Below the pieces are notes generated by a model. That model saw nothing but the letters and a program-made list of their open reading frames with translations. It searched no databases and was not told where the DNA came from. A stretch of 60,631 bases of DNA, filler included, from Hausera hauseri (taxonomy: Eukaryota): the NCBI GenBank assembly GCA_046269625.1. It is 11 parts of 11 records of this genome, joined end to end, with 100 filler letters (N's around TTAATTAATTAA, not from the genome) between each part and the next. Parts side by side here need not be neighbours in the genome. Positions count along the whole stretch, not along the records: positions 43,995 to 50,905 come from JBJURY010052774.1; 10 more parts are not named here. The stretch is one strand, 5' to 3'. Within the stretch, counting starts at the first letter, position 1. Every line of letters starts with the position of its first letter. Shown here piece after piece: positions 1 to 60,631 of this stretch. The translations under genes and the position numbers were made by a program.

Positions 1-13
1 CGAAGACTGGGAA

Positions 14-3000
14 GTGTACGCGCTAATTGATACAGGATCAGAAAAATCGTTTATAAAATACGAATCGATACCAACCACATTGCGAGACCAGCTATGTCCA
101 CCCGCGTCATCGGACCCAGGCAGCATAGGAGCATTTGGACAAGTATCGAAGCCAAGATTTAAATGGACTCCTACCGTTTATATGATGGGACAAGCATTTC
201 CACATGAATTTGCGGTAATGGACCAATTGACAGACGATGTAGTATTGGGTTGTGATGTATTAAAACAGATACCAGGTATGGCAATTGATGTGCATAATGG
301 AAAATTAATTGAGCTCAAACCAATAAAAGGGACAAAAGTGATAAAGGAAAGGAAATCAGGCGAAGTATGGATTCCAGTAGATGAGGACATTCCACCTAGA
401 ACTGAAATGATAATTTTTGCACAAATTCGTCAAAATGAAGATCTACCGGTATATTTCGAACCGCAAGAGAATATTGATCCAAATCTCATGCTGAGTAACA
501 TCCTATGTAGAGTAGTAACGGGACGAATACCCATCAGATTAGTGAACAGTGCACCAACTTCCGTACAATTGCACGCTAACACTACTCTAGGTCACACTTG
601 TAGAGTATCAGCGATAACAGTTGAAGAAAAGCCATACAAATGCGCTGAATTTCCACCTCATGTTGAAACCAAATTCTCTCCCGAAGCGTATTGCAGGTTC
701 TACGAATTATTATGTAAGTACCGCTCAATAATTGCGCAAAAGGAAGAAGACAGGTAGAGCAAAGGCTCTAAAATTAATTATCCCGTTAAGGAAGAAACCA
801 GGCTCTAATGACGAGATCGATCTAGAGGAACAGAAAATGCCCAAATGGTATCCGCCTCCTCATTCATTCCAACCGGAGATAACTAAAGAAGTAGAGCGAA
901 TGTTGAAGGACGACATAATTCGACCAAGCTACCGATCATGGTACTCGCCTATACTGATGGTTAAAAAGAAAGGGACTACAAAACATAGGTTTTGTATAGA
1001 TTATCGGGCATTAAACGCGTTGATGATGAAAGACTCGTTCCCCTTACCGTCAGTAAAAGAAGCTTTAGATAGATTATCAGGAGCAAAATGGTTTACCACT
1101 CTCGACTTACAATCGGGGTACTGGCATGGAAATAGAAGAAGATTGATATAAGACAGCGTTTAAAACACACGATGGTGTATACGAATTTAATGTTATGTCT
1201 TTCGGTATCACCACCGGACCAGCTATCTTTACTAGAAAAATGAATAAGATGCTCATGGGGCTTGATCATGCTTTCGCGTACCTAGACGACGTGATGATAG
1301 CATCAAAAACAGAAGAAGAACATTTAAAAGACATGGAAGATACACTTATGCGATTAGAACAAGCCGGATTAAAACTAAATCCGAAGAAATGTAAATGGGC
1401 ACAGAATGCCGTCTCGTACCTCGGACATATAGTTGGAGAAGGAGGACCAAAACCGGATAAATCATTGCTAAACAAAATATCAGATTGTATGGAACCACAG
1501 AACCAAAAGGAGTTGAGGCATTGGTTAGGCCTGTGCGGGTATTATGCCACTTACGTACCAGACAACTCAAAAATCAATGCACCATTATATCGTTTACTCA
1601 AAAAGGGAACTAAGTGGAGATGGACAGAAGTGGAACAAAAAGCATTCGATGAAATGAAGAAAGTTCTGACAAGCGAACCAGTTTTAAGATATCCAGACTT
1701 TAACCTACCATTCATCATTAAAACAGATGCGAGCAAAGAAGGCATAGGATACGAATTAGCTCAAAAACGCGAAGACGAAGAATTAGAACATCCAATAGCT
1801 TATGGTGGACGCTCATTAAAGAAAGCAGAAAAGAATTATTCGGTTACCGAACTGGAGACATTGGCAGTTAAGGAAGCACTACGACACTTTAATGTCTATG
1901 TTTACGGACAGAAGATTATAATAGTGACGGATCACAAAGCAGTTACAACACTGAAAGGACGAGCTAATAACCCAACATGCAGATTAAACCGTTGGATCGA
2001 GGAAATCTTACGATATAATATTGAATTTCAATACAAACCGGGTAACAAACACGTCGACGCCGGCGCACTGTTAAGATTAAAAACGAAAACGAGTGCAATC
2101 ACTACATTAAAGAGACCACAATTTGAACAGCTGATTGAACGACAAAGAACTCTAATATCTGACAAGACGATTAGAATTATAGCTGAGCAGGCTAAAGATA
2201 CGGTTATTCAGCAAATTATCAAGTTCGTATAAAACGATAAAATACCAAAAGGACGACAACTAAAAAAGCATCTACAGAAACATGGACATAAATATCATGC
2301 AACGAATCGAGTCAATATTTTGTATTACGAGCGAAAAGGAAGAAGATTAATAGTTATTCCAAAAGGATTGAGCATAGAAGTACTTATGGCCGAGCACGAT
2401 TTGTATTTAGCCGGACATATGCCTTGGAAAAAGACATTGGAAAGGATATTAAATAAATATTATTGGCCAAGCATCGGTATTGATGTAAAGAATTTGGTAG
2501 GAGCGTGCGAAGTCTGCGCAACAAAACAAAAGAAAACAAAAGGCTACGTAGCAGAATTGAAACCCATAAACGTACCAGATAGACCTATGCAAGCCATGTC
2601 TATGGATATAGTAAGACCCTTGCCTAAAACTCACAAAAATAACAGATATATCTTGACATGTGTGGACCGACTAACGCATTTCGTAGAACTAGTGGCATTA
2701 TTAGATCAAAAGGTAGAAACTTGAGCTGACGCAGTAATAAGAAAAATCATCTGCAGATATGGACCACCAGAATAGATTTTAACAGATAGAAGAAGGAACT
2801 TCACAAGCGAATTATTCGAAAAAATGACCAAAATATTTGAAATTGAACGTTTAACCACTACCGCGTACCATCCCCAATGCAAAGGAATGGTCAAGCAGAT
2901 GAACGCAACAGTTATTCGGATATTATCAACAGTAGTGGCAAAGGACCAAAAGGATTGGGATGAATTCTTAGAAGGAACACAATTCGCGATTAATACGACT

Positions 3001-3398
3001 CCACATCCAGCAACAGGGTTTACACCATTTTTATGTATGGACAAGAGGCAATCTTATCTACTGATCTAGGCATGACGCCATACGAAAAGAACCTCGAAGA
3101 ATTAGAACAAAACTTTGCCGAAGTCTTACAGACAAGATTACAGAAATGTTGGAAAGATGCGAAAACATTATCACTTGAATACCAAGAAAAACTTAAAAAA
3201 CAATATAATAAAAAGACTAAATCTCATGGTCTGGAAAAGGGAAATTTGGTTTACATATATTACCCAGTTGCGAAAAAAGGTACATCCTTGAAATTAACAC
3301 GTACCGGAAGAGGACAATATGAAATTATCCGGACAACACCAGCTACGGTTTATGCGAATAAAATGGTAAAGAAAAAGTCGTATCGATTCAAAGAGTAA
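14..3398 (+). pseudogene. pol: Gypsy pol (PR, dUTPase-like spacer, RT, RNase H, IN), frameshifted
   Basis: ALIDTGS protease; WYSPILMVKKK..RFCIDYRALN, LDLQSGYW, YLDD RT; KTDASK..NYSVTELETLAV..TDHK RNase H; H..GH..CEVC, MDIV and GRGQY integrase. Split over six ORFs. Confidence 0.95.
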
Positions 3399-3399
3399 T

Positions 3400-4879
3400 T
3401 AAAACAGATATAAGGCCAGCTAAACAGTACAATCTAAGACCACGAGAAAACAAGACCTCGTCAATTATCACCAGACCGATATCATACATTCAAATAATCC
3501 TAGCACTATCAATAATCGCCTCTTATATTCCAAAAACACAAGCTGGATGGAGGCACGACGAAATCACATTAAAGAATGGATACGAAACGCAGAAGAATGA
3601 GATTGATAAAAGGGAAAAAAACTAATATTAGAAGAAACTCAAGGACAAAAAGATATCACGTCATTACAGTCAATCATAATTCAATATTATTCACAGAACT
3701 ATTCATGTGTGTGATTTACAATACAGAAGGCATATTACGATTCTGGAAGATTTCAAATTGACCTAGATGATATAATGACAAAAGCAACACGGCATTGTGA
3801 TTTCTGACATAGAGCGCACGCAATGTTGCAGCACGGAATTTGATCATACTTATAACGTTATCTATCTGCTATATTCATTAAAATTATCGGAAATCTATTA
3901 AGTAAAACCGCAATTTCAATTAGTTATTCCTGCTTGGAATAAGCATCATGGAATAAAGCCTAACGAAATGCTCCAATACATCGATCCAGTAAGGCGAATG
4001 CTGGAACAAAATATCGCCAGGATTTGGGAGAACCCCAGGAACAATTGCGTTCAAGTTAAAACAAAAGGACGACTAATAAACGGTCGAGTAATCTCGGTCC
4101 GGTTTCTGAAGGGAAACATACAAGCTCATAATCAACAATATTGCCAAATCGATGTCAAACAACCAATAATATGTTGCAAGTTACCACAGAAATATGAATA
4201 TAAAATTTAGCTAAATTTATACAAAATCAGAATCAACCAGTCGAGTATTTATTTAGGAAGCTACCGACTCAGAAATCCAGTTAAGTCGAATTTATTTAAT
4301 ATGACAACGAATGCGAAAATAAAGCCAACTATTCCGGCACTGATCAGAACTACTGCAGCGAATAAATCATCTCAAAAAGAACTAGAAATAATTCCAGTTA
4401 AATACTGGACGCAACAGCGTGAAATAACTTTTGTAGTAGAAAAAGCACTTAATTAAGACGTGAAGGTAAGCTGCCGAACATCCTATAATAATCAGAAAGT
4501 AATATTGACAAAAGCGAATGATCAAATCAAATGTACTTACTTGAACCCTGAAACGGATTATATTGTACAAATGGACGCAGAGAATAGACAAAATAAAACA
4601 TTCACGGTACGGACCTTAAATGAAATTGTTTCATTAAAATTATTAACCGATAACGAAGCGGAAGATGAAGTGACAACTACTGTTAAATTAAAACGTTTGA
4701 CCGAACAAACAATTTTGCCGTTAATATCGATTATTGGAACATCAATGTTCCCTCTCATAATCTTAATTGCGTTTTGTCGATTGATTACCAAAAACTGTTG
4801 TATTAAGCGACATAAAATTTATGAGAGGGAATTAAGGGTGATGGTACCACAGAATGAAATAAATGATGGAATATCCTGA
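3400..4879 (+). pseudogene. Post-integrase type I membrane protein (signal peptide, ectodomain, FN3-like domain, TM)
   Basis: ISYIQIILALSIIASYIPKTQAG at ~3476-3547; YCQI..IICCKL; FN3-like CTYLNPETDYIVQM; TM ILPLISIIGTSMFPLIILIAFC. Colinear with 18810-20160. Confidence 0.8.
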
Positions 4880-5379
4880 CAACGACAGATCAGGTTATTC
4901 CACTATCAAACAAAGAATTGGTTTAAATTTCGAACAATACTTTGTTTTAGGATTGATCCTTATTTTGTATTTTTTTCAGAATGGTAAGTACGAGCAGCCG
5001 ACCTAGAATCGACAATTTCTTACAATAGTATGGAACAGTTTTTATTCCGAAATCAAAAGGGATATACCGCCGAATTAATGATGCACTACGGACTGAAATA
5101 CATGTCGAATACCGAAAAGTAACTGACACCCAATGATCTAAAGGGTACTACCGAAGATAACCAAATGGTTTCACTATATGCAATGAGAGATAATCACCAG
5201 GCTAAGTCATATGACCTGAAAGAATTAATCCAGAGCAAAACGATCAGAATAGAAAATGTATTCATACACTTGGCAGACGGGGAAGTTTATTACAGAATTA
5301 AGAATCAACAATGGGACGGAAACGAAGGGCGCCAATATAGATTCAGTACGTTTAAAATAAGCGGACGAGGTCTAGAAAC
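4880..5379 (+). pseudogene. N-terminus of accessory ORF (PNDLKG domain), cut by contig end
   Basis: PNDLKGTTEDNQMVSLYAM..FIHLADGEVYYRIK aligns with D IPNNLKGTAEENRVARLYAM..FIHLVDGEI.YRLK. Confidence 0.7.
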
Positions 5380-5479
5380 NNNNNNNNNNNNNNNNNNNNN
5401 NNNNNNNNNNNNNNNNNNNNNNNTTAATTAATTAANNNNNNNNNNNNNNNNNNNNNNNNNNNNNNNNNNNNNNNNNNNN
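5380..5479. other. Artificial contig linker (N44-TTAATTAATTAA-N44), first of ten
   Basis: The identical 100-nt spacer, with stops in all six frames, recurs at 10181-10280, 15305-15404, 21536-21635, 26791-26890, 31577-31676, 39045-39144, 43895-43994, 50906-51005 and 56132-56231. Confidence 0.99.
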
Positions 5480-6181
5480 AACAAAACAACAATATTTATT
5501 GATAATTACAATGTCATCAGCTATGTGAGGATATAATTGAGAACCGAAATTCTAAATTTAAATTAGAAACATTTTTAAATTTTAAATATTCGCCCATGGA
5601 TTTAGTTTAAAAATGTAATATTAAAAGTATAATTTAATTTTGACATTTTTGGAAAATTTGTTTCCAAATGAGTATTTTGAGATACAATAAAATTTTCAAC
5701 AATTGGTCTTACTTTGCAATGAGTAATTACAAACGATCAAATTCCGCTTCAGCGGACATACCGGGGAGGGGCAAGGATTTTCCAACCCTACCCAAGCTGG
5801 ACGACGATGTGGACGGCGTAGATGCGCCTGCGGCCAACAATAGATAAATAAATATAATTCATTTGAGTAATTCAAACGTCAATTTTGGTCACTGTCAAAA
5901 CGAGATGTAACATTCTATTATTTGACAGCATATTTACATCGAATATTAATTAAAATTTGGTTGAAAACAGAACAAATGACTTATATATATTTGGGAATTG
6001 AGCAAGTATCGAAATTCAGTCACACTTCAAAGCTCAAATTGCAGCTTTAAGCTTACGCGGCAAATAAATGTTCGATAATATTGATTAGTATTAGATTTCA
6101 TAAGACTAGTTTTTACTAAATGACTCTGATCACCAAAAGTGATCTTTCCTTGTTAGCCTTATTGTTTTATCATGATTTTAG

Positions 6182-6882
6182 AATGATGCCACTGAAATTC
6201 AGAAGAAACTTGAAGAGGAAAAAGTCAAGCGAACCCAGATGGAGAAAATATTTATTGAAGAAATCGAGCAAACTCGAAATAAAATGGTATGGATTCTTAG
6301 TAAAGATGGAAATTGAACATTATTTAGGAAAATAAAGAAATTAATTTAGGTACCTCATTGCAACAAAATTTTACTAGTGTCCGTGATGATATTTCCATGC
6401 GTAGGCCATTCGGAATTTCCCCAGTACACAACACTTCAAATAATGCATTCAATTGGCGTGTCGAACGAGTCAGTCGTAAATTATATCAGCATGAATACAG
6501 TCAGCCATTTTTCAGTGACAATAATAATGGATACAGAATGTGTTTGTATTTCAGCCTCAGTGTGTTATATGGTTTGCGTTTGACATTCCATCTGATGCAT
6601 GGGGAACATGACGATGAACTAATGTGGCCAATGCAGCGCGTTGTTTGTATACAAAGATTGGATGAGAAAACAGAATATCCGGTAATATCTGAACAATTCT
6701 GTAGGGCCACAGCGGCAAACCGAAATGGATTTAACAATGTGTCCGCGTACGATCGAACGAGTGACGTTAGAAACCTGTGTGGTGATGGATTTGTGGGTTT
6801 GAAATATGAAAAACTTGCAAAAACTGCGGGTGCCATGCGCAATGACACGATTGTTGTGCGGTGTCGTGTCTTACCTTTGTGA
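6182..6882 (+). CDS. TRAF-like protein: coiled-coil exon plus MATH/TRAF-C domain
   Basis: AFNWRVERVS..YSQPFFS..GYRMCL..FHLMHGEHDDELMWPM..NDTIVVRCRV is a TRAF-type MATH pattern. A putative exon at 6182-6286 (tttag..gtatgg) reads NDATEIQKKLEEEKVKRTQMEK. Exon phasing is unresolved. Confidence 0.8.
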
Positions 6883-8074
6883 TGATTATTTTCACATTTT
6901 TAAATTCCGCATTCGAAATTAAAGATATTCATTTGTTTTAAATTTTGAATGAAACCGTAAGGACTCAACTTTTTTCATCCACATATTGTCTTTCCTAATA
7001 TCACTGCCAATGGAAACCCTGCTTTCGTCTATAAAACTCACTTTTCGCCAGAAGTCTACAAGCATTTTGGGTCATTTTCTTGCAAAAGCCAAATGCATTT
7101 ACTTGCGTTGTTTTGTCAAAAGCGACGTAACCATCCTGAATTTTGATGAGAACCCAGCTTTTTACTGTAATTTCCAATAGTTTCCGTTGTAACTTCCTTT
7201 GAGAATGTTTTAGTTACATACTTTCAACTCAACAGCTGTAATCAATGGATTACGCCAGGGGTGCAATATCAGTGAACGCTGTCCCTAAAATTTTTCATCC
7301 TTTTATCAATATTTCCTGTTTTCTTGTCCTGCTTATTGATTTTAGCAACAACACCAACTGATACCTTCAAAATATTACATATCTCACCATTGTGCAAATG
7401 AAAAATCAAATGTCTCATTCTCGCACATAGCCGAGCCGTAATAATTCCACACACACCAAAATTAATGAAATTGAAACAAACTAACTTTGTGAAACAGCAC
7501 ATTACATTAATGATAAATATGGTATTAATTTCTGTATAAAAATTAGGCTAAAATATTTGTCTCCGAAGTAAATTTGAAGCTATTAGTGCATAGCAACGAG
7601 TTGTAAGCCCAAATTTATGTTCTTTGTAGTTTACAGAGTCAGCCAATGGTATTTGTGACACAATTTGGATGAAGTAATTTGAAGAAAATGTAATTTCAAA
7701 TTATAAATTGTGATTGTAATTGAATGCCAAATTATTCCAAAACAAATAATGTAATTTACATATACTGACAATTACCGTAAATGTGTTGCATTCTGCTCAG
7801 AATGAAATTTTTATGCTGAGTTTACATTTATAAATTATTTTGACAAGTATGCCATCTCAAAATCATAGATAACACATTTGTAAAGCCTCTTTTACAAATT
7901 AATAAATCTGATTGATTTTTCGTTAATTGCATTGCTTGTTAAACAGGTCTAATGTTACAGAATCAAAAGACTAAAATGATAGAAATCATTTCCTATCTTC
8001 AGCACTACATTTAAATATCAATTAATAGCCCGAAAATCATGGTATCCCATGGAGGGAATTTGTTTAAACAAAAG

Positions 8075-8509
8075 TCATTTCAAGTTAGAAGTGATCAGAC
8101 GAATCCACAAAGTGTCATGGTCAAGAACACTAGTCATTTCCATAATTGATGGTACATCATTAATTACGTGAATACATTTATGGAGAAATGGTTTTGTCCA
8201 CTGGGAAGGATACGTACTGCTAGCTTGAGAAAACTGCAATTTCCAAAAAATCGAATTATTTTGTCTGTTCAAAATTTCTACTTCAATCGTAAGAGGCATC
8301 GGCCATTTCAGATAAAAATCAACTTGACTCATTTCAAGAAAGAATTCCATTGTCATTTTACTTGTAGGGTGTAACTGCATTGTGCAACTTAATGTGTATC
8401 CTTCGATGGTTTGGAAATAAGTGGATTTAATCCATTCCAATCCATTGGCAAATTTCTTTGAAAAGTCCAGTATTGGCCATATGAATGTGCTGTTGAAATG
8501 TGTAAGTAC
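8075..8509 (-). CDS. TRAF-like MATH domain, terminal exon
   Basis: Acceptor tttcag| then VLTHFNSTFIWPILDFSKK..STYFQTIEGYTL..LKWPM..HDTLWIRL, open to the stop at 8075. Confidence 0.75.
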   Translation of the reverse strand, partial: VLTHFNSTFIWPILDFSKKFANGLEWIKSTYFQTIEGYTLSCTMQLHPTSKMTMEFFLEMSQVDFYLKWPMPLTIEVEILNRQNNSIFWKLQFSQASSTYPSQWTKPFLHKCIHVINDVPSIMEMTSVLDHDTLWIRLITSNLK

Positions 8510-10000
8510 CTGAAAATATACATGTGTATCACGTATAATACATTGGTTTTTGCCTAGTGTTGCACGCAGGGTTGCCAGATGTCACGCATATTCTACGTAC
8601 TTGTACAGTATCGCCCAACATCACTTATTCATTTTATCTCCAATCTAAACATACTGATCGCAATTACCATAGTACAGTTGACAATATTGTGACATTATGA
8701 TTTAAAAATTGGCAATCCCTTTAATTTCCGTGTGAACAATCCTCCGATCAATCTTCAGTGCAATCCTTTAACAATCCTTACTGTTATCTGTGCTGACCTT
8801 ATGTGACAAATCCGTTATTTGTAATGTTTATGTACATTTTATGACCATTTTGTGATTTACGGGATTGTGCATGTCAGTTATGTTAAGACTTTTTCGTGTC
8901 ATGTACAAGTATAAATACCGTAGTCGTTTTTATTGTATCCAGACATTTTTCGTAGTCTACTATAGATTGAAAGTAACTGCTCTTGAATCTTCTTAGTGAT
9001 TACGTGAGTATTGTTTCTTTTATTACGAACTACTTTTGCTATAGTATTGTTATTACGTATGTTTTATTGCATTTCATTTATTTGTTTAGAATATATCTTA
9101 TTGTTGTCAGTATAATTTTTGGATTATTCTAAGTAACGTCAATAACTAATTAATCCTAAGTAAAGTTGGAATCCAGCCGTCTAGGTCAAACCTACCTAAC
9201 GGCAGCCTCAGTAAATTTAAGTAATCAGAGTCAAATAAATCATTAGTAAGTAAAGTTTACAGGAGCCCCACAGGCAGTAGTCCCCTACACATCACCTATA
9301 AGATAGAGCTAGGTAGGATAAACATTTGTCTGCAACTGTACAACTGCCACCATACGTACGACCTTGTTCAACCCATTAATTCAGTAAGTTACCAAAGTAA
9401 AGTCTCTCCCACCACAGAATTAAAGGGAACTGAACAATACATGACAAACTGAAACAGTACGATACTGCTGTTCCGTTCAAGTAAAACATACTAAACCAAT
9501 ACTCGATCGCTAGGTGACACACTGTTTAAAATTAAATTCATTTTGTTTGTGAGCTATAAAAACACGAGATTGAATATTAAATACAAGCCGCAACACTGGA
9601 AGGAGAAAACAAAACGTGTCAAAAATTTTACGAATGATGTTTATACGTGAGATAATGTAAATAAGTGCCATTCACTTTTGGGTTTACTGTACAAGTATGT
9701 AAAGATTCCGGATATTTCGTAGAATTTTATGTTGGTTAGTAATATGGAAAACATTTATGCAAACAAAACTAAGATTGTGTAATACGGGTTTCTAAATGTT
9801 ACGTCATTGTGCGCTTCTTCAGTTTTTCCCTTAATATGCAGAGGAATTTTAACATTTCATAAAAAATATCGTTTCTTTTTTTAGCAAATATTTTACTAGG
9901 ATTAGATTTCCCATTTTTAGTTCATGTTATATCAAAGTACAATGAATTCGACTAATTATCAGATACATCACTAATATTTCTTTCTTTTATATAAATATTA

Positions 10001-10180
10001 TTAGGTGCGCAACTAAGTTCCCGCTGTTTGTCAATAGATGGCTCCAGTAGTAAGTGCTGGTCGATTTTGAAATATCCAAAACGTCACAAGCCAAACTTAG
10101 ACTATTGGATAAATAAACCGCTTTGACAAGTTAGTGATTTTGTTTTGCTGTAGTACTTTTTGTTTGTGTGAAAATGTCTG
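10001..10180 (+). mobile_element. 5' end of a mariner (Mos1/mauritiana-like) transposon
   Basis: TA followed by TTAGGTGCGCAACTAAGTTCCCGCTGTT, similar to the Mos1 TIR (CCAGGTGTACAAGTA..). A candidate transposase start ATGTCTG sits at 10174, at the contig end. Confidence 0.7.
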
Positions 10181-10812
10181 NNNNNNNNNNNNNNNNNNNN
10201 NNNNNNNNNNNNNNNNNNNNNNNNTTAATTAATTAANNNNNNNNNNNNNNNNNNNNNNNNNNNNNNNNNNNNNNNNNNNNAATAATCGATTATACGTTTT
10301 TGATCTCCTATTGCACATTTATTTTTGTCTATCAGTTGATTAATATCATTGTTTTTTGTGTGACGTTCGACTCAGATTATCGTTACTTTATTATTACTTT
10401 TCTTTATCCACACATTACCTTCTGTCTCTGACCGGCTACTTACTATTCGTAGTCGAATTCAAGATTTGGACAATTATCTATGGTATTTTGTAAATAAGAA
10501 TCTTATTTTGTCAAACTTCGTCGTTGCTACTTTTCTAATGACGATATGCATTCTGTTTTTGCTTATTACCCAGAAATTCAGAAAACTCTCAACTTGCCCG
10601 ACTTAGATTTTGTATTTTTGATTTGTGTACAATTCCGTTGTTTAAGTAATGTAAAAAAATTTTTTATAAGTTGTAGTTTTAAATAAAAATTGATTTTAGC
10701 CATCTTAAAATTGGAACTTTTATATTTTCTATCACCGATTAGTTTCATCGTGTTCGAAATTGGAATTTTCTTTATATTATCGTTTTCGAATCTATTTATT
10801 TTTGGAATTTCT

Positions 10813-10815
<3 letters not shown>

Positions 10816-10845
<30 letters not shown>
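10816..10845. repeat. (AT)n microsatellite
   Basis: About 15 AT units. Confidence 0.95.
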
Positions 10846-10847
<2 letters not shown>

Positions 10848-11819
10848 GGATACTCATCGGCAAGATTAATTATTCATTTGTTAGATCCTGAAATTGCAAA
10901 CAAAATCTCACATCTTTTGCACTGAATGAGCTTTCGGACAGCTGTCTTTCACTGTCAGTTTGGACTGCATGTTGAATAGTCAATTGTGTGATATGCGCTC
11001 TTTCAATAAAGTGAATTTCATAATACAGCAGTAAAATAACCATATTTCTCAGGAGTTCCAATTGACCCCAAAGAACAGTTCTCAAACTCTCGAGATCATA
11101 AAAAATCTTGAGTAGGAGGACTTTCTCATATTGCACATCTTTTCTTTAATTAAAATATGAAATAAAAAGGAATTGATGACTACGAACTGAAAAAAATAAC
11201 CATCTGAGTAATTACTTCAAAGTATATTTAAATCAGCTAATACACAAAATGGCTGTAAATAATCCAAAGTACGGCAATGAAAATTTTAATAACACCGCTC
11301 AAACAATTTTTTGTAGTCCGTTAATTCAGAGTTTTGATATGATTCTGAATTTTATATACTCACAAGTTCCCAAAGTTGGGTGAAGCTGATACACAACAAA
11401 TTTCCGCACTTATTCATTATTATGCACAAAATAAATTATTTTCATCAGAAAGTAATTTTTATTTTTAAAACCTGAAATCATCTATATATGTTTATCAATA
11501 TCAGATTCGGGCGATCAATTTACAAAGGAAATCAACAAATTCAGAACTGATCGAATCGTCTGAATCTGACAATTCTCGATCTGATACAGGTGTTTTACTT
11601 TTGTCCATTTGATACGTTTTTCGCTGATGACTCATTAATAATTTCATTCAAACTCTGCGTTTCATTAATAATGGAAACACTTGATCCTCTATTAATGATA
11701 AAGTATTTTGATAATTACTGTTAAAATCAGAATAATTCTGGTCTTTTACCGGTGATACATTTCTCAATAATTATTTAAAAGTCCATCTAAGGCCATCATT
11801 TTGTTTTGAACTACCAAAT

Positions 11820-12266
11820 TGTCAAATATCGTGAATAAACCGACGTTTAACTGTGGTCAATAGACATGTGAGAATTAACCAAAAAACAGTTGTAAATAAT
11901 ATCATAAATTATTTATTATTATCCATGAGAAAAACACATTTAATAAGTATTGTTTAAAGGAATACAGTGTGTTATAATGTAAATACTAGAACTAGAGTTA
12001 TCGTAATTCGAAAACAATTGTTTAAAAACCATGTAATTTGAGAAGTTAGATGAGATGAAACTACGGCAAAGTTCTGTAAATACTGAAGTAAACTGTCTTA
12101 AGGAATAGTTGTTTTTGATTCAGCCGATGTGAATAATACGAAGGTTGGAGAGCAAAGAAATAATTCCGAACTTGCCGGACATTTCCGATAACGTTATTTT
12201 CCGACGCTGAACGTCGTTGTGGTATTGTTTGAATATATTTATTGTTTTATTATATAATTTCTGACA
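11820..12266 (-). repeat. Candidate 3' LTR of element C
   Basis: On the minus strand a purine-rich AAGGGGCGACGGAAA precedes TGTCA...TGACA, with an internal TATTTA (~12080) and AATAAA (~11915). There is no second copy to confirm it. Confidence 0.35.
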
Positions 12267-13194
12267 TGGTTTCCGTCGCCCCTTAAAGGTAATTTGAGAT
12301 ACCCTAGAAATATAAAATTCGAGCAAAAATCTATAGATAAGTCGCGAATCATTAAAATTTGAATACGATTTGCAACCAGTACCAGCTTGCACCAAAATCA
12401 GGAATAATATGTTTAACGAGCACGTTAAACTGTTCAACCCTCACTAATTTACTTCTGGAGAGACTGTGACTTAACAATTGATTAATGAAGAGAACAATTA
12501 TCGTTTACTTTGTGAGTGAATGTACAGAGGCTTTGCTTGGACCTACCTATCCAATAATCGGTAATGTGTTTAGTGCAGACTCTATTTTAACACTTTATTT
12601 ACTAATGTTTACTCTCTTATTGTCTTAGTTAGGAATTAAACGGGCGGTCGTCAGGTAGAGTTAGACATGGTCGACCGAATACCAAAATTACTTAATGTTT
12701 ACTCACTTATTGACTTTACTTAAATAAATGAAAAAGTATCACACCAATGATATAATTTACAATACAATTAAAGTTGACAACCAAACAATAAAAATGAGCT
12801 TACATGTAGTCATGATGCAAGTAATAACACAAAAATTGTTCTAAACCAACCAGAAAAGCATTCTGCTTAAATAGTCAATGATAAAAACATAAAAATGTCC
12901 ATATTAGGACAACACGTCTAAATTAAAACAAAAACATGAAAATATTTACATTACACACAGCAGATAATTTTTGTTCCCTTTTTGTTACTCTCAAAAAGAA
13001 TCAATAGTCAGTAATATTGAAATAATCAGATATTTTTGTTACCAATTGAAATCAACGAATGAGATTAATAGTCAGTAATAGTGATATAGTCTGAAAAATC
13101 GACGACTGGTAATCTCACAAAAAGGATGGGGGGTTAAAGAAAATTGTCCCAAATTTTACGACAATAAGAAGATATACGACTGTCACTGATCCAA

Positions 13195-14605
13195 TTATAA
13201 AGGAATATGAATGAATTTGTCTGATGTTGTACTTTTATATCTTATTGACTCTGGCTCGTAGATTTCTCCATCGATGGTTACTATTTCATCTGTCTGGAAG
13301 TTCCTTTTCCTGCCAGAGGTTGGTGCTATTCGCACCTGTTCGGAAGCCGAAGTCTGTGTGATGATTTCATCAGTCCATTTCAGTTGTTTATATATGGCCT
13401 GGTAACATTGTACCAAGGCTGTACTTCGTCGTGGCATTCCACGAGTGTCGTAGAACTTCTTTGCCAACTCCCTTATAAGTACTGGTGGTTAATTGATACT
13501 TACGGATAGTCTCTTCGTGATAAAGGATATCACGAACTCCGGCTATCCGTCTGACTGGGCATTTGCAGTGATTGATCACCATCTGGAGTACGTTGGCTCC
13601 TATTATAATTTTATCAGTAAAAACTTCAGTGATTTTCCGATTAAATTTGTTCGTGTACAATTGGTTATTTATGTTGGATTCAGCCAGACCCGTGAGATGG
13701 GTGTCAAAATTGTTAATTCTTTGTCGTGGGGAAATGACGCTGTAGAAGAGTGTCTGTCCGTTTAACGTTATAACTGAGCATTCGATCTGTTGCATTTGAT
13801 TCCACTGGTCATAAGCTAAGTTAACGGCAGCTATGACCAGGTCTTCGTTTGTAATGTTTTGCATTCTTCTATAAGGAATCGTTTTGTATCGTACGTAATC
13901 AGGTTCTGGAAGGTGGAAGCATTTTCCTTCTGGGATCAACGGTTGAAAATTCTCGTGTTTGATTATTTCGAACGCAATCATTATACGGTTGGAAAGAGAC
14001 CGAATTTTTAGAATGTTGTCTTTTATGAATCGATACTCGAAGGCTAAGGCATGGTCGGGATCTATATTGATCAAATCTGCTTGTATGGAAGTTTTACGAC
14101 TTGTGATCTTTGTGTGAAATTTGCCGGCTACATTGTATATATTCATGGAATGGAATCTTTCTGCTAAGATTATCAGATCTTGGTGGTGGAAAGAAGTCGC
14201 CTTCGTTAATTGAATTAGGGCGAGAGATCTATTGCCCATACTGTATCCTTTGAGGTTGTTGGGAATTTGTGGTGTTTGGGGATAGTTCAAACTGTAGGTG
14301 TAATCATTGTTAGTCACATAATATTGATTGGTTGGGATAGCATTGATAAGATGCGTTTTCGCATTTGTAAACCAATGTTTTGATCGGGAGATTGATTGAA
14401 TTTGATGAGCTATCAAGGTTGATACTATAAAGAGAAATGTCAATCGCAAGTTAATATAGATATCTACACACAACACAACGGTTATCAGACACACAGTGGT
14501 AATCGTTATAGTTTTATAATTTAATTTATCATTATAGGTAACCTGATGACTAATGGTTATCTCTATTAAAAGGGTTGCATGAATAGCAATCCCTAGGCTC
14601 CACCG
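13195..14605 (-). CDS. Accessory ORF: IPNNLKG domain plus degenerate REX4/ISG20-like DEDDh exonuclease (one frameshift near 13470)
   Basis: CSVITLNGQTLFYSVISPRQRINNFDTHLTGL..ITEVFTDKIIIG..VRDI..KELAKKF..AIYKQL follows the REX4/ISG20 pattern. The ExoI DxE is replaced (VIAAVNL). Confidence 0.75.
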
Positions 14606-15304
14606 TCAGATGGGATTAGTAGTGGCTAACGGGTTCGTTAGCTCGCGTAAGTTGATTGGTTCCAAGCTTTGTTTCTTTTTGCGTCGTTGTTGTTGTATCA
14701 CCTTGACTAATATCACTGCTATTATCACTACCACTATAGGGGTTATTGAACATATTATGATTATTTCTAGGCGGGAATGCTTATATCCTGTTCCTAATGG
14801 CTTATTAGTTGTTTTATTTTTAACGGTATTTAATCTGTATGTTGATTCCACTCTGTTACCTTTTGTGATTGCGGACATTACTTTTGTAGAGTTTATTTTA
14901 TCGCGGGTATCTAATAATTGTAGCATAATCGTATATTTCGTATCAGTCTCTAAAGCCGCACACGGCACTATCAGATCATCAGGAGTTATAACTCCTTTTG
15001 CTACTATGGTGTCTTGTTTTTTACAAGTAAATTTAATTTTTACGAAGTCAAAGTCTGGCTTAACAGAGATGATTAGTGCCGTGGGAGCTGCTATGATAGT
15101 TACGTTATCCCATATGGAACGTTTTTGACGGTAGTAAGAAGCGTAAGGCTTAATTAGAACAGTCATCTCTTTATTATCAGCTGAGAGTTGCATAGGTGTT
15201 GCCGTGGTCCCTTCTCGTGTATCATCGTACTCTTTTTGATTCTTATATCGTATAAACATTGTCGGTCCTGTTCTATGCCTTTTATTTTTAAGCTTTCCGT
15301 GTTC
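14606..15304 (-). CDS. Type I membrane protein with FN3-like domain (element C), N-terminus cut by contig end
   Basis: CAALETDTKYTIMLQ; TM IIIICSITPIVVVIIAVILVKVI followed by RRKKK. Same position and architecture as in A and D. Confidence 0.75.
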   Translation of the reverse strand, partial: EHGKLKNKRHRTGPTMFIRYKNQKEYDDTREGTTATPMQLSADNKEMTVLIKPYASYYRQKRSIWDNVTIIAAPTALIISVKPDFDFVKIKFTCKKQDTIVAKGVITPDDLIVPCAALETDTKYTIMLQLLDTRDKINSTKVMSAITKGNRVESTYRLNTVKNKTTNKPLGTGYKHSRLEIIIICSITPIVVVIIAVILVKVIQQQRRKKKQSLEPINLRELTNPLATTNPI

Positions 15305-15669
15305 NNNNNNNNNNNNNNNNNNNNNNNNNNNNNNNNNNNNNNNNNNNNTTAATTAATTAANNNNNNNNNNNNNNNNNNNNNNNNNNNNNNNNNNNNNNNN
15401 NNNNACAAATGTCTGGTGACTTTCCGCACGCATCGCGTGACCAATCACGTGTCGCACGTGACGCGTAGGCGGATCACGTGATGCGTGGGTGGACCCCCCC
15501 TTGTCCCAGACTCCTCTTTTTTCCCCTACTCACATATTTATATATGGGGCCTTATATCCCAATTTTTATACTCTCGTTAATCCAATTTATTGTTGTTGGT
15601 GCGCTAATCGCGGGTATGTAGTTTAATTAACTCTCGGCTGAAGTATAGTCTAGCGAGATACAAACTGTT

Positions 15670-15684
15670 CTGCTAGGGTCGCCA
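15670..15684 (-). promoter_or_regulatory. Primer binding site (tRNA-Arg-like)
   Basis: TGGCGACCCTAGCAG begins 2 nt after the LTR end TAACA and is complementary to a tRNA 3' end ..GGGUCG-CCA. Confidence 0.75.
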
Positions 15685-15686
15685 AA

Positions 15687-16464
15687 TGTTATATTTTGGG
15701 ATGGGCCCTAATCGTCTCCCGCTATATAACAATAAGTTAATACAAATTTAATTTATAGCAGGTACGGTTTACCGTTCTCGGTAAATTAGGATGTACCTTT
15801 TAGTTTTATAACGTTAACGAATGCAGGTACTGCGTGCAATGTGCGTGAAACAATTTACTTCAAATCTCTCCTATCTATATAATTTACGTCAGAAGTTTGG
15901 TTCTTAATGTAGTCATAATTGATCTTAAGGATCGATGAGAAACTATATAGGAAATTAAGTCAAATTCAACGAATAAAAATATAATTGATACCAATAGTAA
16001 TAATACTGATTGATCCTTGTGATCACTGACTGTTAACCTCGAGAAGTCTCTTCAAAATTTCGGTATCGCAACGTCTTCAACTTGTCAAATTAACACGTCT
16101 GCAATTTCTTCGTGACGTTTGGCACAGGATTCTAACTCCGAAGTTTCTCCGAAAATTTTCCTGAAAGTTCTGATTTATTCTAAAATTCGTTCGCTATATA
16201 TACTGGTAGTTTCCGATGATTACATCATTTTCACTTATTATTTACATATTAAATTTCATTATTTCAATTATCTAATATTGTAATCGATTACTATTCATTC
16301 CTTCAGATTTTCCTAATTCCAGATATGCCGAAAATTTCACATAAATCATTAAGATTTCGAATTAAATAACAAATAACATTTACATTAATATTCTGAACTA
16401 ATTTATTACAGTACACCTAATAACTACTATCGTAATATACTTCTATTATGTATATTCCCTAATA
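15687..16464 (-). repeat. LTR (~778 bp)
   Basis: TATTA (for TGTTA)...TAACA termini, bracketed by PPT and PBS; TATATATAG at ~16195-16203 and AATAAA at ~16175. Confidence 0.78.
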
Positions 16465-16476
16465 TTTCTCCTCCCT
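16465..16476 (-). promoter_or_regulatory. Polypurine tract
   Basis: AGGGAGGAGAAA lies directly before the LTR, ~50 nt after the RING ORF stop. Confidence 0.78.
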
Positions 16477-16524
16477 GAGCGACACCTCGTATGTGCCTAT
16501 TGTGTCAGGATAGGTGGCGCCTAA

Positions 16525-17061
16525 TTAATGCCGACGCAGTAGTTCCAGTCTACTCCGGAGTCTACTGTCATCGACTGGATTCGCCTCCAGCATATACTTA
16601 GTGCTGGGTTGGTTCTGGATGGGAAGAGATCTATTACATTCACCATTCGAGAAGTACTTTAAACCATTTGCCTCGGCTCGACATACGGGGCATGTAGTTT
16701 TCCCATTATCCAAAGTCCACGTCTCAAGACATGTACGACAATATTTGTGCCGGCATTCTTGATTATCCAATTTGACGTATTCCTACCATATACTTTCCTT
16801 ACAGACTAGGCAAATGTCTTCATCTTCATTCGTGTTTTCATCATCCAGGTCTATTTTAGGTATAATTCGGATTCTCTCAAGTACTAGTCCGTCTTGATCG
16901 GAATACAGATAAGCATATAGATCCTTTAGTTGGATGTTGATTGAGCTTTTTCTAGGGTCGTAATTCACGAGGACCAATGTCCAATCCATAATGGTTTCAT
17001 TGTCTAAATCAGAGTTCTCACCTTTCTTTTGGTATGTCTCGTATTGCTTTTTAAACATCAA
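16525..17061 (-). pseudogene. C3HC4 RING-finger (E3 ligase-like) domain carried by the element
   Basis: ORFs 16783-17061 and 16525-16770 are in one frame across a single TAG: ICLVCKESIW*EYVKLDNQECRHKYCRTCLETWTLDNGKTTCPVCR. Confidence 0.88.
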
Positions 17062-18809
17062 TTTGATTTGATTGTTTACAGAGACAGATAACTTACCAGT
17101 TCTTTTTTATTTAAATATGGGAGCTAGGTATTTCACTATCTCGGAATTCTCCCAAGCATATGCTCCATCTGGGATTTCTCGTATTTTAGCACTTTTACGT
17201 AAAATATCGCTTTCTTTATCTTCTGATGACTGCAATACTCAGCGATCACCAGTAACCTGGGAAAATCTTTATTTGTCGAAAAGTGGACGTTTTTCTCCGA
17301 TCTTTTCTTTTTTAAAACATATCTGTGAAGACTATGTCATTTTCGGATTTCCTACTTGGGGTTTGGGTTCTAATCTTCCTTGTTTTTTCTTCAGAATGTA
17401 TCGCCTCCGTTCTATTCGGGGTTTTTGTGTTTTCAGATCCCTTTTCTGTTGTTTTTATTTCGTTTCGGATCTCTGTCCTTTCGGGGTTCTGTTTTATTTC
17501 AATTATTTTCCGCTTATTTTTTCCCCTATTTTTCTTTTTGAAAAGGTAATTTCCTTTTTCCAGTGAACAATGTAGTGTCTATTTTACCCTCTTTATTCTT
17601 TTCCGTGGCTTTAGGTACTTTAAACGTTTCTTGATTTTTGTTTTTGTGTTTTGTTGAGTCTAAATTGCAATTTCGACTGGTACTGAGTTTATTTTCTATT
17701 CCTCTTGTCGCTGTGACGGCTTCTGATTCGGTCTTCAGAATAGTAACTTGATAACCATCTCCTGGTATTGGTTCGACAGTTCTAATGGGGGTATAAGGCC
17801 TTAAATGCCTTCTGTGCTTGGAACTTAATCCTTCTTGATTGGTCGAACTTCGTAAATTTTGTCCAGGGTTGTCAGGAGCCAATTCATGCTCTCACTTAAG
17901 TCCTGCATATATGTTTCGTAAGTATTGTGAGCGTTGGCTTACCGTCAGCAGTCGGCTTATCCGAACATGTTCTCCGTTCATTGCTTCTAACATAAACTTA
18001 AATCGACCTTCTACGGTCAGTGGTAGATAGCCATTTCTTCTTCGATCAGTTTGCTTTATCTGTTCCATTACTACAGGATGAATCTCTATTTCCCATAGTT
18101 TACGAATATGATCCTCGGATTCCTATCATCCTGTACTAATCGAAAAGAGTGTAGGTGATCATCTCGATCCTTTTCGGTAGGTTGTTGAATGAACCGTAAG
18201 GGTGGTATTTGAATAAATGGTGCGTTTTCGTAGCATACTTCGATCATGAGTTTAACTGGTAATGCGGCAACTCGGAATTCTATTTCACACTTAGTGGTGG
18301 AAGTCCCCACTGTTGATTAGGAAGGTACTATATCGGTGTTGACGCCCTTGGGAAAAATCCCAGGCTTGTTCCTTCAATCTATATTAAATCTCTCCATCCA
18401 CCAAATGAATAAATGTATTCTGGTGGTAGACCGGTTCATATTGTACCAACTATCGTAACGCATATGCTCATGCGTCCTTGTCTTCTCTCATCGCGTACAA
18501 TCGCGCTACCCTATTTTCTTCCGCAGTTCCTTTCAAATTGTTTGGGATCTCGCTGGTTTGTTTATACTCTATAAAATTCTTTCCTTGTAATTTATTGTTA
18601 ATTTGCCGAAATATTGATTTGGACTGAGGGATTAGTACTGTTGCACAGTTCTGTAAGAAATCGTTAATACTACGTCGAGTTTTTCCTGGATTCATCTGAG
18701 TACTTACCATTCTAAAAGATAAACAATAAGGGTTAATCTTATGACAAAGTATGGTTTTGAACCAAAACCAATTCTTTGTTAAATGATAGAATAACCCGAT
18801 CTGTAATAG
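17062..18809 (-). pseudogene. Accessory ORF (IPNNLKG domain plus Lys-rich linker) upstream of the RING
   Basis: Fragmented ORFs 18468-18710, 18086-18310 and 17526-17882; N-terminal homology to A and C. Confidence 0.6.
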
Positions 18810-20160
18810 TCAGGTTATTTTATCATAAACGTATTCTTGGTGTTCCAATACTCTTAATTCCCGTTCTATGATTTTAGGGCGCTTAGTTTGGTAATTTATG
18901 GTAACTAATCGAAATATAGCGATATATAATATCAGCACAAGCGTTGACAGGCTTACGATCATTACTATGGGTAATGTAGTTAACTCTTCGGGTTTTGTAG
19001 TCGTTATCTCTGTAGTGATTTCCTGTCTTGTGTTTTTGTTTGCATGTGGTGCTATTTGTATTTCTTCTAGGATTTGTACTTCGAAGGTTCGGCTCTGTAG
19101 GTCTTTTTCATGCATTTGTATTATGTATTCTGTCTTTGGTACTAATGAGTTGCATTCGGTGTGGTATGTGCCTTTCAATAAAGTTTTTATATTCTTATAC
19201 CTCGTGCGGCAATTTATTTCGACATTATAGTTGAGCTTCTCTTCCACCGAAAATATTATTTTGCGTTGCTGTGTCCAGCACTTTACAGGGATCTTAAGTA
19301 ATTTCTTTTTGTTCATCTTCTTTGTCGTAGTAAGCCTAACAGTAGTGCTTACTGGGACAGTCCGTCTCGTCGTCGTTGTTTCAGTCGCAATTTTCCAGAT
19401 TCTACTGTCCGGATAATATCTTCCTAAATAAGGGCTCGATTTATTTATTTGAATTCCATAGAGGTCAATATGAATCCTATATTTATAACCTTCTGAGATT
19501 TTACAACAGATCCTAAGATCTTTGTTCTTGATGCTACAGTAATTGGGAGTTGGACTTAACTCGTTTATTTTAGTAAATTGCATTGAGATCTGGTTGTTTG
19601 GCAATCTTGCCTTTGTATCTATTTGAATACACTTGTTTTTCTTATCTTCGGAAATATCAACTATGTTTTCATTCAATGCCCATTTAATGGGGTCGGTTGA
19701 CTGTACTGTCACCGAACTCCGTTGCATTGATCTGTTCTTTGACGGGTATTACTAGTTTTACTTGCGGTCTTATCGCTCCTTGGGTGCGTTCGTAGTTTTT
19801 ATAGTACATTCGTATTGTGAAGGTATACGTTTTTCCATAATTTATGACTCAACATCTTTCTCGAGCTCCATACGGAAAATCGCAATGGGTCATTACTCGT
19901 TTATTTCTGTTCCATAGAACTTCTTGGTATTTCACTGATTTTCTCACGGTTCCGTCCGTCTTAAATAGCACACAGTCCCATCTTGGATCTATACTTTGGA
20001 CCTCGAATTGATCTAAGGTGCTTAAGTCATTTCTTTTTGTTCTTATCAATTCATCCTTCATCCATTTGTTTAGTTATTGAATCAATCCTCCTTGTGCCTT
20101 GGTTTTTGGAATATATGAAGCTATCAATGATAGTGCTAAGACTATCTGTATGTAAGACAT
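18810..20160 (-). CDS. Post-integrase type I membrane glycoprotein (signal peptide, ectodomain, Thr-rich stalk, FN3-like domain, TM, Tyr tail); 5' part disrupted
   Basis: MSYIQIVLALSLIASYIPKTKAQ; 305-aa ORF with TETTTTRRTVPVSTT, CNSLVPKTEYIIQM, TM LPIVMIVSLSTLVLILYIAIF and tail EYVYDKI. Confidence 0.82.
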
Positions 20161-21535
20161 GTGTCTGGTAAGTATAGACGAGGTCTTGGCTTTCCTGTGT
20201 TTCGTTTTCTTGTTCGCTTTTGTATCTTTTACACGTAATTGATGTCGTTTACTTGGTCTTATCTCTGTTTTCACCACTCGCTGTATTGACACGACGTCTT
20301 CCGTTTTTATTAATCTAAACTGCAGTGGGTGTTATTCTGATAACTTCGTATGGTCCTCTTCCAGTACGCGTGAGTTTTAACGATGTGCCCTTTTTAGCTA
20401 CGGAGTAATGCACATAGATCCTATCTCCGATTTTTAAATCGTGCGGTTTCGTCTTGTCGTATTGTTTTTTAAATCCTTGGTATTCCATGGAGAGCGTCTT
20501 CGCTACCTCCCAACATTTTTGCAGCCTAACCTGTAAAACGTCTACAAAATTTGGTTCTAGTTCCTCGAGAATTGCTTCATACAGAATAATTCCTAAGTCC
20601 GTAGGTAATGCTGCTTCTCGACCATACATCATGAAGAATGGTGTAAATCCCGACGCGGGGTGTGGTGTTGTATTGATGGCAAACTGTGTACCCTCTAAGA
20701 ATTCGTCCCAATCCTTTTGATCTTTCGCGACTACGGTTGACAATATTCGTATTACAGTAGCATTCATACGCTCAACCATTCCATTACATTGGGGATGATA
20801 AGCTGTCATAGTTAACCCCTCGATTTCGAATATTTTCGTAATTTTATCGAATAGTTCGCTGGTGAAGTTTCTCCCTCGATTAGTTAGTATTTTATCGGGC
20901 GGTCCGTATCTACAGATAATTTTCCTTACCACGGCTTCGGCTAATGTTTCTGCTCTTTGATCATATAGCGCTATTAACTCTACAAAGTGAGTTAAACTAT
21001 CGACGCATGTTAGTATATATTTGTTATTCTTGTGCGCCGTAGGTAGTGATCTTAAAATGTCGATTGACATGGTTTGCATTGGCCTGTCCGGTACAGCTAT
21101 TGGTTTCAACTCTGTCATGTAATTTCGCATTTTTTTCTGTTTAGTTGCACATACTTCGCAAGGGTTTACCCAATTATTCACATTAATATATGTACTAAGC
21201 CAATAGTATTTGTTTACCGCTCTATCTAGCGTCTTCTTCCAAGACATGTATCCTGCTAAATACAAATCGTGTTCGGCCATTAACACTTCAGTTCGCAAAA
21301 TTTTGGGTATAACTACTAACTTTCTTCCTTTTCGTTTATAATACAAAAACTTTTTCACTGTCTTTGTTCTCTGAGACATAATATTTATGCCCATGTCGTT
21401 GTAAATGTTTCTTTAACTGGTGCCCTTTTGGTAACACGTCTATTTCGGCATATTCAATGATTTGTTGGATAACTCGATCCTTCTTTTGTTCGTTTGAAAT
21501 TTTGATTGCTCCGTCTGACACTAAAGTTCGTTGTC
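20161..21535 (-). pseudogene. pol: Gypsy integrase
   Basis: CEVC, SIDIL, LTNRGRNF, TAYHPQCNGMVERMN, GRGPY. Confidence 0.95.
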
Positions 21536-21635
21536 NNNNNNNNNNNNNNNNNNNNNNNNNNNNNNNNNNNNNNNNNNNNTTAATTAATTAANNNNNNNNN
21601 NNNNNNNNNNNNNNNNNNNNNNNNNNNNNNNNNNN

Positions 21636-24600
21636 AGCTAATAAGGGTGATAAAGAAGATGAGTCAAGCAAAAAAGACGATGCAATTGAAGGTGATGAAA
21701 CAGTCGATATAGGTAATGGAGGTGAAAAGGGTGGTGGAGATTTTCAGAAGGAGGGAGGTGAGACGGAAGGTGACGATTTAGTGTGACAGAAAAAGATAGC
21801 TGCAACAGCACAAAATCATGGAGAAAGTTTGAGGATAGACTAGAAGCAATAGGAGTTGAATTTGAATTGGAGGTAGAATTGGCATCTAGATTGTCATCAA
21901 TAAAGAAAGCGGGTTTCAGGTTCAAGATGTGGACTTTGTAAGGTTTATCTTGGCGTAAAGTGATAGCTTTATAAGCTGAGGGAATCAGCAGTCTGTATGG
22001 GCCAACATATTTAGGTCTAAAACCCGAAGGCAATTGGTTCTTCAACCACACAAACTTGGCGAAGTATAAATCCTTCGGAATATACGATTTGTTATTGTTA
22101 AAGGGACGACATAACGAGTCTAAGCTGACCTCGACAAAGTGAGATTGTGCTGCCCGATTGTTTTCGTCTATAGGATTGTCGTCGAAATCAGAAAGTTCAA
22201 ATAAAGCTCGAATTGGAGTCGCCAAGAGTGCCTCGGCGGAAGCACATCCGGTAGTGGTTGAGGGTGTGTTGCTTCACTCTAGTAGAACAAGTGATAGAAT
22301 AGACGTCCAATTACAATTATTGTCAGCTAAGATTTTTAAAGAACTTTTCATTGTTCGATGGAACCTTTCAAGGAGACCATTCGCTTGAAGATGATATGGG
22401 TTGTATGGAAATGGGATATCCCCAAGAGTTTAGCAAGTAATTTGAAGAGTTCCGACTCAAATTGCGGACCTTGATCCGTTATTATATAACGTGGGGAACC
22501 AAAACGACTGATCCAGATTTTTATAAAGCCGTCGGCTACTTAATAGGTGTTTGTTTAACAAAAAGGAACGGCTTCTGGCCAGCGAGAAGCACGATCCATC
22601 ATAGTAAGGATTTATTGATATCCTTTATCAAAAGATAAAGGACCAACAAAATCAAGATGAACCGTATGAAAACGTGATGTACAGGGAAAATGGTAAAGCG
22701 GCGGTTTAAGTTGTTCGTTGATTCAATATTTTTGACAGGCTACGCATTCCTTAGCCCAGTTATGTACATCTTTGCGCGTTGATGGTCAAACTACATGACG
22801 TTGAAGCAGGCGAAAGGTTGCTTTCGAACCCGGATGATTAAATGAATGCGTATGAAGGAAGGCTGGCTTTTTTCAAAGTGGAGTTAAGATGATCTTTTTA
22901 TTACCGGAATTCGACGTATTAAGAGCAATACCATCAAGCTAAGGAAGTCAGCAGACGGTTGATTGGCCTTTAAGACTTCGGATGAGAAAATCGACTCAAC
23001 TGTAATAGAGCCGACCCACCTCGATAAAAAATCTGCTACCAAATTGTCTGTGCCTAGGATGCATTCTAAAACAAAACTGAATATAGGCAGGTATGATATA
23101 TGTCGCTCTTGCCTCGGTGATGGCTGTTTTAGCGACATAATATGCAGGAGAGGCATGTGATCAATTTGAATAACGAATGGACGAGAAAAGGAGGTGTTTG
23201 AGATGTTTTACTGCCAGAACTATTGCGAGTAACTCACGGTCAAATGTTGCGTAACGGCTTTCGGGTTGTGTGAGTTGCCTGGAGTAAAATTCTAATGGTT
23301 CGTCAACGCCGTTAGAGATCTGGTGTAGTATTTCAACGGTAGCTGTGGTACAGGCATCGGTAGTAAGTATAAGATCTGCGTTGGGCTTTGGATATTCTAG
23401 TATTTCGACGGTTTTTAGGCCTTCGCGTAGGTGATCGAATTTGGTGACTAAATTAGGAGTCCAGTGGATTAACTGCCTCTTTTTTCCAGATGATAGATGT
23501 GCGAAAGGTTCTGTAAGCTCACAACAATGCGGTACGTACTCGTGGATGAAGTGGCGTGTGCATCAGAAACTTCTCATATCCGTGGTAGTCGTTGGTAGCG
23601 TAGTCGATCCGGTTGTGGAGTGGTCGTGAGGAGTGATCGCGTTGCCTAGGAAATTAACACGTTTTGAAAGAAATGACATTTGGAGAAATTGACTTGCAAA
23701 TTGCTGTGATATAGTCTGTGAGAGATAATACGGAGGTGTTCTTGATGTTGTTTAACAGAGATAGAGGCAACTAATATGTCATCAATATATGGATGAGCAA
23801 AATCAAAGCCTGAGAACGATATCAGTGTCGCTGAAAGGTTTTGGAAGCGCTACGTAAACCAAATGGCATAAAGATATATTTATAGAGGCCAAATGGAGTA
23901 ATAACAGCAGTTTTTGGAATATTATCAGGTTCAACCGGAATTTCATGATAAGCTTTATGCAAATCAATTGTGGAATATGTATTAGCATTGGTTAGGCTAT
24001 GCAGGATGTCCTTTATGAGAGGTATAGAGTAAGCATCCAAGGCTGTTAGGTTGTTTAACTGCCGATAGTCGCCACATGGTCTGTAAGTGCCATGTTTCTT
24101 TGTTACTACATGCAATGGTGAAGACCATGGTGAGTTTGGTGCCAGCCTTTTCGAGTTCATTGAACTCTGATACAACTGATTTTTGCCTACGAGGTGACAG
24201 TAGTCTGACCTTTTGTCTGATAGGTCTTTGGTGTTCGGTGACTATGTAGTGATAAGTTGTAGAAGGCGGCTTGATGTTGACGTCATTTTTGAGTATGCCG
24301 AAACAAGAAGTTGTGATATAGGATTTGAGATTGGAATCCAGCGATGAGAATGATCGAGACATATCATCAGAAGCGTCAGTGGATGGTGTTGGCGAAGAAC
24401 AACCGTAAATGGCACCATCAACAATCCGTTTATTCGGTTGTTTTAAAGCCGACGTATATACGTTAGATGTAATGGAAGAAATGGGTAGATTACTAAATAT
24501 ACCGTTATTAGCCGACGAACAAGTTTTCAAATTCACACCCAAGTTAACAGTCGAAAACAACGGAGTTTCTACTGGGCTGTTTGGTAGATATTTGTTGGCA

Positions 24601-26160
24601 TCCACGACGGAGTTTCTGCGCAGCAGACAACAATACTTGCAGTCAACTATTAGATCATGTGCGGCCAGAAAATCTGAGCAGATTATGGGGATTTAACATT
24701 AGCCACGTGGAATATCCAGACAAACTTATCTGGAAAGTTGGCGAATGTGAAAATCATTTCTGTGGTACCTGAGATGTTCAACGGTTAACCACTGGCACTG
24801 AAGAGCGGTGAAGAAACTATAATGGACGTAAGAGTGAAGGACAGAGGAAGGAGCGAAAAGGCAGCTCCAGAATCGATGAGGACGTCGATGTGTAAAGCAT
24901 TGTTGGGCAGCAATGCAGCTTTTAACAGAAAAACTGCAAAGGCGGTGTTAAGATGGCCAGAAGATTCAGCGGTATTGCCTCTACCAGAATGTGCCGTGGC
25001 ATCTGGCGGCGTTGTTAAGTTTTCAGGTTTCTTGGGAAAAAGATGAGGAATGAAAAGATTGAGGAGAAGATGGAGAAAAACTGGAATTCTTTTTATATTT
25101 GCATCCTGGCACAAACGACCTAGCCTGAGATTGATATTTTGTGTAATAAATGCAAATTGTGCTGTCTACTGCATAACGTTCGTCGTAAAATCGACAGCCC
25201 AAAAGACACTTCTTTGCGTCTATGCGTAATTTTTTGTGATAAAAGCAAATTGTTTACCATCTCGAGATTTGGATCGAAGAATGCCTAGGAAGGCCACGAT
25301 TGCGCGAAACACGGGTCTCATTTCGTCGAAGCACAGATAAATCACTAAGTTGGGCTGTAATCGCAGAAATTGATTGTTGCAGTGTCGAATTTTTTCTGCA
25401 TCATTTGCAGTTGTTGTGAAAGTAAAATAATATCTTCATGTGATGACATGTGCGTGGTTGCTATAGCTATAGGCGATGTATTATTTGATTGAAGAATCTC
25501 AAAACTTTTATCATCCATTAAGGCAAGTTTTCAATTGCCAGAGTCGTCAACGACATTAAGTAGTGCCTAATTGGAGTGGGTAAAGAGGAGAGGAAATAAC
25601 GACGAAGGAGGCCTGCATTGTTGGTAGGAGTGACTTCAAGAGCGCTTAGTTGTAAAATGGAGATGTGCAGGAAGTCAGAAGGCTTTTTATTACCTACAGC
25701 ATGCTCGTTAAAATACTTTTGTATTATATTGTCGTTCGATGGATCTGTAATATGGTGCACAGACTGGTAAAGCATGTCGTACGGTGACAAAAAAATGAGA
25801 ATATCAGCAAGATTATTGATTTGCTGTTTGATATTTGCTGGGAGAAGTAACAATCTGTTGGCACGCAAAAAAGAATTGATGTCATCGGCTTTAAGCCATT
25901 GCAAATGAAACTGTAGCTATGTGCGACTTGAATTAGTTTTGTAAAGGAAGAACGCTGTACATGGAAGGTTAGGAGAGGCAGATGGATCGGGGTCCGATCC
26001 ACCCCGTAGACGAAATTGGAAAGTGAGGTGGATGACTTAAGAGAAAAAGGAAGTTGGTCATGTACGTTAAGGATAAAGCCACGATATGATAGATAAATGT
26101 CTGAGGAGTAAAGCATGACGGATAAATGTGCAGAGATTGTGTAGTCTCTATGGGTGTCAC
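21636..26160 (-). mobile_element. Decayed CsRn1-clade Ty3/Gypsy element
   Basis: Gag (KKPSDFL..LLRRYFLSSLP) with the CHCC knuckle CFYHKKLRIDAKKCLLGC (~25195-25250); LIDSGA protease; WSSPLHVV..RPCGDYRQLN and YIDD RT; RNase H; IN ending PKYVGPY. The 5' boundary is approximate. Confidence 0.88.
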
Positions 26161-26307
26161 ACTGAACGTATAGATCTGTCTATTATTGGAAAAGGCAAAC
26201 AGGGACAGCGGATGTGGTTCATGTGAGGCGGTAATGCTCGATCCCTCAGTAAAATCATTTGTTAAATGCGTCGTAAATAAAAAAAATATATACAATAATT
26301 AAATTAC

Positions 26308-26790
26308 TTTGCGTCCTTTCTGTCGGCTGAATGGATGTGTCGCAATTGTCAAGTTTGATGAAACACCTCTGGCAACTTCTCAGGAATTATACTGGAATTT
26401 TTCCTATTGGTATTTTGTTTATCCTTAAGAATCAGTGAACTGAATTCGGAAATTTCCGTTGGACTTACCTTTTTGGACAATTGTCTTAAACATACAATCA
26501 CAGCACGATGTAGCGACAAATGAGGACTGGATAGGCCATCGTACAAGTAATTAGTAAATGATGAAAGATTTATATCACAAGGATAAAACATATGAAGTCG
26601 CTGACCGCAGGAGACTGATTCAGCAATAGCATGCAACGAACAAACTGATGGTTTGTCAATGGAATTTGTGGGCCTTGTATGTCTGTTTTTGTTTTGAGTA
26701 TTGGCATTCGTTGAATGAGAATTGGATAAACGCCAGCGATTCATTTTGTGAAAACTTTACGAATCCATTTGATTCAAATAATGGACTCAT
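26308..26790 (-). CDS. HEATR5: HEATR5-like (HEAT repeat protein 5) exon, with an apparent 1-nt frameshift near 26365
   Basis: QRLHMFYPCDINLSSF..LSSPHLSLHRAVIVCLRQLSKK..EISEF matches the HEATR5A/B segment [37 protein letters not shown]. Donor gtaatt at 26307. Confidence 0.7.
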
Positions 26791-26890
26791 NNNNNNNNNN
26801 NNNNNNNNNNNNNNNNNNNNNNNNNNNNNNNNNNTTAATTAATTAANNNNNNNNNNNNNNNNNNNNNNNNNNNNNNNNNNNNNNNNNNNN

Positions 26891-29800
26891 CACGTATGAA
26901 CTCGGTGTAAGGTTTGGGTGCACGAGAGACTCTTTGTACTGAGACTTCTTAATATTTGTTTAGTCCTTTTTGTATTAATAGAGTTTGTTGACGGATATCC
27001 ATAACTTTATGTGGTCCTTGGCCAGTCCTCGTTAATTTCAATGATTCGCCTTTCTTAACAGCTGCATAATGTACCATTATGTAATCGTCAATTTTATACA
27101 TGTATGGTCGTGCTTTTTTGTTAAATTGTTTCCTATATCCGGCTTTATATTTCTCTTCAAATTTCTTTGCTTCATGTTGAAAATATTTCAGTCTCTTTAG
27201 TAAGTCCTGATATTGTTCATCCAAGTGATCACTTTTTTAAGGAGGATGATAATAATTCCGTATCTAATGGTAACAAAGGTAGTTTAACAAACATAAATTC
27301 GAACGGTGAGTGGTTTGTGCCTTTGTAGATGTAATATTGATAACAAATGCAATAGATTTTAAATGAAATTGCCAATCCTTCTGATCATGAGCAACCTTCG
27401 TTGAGAGAATACCTTGAATTTTTCGATTCATTCTTTCGACCGTGCCATTACATTGTGGGTGGTAGGATGTGGTTAAGAGATGTTTGCACTGAAATGTTCT
27501 AAAAAGTTTTTCGAAAAAGTCACTGACAAATTATGGTGCCAGATCGATCAACAATTGTTTTGACGTGCCTAACACGGCTACCACCTCATAAAAGAATGCT
27601 TCAGCAACCGTGCTAGTAGTCATGTTTTTCATGGTACTAAAACAATGTATCTAGAGTAATAATCAGCGCGTGACAGGGTGTATTAATATCCTAGATCTGA
27701 TGCTAGAAAGGGTCCAGATATATCCATGGAACAAACTTCCATCGGTTTACGTGCTTCAGGGATGCTTCCCAAAATTGGTTTTGTTCGAAATCCTCGATCA
27801 TTTCGTGTGGCACAAATTTTATATGAGCGTACCCATCCCTTGATATGTTTACTCATTTGAGGCCAGTAGTATTTAGCGGTTATACGTTTTAGCGCTTTGT
27901 TTAAGGATGAGTGACTAGCTAAATTCGAGTTGTGTTCCTGTAACATAACGGCTTTAATAGCTAGTGAAGGTACGATCGTTAGCTTTCGTTCGCCAACTTT
28001 TAGTTTTAAGATTCCATTTTCTATTTATAATTTCTCCTTTCACTTTTCATAAAATTTTTGGATATGGCTTGGTATGTGACTAGCTGAATGTCCATTGATT
28101 AGCTATTTAATTTGAGCAACAAATATATCCTGATTCTGTAAGGCTTTGATATTTCGAACCCGAGTATGTCGTTGTTCCTGTAACATTTCCTTAATGATTT
28201 TCTCTTATAATTCTTTAACTGCCTTGTCATCTTGAAGTTTATAAATTGCAGCTACTATTTGTTCGTAAGATAATCTGGAGATCGCATCTGCGTCTGTATT
28301 TTCTTTTCCAGGTTGACATATATATACTCGACATCGTAGTTTAAGAGCCCTAACTTCCATCTTTGGAGTCAACTTGATACATATCGGTTATCTGAGCGTA
28401 ATGAAAGTAAAGCCTTATGATTTTTAAAGACTACAAATTTATGTCCGTACACGTAATATTTATAATGTTTTAATCAGTCTCGTATTGCTAATAGTTCTAA
28501 TTCCGTAGTGGAGTACGTTCTTTCTGTATTATTTAGACTTTATCCACCATACGCAACTACTTGTTCACTCGTTTCATCCGGATACTGTTGAGCTAAAATA
28601 TAGCTGATTGCTTTGATACTGTCACCAGTTTTGAGAATAAATGGGAGTGAGAAATCTGCATATCTCAGTGTAGGTTCGGAAAATAGACGTCGTTTTATTT
28701 CGTCGAGCGCTTCCTAATTTTATTCAGTCCATTCCAATTTTTGATCTTTTTTGAACATTCTATATTGTGGTTGATTAATTTCCTCAAAGTTTTCGCTGAA
28801 GGTCGCATAAAATCCTCCGCGTCCTAACCTAAGTTTCATTTCATGCACGTTCGTTGGTGGAGGATATATTAATATCTTAGATATCAGGTCGGAACTAGTT
28901 GATATACCTAGGTTTGAAACTATAAATCCAAGATATCAAACATCTTTTTGCACCATTCACACTTCTTAAGATTCTACTTTAATTTGGTGATCCTGATACG
29001 ATCGAATACTTTTCTCAACTCTAATAAGTGTGCAGACCATGTTGTAGAAGCAATTAAAATATCATCAATATATTATAGACCACGTACTCCTTTTAGAAAT
29101 GGGCAAATAAATTCCTGAAAACATGTTGGTGCGGTTTTTAATCCAAATGGCATACGTGGAAACTGGTAAACTCCGGTATGTGTTTAAATGCTGTTTTTCA
29201 TCGATCAGCTTCCGCTACAGGAATTTCCCAAAATCCACTTTGTAAATTCAATGGGGTAAAATATTTGCAGTCTTTTAATTCATCTATAATATCTAAGATT
29301 CTCGGTATGGGCTAAGCATAATTTGCTAAGTGCTTATTCAATGTGACGTAATTTACACACAATCGGTGTTTAGTGGTATTGGCTTTTTGCCATCACAATG
29401 GGGGATGGCCATGGTGATTGACTAGGTTCTATAATGCCTTTATCTAACATTGTTTGTATCTGCTCCTCGACTGCCTTTTGAAGTGTTTTTGGTGGCGGAT
29501 TCCATTTTGGTATAGGTTGCCATAATAAATCTGTTTCTTTTCCAGTCTGAGGGTCGATTATATCCTATATTTGTTTCATCTTTGGCAAATATGTCAATAT
29601 ATTCAAAAATAAGTTCAGAAAAGTTTTCCAAATATTCATCTGATAAATTTTTCTTCGCTTTAGCGAGAACAACATCCAGTGTATCATTTTCCTTTTCTAT
29701 ATCATTGGCGACTACTGCGATTTTGCCATCATATTCTTCGTGACGAATAGTTTCATGTGCCAGACTCAGTTTCATTTTCACAAACAATGTGAAACATTTA

Positions 29801-31576
29801 GGAGATGAATTTAAAACTTCGATGGAAATTGTTCCTACGGTAGCGTTGACACAACGAGGCGATATAAGCTCATTTTGAAAGATTCTTGGTATAAAAACGT
29901 CTATACAGTTATCTGTAAATATACTTCTGGCCTGTATAACCACCATGGAATTATGTGGTATTTTCTCCTTATGTCCTTTCAGAATGTTTGCTTTATCATA
30001 GTTAATTGGAATATCTTCGTTTCTAGGACAGATCGATTCTGATTGTAAGTTTATCTGAAATCCATTGAATTTTCTCAGTACATTTATATTTAAGAATTAT
30101 CGGGATTCTAAAGTTGTCACTACATCCAAAGTCACTTTAATCCTTTGACCGCAGTTCGGGTTTACATTTACAATTTCCATAAGGTTTAGTGCATTGCTGA
30201 AATACTGAAGTAGTACCTGCGCAATCATTTGAGGCTAATTTTATTTGATACTGAAATTCGTCTGGTATTGCGTGTTTCGCTATAAGAGAGACGCTGGCTC
30301 CCGTGTCATTCATCACATTTAGAATAAACGTGCTAAAGTGAACTGTTGTAGGCGGCCGATTATCTCTTATTAATTCAAGAAGGGTTAGTACGTCATGATC
30401 ATCTATGTATGTGGCTCCATCAAGTATAGCTAGCTGCACAATAATTTATTATTCCATTGTATAATATAACTGTCAAGCTGTCAAAAGATTGTGTATAATT
30501 TTCCGGCTCTTTCGATTGTTATTTGAGTTCGGTTAAACCTGGATAACAACTTATGCGTTTTGCTTTATTTTGTTGTGAATTATGAGGTTCGGTTGTTTAA
30601 GTCAGATAATTTGACTTTGACTTTCTAGTTGTGATTCAATATTATGACTGTCAGATGATTTATTTACCATTAATCGGTGGTGAGGTATATGTGGAATCAC
30701 ACCTAATTTAGGAGACATTGGCAAAGATGCTCGATTTTTTTCCATATTGTGCGTGTTAATAGATTGAAGTATTTCTTCTTGGGAATATCTTGGTATACTG
30801 CGTAACATCCTATACTCTCTTGGCATACGGATCTTTCAAGTTTGATAAACGGGGTAATTTACTAATCGGAATTGTTTTACTCTCATAAGGTACATCAGGT
30901 TTGTTATGATTGTTCTATAATTTGTTTTTTGTTATGGCAAATAATTTTTTCTTAGGAATTCCAGGTTTCGGATAATTTCCTGGTACATTATTGTTTTGAT
31001 GCATTTGTCCATATTCTTTCTTCCCGTTTCTTTTTCGGTATCCGATAAATGGAAGATCAGTTATCTTGACTGGGCGAAGTAGCCTTTTCTTTGTCATAAT
31101 CTTTTTTTGTCCATGTGTATACTGCAACTTGTGGATTTACTGGTAAACATTCGAGCATAAATTCGTCTACCTTGGAGAGTTGTTCACCGAGTAGAAATAT
31201 ATTTTTAGCTTTGGTTCGAGCTTCAATTATTACTGATTCGGAAATACTTTTGACCTGTGCCGGTTCTGTATCCTCAAAAATTTCTTGTCACTGAGGCAAA
31301 TTTTAACTTGTGTCAATATTATATTCGAAAAATTCGATCGACATCGGTATCTATTTTCTCAAGAATATTTCTTTCATCTGGAGTTAACTGGAGATTTTTT
31401 TCAAAAATTCTTCCGAGGTTTCGTAAGTTTTGTACATAACAGGGCTGGATTTCTTTTCAGTATTCATTGGTAACTCGTGTGTTGGAGTTCGACATGAACT
31501 AGCGTAATGTCCTACTTTGTTACATGGAAAGCATGTAGGCATACGCTCGATTTTATTTAAATCTTGTCTACTATCT
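26891..31576 (-). mobile_element. Heavily decayed Gypsy element (gag knuckle, PR, RT, RH, IN), related to the A/D/I/J family
   Basis: CFPCNKVGHYASSC at 31492-31533; VMNDTGAS protease; YIDD RT near 29070; IN C-terminus KKGESLKLTRTGQGP. Confidence 0.9.
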
Positions 31577-31676
31577 NNNNNNNNNNNNNNNNNNNNNNNN
31601 NNNNNNNNNNNNNNNNNNNNTTAATTAATTAANNNNNNNNNNNNNNNNNNNNNNNNNNNNNNNNNNNNNNNNNNNN

Positions 31677-34600
31677 ACACCACAATAAGGCCACATTGCT
31701 TTCGTTCTCGGGGTGGGAATAGTGAATCCGTAATAAGGTCACAATGCCACACCACAATAAGGCCACATTGCTCTAGTTCTCGGGGTGGTAATAGTGAATC
31801 CGTAATAAGGTCACAATGCCTTTGTTCTGGGGGTAAGAAGAGTGAAACCACAATAAGGCCACATTGCTTTTGTTCTCGGGGTGGTAATAGTGAATCCGTA
31901 ATAAGGCCACAATGCTTTTGTTCTCGGGGTGGGAAGAGTGAAACCGTAATAAGGCCAATATGATTTGTGCACAGGGTGGCAATAGTGAAACAGTAAAAAA
32001 GAAACAATGCTTTTCTTCTCAGGAATGGATTAATGAAACCACAATAAGGCCACAATGCTTTTGTTCTCGGGGAGCGAATAGTGAAACCACAATAAGGCCA
32101 CATTACTTTTGTTCTCGGGGTGGGAAGAGTGAAACCACAATAAGGCCACATTACTTTTGTTCTCGGGGTGGGAATAGTGAATCGGTAATAACGTCACAAT
32201 GCCTTTGTTCTCGGGGTGGGAATAGTGAAACCATAATAAGGCCACAGTTCTTTGTTCTCGGGGAGCGAATAGTGAAACCACAATAAGGCCACATTGCTTT
32301 CGTTCTCGGGGTGGGAATAGTGAAACCACAATAAGGCCACATTACTTTTGTTCTCGGACTGGGAACAGGGAATCGGAAATAAGGTCACAATGCCTTTGTT
32401 CTCAGGGTGGGAAGAGTGAAACCACAATAAGGCCACATTGCTTTGTTCTTGGGGTGGTAATAGTGAATCCGTAATTAGGTCACAATGCCTTTTTTCTCGC
32501 GGTGGGAAGAGTGAAACCACAATAAGGCCACATAATTTTTGTTCTCGGGGTGGGAATAGGGAATCGGAAATAAGGTCACAATGCCTTTGTTCTCGGGGTG
32601 GGAAGAGTGAAACCACAATAAGGCCACATTACTTTTGTTCTCGGAGTGAGAATAGTGAATCGGTAATAACGTCACAATGCCTTTGTTCTCGGGGTGGGAA
32701 TAGTGAAACCAAAATAAGGCCACATTGCTTTCGTTCTCGGGGTGGGAATAGTGAAACCACAATAAGGCCACATAACTTTTGTTCTCGGGGTGGGAATAGG
32801 GAATCCGTAATTAGGTCATAATGCCACACCACAATAAGGCCACATTGCTTTCGTTCTCGGGGTGGGAATAGTGAATCCGTAATAAGGTCACAATGCCACA
32901 CCGATATAAGGCCACATTGCTCTAGTTCTCGGGGTGGGAATAGTGAATCCGTAATAAGGTCACAATGCATTTTTTCTGGGGGTAAGAAGAGTGAAACCAC
33001 AATAAGGCCGCATTGCTTTTGTTCTCGGGGTGGTAATAGTGAATCCGTAATAAGGTCACAATGCCTTTGTTCTCGAGGAGGGAATAGTGAAACCGTAATA
33101 AGGCCACAATGCTTTTGTTCTCATGGTGGGATAAATGAAACAGTAATAAGGCCAATATGATTTGTGCACAGGGTGGGAATAGTGAAACAATAAAAAAGAA
33201 ACAATGCTTTTATTCTCGGGAAGGAATTAGTTAAACCACAATAAGGTCACAATGCTTTTGTTCTTGGGGAGCGAATATTGAAACCACAATAAGGCCACAT
33301 TCCTTTTGTTCTCGGGGCGGGAATAGTGAATCGGTAATAACGTCACAATGCCTTTGTTCTCGGGAGGGAAAAGTGAAACCATAATAAGGCTACAGTTCTT
33401 TGCTTTCGGGGATAGAATAGTGAAAGCATAAGAAGGCAACAATGCTTTACTTCTCGGGGTGGAAAGAGTTAATCCATAATAAGGCCACAATGACTTGTTC
33501 TCCGGGCGGGAATAGTGAAACCATAATAAGGACGCAATGTTTTTGTTTTCGGAGTGGGAAGAGTGAATTAATAATAATGCCGCAATATCTTTGTTCTCAG
33601 GGAGTGAATAGCGAAACCATTATAAGGCCACAGTGCTTTTGATTCCGCGGTGGCAGTAGTTAAACCATAGTAAGGCCACAATGATTTGTTCTCGGTGAGG
33701 GAATATTGAAACCATAAAAGGGCCACACTGTTTTGTTCGCGGGGAAGGAATAGTGAAACAATAATAAAGAAACAATTCTTTTCTTCTGGTTCATGGATAA
33801 GTGAAACCATAATAAGGCCGCAATGCTTTTGTTATCGCGATGGGAAGAGTGAAATCATAATAAGGCCACACTGCTTTTCTTCTGGTTAATGGATAAGTGA
33901 AACCATAATAAGGCCACAATGCTTTTATTCTTGGGGTGGGAAGAGTGCAATCATAATAAGTTTACAATGTATTTGTACTATTGGTGGGAAGAGTGAAACC
34001 GTAATAAGGCCACATTGCTTTTTCCTCGGGGAGGGAATAGTGAAACCATAATGAGGCCACCGTTCTTTGTTCTCGGAGATAGAATAGTGCTTTTGTTCTC
34101 AAAGTGGGAATATCGAATCAGTAACAAGGCCACAATGCTTTTGTTCTCGGGGTGGGAAAAGTGAGACAATAATAAGGCCACAATGCTTTTTTTCTCGGGG
34201 TGGGAATAACGAATCGGTAACAAGGCCACCATGTTTTTGTTCTCGTGTTGGGAAGAGCGAAACCATAATAAGGCCACAGTTCATTTATTCTCGGGTCGGG
34301 AATAGCGAATCAATAACGAGGGCACAATGTTTTTAATCTCAGGGTGGGAACAGTGAATCCGTACGAAGGTCACAATGCTTTTGTTCTCGGTGTGGGAACA
34401 GTGTAACCGTAAGAAGGTCACAGTGCTCTTGTTCTTGGGGTTGGAATAGTGAAACCATAATTAGGCCACAACGATTTGTTCTCGGGGTGGTAATAGTGAA
34501 ACCATAATATGGCCACAGTGTTTTTATTTTCGAGGTGTAAATAATGATACCATGAAAATTCCACAATGCTTTACTTCTCGGGGTAGGAACAGTAAATCCA

Positions 34601-37600
34601 ACATAAGGTCACAATAATTTATTCTCGGGGTGGGAATAGTGAAACAATAATAAACCCACAATGCTTTTGTTCTTGGGATGGGAATAGCAAAACCATAATA
34701 AAAAATGCTTTTCTTCTCGGAAAGGGATAAGTGAAACCATAATAAGGCCACAATGCTTTTTTTCTCGAGGTGGGAATAGCGAAACCATAATAAGGCAACA
34801 ATGCTTTGTTCTCACGGTGGGAAGAGTGTAACCATAAATAGGCCACAAATTTTTGTTCGCCGGGTGGGAAAAGTGAGCCAATAATAGGGCCACAATGCTT
34901 TTTTTCTCGGGGTGGAAATAACGAATCGGTAACAAGGCCACCATGTTTTTGTTCTCGTGTTGGGAAGAGCGAAACCATAATAAGGCTACAGTGCATTTAT
35001 TCTCGGGTCGGGAATAGCGAATCAATAACGAGGGCACAATGTTTTTAATTTCAGAGTGGGAACAGTGAATCCGTAAGAAGGTCACAATGCTTTTGTTCTC
35101 GGTGTGGGAACAGTGTAACCGTAAGAAGGTCACAGTGCTCTTGTTCTCGGGGTTGGAATAGTGAAACCATAATTAGGCCACAGTTCTGTGTTCTCGGAGA
35201 TAGACTAGTGAAAGAATAATAAGGCCACAATGCTTTTATTCTTGATGTTGGAATATTTAAGCCATAATAAGGCCACAATTTTTTTTTCGGGGTGATAACA
35301 GTGAAATAACAATAAGGCAACAATGCATTTGTTCTCGGGGTGGGAAGAGTGAAACCGTAATAAGTCCACATTGATTTTGTTCTGGGCAGGGAATGGTGAA
35401 ACCATAAAAATGCCAAATTGCACTTATTCTCGGGGTGGGAATAGCGAAGCACTAATAAGGCCACAATTTTTTTTTCTCACGGTGGGAAGAGTGATACCAT
35501 AAAAAGGCCACAGCGCTTTTGTTCGCGGGAAGTGAATAGTAAAACCAAAATAATTCTACAATAATTTTTCTCGGGGTGGGAATAGTAAAACAATAAAAAA
35601 GCCACAATGCATTTGTTTTTGAGATGGGAATAGCAAAACCACAATAAACAAAAAATGCTTTTCTTCTCGGAAAGGGATAAGTGCAACCATGAAAAGGCCA
35701 CAATTTTTCTGTTCTCGGGGCGAGAATAGCGAAACAATAATGAGGCCACAGTGCTTTGTTCTCAGGGTGAGAAGAGTAAGACCATAATAAGGCCACAGCG
35801 CATTAGTTCGTGGGAAGTAAATAGTGAAACGAAAATAAGGCAACAATGATTTGTTCTCAGGATGGGAATAGTGAAACCATATTAAAGGAACAATGATTTT
35901 CTTCCCAGGAAGGGATTATTGAAACCATAATACGGCCACAGTGCGTTAACTCTCGGGGTGGCAATAATGAAACCATAAATAGCCCACAATGCTTTTGTTC
36001 TCCTGGTGGGAACAGTAAAACCGTAAGAATGTCACAGTGCTTTGTTCTTCGGGAAGGAATAGTGAAACCATAATAAGTCCTCAATGCTTTTCTTTTCGGG
36101 GTGGGAAAAGTAAAACCATAATAAGTCCACAATGATTTGTTCTAAGGGAGGGAACAGTGAAACCAAAATAGGGCCACAATGCTTTCATTCTCGGTGTGTG
36201 AATAGTGAAGCAATAGTAAGACCACAATACTTTTGTTCTCGGCGTGAGAATAGAGAAACCAAAATAAGGCCACAATATATTTGTTCGCGGGGTGGGAAGA
36301 GTGAAACCATATTATGGCCACAGTGCATTTATTCTCGGGGTGGGAATAATGAAACCATATAAATTCTACAATGCTTTTCTTCTAGGGGTGGGAAGAGGAA
36401 AACCAACATAAGGTCACAATGATTTGTTCTCGGGGTGGGAAAAGTGAGCCAATAATAGGGCCACAATGCTTTTGTTCTCAAAGTGGGAATATCGAATCAG
36501 TAACAAGGCCACAATGCTTTTGTTCTCGGGGTGGGAAAAGTGAGACAATAATAAGGCCACAATGCTTTTTTTCTCGGGGTGGGAATAACGAATCGGTAAC
36601 AAGGCCACCATGTTTTTGTTCTCGTGTTGGGAAGAGCGAAACCATAATAAGGCCACAGTTCATTTATTCTCGGGTCGGGAATAGCGAATCAATAACGAGG
36701 GCACAATGTTTTTAATCTCAGGGTGGGAACAGTGAATCCGTACGAAGGTCACAATGCTTTTGTTCTCGGTGTGGGAACAGTGTAACCGTAAGAAGGTCAC
36801 AGTGCTCTTGTTCTTGGGGTTGGAATAGTGAAACCATAATTAGGCCACAACGATTTGTTCTCGGGGTGGTAATAGTGAAACCATAATATGGCCACAGTGT
36901 TTTTATTTTCGAGGTGTAAATAATGATACCATGAAAATTCCACAATGCTTTACTTCTCGGGGTAGGAACAGTAAATCCAACATAAGGTCACAATAATTTA
37001 TTCTCGGGGTGGGAATAGTGAAACAATAATAAACCCACAATGCTTTTGTTCTTGGGATGGGAATAGCAAAACCATAATAAAAAATGCTTTTCTTCTCGGA
37101 AAGGGATAAGTGAAACCATAATAAGGCCACAATGCTTTTTTTCTCGAGGTGGGAATAGCGAAACCATAATAAGGCAACAATGCTTTGTTCTCACGGTGGG
37201 AAGAGTGTAACCATAAATAGGCCACAAATTATTGTTCGCCGGGTGGAAAAAGTGAGACAATAATAAAGCCACAATGCTTTTGTTCGCGGGAAGTGAATAG
37301 TGAAATAAACATAAGGCCACAATGCTTTGTTCTCGGGGTGGGAATAGTGAAACCGTAATAAAAGAACAATGCCTTTCTTCTCCGGATGGGATTAGTGAAA
37401 CCATAGTAAGGCCACAGTGTGTTTATTTTCCGGTTGGGAATAATGAAACAATAAAAAGTCCTCAATGCCTTTTTTCTTGGGGTGGGAACAGTGAAACCGT
37501 AAGAAGGTCACAGTGCTTTTTTCCCACGGGAGGAAATAGTGAAACCATAACTAAACTGCAGTGATTTGTTCTCAGGGTGGGAATAGTGATATATAATAAA

Positions 37601-39044
37601 AAACAATGCTTTTCCACTCGGAAGCGGATTAGTTAATCCATAATACGGCCACAAACATTTGTTCTCGTGGTGGAAAAAGTGAGACAATAATAAGGCCACA
37701 ATGCTTTTGTTCTCGGGAAGTGAATAGTGAAATAAACATAAGGCCACAATGCTTTGTTCTCGGGGTGGGATTGGTGAAACCGTAATAAAGGAACAATGCC
37801 TTTCTTCTCCGGATGGGATTAGTGAAACCATAGTAAGGCCAGAGTGTGTTTATTCTCCGGGTGGGAATAATGAAACAATAAAAAATCATCAGTGCCTTTG
37901 TTCTCGGGGTGGGAACAGTGCAACCGTAAGAAGGTCACAGTGCTTTTGTTCGCGGTGTGGGAACAGTGAAACCGTAAGAAGGTCACAGGGCCTTTGTGCT
38001 CGGGGAAGGAATAGTGAATCCATAATTTAGCAAGAAGGATTTGTTCTCGGGGTGGGAATAGTAACCCACAAAAAAGAAACAATGCTTTTTTACTCGGAAA
38101 CGGATTAGTAAAACCATAATGCGGCCACAGTGCTTTTATTTTCGGGGTGGGAATAAAGAAACCATAAAAAGTCCACAATGCTTTTGTTCTTGGGGTGAGA
38201 ATAGTGAAACGATAAAAAGGCCACAATGATTTGTTCTCTGGGTGGGAAGAGTGAATCCGTAATAAGGCCACACTGCATTTGTTCTAGGGGAAGGAATGGT
38301 GAAATCATAGTAAGGCCAAAGTGCTTTTATTCTCGGCGTGGGAATAAAGAAACTATGATAAGACCACAATGTTTTTGTTCTCGGTGTGGGAAAAGTGAGA
38401 CAAAAATAATGCCACAGTGCATTTATTCTCTGGGTGGGAATAGCGAATCAGTAACAAGGCCACAATGTTTTTGTTCTCGGGGTGCGAATAGTGAAAACAT
38501 AATAAGGCCACAATGGTTTTATTATCGGTGTGGGAATAGTTAAACCATAATAAAGCCACGATTTTTTTTCTCGGGGTGATAATATTAAAACAATAATAAG
38601 GCAACAATGCATTTATTCTCGGGGTGGGAATAGTGAAACAACAATAAAGCACAATGCTTTTTTCTACGGATTGGAATAGCAAAACCATAATAAACAAAAA
38701 ATGCTTTTCTTCTCGGAAGGGGATAAGTGAAACCAAAATAAGCTCACAGTGCTTTCTTTCGGGGTGAGAATAGCAAAACCATAATAAGGCCACAGAGCTT
38801 TTCTTCTCGGCGAGGGAATAGTGACACTATAATAAGGCCACAGTTCTTTGTTTTCGGGGATAGAATAGTGAAACCATAATAAGGCCACGGTACTTGTGTT
38901 TTACGGGGAGGAAATAGTGAAACCATGATAAGGCCACAATGATTTGCTCTTGGGGTGGGAATAGCGAAAAGATGATAAGGCCACAAATTTTTGTTCTCGG
39001 GGTGGATAAAGTGAGACAATAATAAGGACACAATTTTTTTATTC
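31677..39044. repeat. Satellite array of a ~48-bp monomer (~150 copies)
   Basis: Consensus ATAAGGCCACAATGCTTTTGTTCTCGGGGTGGGAATAGTGAAACCATA fills the whole contig. Confidence 0.97.
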
Positions 39045-39144
39045 NNNNNNNNNNNNNNNNNNNNNNNNNNNNNNNNNNNNNNNNNNNNTTAATTAATTAA
39101 NNNNNNNNNNNNNNNNNNNNNNNNNNNNNNNNNNNNNNNNNNNN

Positions 39145-39360
39145 TGTTTTGGTTTCAGTAACAGTCTTGTTGTACGTTATTTTCATACTACCTTTCAATG
39201 TCACCGGTGCGTAGGGAAAGTCAAATTCCGTCAGTGCAACCTCCCATTTTCCAACAGATAAATCCAAAGGATTGTTCCAATCTACAACGTATTCACTGGC
39301 TAAATTGTTTGGACGAGTTGTCGGACAACTGTTGCTCGGCAACACCATGTAAATACTCAT
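39145..39360 (-). CDS. Penton/minor capsid-like protein 2, N-terminus
   Basis: IYMVLPSNSC..PNN..Y..PLDL..GKWEVALTEFDFP, the Polinton/adintovirus penton N-terminal motif. Confidence 0.72.
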
Positions 39361-39501
39361 GATCTCGATGATGATGATGATTATCGTGATGATGCCAGAA
39401 TCCAGTTCGATAGAAGCCAGAAGTTGTTTACGTTCTCCACCAACGAGTACGGATTTGGTTAAATTCGTTACAATGTTGATTCGGTAAAATGCTCCATAGA
39501 G

Positions 39502-40275
39502 TTATGGTTGGTATTTGGCAACAATAGATCGTCCAACAATGCTTTGATATAATTTACGTTGTGAAAAACCCAGATTCCAAACCAATAATTCGTCAAAGGC
39601 AAAATGTGTAACATTGTGATGTACTGTAATCGAAATGCGACCATCGGCGTTTATTTCACATGTCTTTACGGCTAATGTGGCCGATTTCTTGATATATTCA
39701 CACAATTCCATTCCCGTTTCCATTAGTAAATCATGTGGTATAATATAATAGAGGAAGACGGCTTCTGACTTAGTCCACTTTACTATAATATCAGACTCCG
39801 CATCGGAAGAAAGGTCCAATGTTTCACCAATTATAACATGTCCACCTAGATGTAGACGTGTTGAGTGTACATTGACTGATTGTAAACCCCATGTCTGAGC
39901 ATTAGCTATAGATTTAAACTGCAATTTCATGGGACTTCGATGCATTAGTTTCATACGGTAGTTTGAAAAATAAGCATAAACCGAAAAATTTTCTCGAGAA
40001 TAATTGCGAAGAACATATCGGTTATTTTGTCGGATTGTCCGCAAACAACTTGAAATAGGGTACGTTTCTTGTCGGATAAAGTAAATACCACTGTTCTGAC
40101 GTATTGTCATTGGTGAAAATGGAAATGTGAATTCCGTCAAAGCCACTTCCCAGGCTCCCTGGCACAAATCGACCGGTTGATCCAAGTGCATAGTAAACTG
40201 TTTAGTACTATTATCATTGTCGTCATGTTACGATAATGATCTGTTAGTAGCAAGTACCAAGTAAAAGATGTTCAT
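39502..40275 (-). pseudogene. Penton/minor capsid-like protein 1
   Basis: MNIFYLVLATN..(in-frame stop)..DNSTKQFTMHLDQPVDLCQGAWEVALTEFTFP. Confidence 0.72.
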
Positions 40276-40276
40276 T

Positions 40277-41310
40277 GAATCTGTGGTGCAAAAATCCAAC
40301 TCGGTTCAGTGTATCCGTGCCACTTGACGAAATATTGTTTATTCAAAACTTTGCCACGTGAACGTAGAATTTACTGAATACCATATACATGGAATTTCTC
40401 GAGCAGTACCTGCAGTTTCTGTTCGCAGAATTTACTGCGTATTTCCTCACCGTTTTCATCCTCTAAAACGTATATGACAGGTGTTTGTTTTGTGTTAATT
40501 GTCGAGAAACGGAAATCCTTGTCGCTGCAATTCTGATTGAAATTTTTAATGAATGGCGTCGTGCTTATTTTCGAAATACGTACGTAAGCACCGATTTTAT
40601 ATCTTGGGCGTTTAATTGCCTATCGTTTTTAGTTTTGATAAAGCCACATGTCCAAATCATCGATTACATCAACCTGGCGCATTCCGTTAATTCCACGGAG
40701 TGTTGAATGACTGTATGCTTGCATAGTATCCGGCAGTACATCTACCCAGCGTTTTTTGCCTTGCTTCGTAAAGAATTTGTTTAAGCGACCACGCAATGTT
40801 CGATTCAATTGTTCAACAAGTGCAGCTTTGTATTATGAAAATTCCGAATAGTGGTTTACGCCGGACCGTTTCAAGACCGCTACAACGTGGGCGTTGCATA
40901 ATTACTTACCCAAATCCGTTTGTAAATGCTTCTGCTGTTGTTGTTGTATCAGCATCTGAACAGCGTCAGCAATCAGTTTACCGGATTTGGATTTCACAGC
41001 AATTGCATATGCAAAACGGCTAAACATATCAATACATGTTAGCACGTAAAGATACCCATCGTTAATGCTGGCATGCGGAATGATTTCCATTAGATCCATT
41101 TGTCATACGTTATTTACACCGGAAGCACGCTATGCGCGAGTTGGAAACCTCCTTCTTATCGGTTTGTTTAAGCTGTATGCTAACTGTTTCCCGAGCCAAC
41201 GTTGGGTCTGTGGCCGAGTCTGTTTGACAGTCTTTGCCAGTTTGTCGACGCCAGTATACCCGACGAGATGACTCAGATCGAACCACACGTTGCCCATCGT
41301 TGTCATAGAT
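40277..41310 (-). pseudogene. Polinton RVE integrase with C-terminal chromodomain
   Basis: YTGVDKL, WL..QLAYSL.KPIRRRF, QMDL, YLYVLTCIDMFSRFAYA, LQTDLGK, QYFVKWHGY. Confidence 0.88.
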
Positions 41311-41429
41311 GATGTCACTTTTGTTTGCATTGCAGAAATTTGAACGAAAAGTTAAGGAGAAATTCGGCAAACTTGGTCAAAATGATGAAAACCATGAACC
41401 CATATCGCTAAATCATCATATACTTACCG

Positions 41430-41769
41430 TCACTGTTTATAGTATGCTGCTGCAAAACCAATGTGTTCACCCAATAATGACGTGAAAATCGGTAGAATTG
41501 CACCAAGGAATCCGCCATCTTGCTGGTACATTACCTCTCGTTTCAGTCGTTTACAACTAGCGTTGGCAAGGTCAGTGAGTCGTTTTCGATACTTTAGTAA
41601 ATTCTTGCATTCCACTACCAATGTCAACGTGACCCATAACGATATTGTATAAAATTTCCATCAAATCGTTTACTACAAACTGCGGGAATAAACGTAGCAT
41701 GTTTCGCTTATGTTTCGTAGGTGCCTTGAGCAAAGCAATAAAGTATGGCTGACTACGTTTGAATCGCAT
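41430..41769 (-). pseudogene. Small Polinton protein with a GGFL amphipathic motif (frameshifted)
   Basis: LLKAPTKHKRNML..LMEILYNIVMG / QQDGGFLGAILPIFTSLLG. Confidence 0.65.
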
Positions 41770-41809
41770 ATATAACTTGGTCGGTCCAGACCGACTTCTT
41801 CTCTGTTTA

Positions 41810-43894
41810 ACAGCACCGCAACCAATCCACTGACTGCCGAAGCTTGCTGGTATACGTAACCAGCCGCTTTTCCGAGTTACATAGGCGTAAATTGAGCCGC
41901 TTTTTCAGATTCTCCACTGTTCTTCCGTACAGGGAATTGTTTTTCAACTTGTAATAGTCCTTTTCAAACTTTGTACAAGCTGTGGCTTATTTCTTCGAAT
42001 TTCCATCTATGTACGCTTTGAATATGGGAGCCTGAGCAAATCTGATTGCACGATGCAGCTGTGTGACGCGTACACCGAGCTGCATGTACAACTGTAGCAG
42101 ATGCCAATAGACCATGTAATTCAGCTTCGGTTTATGCGCCATGAGCAGTTTCTTCACTTTTGAGCCTTGCGGACATTGATTAAATGGTGCAACAGGTAAA
42201 TCGTCCAAAACGTTATTTAGTTTATATGGTACTACGAGATCGACCTCCATCAGGTATTCGATTGAGTCTGCCATGTCTACTCGTGGTAGGTTAACCATTA
42301 CGTCGTCCAGATCTTGTGTGTCAAATATTCATTCAAATGAACCGTATGGCAAGGGTTGCGAAAGCACCCAGCCGTACAGGTTATTAATATCAATATACAA
42401 CATTGATGTGGTATCGGTAGCACTGACCTGGTGCTTGTTGGCAAATGTCATGCCCCCACAAATACTAACATTAAACATTCCGTACATTTCTGGGTCTTGC
42501 AATAGCTCTATATCCCGATCCTGTGACATCAGAGCTGATACCCAACTCATTCCCGGTATGAAATAAAAGTTGAGGGGCTCCAGCCTATCTTCTGCTAACG
42601 CTTTAGCTCGAAATGTCTAAAACACGTCGGCTAACAAGTACTCGTCCAATTTCAGATTCTGAAGCATGTACTACAATAGGTTTCTGCAGCCGAGCTCTGT
42701 CCAATACGATTGTGCATTGTGATGTTCTTCTTCTGAGATACCTGGCCATTGCGGTAATAATTCGTCTGTCGTCTGGAGCCGCTCTTACAATATCGCGAAA
42801 TCATACGGGAATATGCCTTTGCTACATGCAATGTGTGGAGAACTAAGTTAATGTTAGAAGCACATCTGACAAGGCATTTACCAGCTTTACCAGAGATTTA
42901 TTGTGAAATTGCAATGAATTAAAGAAGCGTACCTGGAACCCGTTTATTCAAGCAGACAGTGACAGGTATTTTTCCATCTTAGTCGGAATTATGGAGAGTT
43001 CCCAGTGCGGAAAGCCGTTAATGGCCCGTTTGAGAATATGGTGACAGTCATAACATAGGAAATTATGAAAGATCACCGGCAGGAAAGGTCGCACTCGCCT
43101 TGCTAAATTGCATGAATTGCATAATGCTCCCAAGTATCGACTGGTGAAATGGTCGTGATCCGATACCAGCCGTTCCTGCGCATCAAACGGTATTATTTTG
43201 TGGCACAGATAGCATTAATCGGTGACATCGAAAAGCAAAGGTTGATATTCGTCTGCCCAAATCAATGGCTTATTGCAATTTTTCCGATACCACGGCGCGA
43301 TTTTCGTTGCTTCTATGGTTTACAACTGCTGCAGAAAATTACGTACACAGTTCCAACCATGGAAAACGTAATACTGCGGTTGTCCGGCGGCTTTTATTGG
43401 TACTAGCAATATACCGAGGGCAATTGAAACGTGCTTTTGATCGTATACATTGTGCCGTGGTACAATTTCTTCTATATCGGCGTACACCAAATATGCAGGA
43501 CTTTCCGCTTTTGACCAGTCACTAAATCTGAACTCCTTTTTGACTGGCATAACATACATTGTGGTTCCTGACGAAGTTTACCTGCACAGCACCGCATGCT
43601 TTTCCCATGTCTCATTTGACTGAAATCCATGCAAACACACAGGAAACCATTTGCATCCTATACGCTTTTTGATGAACTAGTCATACTCCATGTTCAACAA
43701 TCTGTCTAAATTGGTCACGACCGTGTAATGAAACTTCTCTTCATTTTCCAACAGCAACAAATTTACTAAGCGTCTAATTGGATTTCGACTGTGGCAAATT
43801 ATGTCCACGTGAGGATTCTTGTAAATTTCCTCATCCACCAGTATCTCTACAATTGTGTTAAACCGGAACATGTTGATTGCCAGTGTCCGATTAC
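41810..43894 (-). pseudogene. Protein-primed family B DNA polymerase (pPolB), C-terminally deleted
   Basis: LVYADIE, DHDHF..YLGALCNSCNL, VIFHN..YDCH, ICGG, motif A YIDINNLYG, motif B KLKNNSLYGRT. No DTDS motif C before the next gene. Confidence 0.88.
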
Positions 43895-43994
43895 NNNNNN
43901 NNNNNNNNNNNNNNNNNNNNNNNNNNNNNNNNNNNNNNTTAATTAATTAANNNNNNNNNNNNNNNNNNNNNNNNNNNNNNNNNNNNNNNNNNNN

Positions 43995-45505
43995 AAATTT
44001 TATCCGTATTTTCATATACGTTCTAGTAGCTTCATTAGTCTTGAACCAGATACATGGTTTCTTCCAATCTATGTCGTAAGCTTTCATTGTCTTGAGGTTT
44101 TCTATGTCCTTTTGTCCTTCCCTAATTTGTTGATCTAACTTAATTTTAGCCTCTCTTCCTTTCTTACTGATTCCGTAGATATCTGCTAAACTAGATTCGT
44201 CGTGCCACCATTGGGCTTGTGTCTTTGGAACATAAGAGGCGATTAAGGATAATGCTAGGATTATCTGTACGTAGGATACTGGTCTGTTAACTATGGCTGA
44301 TGTTTTTGTTTTCTTTTTGTCTTGATTTGGTTTTAGATTCTGATCTCTGGATCGTAAATTATATTGTCTGTTTGGTCTTATTTCTGTTTTAACAACTCTT
44401 TGAACGGAGATTATCTCTTCTTTTCCGTTTTTATTAATATATATAGTAGTTGGTGTGGTTCGAACAACTTCATAAGGTCCTCTTCCGGTACGAGTGAGCT
44501 TTAAGGACGTACCTTTCTTTGCTACTGGATAGTGTACGTAAACCCAATCTCCCTTTTCTAAATCATGAGGTTTGGCTTTCTTATCGTACTGTTTCTTAAA
44601 CTGTTCTTGATATTCCCTAGATACCTACTTTGCTATTTCCAACGCTTTTATAATCTCGTATGCAATACTTCAACAAATTTCTGTTCTAAATCTTCTGGAT
44701 TTAACATACACGGTGTCATGCCTAAATCCGTTGGTAATATGACATCTTGTCCATACATCATGAAAAATGATGTAAATCCAGTTGCGGGATGTGGCGTGGT
44801 ATTTATAGAAAATCAAGTTCCTTCTAAAAATTCATTTCAATCTTTTTGATCTTTTGCCATTACTGTTGACAAAATTCGTATAACTTGCATTCATTCGTTC
44901 AACAATTCCGTTACATTGAGGATAGTAAGCTGTCGCAGATAATCGTTCAATTTCAAATATTTTGATGATCATATCGAATAATTCGCTTGTAAAAATGCTT
45001 TTTCCATCTGTTAAAATCTGTTCGGGAGGTCCATATCTGCACATAATTTTTCTTACTACGGCTTCTTCCAGAGTTAGATGGTCAATAAACGTCAAAAAAT
45101 ATTACATTTGTGAGTGGTGGTTAACGGTCCTACAATATCCATGGACATTGCTTGCATTGACCTATCCGGTAAGATTATCGGTTTCAACTTAGCTATTCAA
45201 TATTGCACTTTTCTTTGTTTAGTTGCGCATACTTCACAAGCGTTCACCCAATTCTTTACATCAATATAAATGCTTGGCTAATAATATTTAATATTCTTTG
45301 TAATGTCTTTCCAAGATATGTGTCCAACTAAGTATGATTCGTGTTCGGCCGTTAGTACTTCTGTTCAGTCCTTTTGGTATAACTACTAATTTCTGTCCCT
45401 TGCGTTCGTAGTATAAAACGATTTCATGAGTATTGCCATCCTTTACGCAGTATTTACGACCGAGTCTCTGCAAATGTTTTCGTAATTGGTAGCCTTCTGG
45501 CATAA
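43995..45505 (-). pseudogene. pol: Integrase continuing in frame into a signal peptide and ectodomain
   Basis: Open frame from ~44623 to 43995: ..GRGPYEVV..RQYNLR..PVSYVQIILALSLIASYVPKTQAQWWHDES..PCIWFK. Confidence 0.88.
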
Positions 45506-45509
45506 TGTC

Positions 45510-46110
45510 TTTTTCTGTAAATTCAATAATTTAATTGGAGTTGGAGCATTATTTACTAATCTAATCATCACACGACCTGACGATACCCTCGTTAATACAT
45601 TACTGAGTATGATGTTTGGATTCAGCGTTTCTTTTGGTTCGAAATACACTGGCTGATCATCGTTTTGACGAATCTCTGTTCTGGGTGGGATATTTGCATC
45701 CACTGGAATCCATACTTCTCCGGATTTTCTATCTTTGATGATTTTTACTCCTTTTATTGGTCAAAGTTCTATTAATTTTCCTGCATAAAAATCTATTGCT
45801 CCATTTGGTAACTGTGTCAGTAAATCGTATCCTAATATTACATCGTCAGTTAACTGTTCCATTATTGAGAATTCATGATGAAATGATAATCCCATCATGT
45901 GAATTTCAGGATTCCATCTGTATTTACATCTCGATAACTGGCCAAAAGTTCCAGTTTTTCCTGGTCTGCTGCTGGTAGCAGATACAGTTGTTTTCGTAGC
46001 ATTTGTGGTATCGAGTCGTGTTTGATCAGTGATATTTCAGATCCTGTACCGATTACTACAGAGACCTCCCAGTCTTCAATATGAATTTTAGAGAAAGGTC
46101 TTCCTTCTAT
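45510..46110 (-). pseudogene. Aspartic protease plus dUTPase-like spacer
   Basis: GRPFSKIHIEDWEVSVVIGTGSEISLIK; IPPRTE..YFEP..IRLVNNAPT, matching copy A. Confidence 0.85.
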
Positions 46111-46789
46111 TGTGCCATAACAATTTGGTAAATCTTTAGTGCTTAATTACTGATAATTTATACCCATTTCTGGAATTGTAACTGGTTCATCAATTAATTG
46201 CCTCAATTCTCCATTCGGATACAATTCATTATTTACATAATTGACCGTCTCTGTTTCTTGACTTCTAATTATTGTTTGTGGTTCTTGACTTTTGAAAGTT
46301 TGCATTTCTTGGTCTCTTGACAATGTTGATCTGGTTTCATTGGCTCCATGTATTTTTGTAAAATATAGTATTCTATGGTCATCAAATGAATGGTGTCTGT
46401 GCGGTGCAGATGTACTTCTTGTTTCACGCATTTTCGTAATACACCATAGTGTTTCGTTCCTTCATAAGGATCATCAAAATTAAATGGTTTTCTAGATTTC
46501 CGTTTAATATGAACTCGCTGATCGTTTGTCACAATATTCATATGCTGGTGCAGTTGGAGGTAACATAGGCAATGGTGGTTTTATGACGGAATATGCTTTG
46601 TCTGTTTATTCTGGAAACGGCATCTCTTATCTTAGGCTAGTCAAAATCTGAATTATTTCTTCGCGTTTTTAGATTAATAAATTTTCGTCCGTAATTAAAG
46701 GTGGGTCTTTTCCGTCGTTTACGATTATAGTAGCCAAAATGTCCTTCTACATCGTTTTTCCATCTACTTTCTTCGTAGACCTTTAAAAA

Positions 46790-48500
46790 TTTACCGAAAG
46801 GTGTTATGATCGCAGTTAAAAATTTGCACGAAAATCGTATCAGCGTAAATGTCTCACTCATTTATGATTGGTTGAATTACTGCTTTGACTGATTGTACTA
46901 GAAAATATATTGGTAGAAATCCAGATGCGGCTTGTCAAGAAATTAGGAATCTTCCCACAATTTTATAAGGTTTCTGTAGTCACTCTTCGGTAGTGCTTAG
47001 TATCAAGTAACGATTCCCATTTTGCTTGATACCGTGTGCCTTCTAATACTGTATACATCGCTCTGTTTATGTTGACGTTGGAAAGCTAGAAACTGTCTAA
47101 TTGCTTAGACTTCTTTTGGTCTATAAATACTTTTAGTTGCAGTGTCATGGAATTTGTCATCTGTCATTCCTTTCACTAAGTTAGTTTCTGTCAATATACT
47201 GGGCGGAGTGGTTATACCTTCGTTCGGTAAACTCATCCATTCCGTTTCGTTACGTGTGAACATAGGTACTCCTCAGCTTGCTTTGCATTCTTTTAGGACT
47301 GTTGGTTCAGTCTAATTTGCCAAGACAGCTCCAGTAAGTGGCATTTCCAACCTTGGTGTATTTTGGTATAAAACCGGAAGTTCTTCTATACATCTCTTCT
47401 ACATTGATCGGAACATCTCATCACATTAGCAAGTTAGGAAAACTTCACCGGTGACTCAACCAAAAATGCCTTCTTCCATTGGAATTATTGGTGATGCTAA
47501 CTCAATATTGGCATATATCAAGTCTAGTTTAGTTCTCATAATTTCCATATCCAGTTTACAGTCGTCCGTTACCATTTTGTGATACAATTCGATTATTCTG
47601 GCTTGTTCTTTGTAATAGAAGTAATCATCTACTTTTCAAATAATCGTCGATTCGTACGTCGTGTCAAGTTTGAAAATTTTAGAATCTAATTCTTTTTCGG
47701 TTACAAAGAATGCTTCGTAATTAGTGACATACATTATAACAGCGCATCGTGAACACAGCCTTATTGATAAATTTTAACCCATGAGCATCCGATACTAAAA
47801 TAGTTTCCATAGATTGCACTACCACATCCTCTCGCGATCTCATTGCCATCTGCCTTATTTAAATATCTTTTCCTTGAAGTTTCGTTAAATGTTAATTCTT
47901 TAATTTTAATAAAGTTTCAATCTGTTTTTAGAAGGTTGTTCCCATACTATAATCGAAATTCTAAAAGCACAAGTGCCGTCTTATATATGGCATTTCTCAT
48001 TTTCATTGTAGAGCTTAGTAAAACTATGGAACATCGCTTGCTGCGTTCGCATGTGGGTCTCGTAGAAATTAACTACTACTACACCCTCTTCTTTTCCTTT
48101 TCCAGTATCGTATTCAGCTCCAGTACATAGTCCTGTGTGCATGTATAATTTTCAAAGCGCTCCTTTGAATGATCTAATTATTTTTCCTTAATGCAATTCC
48201 AGTTCCATACCTTTCCATGCTAATCTACCAGTTTCTTTAGCTTGTTTACAGTGCTGTCTTTCCAAATTCATTGGGATCGGCTGAATGTTTGGCTTTATTA
48301 AATGCATGAATGTCCATGCATTTGTCCACAATGGAAAATACTACGAGATCTAGGTAACATACATTCTATTCCGAATTCATCTAATACTCTACCTCTAAAA
48401 TAGAGTCGATAATTTACGTCACTTTTAGCATCGTTATTATCCATTGTTTTACATCTCTAACAGATGAAGCCGTTGTGCACTCACATTCTTTCTCATCCAT
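46790..48500 (-). pseudogene. env: Chuvirus-G/herpes-gB-like class III fusion glycoprotein (env-like)
   Basis: Colinear motifs: SVRDVKQ(C); ECML.RSRSIFHCG.MHGH; ERQHCK; GLCTGAEY..GVVVV; IVWEQP; MYVTNYEAFFV; ELYHKMVTDDCKL; GIFG.VTGEV; CIEELPVLY; ATKSIY..RQFLAF; membrane region QAASGFL.IYFLVQ..FSCKFLTAII. Confidence 0.85.
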
Positions 48501-50359
48501 CCACTCGGATGACACCTTTACTTTTAACGCCACATCGGGTTTAGCCCTCAAGATTTTAGCATCTTTTATTAAGAGTTTTGGCACAGCACTATAAATCGTG
48601 TTTTCGCTAGATAATTTAGTTTAAGTATGAATAAATCGTCTTAACGTATTTTCAGCGAAATTTACGTTAATAAGTTCAATTAAATGTCTCTCAGTTAGCG
48701 CTGGATCCAGAATAATTTCTACACTGAATCTTCGATTCTGTGGGTACATATTTGTTTCATACAGGTGTACTGAAGTTTTCGGATTTCCGTCGATCATTGA
48801 ATTCAAATATGCATCCCATTCTGGATCGTTTTCGTTTTCTGGAGTTACATTGTCAATTAATTGCGTATCTGATTGTCGTGTTACGTCTACGTTTTATGCC
48901 ATCTCTCTTCGCATAATTTCTGATAAAATTCAAGCATTAGAATTGTCCGGAAACAGATTCCAGTCCCACAAACACCATGTAACAAGTTCAACAACTGATA
49001 GTTCATCTTCTTGGATGATTCCTTTTTCTGTGCAATTGGTTAATTCGGATATTACTTCATATTGCCATCTTTGTACAAACTCTGATTTGTTGGCCATTTC
49101 TGATTCAGTGAGAGCTTATTTATTCCTGTAGACTTCCACGTCTTTGACAAATTTCTATTTTTCTTTCGTCCATACGAATTTGGGTTTTCTGAGTATGACG
49201 TATCAGGCTTTGTAGCTGTCTCATTTTCTCATCGTTAACTTCGGCTATTTCTACTAATAACAACTTTAACCTGCTCATTTTCTTTAACGATTTGGCGTCA
49301 GGGTTGATTTTTTCAATCAATTTTTTTATAAAACTAGTTTCTGCGAAAGTGAGTTGATGGTCTTCCACTATTTCTATTAATTCGTCATGCTATTTTTAAT
49401 CTGATCCAGGCATCCATCTAGATGGATTTTGCAGAAATTTAACACGTCTGCAAAAGAGTTCTAGTAATCCGAACAAATCTCTAATATCTTACATTCTTGT
49501 GTTGTGATCTCGTTTATGGGTTTTACCGTTAGATTCTGTATTCCTTCTAGATGAAAATTCCTAATTATTGGATAAAGGTCACAAGTTCTACTTCGCCTTG
49601 TTGAGAAGTTTAATTCCAGTCATTTGGTAGATTTCACGTAACAACGATGTCTCGTTTTTGCTCATTCAGATGCATTCGTATACCTATTTCTGTTCTCAAT
49701 GTCTAAATTTCGCATAATTTCGTTTATTTCCTGTTTCAGGGTCGACTGGACATATGGATATTCTTTCATACGCTTAAGAATTCGTCGGTTTAATTCGGTC
49801 AATAGATCATACCATTCCTTCAATTGGTTATCAATTACCGGTTTGATCACTTGCTCTATCTAGCATTTTGTGACAGTCTTTTAACCTGTCATCTGGACCT
49901 TCTATAAGACCCATAATTTGTTTGACAAAGTTAAACTCATTTTTATATTCATCGAATTCCAGAATACAAGCTTCAATTATAGCTTTTGTGTCGTCATTGT
50001 TTAAGTTCATTATTCGGTTCCTTATGCAATAAATTTCCGACCACTTGCCATTTTCTTCCTCGATGTGAGTTTCGATATTCCCATATGGCTTAGGTTCAGT
50101 AAACGCAATTCACATCATCGCCATCAGAGGTGGGATATCTACCGCATCAATACTCAATATTTTCAAGTTAGTTTCGTTTCGCGAATCAAACGGTTTCTCT
50201 TACAGGTAGGTAACTATATCATATCTTGCCGCACTCAGCAATTTGTTCGGATTACCGTTTACTCGCTTTGATTGTGGATTTTCTAACGTGGGTATTAACT
50301 CGAGCCTTAGTTATTTTCTCACCAATGTGATCCCAGTCTTGGTTCATGATTCTGGAAGA

Positions 50360-50905
50360 TTAGTTCCACTTTTTATCCAGATTTAATTCAGTTTTCCAAT
50401 TCTCTATCAAGTCAATTGACTCGCCCAATTTTTCTTCATTGAATGACATTAATTTCGTGTACATTCTTTCAGTGAACTGCTGTTCCTTGCCAGAAATATC
50501 CACTTCTAATATCATTTCGAAATCTTGAGCTAACTGCAAAGTTTTATCAAAGTTTTCTGGTCGAGCTAAAATAAAATGTTTTAATAAATCGCTAGACCAA
50601 ATACCATTAATTAGTTGCGTCGTCTTCATGACGTCTAAATCAAGGAGTTGCTTTTCTGCGCAACTACATTAACTAATCTTAAAGTATTCACATAACTATT
50701 TGCAAGCTTCTTTAATGCAAATGCAAACTGGGTTACCGATTCACCCTTCTGTTACATTCTAATCTGAAAAGCAAAGTTTTTGTTGCGAGGTCACCGTCGG
50801 TAATAATTTTCGACTTAAAACTCCTACCAGGGAAGACCAAGATTTCTTCTCATCGTTAGTGAGTTCACTATAGGCATCAGCAGCCAAATTTTTCAAATAT
50901 AATGA
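50360..50905 (-). pseudogene. gag: Retrotransposon Gag (capsid) domain
   Basis: YLKNLAADAYSELTNDEKKSWSSLV..; GESVTQFAFALKKLA; QLINGIWS..PENFDKTLQLAQDFE. Confidence 0.8.
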
Positions 50906-51199
50906 NNNNNNNNNNNNNNNNNNNNNNNNNNNNNNNNNNNNNNNNNNNNTTAATTAATTAANNNNNNNNNNNNNNNNNNNNNNNNNNNNNNNNNNNNNNN
51001 NNNNNTTTTTCGGTTAGTGCTATTGATCCTATTTTCGGTATATACGAAGCAATTAATGACAAGGCGAGTATTACCTGTGCATAGGATATCGGTCCGGTTA
51101 CTATCGTCGACATATTCTTGTTTTTCTTTGAAGGATTTATACTTTCTTTACTCAAACGCAGGTTGTAGCGCTTGTTTGGTCTTATTTCCGTTCTAACTA

Positions 51200-54100
51200 C
51201 TCTTTGGATGGACATAATCTCTTCCTTATCGTTTTTATTAATATTAACTAGTTGGTGTGGTCCGAATAACCTCGTACGGTCCTCTGCCTGTACGAGTGAA
51301 TTTCAAGGATGTGCCCTTTCTTGCAACCCAATTCCATTGTTCTAGATCATGTGGTTTGGCTATATTATCATACTGCTTCTTAAACTGCTCTTGATAATCT
51401 GGATAATTCTTTGGCTATTTCCCAACACTTGCGTAGTCTCGTCTGTAACACTTCCACAAAATTCCGTTTAAAATCCTGTGTGTTCACTGTATACGGTATC
51501 ATTCATAAATCTGTGGGCAGCGCAGCTTCCCTGTATTACATCATGAAAAACGGGGTGAATCCCGTTGCAGGATGTAGTGTAGTGTTTATGGCGAATTGCG
51601 TGCCTTCTAAAAATTCGTCCTAATCCTTTTGGTCTTTCTCCACTACGGTTGGAATGATTCGTATCACTGTCGCGTTCATTCATTCAACCATTCCGTTACA
51701 TTGAGGGTGTTAAGCTGTCGTGGTTAGTCTTTCGATTTCGAATATTTTGGTAATTTTTTAGAATAATTCACTCGTGACGTTTCTTCCTCGGTCTGTCAGA
51801 ATTTGTTCAGGAGGTCCGTATCTACAGATAATTTTCCTCACTAATGCTTCTACCAGAGTTTTGGCTTTCTGGTCCATTAATGCTATCAGTTCGACGAAAT
51901 GAGTTAGGCGATCTACACACGTTAGAATGTAATTGTTATTTTTTGAGTGGTAGGTAATGGTCCTACAATATCCATGGACATTGCTTGCATTGGTCTATCC
52001 GGTACGTCTATTGGTATAAGTTCGACAATGTAGTTTTTCACTTTACTTTGTTTTGTTGCGCATACTTCACACTCATTTACCCAATTTTTCACGTCTATGT
52101 ATATGCTTGGCCAATAATATTTATTTAGTATTTTCTCTAAGGTTTTCTTTCATGACATGTGTCCGTCTAAGTAGGAGTCGTGTTCGGCCATTAACGCTTC
52201 TGTTCGTAATTATTTTGGTATGACTACTAATTTGCGTCCCTTGCGTTCATAATACAGTATGTTTCCATGATTTCCGCTTCCTGCTACGCAATATTTATGA
52301 CCGTGTCTTTGTAGGCGTTTCCGTAATTGGAGCTCTTTTGGCATTCGGTTATTTTCAACATTTTCGATGATCTGTTGTATGACTTTGTCTTTCTTCTGTT
52401 CGACTGAAATTTTAACTGCTTTATCCAATGTTAGAGTGTGTTGTCTGTCTAGTAGTTCTTCGAGCTGAGTTTTTCTCATTACAGTAATTGCGCTCGTTTT
52501 AGTTTTAAACTTTGATAGTGCATCAGCATCAACATTTTTGCTTCCAGGTTTATGTTTAAATTCAAAGTTATACCATGAGATCTCTTCTATCCATCGTTTG
52601 AGTCTACAAGTGGGGTTATTTGCTCGGTCCTTCAAGGTTGTAACTGCCTTATGATCCGTAGCAATTATAATCTTCTGTCCGTAGACGTATACGTTAAAGT
52701 GTCGTAGAGCTTCTTTTACAGCTAACGTTTCTAATTCCGTGACCGAGTATTTCTTTTCGGCCTTTTTTATTGATCGTCCTCGTACGCGATCGGGTATTCT
52801 AGTTCTTCGTCTTCCCGTTTTTGGGCCAACTCATACCCGATGCCCTCTTTGCTTGCGTCCGTTTTAATTATGAAAGGTAGATTAAAATCAGGATATCTCA
52901 ACACAGGTTCACTAGTCAAGATTTTCTTCATTTCGTCGAAAGCTTTTTGTTCGACATCGGTCCATTTTCATTTAACTCCTTTTTTAAGTAAGCGATACAA
53001 AGACGCATTTATTCTTTAATTGTCAGGAACATAAGTGGCATAATACCCATATAAACCTAACTAATGCCTTAGCTCCTTCTGATTTCGAGGTTCCATGAAA
53101 TCTGATATTTTACTTAACAGCAATTTATCGGGTCTCGATCCCCCTTCTCCGACTATATGTCCGAGATAAGATGCGGCATTTTGAGCCCATTTACATTTCT
53201 TGGGGTTCAATTTCAATACGGCTTGTTCTATCCTCATAAGTGTATCCTCAATATCCTTCAAATGTTCTTCTTCTGTCCTTGACGCGATCATTACGTTGTC
53301 TAGATACGCGAATACATGTTCCAATCCCATTAACATCCTGTTCATCATTCGAGTAAAAATGGCTGGTCCGGTAGTTATCCCGAATGGCATGACATTAAAT
53401 TCTTATACACTGTTGTGTGTCTTAAATGCAGTTTTATAACGATTTTCTTCCTTTATTTCTACCTGCCAATATCCGGATTGCAGATCAAGTGTGGTGAACC
53501 ATCTAGCTCCGGAGAGTCTGTCTAAGGCTTCTTTTACGGAAGGTAGCGGAAAAGAGTCTTTCATCATAAGTGTATTTAACTCTCGATAATCGATACAGAA
53601 TCAATGTTTCGTGGTATCTTTCTTCTTATCCATAAGTATGGGTGAGTACCAGGATCTATAGCTTGGTCTAATTATGTCAGCCTTTAACATTCGTTCTACT
53701 TCCTTCGTTATTTCCGGTCTTAATGAGTGGGGCAGATGATACCATTTCGGCATTTTCTGGTCTTCTAAATCTATTTCATCACTGGAGCCAAGCTTTTTCT
53801 TAAGTGGAATCGTTAGTCTTAAGGTTTTAGCTCTGCCAATATCTTCTTCATCTCTGGAAATAACCAAGTTATAATGGCAAGGTAATTCGTAAAATCAACA
53901 ATATGCTTCGGGTGAGAATTTAGTTTCGACGTGAGGTGGAAATTCCGCACATTTGTAAGGTTCGATAGTTATTGACGATACTCTATACGTATGATCCAAG
54001 GTGGTATTGGCGTACAGTTTGAATGGAGTTAGTACATTATTAACTATTCTAATGGGCACACGGACTGTCGATACTCTGGTTAAAACGTTACTGAGTATAA

Positions 54101-54610
54101 TGTTCGGATTTAATGATTCTTTTGGTTCAAAGTATACTGGTTAGTCGTCGTTTTGATGGGTCTGAGCGTATACTAGCACCTCTGTGCTAGGTGGAATGTT
54201 CTCATCTACTGGAATCCAAACTTCTCCGAACTTTCCAACTGTGGTGGTTTTAACTCCTCTTATCGGACCAAGTTTTATTAACTTTCCTGCATGGAAGTCT
54301 ATTGTCATATTAGGTCATTGTTTCAACAAATAGCATCGTAAGACTACATCGTCTGTTAACTGTTCCATTACTGAAAATTTGTGATGAAATTATTATCCCA
54401 TCATGTGAATTTCTGGCGTCCATCGGAATTTGCTTTCCGATGACTGTCCAAAAGCTCCGACACTCTCCGAGTCCGTTGATGAGGGTGGATACAGTTGTCC
54501 TCGCGGGAGCTGCGGTATTGAATCATATTTTATTAGAAATATTTCAAATCCTGTGTCTATTAACGAGTAGACTTCCCAATCTTCCAACTGAATTTTTGCG
54601 AAGGGTCTAC
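51200..54610 (-). pseudogene. pol: Gypsy pol PR-RT-RH-IN
   Basis: SLIDTG; WYSPILM; MPFGITTGPAIF..YLDN; TDASK; KPGSKNVDADALS; IN core. Confidence 0.95.
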
Positions 54611-55269
54611 CTTCGATTACCAAGCCGTAGTAATTTGGCGCTAATTTTTGATGTTGAACCGTTGATACCTTATAGCCGTTAATTTTAACTTCAGTGGTGG
54701 CAACTGGCTGGTTGATCAATTGTTTTAACTCTCCAAATGGGTACAATTCATTATTCGTACCATTTACGTTTTCCGTTTCCCAACTTCTAACCCATATTTG
54801 TATATTCTGGTTTCCGAAATTCTGCGTTTCCTGGTCTCTTGAAAATGGTCGATCGTATTTCATTCGATCTGAGTATTCTAGATGAATAAATTATGCCGTG
54901 ATCGTCGACGGCCGAGCGACGATATGGGGCAGACGTTCTTTTCGTTTCGTGGACCTTACGTAATATACCGTAGTGCTTTGTTCCATCGTAAGGATCTTCA
55001 AGGCTAAACGGTTTTCTGTAGATATCTGTTTGATATGAGCTCATAGATTGTTTCTCACAATCTTCATATATAACTGCAGTTGGCGGTAATATTGGTAATG
55101 GTGGTTTTACGATGGAATAGTTTTTGTGTATATTTATCTTGGAGACGGCGTCTCCTCTCTTAGGCTCGTCATCATCTGAGCTGTCTCTTCGTGTCTCCTT
55201 TTACGTTTTCAATTGTGATAGCCAACGTTTTGTTCCACATCTGCTTTCCATTTACTTTTCTCATAAGGT

Positions 55270-56015
55270 CTTAAGAGTTTGCCGAAGGGTGTGATAATAG
55301 CCGTTAGGATTTAGCACGAGAATCTTGTCAAGGTAAATATCTAATATCCATTTATAATCGCTTGAATAATTGCTTGAACCAGTTGAATTAAGAAATAAAT
55401 GGCCAGAAATCCTGATTCGGCTTGTCCGAATATCAGAATCCTTCCCCAAATTTTATACCGTATCTCTGTTGTTACTCTTTGATAGTAGTTAACACCAAGT
55501 AATGATTCCTATTTTGCTTGATAAAACTTGTCCTCTAGTATTGTATGCACCGCTCTGTTTAATTCATGTGTGCGTTGGTGTGGAAAATCAAGAAATTGTC
55601 TAAATACTTTTACTTCTTTCGGTCACTAAATACCCTTTGCTGCAGTATCTTGAAACTTATCATCAGTTATTCCTTTTATTAAATTTGTTCCCGTTAACTT
55701 GGTGGGCGGAGTAATTATACCACCATTTGGAAAAATTTATCCAATCGGTTTCGTTTCGTCTAAACATCGGTTCTCCTAAACTGGTCTTGCGGTCCTTTAG
55801 AATTGTAGGTTAAGTGGAGTTTGCCAGTAATACTCTAGTAACTGGCGTTACTAATCTCGGTGTGTCCTGATATATTACTGGAAGTTCTTGTATGCATCTC
55901 TTCTCCTCTACATTAATGGGTACATCTATTTTCTCGCATTCATAAGTCAGTAGGACTTTTCCGGTCACTCGACCAAAAATGCCTTCTTTCATTGGAATTA
56001 TTGGTGATGTTGAGG
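55270..56015 (-). pseudogene. env: C-terminal half of the chuvirus-like glycoprotein
   Basis: GIFGRVTGKVLLTYECEKIDV..RCIQELPVIYQDTPRLVTPVTRVLL; AAKGI..FRQFLDFP; KIWGRILIFGQAESGFLAIYFLIQLVQAIIQAIING. Confidence 0.85.
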
Positions 56016-56413
56016 TCACGTAACAAATCGGATTGATTTTGCATAGATTATGACTTTTATGCTGAATGACTATAGGCATTGACTATGACACTATCATGTT
56101 TACCGACTTTTCTGAATGTTTACTGACTTTTNNNNNNNNNNNNNNNNNNNNNNNNNNNNNNNNNNNNNNNNNNNNTTAATTAATTAANNNNNNNNNNNNN
56201 NNNNNNNNNNNNNNNNNNNNNNNNNNNNNNNTCTGGTAAAAACTTTCTTTAATGCCTTAATCTATGGATAGACAGTAGTGACATTGGACAAATAATATAA
56301 TGTGCTAACACTTTGAAAAATCCCACGTTTCGCCATTGATCAGCTATGTACTTTTCCATTGATTACAACATTGTTTTTTTCTCAATTATTTTCTTATTGA
56401 AGTAGTTATTCTT

Positions 56414-56465
56414 GAACGAACGAACGAATGAACGAACGAATGAAAGAACGAACGAACGAATGAAC
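56414..56465. repeat. (GAAC/GAAT)n microsatellite
   Basis: About 13 tetranucleotide units. Confidence 0.9.
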
Positions 56466-57039
56466 ATAAATACATGTGCACATATACACACGTTGTTTGC
56501 CGTAAATAGAAAATCCGGGTTATAACCAGGATGAAGAGTCGGACATAAAACTTGTGACTGGCACTCCTTTATTTCTGATGCTACCGACCCCGACTGCGGG
56601 AAAAACTTGCTCCAACTACTCGACTTCGACACTGGAGCCTTGTTTATAAGTACTGCAAAATAACAAGAATCTGATGTGTACTTCATGAGGTAATGCTGAC
56701 TAACAACAGTGATTCAGTAAGTCAAATGTTAATATAAAAAGACCACATATTCATATTTTACTAATTAGTTGTGATAAATAAAACGCCAGAGAGAAATCAC
56801 TGTCGCTTATGACGAAATTGTCAATCAGGACTGGAAGTGAAATCGTTATGTGGCATTTTCAGAGTTTGCGCTGATAAAGGCGAAGTTCTGTGATAAACTT
56901 CTCTTGGTGTCATGGTTTCAACAGATCGTCATCATTACACGCGGTTAAATCCCTAGTGCTCCGACCTCCTCCTCAGTAGCTCCCGAAGCACATGACCAAC
57001 AGTTCCAGTTCTGTGTTGATTAACCAAACATCTGGTACC

Positions 57040-57310
57040 TCCAGTGTGGCGCTCATATCTGGCCGCTCCTCGCCTTACCCCAAGTCCGTGCACTATAGAG
57101 AGGGACACCGATTCTGACTCTTAAGCAAAATCCTCCTTCCGGCCGATCTCGCGGACGGCATTCAAAATGTCAACTCGATCCATGGCTCTGCCACTCTTGG
57201 CAGTAGCAAAACTCGCCAGTTTGTCTGCTCGTTCGTCCCCTCTGAATCCATCATACCCGGGAGCGAAAATGATTCTTTGCAGCACTGTCTCTCTAACAGA
57301 CTCCACCCAC
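57040..57310 (-). mobile_element. Non-LTR retrotransposon RNase H fragment
   Basis: IFAPGYDGFRGDERADKLA resembles the RNase H C-terminal motif W.PGH.G..GNE.AD.LA. Confidence 0.65.
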
Positions 57311-57502
57311 GGTTCTGTTTCAATTTTTCACAATGTATTTGCTAAATTTGGTAATTTGGTGAAGTAAATATTTGGACACAATGACATCCAAGGGAAATAA
57401 CTGCTGGGTGACAGCACAATACTATTCCGATGAAGAAACAGTAGTCAGTGTTCATTGGAAACCTGGTGTCTCTTACTTTACGATTTGTTCTTGTGAGCGA
57501 TA

Positions 57503-58435
57503 TTAGAGCAACGGGAGCAACAAGCACTCAAACACACAAGCAAACGACCAGCCGTCTGTGTAAAGTCTTGCATATTTTCCCCCAATGCTGAGTTCAGGTT
57601 CAATGAAAGTTGCTAAGCACATAACAACACTAGGAATGTAGCACACAATTAAAATAGTTGCTATTACAACAACTATTGTTACTGTCTTCCTGTCGCGGCT
57701 GGACATTGTTTCTAATTGTTTCTTGTTGAGGCTAGCTGTCTTCCGCCAGTCATTTTTCTGGCTTAATTTTTTAGTTAGAATTATTGTGAACATTACAACA
57801 GTAAGGAAAGATAATGAAGCTGAGACGGCATGCATTACAACTGTTGCTCCTTCGACTGTCACACTATTGCTTGTGAAACCCAATCCAAGAAGTGTTTTAT
57901 TTTTGTCTGGATGGAACCTCAGTTCAATATACGTGGTACAATAAATGGGCACGAAGGACAAAAATGTTAAGCTGTAAATACCGATCATACATGTTGCAGT
58001 CCTTCTTGGGGTGATCATTTGTTTGACTTGTAGGGGGTACGCTATACAAAAGAATCTTTCCGCTGTGACGTAAGCAGTGATAACACAAGTTATTCTGGAG
58101 AAACATTCACGCGGAACTCCAGCAACGATGAACTGGATCCCGGAAGAAACTGGAGGCACACCTAATCTCTCAAACCACGGACTGACAAACACGTTGTAAG
58201 ATAGCTGCATTAGCAAGCTGCAGAAATCAGAGATGGCCATGGCAAAGAAGCTGATGTTGATTGTTGTATTTAAGCCTTGCCTATGATATACCATAAGATT
58301 GATGATATTTGCAAACAGACCAAACACACTTATAGCACCACAAATAACCACATAATTTACTATTTGGATTATTTCGATACTTTCTATAATTTCTGTGTTT
58401 TGTGAATGACCTCGCTTATCACTTTCTGCGACCAT
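57503..58435 (-). pseudogene. Intronless rhodopsin-like (class A) GPCR of the gastropod chemosensory-receptor type, truncated in TM7
   Basis: FGLFANIINLMVY, NISFFAMAISD, YVTAERFFCIAYPLQVKQMITPRRT, LIVCYIP. Ends WSFACVFECLLLPLL* with no NSSVN/NPxxY. Confidence 0.88.
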
Positions 58436-59689
58436 ATTGTAAATTCATGTGTTTAATATATTTTTACAAGTATAGATTTGTCGCCGTTAAAAAAGATTCC
58501 GACTGAAGCACCGAAACCATTGTTATTGTTTTCATTTGAACTTATTTCAATCTGCATTCTATTTTGTTTATTTGGAATGCATATATACTTGCAAACAGAA
58601 AGGGAAACATTGCTTTTATAATTATTGTCTTTGTACATTTATTTTGATTTGTTTTATCCGCCGTGTTGAAATTATAAAAATTATAACCTTTTTTTTTTTT
58701 TTTAAATTACATGAATGGGCTAGTTGTTAGACGTGTACCCACCAAGTGTGTGATCTGCGGCTGTGCTTTTTCATGCTTTTGTGCGCGTTCTCCTTAATTA
58801 TAATGTATTGATGAAGTATTTGCACTGAAAACATGTAGCCTAAATTGCTACATTCGTGCCGTAAACTAGTGATATTTTCAATAATTATACTCTAAGAATG
58901 AAGAATAAAGTCGTGACATCTGCTATTCAGCGACAGGTTTCAGGTCAAATCAATATATTAAATTGTTTCGTTGTAATCTTTTACATTTTAATATTAAGGA
59001 TTCGTGATGTTTACATTACTCCTGTTGATACGGTTAGTTATAAATTGTATAATTCACATTTAGTGCTGATTTTTGCCGTGAGACAGCAATAAATATAATA
59101 ATTTAGCATTCTTGAACTCCATCATGACGATCAAGTGCGTGCTTTCTGATTTTATTCCATGATGTTCTCGACAGAGAGGTTTGCCAAAGAAGTCGATAGA
59201 AAAGCTAGTCATCTGAGTAGGTAGAGGGTGATACATTCATAGAAGACGGGATCAAGAGTGCAGAGTCGGACAAAATTTCGGAACCGACTCCAGCTCTAGA
59301 TGGTATACCAAAGAAAACTTAGCAACAAACAGTAGTAAGACTAGTATGCGGTTCTTGCATGCTGTCTGTCTACATGAAAATGTTCTTTTTTTTTCAGGAT
59401 ATTTATTTTTCTATTTTCCATTATCTACTAGTTCGACACGTCTCAATAATTAATCTACTTCACCAACTATTTCTTGCTCCGGGAACAAAGGGCCATCATT
59501 GATGTACTTCTGACCATCCAATGCGTCCATTCTGTTCCCGTGATGTATTCACTACGTTAATCTCTGCGTTAATACGTTAACCATTGTTGGAATTGTGACC
59601 CTCATCTGCTCCAATGGATCCATTGTAAAGCATATCTGTCAATGTAAGTTTTCACTCCGCTTAGTGTGTGTCCTACAGAACACAGGCAA

Positions 59690-59966
59690 TAGAAATAAAA
59701 GTGATGCAAACCCACTTATGCCATAAAGACGTAAAAGAAAACGTGGAGTTAGTGACCACATTTTAGTTGATGAGCGGCACATAATTGGGTATGTGGTCAG
59801 CATAAAGTCTTTATTTTGCCAGAGAATTTCTCCAGTACCCATTTTTTCGGCTAGACTGACCTCGGAGACGTTTTGATCAGAGTAATTCAACCCACCAAAG
59901 CTGGGATTGAACCACCGACTACTCGACCGAAAGCGAGAGCACTGACTACTACGCTATCCCGTTCCC
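59690..59966 (-). mobile_element. tRNA-derived SINE
   Basis: A box TAGCGTAGTAG (59956-59946) and B box GGTTCAATCCC (59913-59903), then a ~200-nt body. The 3' end is approximate. Confidence 0.6.
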
Positions 59967-60039
59967 ACAAGAGATAGCGCATAAGTCTGCATGCATTATT
60001 ATTATTTGTTAAAATGTAATTTATATTTGGTATCATCAT

Positions 60040-60100
60040 GGAGTGACAGCGTAGTGGACAGTGTGTTAGATTTCGATCGTATGGTCGGGGGTTCCCTCAT
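60040..60100 (+). mobile_element. Degenerate tRNA-like SINE head
   Basis: CAGCGTAGTGG (A-box-like) and GGTTC (B-box-like) at tRNA spacing. Confidence 0.35.
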
Positions 60101-60631
60101 ACGTCATAAAGGCGTGAATGGGATCCCTTCTCTGCTATTACTTTAAAACTTTAAAAATAATAATACTGCTTTTACTCTCATTTATAAAGTTTAGGAAAGG
60201 TCTGATAAACTAACGTAATAAAAGCCAGTGGAAATTTGTTTGAATTTAGTTTTCAGTACCGCTGTTGATTAGACCATGAAAACTCATAATATATGACCAA
60301 TTTGCCGTGCAGTTTTTATTATGTATGCATTGAATCGGCATCTGTTATCCATAATGTTTGAAGCGAATGCTCATGACGACCAAACAGCCTCAGTTTATAA
60401 GATGTGACACGGATGTTCATTTGCTGGTGGGAAAGTACACAGAGGAGACGTGTATGTATGTAACAGAACACCAGACTATGGGAACTTGTGGAGGTAGTAT
60501 TAGTTTAATTGACTTACCTAGAGAACGCTTGCCTTTCTTATCTTCCAGAACAACTTAACGAGAGACAGACACACACATACACACTTTAAAAATAAAACAA
60601 AGTCAATCACCATTAATTGGAAAGACTGAAA

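Follow-up and report, generated by a model that had tools for sequence, protein, structure and literature searches.

How is a reading frame expressed that lies directly behind the stop codon of another, in the same frame? The question is raised by a group of decayed retroelements in Hausera hauseri, where the original prediction placed a leaky UGA-C stop between a membrane protein and a cytosolic effector. The window (the whole stretch of DNA analysed, 60,631 nt) consists of 12 contigs with N spacers between them, and contigs A, C, D, E, and F carry decayed Ty3/gypsy pieces with RT, RNase H, and integrase domains. The domain order in these decayed Burro-like elements is integrase, FN3-like membrane ORF, UGA-C, and ORF3; the membrane ORF/ORF3 junction is present in A, C, and D only, on contigs 4-7 kb long in which the 5' ends of A, C, and D are missing. 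Since A and D form one lineage and C a second, only two independent junctions are available in the window. Copy F is tied to A and D via pol stretches that are 70-80% identical. GPCR and TRAF/MATH genes elsewhere in the window point to an animal source. The three contigs with the junction are:

1-5379, plus strand: copy A contig
10281-15304, minus strand: copy C contig
15405-21535, minus strand: copy D contig

The proteins on either side of the junction

18810..20163, minus strand: copy D membrane ORF, broken, with an FN3-like ectodomain and a tail ending Y-D-K-I-T
20163-20089, minus strand: copy D signal-like stretch, in frame with the integrase tail
18968-18909, minus strand: copy D transmembrane (TM) segment
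14606..15304, minus strand: end of the copy C membrane ORF, truncated at the contig end, with a membrane-proximal domain, TM, and tail
14764-14702, minus strand: copy C TM segment
16663..18710, minus strand: copy D ORF3, broken, with the shared N-terminal domain, an exonuclease-like domain, and a RING
16824-16663, minus strand: copy D C-terminal RING
13388..14401, minus strand: conserved part of copy C ORF3, exonuclease-like, with a frameshift close to its end
56082-55344: Monjiviricetes-type fusion glycoprotein fragments (PF24664), copy F

The anatomy proposed for the locus, i.e. ectodomain, TM segment, and effector, was borne out: predicted FN3-like folds, a TM segment, and RING and exonuclease-like domains were all found. 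In the model of the relative P0002 (pLDDT 56), three beta-sandwich domains are seen together with a signal-like helix and a single TM helix; the PDB matches listed for it, the best with E 1e-9, are proteins with FN3 domains, as are those of the weaker model of D, and among the matches listed from a viral structure library most are FN3/Ig-like or unnamed proteins. The Env fusogens of the F and gB kinds are surveyed in PMC13524379, and an Errantivirus-type Env would carry such a fusogen fold behind pol; the listed PDB matches of the protein found there, from a model of pLDDT 56, are FN3 proteins. On these models the membrane protein, with its three predicted FN3-like domains, is receptor-like and not an F or gB Env fusogen. 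Pfam holds no family for the membrane ORF, a word-based protein search with the D membrane ORF gave 0 of 580 candidates, and scans of viral contigs with the D membrane ORF and the C ORF3 gave no relatives. The PF24664 fusion glycoprotein was detected in 2 of 15 fragments scanned, both in copy F and upstream of a protease-like region, i.e. copy F has the env-like region between gag and pol that marks Burro-like elements.

In all four copies with the integrase boundary (A, D, E, and F; 20163-20089, 44624-43995, 51302-51006) the integrase tail continues in frame into the signal-like stretch, and the receptor-like protein is therefore probably cut from the Pol polyprotein. At its other end, the tail before the stop has identical length in 4/4 D-type proteins (D, A, P0002, and P0004), and it ends Y-x-x-I-T right before the stop in D (18827-18813), P0002, and P0004, the tails of A and C being without Tyr. 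This Y-x-x-I end we take to resemble tyrosine sorting signals.

The effector had been described as an E3 ligase or a pseudo-nuclease, as if two kinds were present; sequence comparison instead groups the ORF3s of A, C, and D as one family, in which a common N-terminal domain goes with an exonuclease-like domain; the D type has a RING in addition. Copy D ORF3 has 4 stops within its first 140 codons and frameshifts further on, and its relative P0005 is intact, with the RING; copy C ORF3 is 59% identical to P0001 from codon 69, with no RING seen. The exonuclease-like domain matches ISG20L2 (E 5e-6), its first acidic motif appears to be replaced, and Pfam has no family for the N-terminal domain.

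These relatives come from a search of 1.84 billion protein representatives with copy D read through and its stops set to X, which returned four matches, two per side (P0002 and P0004 for the membrane protein, P0003 and P0005 for ORF3); a query with C ORF3 added P0001. No protein spanning the junction occurs among the four D-query matches or the three ORF3-alignment matches, and the ORF3 alignment search found only the same three relatives among 7997 scored proteins. P0004 and P0005 are probably from one element, because they have a longest contig of 16,242 nt in common. The relatives are protein records only, with starts set by a gene caller.

The stop codon, its context, and the frame behind it

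18810..18812, minus strand: copy D UGA, followed by CTA-TTA
4877..4879, plus strand: copy A UGA, followed by CAA-CGA
14606..14608, minus strand: copy C UGA, followed by CGG-TGG
18711..18809, minus strand: copy D 33-codon linker, open in the frame of the stop
14402..14605, minus strand: copy C 68-codon hydrophobic linker, open in the frame of the stop

The membrane ORF does end in UGA-C at each junction, as had been described (TGA-CTA at 18812-18807 in D, TGA-CGG at 14608-14603 in C, and TGA-CAA at 4877-4882 in A); this holds for 3/3 junctions and for both lineages, between which the membrane proteins share 23% identity. TGA makes up 2173 of the 6701 stop-type triplets in the window and is followed by C in 407 of 2172 cases; the chance of UGA-C is therefore about 0.06 per lineage. 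Type II readthrough signals, as described in two sources (PMC3542737, PMC13517186), combine UGA, a CUA or CGG right after it, and an extended stem that starts about 8 nt further on (8-13 nt); type I is the motif CARYYA, which works on all stops, and UGA-C is leaky by itself. CUA or CGG stands right after the stop in C and D and not in A; the type I motif is matched at 5 of 6 places by both CAA-CGA of A and CTA-TTA of D and has no match in C, i.e. the full motif is absent from these three copies.

The contexts had been called alphavirus-type, and this stands for the presence of CTA and CGG in D and C; it does not extend to most contigs related to D, since at position 18808 copy A's base is read by 105 contigs of run X1 with 67,306 of the 67,501 depth (in a listing of 40 of 1651 rows), and D's CUA is thus probably private to copy D. 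In the same run, the bin that contains the stop reaches a summed depth of 18,553, compared with 169 and 479 for its two neighbours; run X1 consists of contigs, is possibly the window's own source, and has a summed depth that is not a copy number. Among sequencing runs, X1 was the one listed as containing the sequence, with none from RNA, and its joints give no information on splicing. By the depth spike, the sequence round the stop is much more widely shared than that on either side, and the junction is a real cis-element.

Behind the stop, copy D has the 33 open codons that had been described, ending at the ATG at 18710 (102 nt), and in C the frame stays open for 405 codons, codon 38 being the GTG that leads into the 368-aa ORF and codon 123 the first in-frame ATG. 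Copy A had been taken as in frame apart from one extra T, which does not hold: its stop-to-ATG distance is 104 nt against 102 in D, i.e. two bases more with the difference in a T-rich tract, and relative to the stop its ATG at 4981 is shifted two bases out of frame, the frame being kept in C and D. Frame 0 is free of stops across the linker in 3/3 copies, with stops in the other two frames numbering 1 and 3 in D (32 codons), 0 and 3 in A, and 11 and 6 in C (60 codons). In shuffles, the probability of an open frame is 0.08 for D (33 codons) and 0.009 for C (60 codons); upstream of the branch-point-like site alone, it is 0.13 for D (codons 1-25), 0.12 for A, and 0.015 for C (codons 1-52).

That the post-stop peptide is conserved with synonymous changes proved to be incorrect: the 31 post-stop codons compared between A and D comprise 15 identical, 2 synonymous, and 14 non-synonymous ones. 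Changes in the A/D linker fall at codon positions 1/2/3 in the ratio 10/9/5, against 19/15/27 in the 50 codons before the stop (13 synonymous, 27 non-synonymous), so that third positions take 5 of 24 changes (P 0.015 versus the upstream rate). Two synonymous codons among 16 changed ones are still tolerable (P 0.28 at an assumed neutral rate of 0.22), and a linker under RNA constraint need not show a synonymous signature. The conservation of the A/D linker is at the nucleotide level, with an identity of 0.78 and 0.74 in the first two 50-nt windows after the stop, compared with 0.44-0.66 across the last 1200 nt of the membrane ORF and up to 0.82 in pol windows. Copy A is damaged elsewhere, having 2 stops in its last 325 membrane codons plus frameshifts. 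The hydropathy maximum of the linker in D and A (0.6-0.8) does not amount to a TM segment, and for this reason the ORF3 of D and A would be cytosolic; the 35-residue hydrophobic run in the linker of C would need two membrane crossings.

The relatives bear on the frame as well. All three ORF3 relatives (P0001, P0003, and P0005) begin upstream of the conserved domain, and the extensions of P0003 and P0005 fit frame 0 best (P0003 versus D, p 0.010, and versus A, 0.063; P0005 versus A, 0.019, and versus D, 0.59); of the 12 comparisons made in all, the 8 with other frames each gave p > 0.2. P0003 and P0005 carry Leu and Lys at the place of D's Met; P0003, P0005, and D each have a later Met just before the conserved domain.

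A splice-acceptor-like site and two exclusive predicted stems

18712..18736, minus strand: copy D branch-point-like pentamer, pyrimidine tract, and AG (predicted acceptor)
4953..4989, plus strand: copy A branch-point-like pentamer, pyrimidine tract, AG (4978-4979), ATG (4981), and GTAAGT
14426-14425, minus strand: copy C acceptor-like AG
18702..18710, minus strand: copy D ORF3 ATG, overlapping a donor-like GTAAGT
18783..18826, minus strand: predicted hairpin H1 of copy D, common to A, 17 pairs, with the UGA atop its 5' arm
18731..18796, minus strand: predicted extended stem S1 of copy D, starting at +16/+17, its 3' arm being the branch-point-like stretch
4863..4958, plus strand: predicted H1 (4863-4906) and S1 (4893-4958) of copy A
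4863..5006, plus strand: 47-codon ORF of copy A, running over the stop in the +1 frame

The end of the linker has the makings of a spliced third ORF, namely a branch point, a pyrimidine tract, and a YAG, in A and D, and in weaker form in C. On a first score the linker AG ranks 1 of 437 in D, 1 of 360 in A, and 1 of 256 in C; across five scores, all of them crude, home-made, and devised after the sites had been seen, the ranks are 1, 1, 2, 1, and 1 of 437 (D), 1 of 360 (A, tied under two), and 1, 7, 2, 5, and 3 of 256 (C). AGs are few in these linkers (4 in D and 5 in A). The two extra bases of A lie on the intron side of the AG, and A and D are the same for 12 nt behind it. In C the exon phase is unlike that of A/D, and behind its AG the next ATGs are out of frame until codon 123. 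No upstream donor was identified in A, C, or D, whose 5' ends are missing.

Could the tract be a by-product of hydrophobic linker codons in an RNA that is never spliced, with ORF3 made by readthrough only? Synonymous shuffling does reproduce the tract of C (P 0.23), which is thus explained by its peptide, and P0003 and P0005 do not keep the Met of D; in D and A, however, the tracts exceed what the peptide needs (P 0.004 and 0.010) with AG-ATG directly behind them, and ORF3 would be made merely as a small fraction of a long polyprotein. We regard this explanation as quite unlikely.

Three other splicing arrangements were rejected. Taken as a branch point, CTGAC over the stop is too near to or too far from any good AG; CAG at +10, taken as an acceptor, has no pyrimidine tract; and spliced-leader trans-splicing, a process of flatworms, does not fit the exon phases as the source of an AUG. 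Four nt behind the AG there is a donor-like GTAAGT (18707-18702 in D, 4984-4989 in A), possibly delimiting a 4-nt micro-exon or acting as a splice regulator; at its place P0003 and P0005 keep Val-Ser and do not keep the Met.

Folding of the post-stop RNA had been suggested as a check: taken alone, the sequence is unusual in D only (z -2.5; A -0.15; C -0.76), and A and D together share the predicted S1 at +16/+17. S1 has one compensatory pair and a consensus energy of -10.6, which is reached in 5 of 210 background windows and in none of 300 column shuffles. H1 covers positions -14 to +29 relative to the U; in A and D, 31 of 34 cells are paired and one pair is compensatory. None of 246 background windows equals the consensus energy of H1, and 1 of 300 shuffles does. 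The stem windows were chosen after looking and the background windows overlap; in shuffles, the compensatory pairs recur in 244 and 246 of 500, two sequences having no statistical power on covariation. Because the 3' arm of H1 is the 5' arm of S1, the two stems are mutually exclusive, and in H1 of both A and D the UGA pairs with its complement. Copy C has a short predicted hairpin from +15 (14594-14571, minus strand), and Rfam returned two weak hairpin matches, far below the gathering score.

The depth spike, the H1 background, the acceptor ranks, and the open-frame probabilities together speak against chance and decay, by which the open frames and contexts would be coincidences in two lineages picked in hindsight; the small number of independent junctions and the choice of features after looking lend that explanation some weight, and we hold it to be scarcely credible.

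The 47-codon ORF of copy A invites another explanation, a small overlapping membrane protein made in the +1 frame by termination-reinitiation at an ATG 14 nt before the stop. This ATG is at -14 in both A and D, the 47 codons are intact in A, and the changes by codon position in this frame (9/5/10) look more coding-like; the position bias is nevertheless not significant (chi-square p 0.42), the ORF has two stops in D and the +1 frame of C has 11, the relatives fit frame 0 and not +1, the hydrophobic half is simply the pyrimidine tract, and the ATG is a by-product of the Y-D codons and the H1 stem. Such a protein is accordingly very unlikely. The ORF was also compared with the FAST-like sORF2 proteins, of 63-107 aa with a myristoylation motif (PMC11952523), and that identification was dropped, as the 47-codon ORF is shorter and without the motif. 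A scan of metagenome DNA for the linker motif gave 3 matches, all unrelated by blastn and tblastx.

The main rival is that ORF3 is spliced and nothing more, behind an ordinary stop that is fixed by the sorting motif and the H1 pairing, with the stems tuning the use of the acceptor. It would account for the acceptor ranks in D and A, for an A/D linker without a coding signature, and for the Y-x-x-I-T ends of D, P0002, and P0004; the frame of A would need no excuse, and pairing of the UGA in H1 of A and D would conserve the stop without readthrough. Third ORFs of LTR elements are, moreover, typically spliced (PMC5408684). It leaves unexplained why the would-be intron is stop-free and in frame (P 0.015 in C, 0.13 in D, and the extensions of 3/3 relatives), and it sits poorly with C, which has no usable ATG behind its AG and an exon phase different from that of A/D. 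On this balance we consider splicing by itself rather unlikely.

Proposed dual use of the junction and its relatives among known systems

Both routes are favoured because splicing alone misses the open in-frame linkers and readthrough alone misses the pyrimidine excess of A and D. We accordingly give an even chance to a dual-use junction, from which ORF3 would be made free by splicing and tethered to the membrane by a leaky stop; taken in total, splicing in some form is likely, and readthrough in some form somewhat favoured. As a candidate, then, the readthrough that had been predicted remains plausible: it has gained S1, the tail length constant in 4/4 proteins, and the extensions of the relatives, and it has lost the frame of A and the synonymous changes, the acceptor having been overlooked.

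For the dual-use junction, the following course of events may be proposed. The membrane protein would be cut out of the Pol polyprotein by signal peptidase. The predicted acceptor before ORF3 would give a subgenomic RNA and from it the free ORF3 protein; on unspliced RNA most ribosomes would stop, making the FN3 membrane protein with its Y-x-x-I sorting-like end the main product, and perhaps a few percent would pass the UGA-C, aided by S1, and yield an FN3-TM-ORF3 fusion at the membrane. Once a ribosome stands on the stop, H1 would melt, and its 3' arm would become available for S1, the candidate stimulator, to form; H1 would leave the branch point free for splicing and S1 would cover it. That a ribosome-flipped RNA switch over the stop couples splicing and readthrough in this way, with the pseudo-exonuclease-RING either free or the tail of an FN3 receptor-like protein, i.e. 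an element-encoded receptor-E3 ligase formed by recoding, is a speculative proposal to which we attach a low probability.

Among known signals the junction is plausibly a candidate of the type II-like kind. It shares with alphavirus nsP3/4 and coltivirus VP9' the UGA-C (CGG in C, CUA in D), a predicted stem at +15 to +17, and an open frame downstream; the stem starts at +16 in Sindbis and +12 in VEEV (PMC13517186 Table 1). It differs in its variable triplet, which is CAA in A and, judged by one position, in most X1 contigs; in a stem that is rich in A and U and has a hairpin over the stop as its competitor; and in the acceptor-like site within the linker.

Retroelement readthrough is established for gag-pol. 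A precedent for pol-env readthrough is SIRE1 (a Sirevirus, Ty1/copia), likewise an LTR retrotransposon, whose env-like ORF behind pol is proposed to be reached via a leaky stop (as stated in PMC2829016); in contrast, the present elements are animal Ty3/gypsy, and their stop ends a membrane protein, whose tail would gain a cytosolic module by readthrough. The planarian giant Ty3/gypsy elements Burro and GYPSM1 resemble them in a fusion glycoprotein upstream of the protease (copy F), a long polyprotein, and ubiquitin-related accessory domains, although an FN3 membrane protein behind integrase, an exonuclease-RING ORF, and readthrough are not described in the passages of PMC6431247 (section 7) that were covered. 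The bdelloid elements Juno and Vesta also have an exonuclease-like third ORF behind pol, expected to be spliced, and their DEDDy ORF3 keeps its catalytic residues (PMC5408684). In the present family, by contrast, the first acidic motif seems to have been replaced, the D type ends in an additional RING, and ORF3 is preceded in frame by a membrane ORF with UGA-C.

In the literature searched, an exonuclease-RING ORF behind a leaky stop that ends an FN3 membrane ORF was not reported; subscription papers, Repbase entries, or supplements may describe one. Nor did the papers that were found include a non-fusogenic FN3 membrane protein in frame behind integrase. If the proposal is true, it would be a new use of readthrough, in which an exonuclease-like/RING module is appended to an FN3 receptor-like tail, and the transposon would have a candidate for a membrane-bound ubiquitin ligase. 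Membrane-bound ubiquitin ligases are used by some DNA viruses against host surface proteins. The junction comprises about 110 nt and is directly testable.

Several other features of the window were recorded. Two convergent TRAF/MATH-domain ORFs lie at 6328-6882 and 8075-8581, and Burro elements carry MATH domains. An uninterrupted rhodopsin-family GPCR ORF at 57503-58444 is a host gene, and a long tandem array with a period of 48 nt extends over about 31700-39000. An adjacent ORF pair at 39097-40227, one of which was scanned and had no Pfam match, has a W-E-V-A-L motif in each member that presumably recalls the minor capsid proteins of Polintons/adintoviruses.

Follow-up and report, generated by a model that had tools for sequence, protein, structure and literature searches.

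In a Ty3/Gypsy LTR-retrotransposon family of Hausera hauseri, the Pol reading frame continues past the end of integrase into a predicted type I membrane protein, which was probably released from the polyprotein by two cuts, one made by the element protease and one by host signal peptidase. The window, i.e., the whole stretch of DNA analysed (60,631 nt), consists of 11 contigs joined end to end by N-spacers (A, 1-5379; B, 5480-10180; C, 10281-15304; D, 15405-21535; E, 21636-26790; F, 26891-31576; G, 31677-39044; H, 39145-43894; I, 43995-50905; J, 51006-56131; K, 56232-60631). Contigs A, D, I and J are decayed pieces of this one family, with approximately 70% identity over Pol and 66-75% over the integrase end, the linker behind it and the hydrophobic segment that follows; at 4-7 kb the contigs cover only parts of the element. 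7032 contigs of one public sequencing run (X1) were related to copy I, indicating that the family is a large, diverged, multicopy eukaryotic repeat. All four copies in the window are broken, none with intact ORFs, and are thus dead. The join between integrase and membrane protein is a real, selected feature of a dead, once active element family. An assembly artefact as the source of the join was rejected because the same join is present in four separate contigs.

The Pol domain order (protease, reverse transcriptase (RT), RNase H, integrase) is that of Ty3/Gypsy elements (Metaviridae). Copy A (2-3360, plus strand) displayed matches to Pfam RVP, RVT_1 and RT_RNaseH followed by an integrase homologous to that of copy D, which is open over 365 codons (20315-21412, minus strand; Pfam Integrase_H2C2 and rve). 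In the integrase profile search described below, the closest long relatives were Gypsy-type Pols at ≤35% identity. In the Pol blocks that matched an outside Pol, 4 stops were found in 803 codons of A, 14 in 764 of J and none in 327 of D, and copy I had 11 stops in 215 codons, a count inflated by frameshifts within the match. An internal deletion at approximately 45530 in copy I joins the protease spacer directly to integrase, with RT and RNase H gone, and the integrase itself is broken by stops and frameshifts; copy I by itself is therefore no proof of an open frame from Pol to the membrane protein. No copy is open all the way from the integrase core to the membrane helix, and the continuity described here is a composite of overlapping open frames from different copies: D is open across the integrase core up to the C-terminal module, I from the C-terminal module into the ectodomain, A keeps a single frame, interrupted by nine stops, across the linker and the whole membrane protein, and an outside protein, P0002 (479 aa, ENA), is open from the hydrophobic segment to its end.

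In copy I, a 210-codon open frame (43995-44624, minus strand) spans the integrase C-terminus, the linker, a signal-like peptide and the first 73 ectodomain residues before it is cut by the contig end. The first-pass annotation had reported approximately 209 open codons at this place, in agreement with our count of 210 from the previous stop (44624) or 209 from 44621, both to the contig end at 43995; the frame is open as claimed, however, its limits are set by a premature stop on the upstream side and the inter-contig spacer on the downstream side. The integrase C-terminal (SH3-like) module of this frame (44433-44567, minus strand) is homologous to the end of the integrase frame of D and was matched by Pfam MLVIN_C with an E-value of 0.0014, which is below the curated cut-off. 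Between this module and the hydrophobic segment the linker of copy I is basic. As the annotation had also stated, the three other copies have the same hydrophobic segment in frame behind the integrase end. Copy A (3362-4879, plus strand) carries the integrase end, linker, signal-like peptide (3464-3544), three beta domains, a membrane helix (approximately 4709-4783) and a tail, all in one frame with nine stops. Copy D (18810-20313, minus strand) carries the integrase end, linker, signal-like peptide, ectodomain, membrane helix (approximately 18912-18968) and tail, with two stops and one frameshift near 19730, and copy J (51006-51248, minus strand) carries the integrase end, linker and hydrophobic segment before the contig end.

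A conserved stop between integrase and the peptide was sought and was present in none of the four copies (none of them intact). The linker, measured between two anchors, was 111 nt long in A, 144 nt in D, 138 nt in J and 144 nt in I, all multiples of three, and was stop-free in the Pol frame in all four copies, with one to seven stops in each other frame. Shuffled linkers were stop-free with probabilities of 0.61, 0.32, 0.16 and 0.26, giving a product of 0.008 if independent, and these statistics overstate independence as the copies are related, though their divergence is deep. Most changes fell on third codon positions, the counts for positions 1/2/3 being 13/9/32 in the motif block (the nine codons that precede the hydrophobic block), 23/3/49 in the hydrophobic block itself and 19/15/46 in the integrase end. 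Copy I has no Met ahead of the hydrophobic segment, as had been noted at first pass. The accompanying claim that only D has a Met there was incorrect, since J carries a Met as well, at 51113, which is 15 codons upstream of the anchor point within the hydrophobic core. The Met of D (20160) and that of J stand at different positions, the other copies having Ile/Val and Thr there.

An integrase profile search (proteins of ≤2000 residues) returned 38 Gypsy-type Pol proteins, all distant, and none of the 38 had a comparable hydrophobic segment behind integrase; their best 11-residue hydropathy was ≤1.98 compared to 2.58-2.67 in I, D and A and 2.30 in P0002. A search for fused polyproteins in the same size range left one of 514 candidates, P0002, which is without integrase. 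Relatives of the 209-codon frame of copy I were sought in the JGI metagenomes (351 pattern matches) and in IMG/VR (16), with none confirmed in either, and seven JGI loci that matched a degenerate pattern of the integrase C-terminal motif were all unrelated by tblastn.

Cleaved signal peptides have a basic n-region, a core of 7-15 residues, small residues at -3 and -1 and a helix breaker near -5. The hydrophobic segment is laid out in a similar manner, with a short n-region containing Arg, approximately 14 hydrophobic residues and finally Pro, Thr and Ala at positions -5, -3 and -1, these three being shared by A, D, I and P0002 with -2 and +1 variable. In J the C-region is altered, at the contig end. 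Over 19 residues the hydropathy of the segment was 1.38-1.79 compared to 2.26-2.80 for the C-terminal helix; the segment is thus short and weakly hydrophobic, which fits a cleaved signal. Judged by rule and hydropathy, A, D, I and P0002 all display the features expected of a eukaryotic cleaved signal. In copy I the predicted internal signal peptide (44214-44294, minus strand) has 27 residues between two putative cuts, an 11-residue hydropathy of 2.58, a 19-residue hydropathy of 1.56 and the same Pro, Thr and Ala, and the 27 residues that a cut at the linker motif described below would leave are likely a canonical signal peptide length.

Three of the four linkers, A (3452), D (20187) and I (44306), contain the motif K-T-S-A/S followed by Ile, approximately seven residues ahead of the hydrophobic core. 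The same motif stands at domain borders within Pol, i.e., ahead of the protease in J and, in both A and J, at the protease/RT and the RNase H/integrase borders, with the border motifs of A at 602 and 2086, and from this position at domain borders we infer that the motifs are protease cleavage sites. In copy I a likely element-protease site (44292-44306, minus strand; K-T-S-A, with the putative cut before Ile) resembles the RNase H/integrase border of A and J, to which the seven residues around it are identical; this seven-residue string occurs three times in the window and in none of 30 shuffles. A score matrix trained on the five Pol-internal border octamers alone ranked the linker site first among all non-training windows in A (3468 windows), D (3800) and I (4052), with scores of 12.8 compared to 10.8 for the next best in A, 13.6 compared to 12.0 in D and 15.2 compared to 11.8 in I; in A and D the lead is narrow. 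The specificity of the matrix is incomplete, as a window in the protease-RT spacer of J scored 16.0, above all three linker sites. In J the linker motif is lost and the site fell outside the top 7 of 3234 windows. A pattern written post hoc gave nine matches compared to 3.3 expected, eight of them at borders, which is weak evidence for that reason, and a looser five-residue motif was not enriched (7 observed, 5.0 expected), so that only its position is informative. The sites of the Ty1 protease, as given in the available part of the source, are unlike the border motifs of this family (PMC6952103), and no published cleavage site for this element family was found in the accessible literature. 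The linker motif is likely an element-protease site that would free integrase.

The arrangement suggests the following processing. The nascent chain would re-engage the ER translocon at the internal hydrophobic segment, and host signal peptidase would cut after the conserved Ala on the luminal side, freeing the ectodomain. On the cytosolic side the element protease would cut the linker, giving integrase a free C-terminus and leaving a signal peptide of 27 residues, and the membrane protein would end on the surface of cell and particle. The first-pass annotation had proposed that signal peptidase releases a type I membrane protein from Pol. That part is supported by the lack of a stop and of a shared Met in all four copies, by the Pro, Thr and Ala at -5, -3 and -1 and by the type I protein that follows, however, a further step is needed. 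Signal peptidase acting alone would leave integrase tied to the membrane, so that a cut by the element protease would also be required, and the candidate site for it lies approximately seven residues before the hydrophobic core. As Pol has no stop, some such processing would be needed for a soluble integrase in any case.

The env of Drosophila gypsy and of retroviruses is made from a spliced subgenomic RNA, and the membrane protein could likewise come mainly from a spliced message with an acceptor just before the signal peptide, the motif then only trimming read-through integrase. Pol is usually scarce and a surface protein is needed in larger amounts, and three of the four copies (A, D and I) share an AG located 9 nt upstream of the hydrophobic block, preceded by a pyrimidine fraction of 0.67 in A and 0.73 in D (the 90th percentile of the AGs of A is 0.60). 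We nevertheless consider this explanation rather unlikely: J has no AG, the context in I is average (0.47), an Arg codon accounts for the AG equally well, the residues upstream of it are conserved as protein (32 of 54 changes at third positions), and Pol still lacks a stop so that a polyprotein route exists anyway.

The hydrophobic segment could also be an uncleaved signal-anchor, giving a two-pass product with integrase freed by the element protease only, and a 19-residue hydropathy of up to 1.79 in A would suit it; an anchor is improbable, given a core of only approximately 14 residues with Gln and Ser among them and the Pro, Thr and Ala that stand behind it at -5, -3 and -1 in A, D, I and P0002. 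Scarcely any more credible, and if anything a little less so, is the view that the membrane protein belongs to an independent gene next to Pol, translated from an ATG or near-cognate codon of its own, and that the shared frame is a coincidence. P0002, the most intact membrane protein, has three Mets right ahead of the hydrophobic segment and lacks the motif, and there is an ATG in the linker of both D and J; against this, A and I have no ATG, those of D and J differ in position, the Pol stop is missing from all four copies, the indels are of whole codons and the protease-like motif is present in three of four. P0002 may represent a subfamily with a separate start, or it may be a broken copy. 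Release from a continuous polyprotein by two cuts remains the reading that we prefer.

The protein behind integrase is predicted to consist of three fibronectin type III (FN3)-like domains, one membrane helix and a short tail. P0002 aligned over its full length to A and D with 31-34% identity and to I with 49%. A profile built from five sequences found only P0002 and P0007, both singletons, among 1.84 billion representatives. An AlphaFold2 model from six sequences was of low confidence (pLDDT 56, pTM 0.30) and displayed a helix after the signal, three beta sandwiches, the third preceded by a Thr-rich spacer, and a membrane helix at the C-terminus. The best PDB matches by Foldseek were tandem FN3 structures (fibronectin, contactins and gp130; best E-value 3.6e-10, 6-12% identity), with whole-chain TM-scores of approximately 0.2 because the orientation of the domains is not fixed. 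The model thus points to FN3 beta sandwiches, with low confidence for the first domain, which was the weakest in both the model and the fold match. Pfam returned no fn3 match and nothing else on P0002 or on the frames of D and A, and the protein is called FN3-like because no sequence match to the Pfam fn3 clan was found. fn3 clusters in a language-model atlas (0.83) are a lead only. The viral fold library of Foldseek gave generic FN3 proteins only and thus indicated no donor virus. A role as a fusogen was rejected for this protein as its predicted fold is FN3-like, and no class II fusogen was among the fold matches listed. The ectodomain carries N-glycosylation sequons and conserved, paired Cys, and the tail ends in Tyr-x-x-Ile in D, P0002 and P0007 and not in A, an ending that resembles an endocytosis signal.

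A probable distant relative is encoded on contig C (14606-15304, minus strand), where an FN3-like domain and membrane helix (tblastn to P0002, E-value 0.023; best Foldseek E-value 3.6e-3, all matches FN3-type, target TM-score approximately 0.67) are probably the end of the same kind of protein. Right behind it lies a 405-codon open frame (13388-14605, minus strand) with one short stretch similar to the ORF behind the membrane protein of D (E-value 0.014); its C-terminal third appeared by eye to be DEDD-type exonuclease-like, with no Pfam support.

The remainder of the element could be assembled from several copies. Upstream of Pol, copy I carries a remnant of a chuvirus/herpes-gB-type envelope (47072-47749, minus strand; Pfam PF24664, E-value 3.9e-10, read with X at stops) and copy J a homologue of this remnant (55498-56010, minus strand), both on the minus strand and 5' of the protease. 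The element has the HSV-gB/chuvirus-type envelope gene, and its position upstream of Pol, of gB-type errantiviruses; this envelope is the first membrane protein of the element, and the predicted protein behind integrase would be the second. No PDB sequence match was obtained for the envelope remnant. Between envelope and protease there is a Pro-rich stretch (approximately 46580 in I and the matching place in J) with, by eye, a Tsg101-type late-domain-like motif in I that is altered in J. Further upstream than the envelope, a putative Gag-like remnant in copy I (50450-50905, minus strand) was noted from motifs by eye only, with no Pfam match. Directly behind the membrane protein, a decayed ORF of D (17800-18809, minus strand) is conserved in A (approximately 4880-5362; tblastx 41-51%), with no Pfam match and no family found. 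A RING finger on contig D (16681-16812, minus strand; Pfam zf-C3HC4, E-value 2.9e-07), probably in the 3' region of the element, lies between the accessory ORFs and a purine run, seen by eye near the 3' end of D, next to the probable 3' LTR. The order of the element is thus a possible Gag, gB-type Env, Pol, FN3-like membrane protein, an ORF without a family, and RING.

Several other contigs of the window carry unrelated or distant sequences. A more distant Gypsy family, whose integrase C-terminus resembles that of I (44% identity), occupies contig F (26891-31576); this contig ends before the expected place of the signal-like segment, and contig E (21636-26790) holds another, unrelated decayed Gypsy Pol. 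Contig G (31677-39044) is a degenerate tandem repeat array throughout. A 241-codon ORF on contig H (39502-40227) is Polinton minor capsid (penton)-like by eye, with no Pfam match. Contig K (57503-58444) carries an intronless rhodopsin-family GPCR (7tm_1, E-value 4e-09), which presumably resembles gastropod chemoreceptor-like genes, so that the contigs may derive from more than one animal.

Five published systems are the closest to this arrangement. Errantiviruses with a GAG-ENV-POL layout and an HSV/gB-type Env have been described from Nematoda, Bryozoa and Platyhelminthes (Chary and Hayashi, eLife 2026, PMC13524379) and share with the present family a Pol of PR-RT-RH-IN and a gB/chuvirus-type envelope upstream of it; in contrast, a second membrane protein behind integrase is not described in the available part of that paper. 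The words fibronectin, attachment, receptor and RING are absent as whole words from its main text, and according to the part available its survey did not extend to other ORF arrangements. The flatworm and bryozoan elements listed in PMC13524379 may carry an unannotated FN3-like protein. Atlas virus and related nematode belpaoviruses encode one stop-free Gag-Pol-Env polyprotein (Merchant et al., 2022, PMC9094657), with membrane glycoproteins downstream of Pol and predicted helices and cleavage sites laid out as in phleboviruses. These are Belpaoviridae, whose downstream proteins, as set out in the accessible text, are phlebovirus-like Gn/Gc including the fusogen (PMC9094657), whereas here the fusogen is upstream and the downstream protein, being FN3-like in the model, would be neither Gn/Gc nor a fusogen. 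The giant planarian Gypsy elements Burro/GYPSM1 encode a single large polyprotein in which Env stands in frame after gag and before pol, together with added domains including RING-type and MATH; unlike in the present family, no membrane protein behind integrase is named in the portion of the source at hand (Arkhipova and Yushenova, PMC6431247). Env-in-polyprotein layouts are thus already published for Burro and Atlas, and the first-pass likening of the join to RNA-virus polyproteins is less exotic than it seemed, since single Pol-Env and Gag-Env-Pol polyproteins are on record, in the texts available, for LTR retroelements. MATH domains, known from Burro elements, were also present in the window, in two ORFs on opposite strands of contig B (6328-6882 and 8075-8581; Pfam TRAF-mep_MATH, E-values 4.1e-12 and 3.4e-04).

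Bdelloid LTR retrotransposons carry ORF3 cargo that includes small membrane proteins and DEDD exonucleases (Rodriguez et al., 2017, PMC5408684); these elements likewise have extra 3' coding capacity, however, the cargo consists of separate ORFs in the part of the study available, and the word fibronectin is absent from its text. For the two cuts themselves, the nearest parallel is that of flaviviruses, in which, according to the accessible text, a viral protease and signal peptidase act at internal signals (C/prM and NS4A/2K/NS4B), i.e., an internal signal peptide is flanked by a viral-protease site facing the cytosol and a signal-peptidase site facing the lumen (PMC11721386). Flaviviruses are unrelated RNA viruses and the parallel is mechanistic only. 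Their viral protease cuts directly before the C/prM and NS4A/2K/NS4B signals. The openly accessible literature searched yielded no description of a second, FN3-type membrane protein downstream of a Gypsy integrase, and the protease-type border motif in the linker is new here.

Envelope-carrying retrotransposons are usually treated as Gag, Pol and one Env, and herpesvirus gB depends on separate receptor-binding partners. The role that we favour for the FN3-like protein, though tentatively, is that it may attach to target cells as a partner of the gB-type fusogen, a suggestion drawn solely from the topology, the fold and the presence of that fusogen; the main alternative is decoy or immune modulation on the producing cell. 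More speculative, and on balance doubtful, is two-component entry from one polyprotein, with the gB-type fusogen before Pol, the FN3 attachment protein after integrase, and Pol between them as a cytosolic loop, anchored in the membrane on either side and set free when the protease cuts the duplicated site. If true, attachment and fusion would be the work of two different proteins in a retrotransposon, as they are in herpes- or paramyxoviruses, and membrane tethering would be a route of loading Pol into budding particles. The duplicated protease motif makes the processing of the polyprotein testable at the peptide level. With almost no sequence relatives, such genes would be missed by homology-based annotation. 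As a second, co-translated surface protein, the FN3-like protein is a concrete candidate for how gB-type errantiviruses may find their target cell; should it merely be cargo on the producing cell, it would still be an unusual accessory membrane protein built into Pol.

Follow-up and report, generated by a model that had tools for sequence, protein, structure and literature searches.

A many-copy Ty3/gypsy family, probably of a pulmonate snail, with a decayed class III fusion glycoprotein gene placed between gag and protease

Introduction

How does a viral fusion glycoprotein come to lie inside the Gag-Pol region of a retrotransposon, and does it belong to the element there? The question is raised by a stretch of 60,631 nucleotides from the Hausera hauseri assembly GCA_046269625.1 (here called the window), which consists of 11 contigs (A to K) with N-linkers between them. 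Contigs I (43995-50905) and J (51006-56131) both carry an element on the minus strand. A preliminary description of the sequence had pointed to a decayed reading frame in contig I, related to the glycoprotein G of chuviruses and placed between gag and protease, and had mentioned that such glycoproteins have been captured by BEL/Pao elements.

Related arrangements have been described. In the planarian Burro/GYPSM1 elements, an env matching mononegavirus fusion proteins lies in frame between gag and pol, which Arkhipova and Yushenova (2019) called the first such case (PMC6431247). Ty3/gypsy elements of the order GAG-ENV-POL with a gB-type env were reported from Nematoda, Bryozoa, and Platyhelminthes by Chary and Hayashi (eLife 2026; PMC13524379), who also cite the nematode metaviruses of Sacco et al. 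(2022), in which a captured glycoprotein gene precedes pol. In arthropods, chuvirus G insertions and BEL/Pao captures of G are common (PMC7642597).

Results

A class III fusion glycoprotein in two diverged copies

Translations of pieces of contigs I and J, with X at stops, were scanned against Pfam. The family PF24664 (Monjiviricetes_fusion) was matched by four of the 12 pieces scanned, two of them below the curated cut-off; the matches at 47000-47785 in I (E 5.4e-9) and at 54300-55769 in J (E 1.2e-17) lie above it. In addition, a G profile of 634 positions, built from 13 intact relatives, was aligned to the DNA in a frameshift-aware manner. On contig I it ran from 48426 to 46845 (profile positions 57-599) with 189 bits compared to 21 for the best of 15 shuffles, and on contig J from 56010 to 55278 with 157 bits compared to 20, so that the class III fusogen match is significant in both copies. 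Reversed frames gave no match to the G profile. These data confirm the decayed chuvirus/gB-like frame in I as well as the claim that J carries the C-terminal half of G ahead of its protease. The cysteine-anchored blocks listed in the preliminary description were also found in the translations, the forms A.KGI and FGQA.SGF being those of J.

The G of contig I has accumulated 5 frame changes and 14 in-frame stops, and the half present in J 1 frame change and 6 in-frame stops. The family has 14 conserved cysteines, the first two of which fall outside the alignment in I; 11 of the 12 inside the aligned span are retained. The hydropathy of the G anchor is 1.45 in I versus 2.15 in J. A clear signal segment before G was not found in I, where the maximum within 48440-48700 (1.52) is below that of all 14 relatives. 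Since the anchor of the same copy also scores low, the absence of a clear signal may reflect decay.

Table 1 Features of the G-bearing element family in the window
Feature	Contig	Position	Strand	Evidence
Gag capsid remnant, truncated by contig end	I	50695..50905	-	42.4 bits vs 18.8 for the best of 40 shuffles
About 750 decayed codons between gag and G	I	48480..50690	-	Weak likeness near 48564 to helical/ubiquitin-like linker of relatives
Remains of a class III fusion glycoprotein of the Monjiviricetes/chuvirus G type, predicted gB-like fold, membrane region at the C-terminus	I	46800..48480	-	Pfam, profile; fold from intact relative P0040
Coding linker from G tail to protease, LYP motif at 46224	I	46110..46800	-	Third-position excess, I vs J
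Protease with the spacer behind it; deletion at ~45530 of RT and RNase H, which span about 1.6 kb in the pol of contig A	I	45530..46110	-	
Integrase	I	44400..45420	-	
Hydrophobic signal-like segment (44279), in frame with integrase end, then start of second predicted membrane protein; cut at contig end	I	43995..44330	-	Open frame 43995-44624
C-terminal half of G, membrane segment (55403), tail; contig ends within G	J	55200..56131	-	Pfam, profile
Coding linker to protease, LYP motif at 54746	J	54640..55199	-	Third-position excess, I vs J
Protease, RT, RNase H, integrase; Ty3/gypsy order	J	51250..54639	-	
Signal-like segment after integrase (51089)	J	51006..51150	-	
Post-integrase signal-like segment, FN3-like repeat(s), membrane segment; same family	A	3400..4879	+	E 6e-8, profile of relatives only
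Post-integrase signal-like segment, FN3-like repeat(s), membrane segment; same family	D	18810..20300	-	E 3e-4
End of FN3-like membrane protein, then ORF related to exonuclease ORF after polyprotein in L001 and L002	C	13388..15304	-	E 3e-9, 1e-8; profile E 0.012

G is embedded in a Ty3/gypsy element

Contig I reads gag-G-PR-IN and contig J G-PR-RT-RH-IN (Table 1). In I, the protease follows about 230 codons past G, with the integrase next, whereas RT and RNase H are missing (13.5 bits compared to 450 for J), which identifies I as an internally deleted copy. Because contig J stops within G, the gag side is directly visible in I alone. There, a smaller gag profile also matched the remnant (28.7 versus 18.8 bits); Pfam gave no match to it in the one frame scanned. 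The position of G between gag and protease, as given in the preliminary description, is thus borne out with one amendment: gag does lie upstream, but about 750 codons away rather than adjoining G. In these codons the match to the linker of relatives is weak (21.9 bits versus 20.0 for the best shuffle; none of 40 shuffles reached it), and a Bcl-2-like domain was not significantly matched, as 3 of 40 shuffles reached its score. No CCHC zinc knuckle pattern was present in three frames of 48400-50700, where decay may have removed the knuckles, and Pfam showed no accessory domains of the Burro type in the frames of I that were scanned.

Over their common parts, contigs A, D, I, and J share 68-72% DNA identity, and the G-protease junction of I is repeated in J at about 70%; the RT of contig A is 87% identical to that of J. 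Pfam matches in J and A comprise RVT_1, RT_RNaseH, Integrase_H2C2, and rve, and a Pao-type family is absent among them. The closest solved relative of the RT-RH of contig A is that of yeast Ty3 (E 2e-55). By domain content and PR-RT-RH-IN order, the pol accompanying G is therefore assigned to Ty3/gypsy, and a BEL/Pao setting was rejected.

The contigs end inside the element, and no LTR, primer site, or target duplication was found within them. Likewise, a long direct repeat is absent from I and J, none of the five largest repeat families shown flanks G, and the window holds no tRNA gene. With the many stops and frame changes in G and the loss of RT and RNase H from I, the window copies are dead. 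They show neither the intact frames nor the near-identical copies that would mark recent activity; younger copies may exist elsewhere in the genome.

G and its linker to the protease were once under selection

Copies I and J were compared by codon position, the frame being the one with fewest stops and blocks shorter than 36 bases or with tied frames being dropped. Third positions held 60 of 106 mismatches in the G ectodomain (p 7e-7), 37 of 77 in anchor and tail (p 0.005), 66 of 138 in the G-protease linker (p 3e-4), and 48 of 105 in the protease (p 0.006). This excess shows that both G and the linker were coding and under selection, and that they were kept as protein long after the lines of I and J had split. 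The substitution pattern between the copies, one of the checks proposed for this locus, hence speaks for a functional past of the whole segment. Together with the shared junction and the lack of a flanking repeat among those seen, it supports the earlier view that a chance nested insertion is unlikely; on these grounds G appears to be an integral part of the Ty3/gypsy element.

Intact relatives encode G within polyproteins

Relatives were obtained by searching a 262-residue piece of contig I against 1.84 billion cluster representatives, which gave 50 matches, 16 of them at E <=1e-10. Of the 15 long matches that were scanned, 11 are single proteins in which protease and/or RT come after G, in some cases with gag ahead of G; in one, RT precedes G, two carry G without enzymes, and one is unrelated. 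Locus L002 (97-11208 of a metagenome contig) holds a single intact, Burro-like frame of 3703 codons from gag through a C-terminal membrane protein. It encodes, in this order, capsid, two zinc knuckles, a ubiquitin-like domain, a hydrophobic signal, G and its anchor, two proteases, RT, RNase H, integrase, a second signal, an ectodomain, and a second anchor; an exonuclease-like ORF follows the polyprotein. In all 14 relatives examined, a hydrophobic stretch (1.67-3.32 on a 13-residue scale) ends 2-11 residues ahead of the xYDC start of G. Accessory domains of relatives are ubiquitin-like in L002 (E 0.0026), Bcl-2-like in P0040 (E 0.001), and ankyrin in P0077.

Other searches recovered little: a word-index protein search with the G piece gave one match among longer proteins, and with the G of P0029 the query itself alone. 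Locus scans with G recovered two loci from metagenome contigs but nothing from viral ones, and those with RT were negative for viral as well as genome contigs. Two further features of the relatives deserve mention. P0036, P0038, and P0077 contain tandem aspartic protease domains, 2-5 or more. The entry P0029 (HBK71150.1) is assigned to a Flavobacteriaceae MAG although it encodes a complete G-PR-RT-IN-membrane polyprotein; here animal DNA has probably been placed in a bacterial bin.

Fold and phylogeny of G

The fold was taken from the intact relative P0040, standing in for the window G and modelled from a 29-row alignment with a mean pLDDT of 79.6. Searched against viral models, this model was closest to a chuvirus glycoprotein, that of Tacheng tick virus 4 (E 4e-42), and the best match in the PDB was herpesvirus gB (E 4e-13). 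By homology and by the predicted fold of its relative, G is therefore best classed as a chuvirus/gB-like class III fusogen, as anticipated.

In a tree of the C-terminal half of G (44 rows, four near-duplicate rows left out), the sequences of I and J fall within a 22-row group (SH-aLRT 96) that includes all close polyprotein-type G and lies away from the named chuvirus and beetle sequences; the branch of the window G is long (1.16). Joining the window G to 17 free or arthropod-type rows was rejected by an AU test (p 0.018), which was run on 41 rows, without two long branches and a further duplicate, and for a group named after the tree was seen. The phylogeny thus places G with polyprotein-embedded G, apart from free chuvirus and arthropod-type G.

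The RT tree (14 rows) groups A and J with contig F (support 100/99), outside a 7-row clade of G-polyprotein relatives. Contig F has no G between knuckle and protease, and it follows from this grouping that G was either lost in the line of F or gained by that of A and J. On the RT tree, the G module has been lost or exchanged at least once. The element in F (26891-31576, minus strand) is an env-less sister gypsy element with a zinc knuckle about 1.3 kb ahead of its protease, and contig E (21636-26790, minus strand) holds a distant gypsy element without G and with a long RT branch.

A second predicted membrane protein and a YP motif

A signal-like segment follows the integrase in frame in I, J, A, and D, and it leads to a predicted FN3-like membrane protein in the window family and in five full-length relatives. 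In A, C, and D, a domain with the pattern C-x2-L-x-P/T-x-T-x-Y/H is followed by a membrane segment. The pattern occurs in five of seven long relatives checked, one of the other two being truncated in the integrase, and once in 48,678 residues of other proteins. A narrow C-terminal profile, made from relatives only and resting on a motif chosen by eye, matched A (E 6e-8), D (E 3e-4), and C (E 0.012), with a stray match in contig B (E 0.056); a profile covering this region more broadly had no clear match. We take the pattern to resemble an FN3 signature, and the nearest Atlas clusters are FN3 membrane proteins (0.83 and 0.86), which provides a lead. Searches of Pfam and PDB sequences gave no FN3 match for the protein, and the model of the L002 protein is poor (mean pLDDT 45.8). 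An FN3-like nature is tentatively suggested by pattern and Atlas neighbours.

In 10 of 13 relatives, two of which are near-identical, a hydrophobic-Y-P motif chosen after looking at the sequences stands 30-56 residues ahead of the protease active site, compared to 12 of 329 background windows; I and J have it at the corresponding place. We presume that it is comparable to an ALIX-binding late domain.

Some ORFs near the second membrane protein were also recorded. The intact 405-codon ORF in contig C (13388-14605, minus strand) is kin to the exonuclease-like ORF after the L001 and L002 polyproteins; the one of L002 matches the RNase T family (E 0.001), while the catalytic motifs of the contig C ORF seem altered by eye. 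A RING finger (C3HC4, E 3e-6) is encoded downstream of the second membrane protein in contig D (16670-16820, minus strand) and could represent an accessory function of the element.

Copy number and host

From a sequencing run (X1) that is possibly the source of the window, 7032 contigs aligned to contig I at identities of at least 80%, filling 30 of 30 bins. The great majority (6364) were less than 95% alike and 156 at least 99% alike. One diverged contig, with 53 differences, is colinear over 48456-48769, the gag-side edge of G. Depth was 4-9.5 for contigs identical to I and, summed over the family, in the thousands, a summed depth not being a copy number.

Contig K (57503-58444, minus strand) encodes an intronless rhodopsin-family GPCR of an expansion in pulmonate snails, with Candidula, Biomphalaria, Bulinus, and Physella as named best matches (5 of 24 matches carry these names). 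Through this link, which runs via another contig of the same window, the host of the element is likely a pulmonate snail of land or freshwater. The five land snail and slug species of the published survey considered next are, we assume, Stylommatophora. In supplement 6 of PMC13524379, three of the five have 4-6 uncurated pol candidates in ENV-POL order, compared to at most three in each of the other 38 gastropods, and all 46 mollusc elements listed have an F-type env. In openly accessible article text, we found no report of a gastropod GAG-G-POL case or of the post-integrase protein.

The window contains other sequences besides these elements. Two TRAF/MATH domain exons in opposite orientation in contig B (6328-6882, plus strand; 8075-8581, minus strand) were considered as part of the element and dropped, as they resemble exons of what is probably a host TRAF-like gene. 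Contig H (39145-43894) has two ORFs on the minus strand (39502-40227 and 41987-42328) with no Pfam match, which by eye are presumably like the minor capsid and B-type polymerase of Polinton/Maverick elements. A tandem repeat, long and diverged, makes up contig G (31677-39044), and the many open frames there are spurious.

Discussion

Taken together, G is quite probably the decayed env of a many-copy, Burro-like GAG-ENV-POL family of Ty3/gypsy elements. The host of the family is likely a pulmonate snail, and the ancestral element likely encoded one Gag-G-PR-RT-RH-IN polyprotein. This reading is carried by the homology of G, by the order gag-G-PR-(RT-RH)-IN, and by past selection on G and the G-protease linker; the relatives contribute single-frame polyproteins and, in one case, a predicted fold like that of gB and chuvirus G. 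From the coding linker and these relatives we infer one reading frame from gag to pol for the window copies before their decay.

Hydropathy predicts how such a polyprotein would be arranged in the membrane, and the workings of retroviruses and class III fusogens suggest the steps that may follow. The chain would be threaded through the ER membrane with Gag staying cytosolic. An internal signal after the Gag region would direct G into the lumen, signal peptidase would free the N-terminus of G, and the G anchor would bring the chain back to the cytosol, where the protease could sever Pol from the tail of G. Gag, G, and Pol would in this way be made 1:1:1 on one membrane patch, and neither a frameshift nor a spliced env RNA would be needed. 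Through its YP motif, the tail might recruit ESCRT/ALIX for budding, and G trimers might fuse the particle with a target cell, probably of the germline or a stem cell. The second signal after the integrase would release the FN3-like type I membrane protein, possibly an attachment partner or a host-modulating protein.

Other explanations have to be weighed against this polyprotein. That G is an independent chuvirus-derived insertion, an EVE or a piece of a BEL/Pao element nested in a gypsy copy, was worth considering given how common such events are in arthropods (PMC7642597). This is by now largely refuted and hardly credible: two copies about 70% alike share the junction, selection acted across it, many diverged copies cover G with no flanking repeat among the five largest families shown, and the G tree and the AU test (p 0.018) place G elsewhere. 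It is also unlikely that G was integral but encoded in a separate frame, with adjacent GAG, ENV, and POL ORFs expressed by frameshifting, readthrough, or splicing. PMC13524379 does present GAG, ENV, and POL as ORFs in this order and uses none of the terms polyprotein, single ORF, or fused, and a spliced leader could supply the signal segment missing before G in I. However, the G-protease linker is coding and constrained along its length, 11 of the 15 long matches are fusions of G to protease or RT, and L002 is one frame throughout.

The missing signal could also mean that selection still maintained G in the snail lineage after the signal had been lost; G would then have stopped entering the ER, and the family would have moved as an intracellular retrotransposon with a structural or vestigial G. 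In I, the region ahead of 48441 indeed lacks a hydrophobic segment as well as any match to the first two cysteines. Where G borders the gag side, a diverged copy is colinear, and the sister element in contig F lacks G. We nevertheless regard such a loss as very unlikely, as the 11 of 12 retained disulfide-type cysteines and the strong third-position bias fit a folded lumenal protein and decay has erased the score of the anchor in I too. Finally, the element may be as described but come from another organism whose DNA was sequenced along with that of the snail, such as a flatworm or nematode, in which case the host would not be new. Known carriers are worms and bryozoans (PMC13524379), and neither contig I nor contig J contains a host gene; against this, the depth of 4-9.5 for I-identical contigs and a summed family depth in the thousands fit a main genome component, and candidates in ENV-POL order are more numerous in three of five land gastropods (4-6) than in the other 38 gastropods (at most three; PMC13524379). 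A passenger origin is hence improbable, and a polyprotein-encoded G in a likely snail host is the reading we prefer.

By analogy, the element would have worked like Burro and the GAG-ENV-POL errantiviruses. The gag-G-protease layout was already in print (PMC6431247; PMC13524379). With Burro the family shares a Ty3/gypsy pol and the placement of a mononegavirus-like fusion glycoprotein behind Gag and ahead of the protease, which in the intact relatives is in frame; of the accessory domains described for Burro (Ubi2/SUMO-like, BCL2-like, MATH, BIR, ankyrin), the relatives have ubiquitin-like, Bcl-2-like, and ankyrin ones. Compared with Burro as described, the window family is decayed and likely gastropod, its gag-G stretch of about 750 codons has no clear Bcl-2, MATH, BIR, or knuckle, and the CCHC knuckle after the capsid, present in contig F, was not found. 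Features described for Burro also include a giant size, with more than 25 kb internal sequence, and a dUTPase-like domain between PR and RT; the window contigs, which end inside the element, are 5-7 kb long. The post-integrase membrane protein and the downstream exonuclease-like ORF are unmentioned in the Burro section of PMC6431247. The errantiviruses of PMC13524379, whose main text contains neither the word fibronectin nor the word Burro, are similar in their Ty3/gypsy pol, gB-type env, gag-env-pol order, and many copies; the window copies, in contrast, are not intact and would therefore fail the filter of that study. Non-canonical nematode metaviruses likewise have env ahead of pol in a Ty3/gypsy element. 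The mosquito BEL/Pao element Anakin (PMC7642597) has a glycoprotein of the same family, PF24664, but here pol is of the Ty3/gypsy type and G stands apart from arthropod and free chuvirus G. Troyka elements were dropped from the comparison, as none encodes an envelope (PMC12440569).

What is likely new here, judged from sequence, is the snail host, the second predicted membrane protein after the integrase, and the YP motif before the protease. Because the layout itself is known, the gain lies in range and anatomy and not in a new kind of system. The second membrane protein and the YP motif amount to two testable ideas on attachment and budding. They also allow a bolder reading, which we consider possible though doubtful: these elements might be enveloped invertebrate retroviruses that obtain two-protein entry from one giant polyprotein, a gB-like fusogen with an FN3-like receptor-binding partner, with a YP late domain driving budding, and that reached land snails in many copies. 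The FN3-like protein would then be comparable to gD or gH/gL beside herpesvirus gB. If true, this would answer how gB-type errantiviruses enter cells without herpes partner proteins, which PMC13524379 leaves as an open question. Decayed families such as this one evade surveys that require intact frames. The rare layout of a fusogen inside Gag-Pol would, with this family, likely extend to Mollusca, where the published env-bearing elements listed are all of the F type (PMC13524379).

Follow-up and report, generated by a model that had tools for sequence, protein, structure and literature searches.

Our results indicate that the envelope glycoprotein G and Pol of a decayed retroelement were very probably encoded in one reading frame, as an earlier note on this DNA had proposed. 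This reading draws on a codon-phase comparison of two copies and on natural proteins in which G, protease and reverse transcriptase (RT) follow each other. The window, which is the whole stretch of 60,631 nucleotides analyzed here, consists of 11 contigs with N spacers between them. It contains four copies of the element, A on the plus strand and D, I, and J on the minus strand, with pairwise identities of 68–73% (about 70% for I versus J). The contigs that carry the element are 4–7 kb long, and both element ends are present on none of them. I corresponds to 43995–50905 and J to 51006–56131; all positions given below for these two copies are on the minus strand. We consider it likely that all four are inactivated copies of a gag-env-pol type Ty3/gypsy element.

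Reading phase from G anchor to protease

I and J were aligned pairwise, each ungapped block was scored in three phases, and blocks of at least 30 nt were counted; between the membrane anchor and the catalytic motif, the phase was picked without use of stops. From the anchor to the protease D/GTG, no stop is common to I and J in the best phase (9 blocks, 309 codons), against 26 shared stops in the two other phases of the same region. Mismatches in these 309 codons amount to 83, 60, and 140 at codon positions 1, 2, and 3, and at each of the 8 frame changes between anchor and protease the frame is retained by one of the copies. The linker was therefore coding and under purifying selection, in the phase that the earlier note had picked, as judged from the stops, the mismatches, and the retained frames together. 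All four alignment settings gave the same result for this region. Over the whole I/J overlap, the 16 blocks of at least 30 nt all lack a shared stop in their best phase, and the codons of G itself show purifying selection between the two copies. As an internal control, A and D were compared in the same way, and here an in-frame stop common to both was detected, where the last membrane protein ends.

The motifs named in the earlier note are present in the window, and its statement that the lesions of I and J fall at different places, with no common stop between the G anchor and the protease, is confirmed. Between anchor and protease, J is interrupted by stops (55343, 55313, 55211) and by changes of frame close to 55200 and 54850. 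In the same region of I, stops are found at 46937, 46639, 46506, and 46138; its changes of frame lie close to 46976, 46859, 46606, 46494, 46435, and 46170–46114. The claim that I is open from the transmembrane segment (TM) to RRNNSDFD holds from the second, weaker hydrophobic segment but not from the main anchor, which is in another frame and carries a stop. A stop at 55136 in J, aligned with one in I, was considered as a terminator of G and rejected as an off-frame by-product, one of the shared off-frame stops counted above.

Glycoprotein G, its tail and the junction with Pol

G matches PF24664 (Monjiviricetes fusion glycoprotein) at 46883–47731 in I (E 5e-8) and in two frames of J (E 8e-16 and 1e-5), the frames being read with X at stops. 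A profile built from 12 natural relatives follows G from 48438 to 46842 in I and from 56013 to 55110 in J. By these matches, G is a chuvirus-like gB-type fusogen of the PF24664 family. I retains a broken ectodomain with its anchor (46842–48438), delimited by PF24664, the profile, and hydropathy. J retains a broken C-terminal half (55110–56013; profile matches at 55633–56013 and 55110–55715), upstream of which the contig ends. The main anchor of J lies at 55353–55409 (Kyte-Doolittle hydropathy 2.2 over 19 aa) and is the sole peak of at least 1.7 between G and the integrase. It is followed by a weaker hydrophobic segment at 55284–55340 (1.45 in J, 1.23 in I) that is presumably membrane-adjacent rather than spanning. 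The same pattern is found in 12 relatives examined, with one strong anchor (1.63–2.43) and a weaker second segment (0.73–1.71).

Natural database proteins related to the G or Pol of the window (labels P00xx) were compared as proteins, and spliced gene models are possible among them except for P0058 and P0099, whose sources are known (contigs of 6.2 and 6.6 kb). A HMMER search with the G of I returned 47 matches, 45 of which contain PF24664. In 10 matches, a Pfam retropepsin lies behind G in the same protein, and 5 of these 10 also contain RT and RNase H. P0066 (Retrotrans_gag) and P0062 (zf-CCHC, a CCHC knuckle) present a Gag-side domain, then G, then the protease in one protein. A quick tree of G (41 rows) has a branch marked 98* that parts the G of the window from stand-alone G proteins and from those located after RT; the rows nearest to the window are G-then-protease proteins or fragments. 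A word-based search with the G tail of J found none among 189 candidates (proteins up to 2000 aa), and a prokaryotic genome collection contained no relative of P0058.

These relatives display further variation. Two to five tandem retropepsin-like domains are found behind G in P0052, P0053, P0056, P0059, P0062, P0066, and P0021, and P0056 has another one after the integrase. The accessory domains located between Gag and G vary among P0063, P0052, P0070, P0062, and P0097, as they do in Burro. In P0063, a Bcl-2-like stretch precedes G (Pfam/PDB), and in other relatives Bcl-2-like, ubiquitin-like, and exonuclease-like stretches were recognized by eye.

In J, the cytoplasmic tail and linker of G (54790–55200) form 137 open codons that are proline-rich and contain TSAP at 54925–54936, a motif found in the tails of both copies. 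I has in addition a PTAP in the tail (46546–46557), which is not retained in J. An LYPx3L motif is present in the protease frame of both copies, at 54726–54746 in J (the catalytic Asp follows 62 residues later, by a count made by eye) and at 46204–46224 in I, thus about 60 residues before the catalytic motif in each. Of 12 fusions, 11 have a YP motif in the linker between anchor and protease, for the most part 30–56 residues before DTG; YP occurs 14 times in 1757 aa of linkers compared to 40 times in 20586 aa elsewhere. Among stand-alone G proteins, 7 out of 10 carry YP or P[T/S]AP within their last 60 aa. The motif thus reads as marking the point where the G tail formerly ended, and the whole linker as an enlarged G tail. 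The motifs PTAP, PPxY, and YPXnL are described as late domains, by which ESCRT is recruited in budding (PMC7995964). By motif likeness, those of the tail may have a late-domain role as well, in linkers that are proline-rich and proteins that are kin to each other.

One junction deserves a closer look. Where the tail passes into the linker, I is longer than J by 40 nt; continuity at this point is therefore read from I, the copy with the most frame lesions, and, as far as these two copies go, either state may be the older one. The longer stretch of I (46670–46718) contains a slippery-type heptamer of the XXXYYYZ form (46678–46684), phased to slip into the Pol frame and followed by a stop two codons on. 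G could have ended some 20–25 codons past the anchor, with Pol reached by a −1 frameshift at this heptamer; I would then have become continuous by an extra small lesion and J would display the old −1 relation. In 2289 codons of other coding sequence, heptamers of this type number 9, which gives a chance of about 6.5% per 17 codons. In J the frames of G and linker do stand in a −1 relation, I has many losses of 1–2 nt, and P0061 stops 74 aa past the anchor column. However, no folded structure was detected behind the heptamer (z from +0.85 to +1.81, in a decayed sequence that weakens the test), and this scenario requires two events where a single frame needs one. About 150 codons downstream, the Pol frame contains the LYP motif of the G tail, and with the old tail end in the protease frame a single frame is favored over a frameshift directly after the anchor. 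Relatives point the same way: of 16 HMMER matches at E ≤ 1e-10, 5 fragments end before the anchor, 9 go from the anchor to DTG, and 2 end soon after it, so that 9 of the 11 close relatives that pass the anchor read through and only P0061 and P0063 stop shortly after it. We judge this scenario quite improbable, and a −1 frameshift at the tail-linker junction in general barely less so, the small share of belief that we retain for it reflecting the one junction read from I and its heptamer.

An accidental proximity of G and Pol was weighed as well, either as a chuvirus-derived insert or as the 3′ env of one element beside the pol of another. Fragments of chuvirus-type G are often located beside LTR elements (PMC10084718), and a pol-env order with the PF24664 family does exist (P0044). 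However, the whole junction is common to two copies that are 30% apart and shows selection at the codon level, by which an accident is already refuted, and the G tree sets the window away from both after-RT and stand-alone G. We therefore hold this explanation to be extremely improbable, and the single frame for G and Pol remains our preferred reading.

Gag side, Pol and the last membrane protein

Putative capsid-like remains of Gag lie in I at 50500–50884, where in pairwise comparison 2 of 3 fragments resemble Gag regions of natural proteins (highest z 7.3 and 5.2, versus 300 shuffles); neither a 4-sequence Gag profile nor Pfam gave a match in this region. The order in I is Gag-like remains, about 2.4 kb without assigned domain, G, linker, and protease, and the order in I and J places env between gag and pol. 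No Burro-type domain (BCL2, BIR, MATH, ankyrin, dUTPase) was detected in the 2.4 kb interval of I, where decay lowers the sensitivity, and a profile of the Bcl-2 region had no match in the window. A ubiquitin-like reading of 48300–48893 in I was dropped (best z of six comparisons 2.1, no Pfam match).

The earlier note had also proposed an alternating topology. This fits the relatives: a hydrophobic h-region lies just before G in all 12 (best 12-mer 1.94–3.45), these have one strong anchor, and P0054 and P0056 possess a further signal peptide after the integrase and a last TM. On the other hand, no signal peptide was found before G in I, the sole and decayed copy that covers the Gag-G region, where the best 12-mer within 400 nt upstream does not exceed 1.14. 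With the many stops that I carries there, this could mean that Gag was a separate ORF or was joined to G by recoding, with only G and Pol in one frame, or that the lineage had lost the signal peptide and G was already nonfunctional. Yet a Gag-like N-terminus is joined to G in single proteins (P0055, P0062, P0066, P0074, and P0099, with Pfam support for two), other large deletions exist in I, and the selection on G codons argues against a dead G. Both variants are unlikely in our view, and a frame that runs from Gag through G into Pol is preferred.

Pol follows the order protease, RT, RNase H, integrase, which is that of Ty3/gypsy elements (Metaviridae). The retropepsin of J (about 54300–54620, ends approximate; DTG at 54549–54557) is homologous to an ORF of copy A that matches PF00077 (E 3.5e-4); the protease ORF of J (54396–54890) has no Pfam match of its own. 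Broken RT, RNase H, and integrase were located in J at 51250–53800 by tblastn with P0054 and P0058. I (44196–46130; alignment and tblastn) retains the start of the protease, the integrase, and the second signal peptide, and has a deletion of about 1.7 kb in RT/RNase H near 45500. Copy A (2–4879, plus strand; Pfam and hydropathy) contains protease, RT, RNase H, integrase, signal peptide, an FN3-like stretch, and a TM, and ends with a stop at 4877–4879.

A search with RT/RNase H of A returned 49 generic Ty3/gypsy matches of 34–45% identity and no close relative. In two quick trees (298 columns; 57 rows and a hand-picked subset of 28), RT/RNase H of A and J form a long branch outside the G-then-protease clade. 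A joint clade of the window RT with this group was not rejected (AU p 0.30), the tested group including P0021, a sequence without G that was added after the first tree. Troyka was dropped as an identity for the element, no Troyka having an envelope according to PMC12440569.

Downstream of the integrase, J shows a signal-peptide-like stretch at 51048–51104, which is also present in A, D, and I; the integrase end and this signal peptide are in one frame in all four copies. A and D are broken between the late signal peptide and the last TM, and the link at this point is taken from the relatives. D (18730–21510, minus strand; Pfam, hydropathy, and folding) contains integrase, signal peptide, and a 312-aa ORF with an FN3-like stretch and a TM, ending at a stop (18810–18812) that is followed by a stem-loop. 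A distant copy, C (13391–15304, minus strand; frame reading), contains an FN3-like/TM ORF, a single stop at 14606–14608, and then a 405-codon ORF in the same frame. In the last luminal domain, columns of C, C, L, T, and Y are common to all six rows compared (three window copies and three database proteins), so that all six have the signature columns of FN3, a seven-stranded beta sandwich with the signature L-x-P-x-T-x-Y. The FN3 label given to this protein is suggested by a PDB profile search (best E 0.02) and an Atlas score of 0.83, but the structure models have low confidence (pLDDT 43 and 49) and Foldseek found no match for them. We take 9 of the 13 PDB profile rows to be FN3-bearing proteins. 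The FN3 identity of the domain is a candidate, to be treated as a lead.

The stop that ends the last membrane protein reads TGA-CAA in A, TGA-CTA in D, and TGA-CGG in C. UGA-CGG and UGA-CUA are described as read-through contexts of type II, often accompanied by a stem-loop on the 3′ side (PMC3159437). Past the stop, the frame shared by A and D is open over 32 of 32 codons with few third-position changes (10/9/5), and a third-position bias appears further on. A stem-loop is predicted 12 nt behind the stop in D (z −4.6); it is weak in A (−1.5) and absent in C (−0.6), each value being the best of two window sizes. The UGA-C stop at 4877–4879 (plus strand), 18810–18812 and 14606–14608 (both minus strand) is thus a candidate read-through site. 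As a separate observation, the ORF behind the stop of C (13391–14605, minus strand, 405 codons) is DEDDh-exonuclease-like according to Atlas (0.89, a lead) and had no Pfam match; it has a short match to 18509–18572 of D (z 6.1). DEDDy ORFs have been described in LTR elements of rotifers (PMC5408684).

The rest of the window carries other material. Pfam identified host genes, namely two ORFs with TRAF/MATH domains (6328–6879, plus strand; 8078–8581, minus strand) and an intronless rhodopsin-family receptor (57506–58444, minus strand). The latter, an intronless 7tm_1 receptor on contig K, presumably resembles the receptor expansions of heterobranch gastropods. Contig G consists of tandem repeats of a 48-nt unit in a long, degenerate array (31677–39044). 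On contig H (39500–43500, minus strand), ORF remains look by eye like a Polinton/adintovirus polymerase B with accessory genes, 3 pieces having no Pfam match. Contigs E and F (21636–26790 and 26891–31576, minus strand) carry other, more distant decayed Ty3/gypsy pol genes.

Proposed polyprotein and known systems

In the model that we propose, the active ancestor would have made one polyprotein starting with Gag, an accessory region, an internal signal peptide, and a gB-type G with one anchor and a long cytosolic tail. It would continue through protease, RT, RNase H, and integrase and, after a further signal peptide, end with a small luminal domain and the last TM. Signal peptidase would cut at the two internal signal peptides and free G and the last membrane protein, for which flavivirus polyproteins provide an analogy of release. 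Pol would start out tethered to the G tail, G trimers would bring the tethered proteases together, and the protease would release itself just behind the LYP motif. PTAP/YPxL-type motifs of the tail would recruit ESCRT, placing the budding signal on G and not on Gag, and Gag, G, and Pol would be made 1:1:1. Within this model, the family of G, the gene order, the one selected phase from anchor to protease, and the same order in natural single proteins are what the comparisons show, and the full order and frame of the polyprotein are in our opinion likely. We infer the processing by signal peptidase and protease and, with less confidence than the order and frame, the budding. A wider picture would be that of a mollusc retroelement lineage with a flavivirus-like, signal-peptidase-processed polyprotein of four membrane crossings, two different surface proteins (a class III fusogen and an FN3-like partner that may bind receptors), budding through ESCRT late domains on the fusogen tail with Pol tethered behind them, and UGA read-through into a DEDDh-exonuclease-like protein; taken as a whole, we regard this picture as doubtful.

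In retroviruses, Gag, Pol, and Env are as a rule made in unequal amounts, from separate frames or RNAs, and an env lying between gag and pol in a single frame breaks this rule. The earlier note had called the arrangement unusual for an LTR element, which is true, but it had already been described (PMC6431247; PMC13524379). The layout being known, the apparent novelties here are the long-branch Pol, a host that is probably a gastropod, the late-domain-like motifs of the tail, a further membrane protein after the integrase, and the UGA-C stop common to three copies. In the literature covered, where subscription journals are thinly represented, we found nothing on late domains in such a G tail, on an FN3-like second membrane protein, or on read-through in these elements, and the papers covered do not address the cleavage, orientation, or budding of a gag-env-pol polyprotein. 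Small, direct tests are available for the tether of the protease, the late-domain-like tail, the UGA-C stop, and the second membrane protein; intact natural relatives are better study objects for this than dead copies.

The GAG-ENV-POL errantiviruses of Chary and Hayashi (2026; PMC13524379) combine, as here, a Ty3/gypsy Pol with a gB-type env between gag and pol, and the gB/chuvirus-type env that defines them is found in I and J as PF24664. Of the signal peptide (or TM) and the TM that enclose the ectodomain in those elements, the window copies show the anchor, and no signal peptide was found in I. The Schmidtea ENV rows of supplement 2 of that paper look by eye like our top matches. In its text, figures aside, the terms polyprotein, in-frame, frameshift, read-through, late domain, fibronectin, and cytoplasmic tail do not occur. 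It reports the gB-type GAG-ENV-POL arrangement solely for Nematoda, Bryozoa, and Platyhelminthes, its mollusc rows being F-type in 46 of 46 cases; if the host of our copies is a gastropod, the layout would extend to a fourth phylum. Non-canonical nematode ERVs (Sacco et al., 2022, as cited in PMC13524379) are also Metavirus elements with a captured RNA-virus glycoprotein and env before pol, and a single-ORF topology may already have been described for them. Anakin (Dezordi, 2020; PMC7642597) shares the glycoprotein source, a chuvirus G, but belongs to BEL/Pao and arthropod hosts and not to Ty3/gypsy.

Burro/GYPSM1, a giant gypsy element of planarians (Arkhipova and Yushenova, 2019; PMC6431247), presents a comparable layout, with env in frame between gag and pol, after BCL2 and before the protease; in the window, the G-Pol part of it is supported. 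Its ORF1 of about 4,900–5,100 aa contains MATH, BIR, ankyrin, BCL2, and dUTPase domains, unlike the copies of the window, and the Burro section of that paper mentions no second membrane protein. Burro env was tied there to gypsy Env/F by HHpred, with mononegavirus matches also noted, whereas the G of the window is PF24664. The Bcl-2-like stretch before G in P0063 parallels the BCL2 that precedes env in Burro, and on this ground Burro env and the G described here probably belong to the same family.
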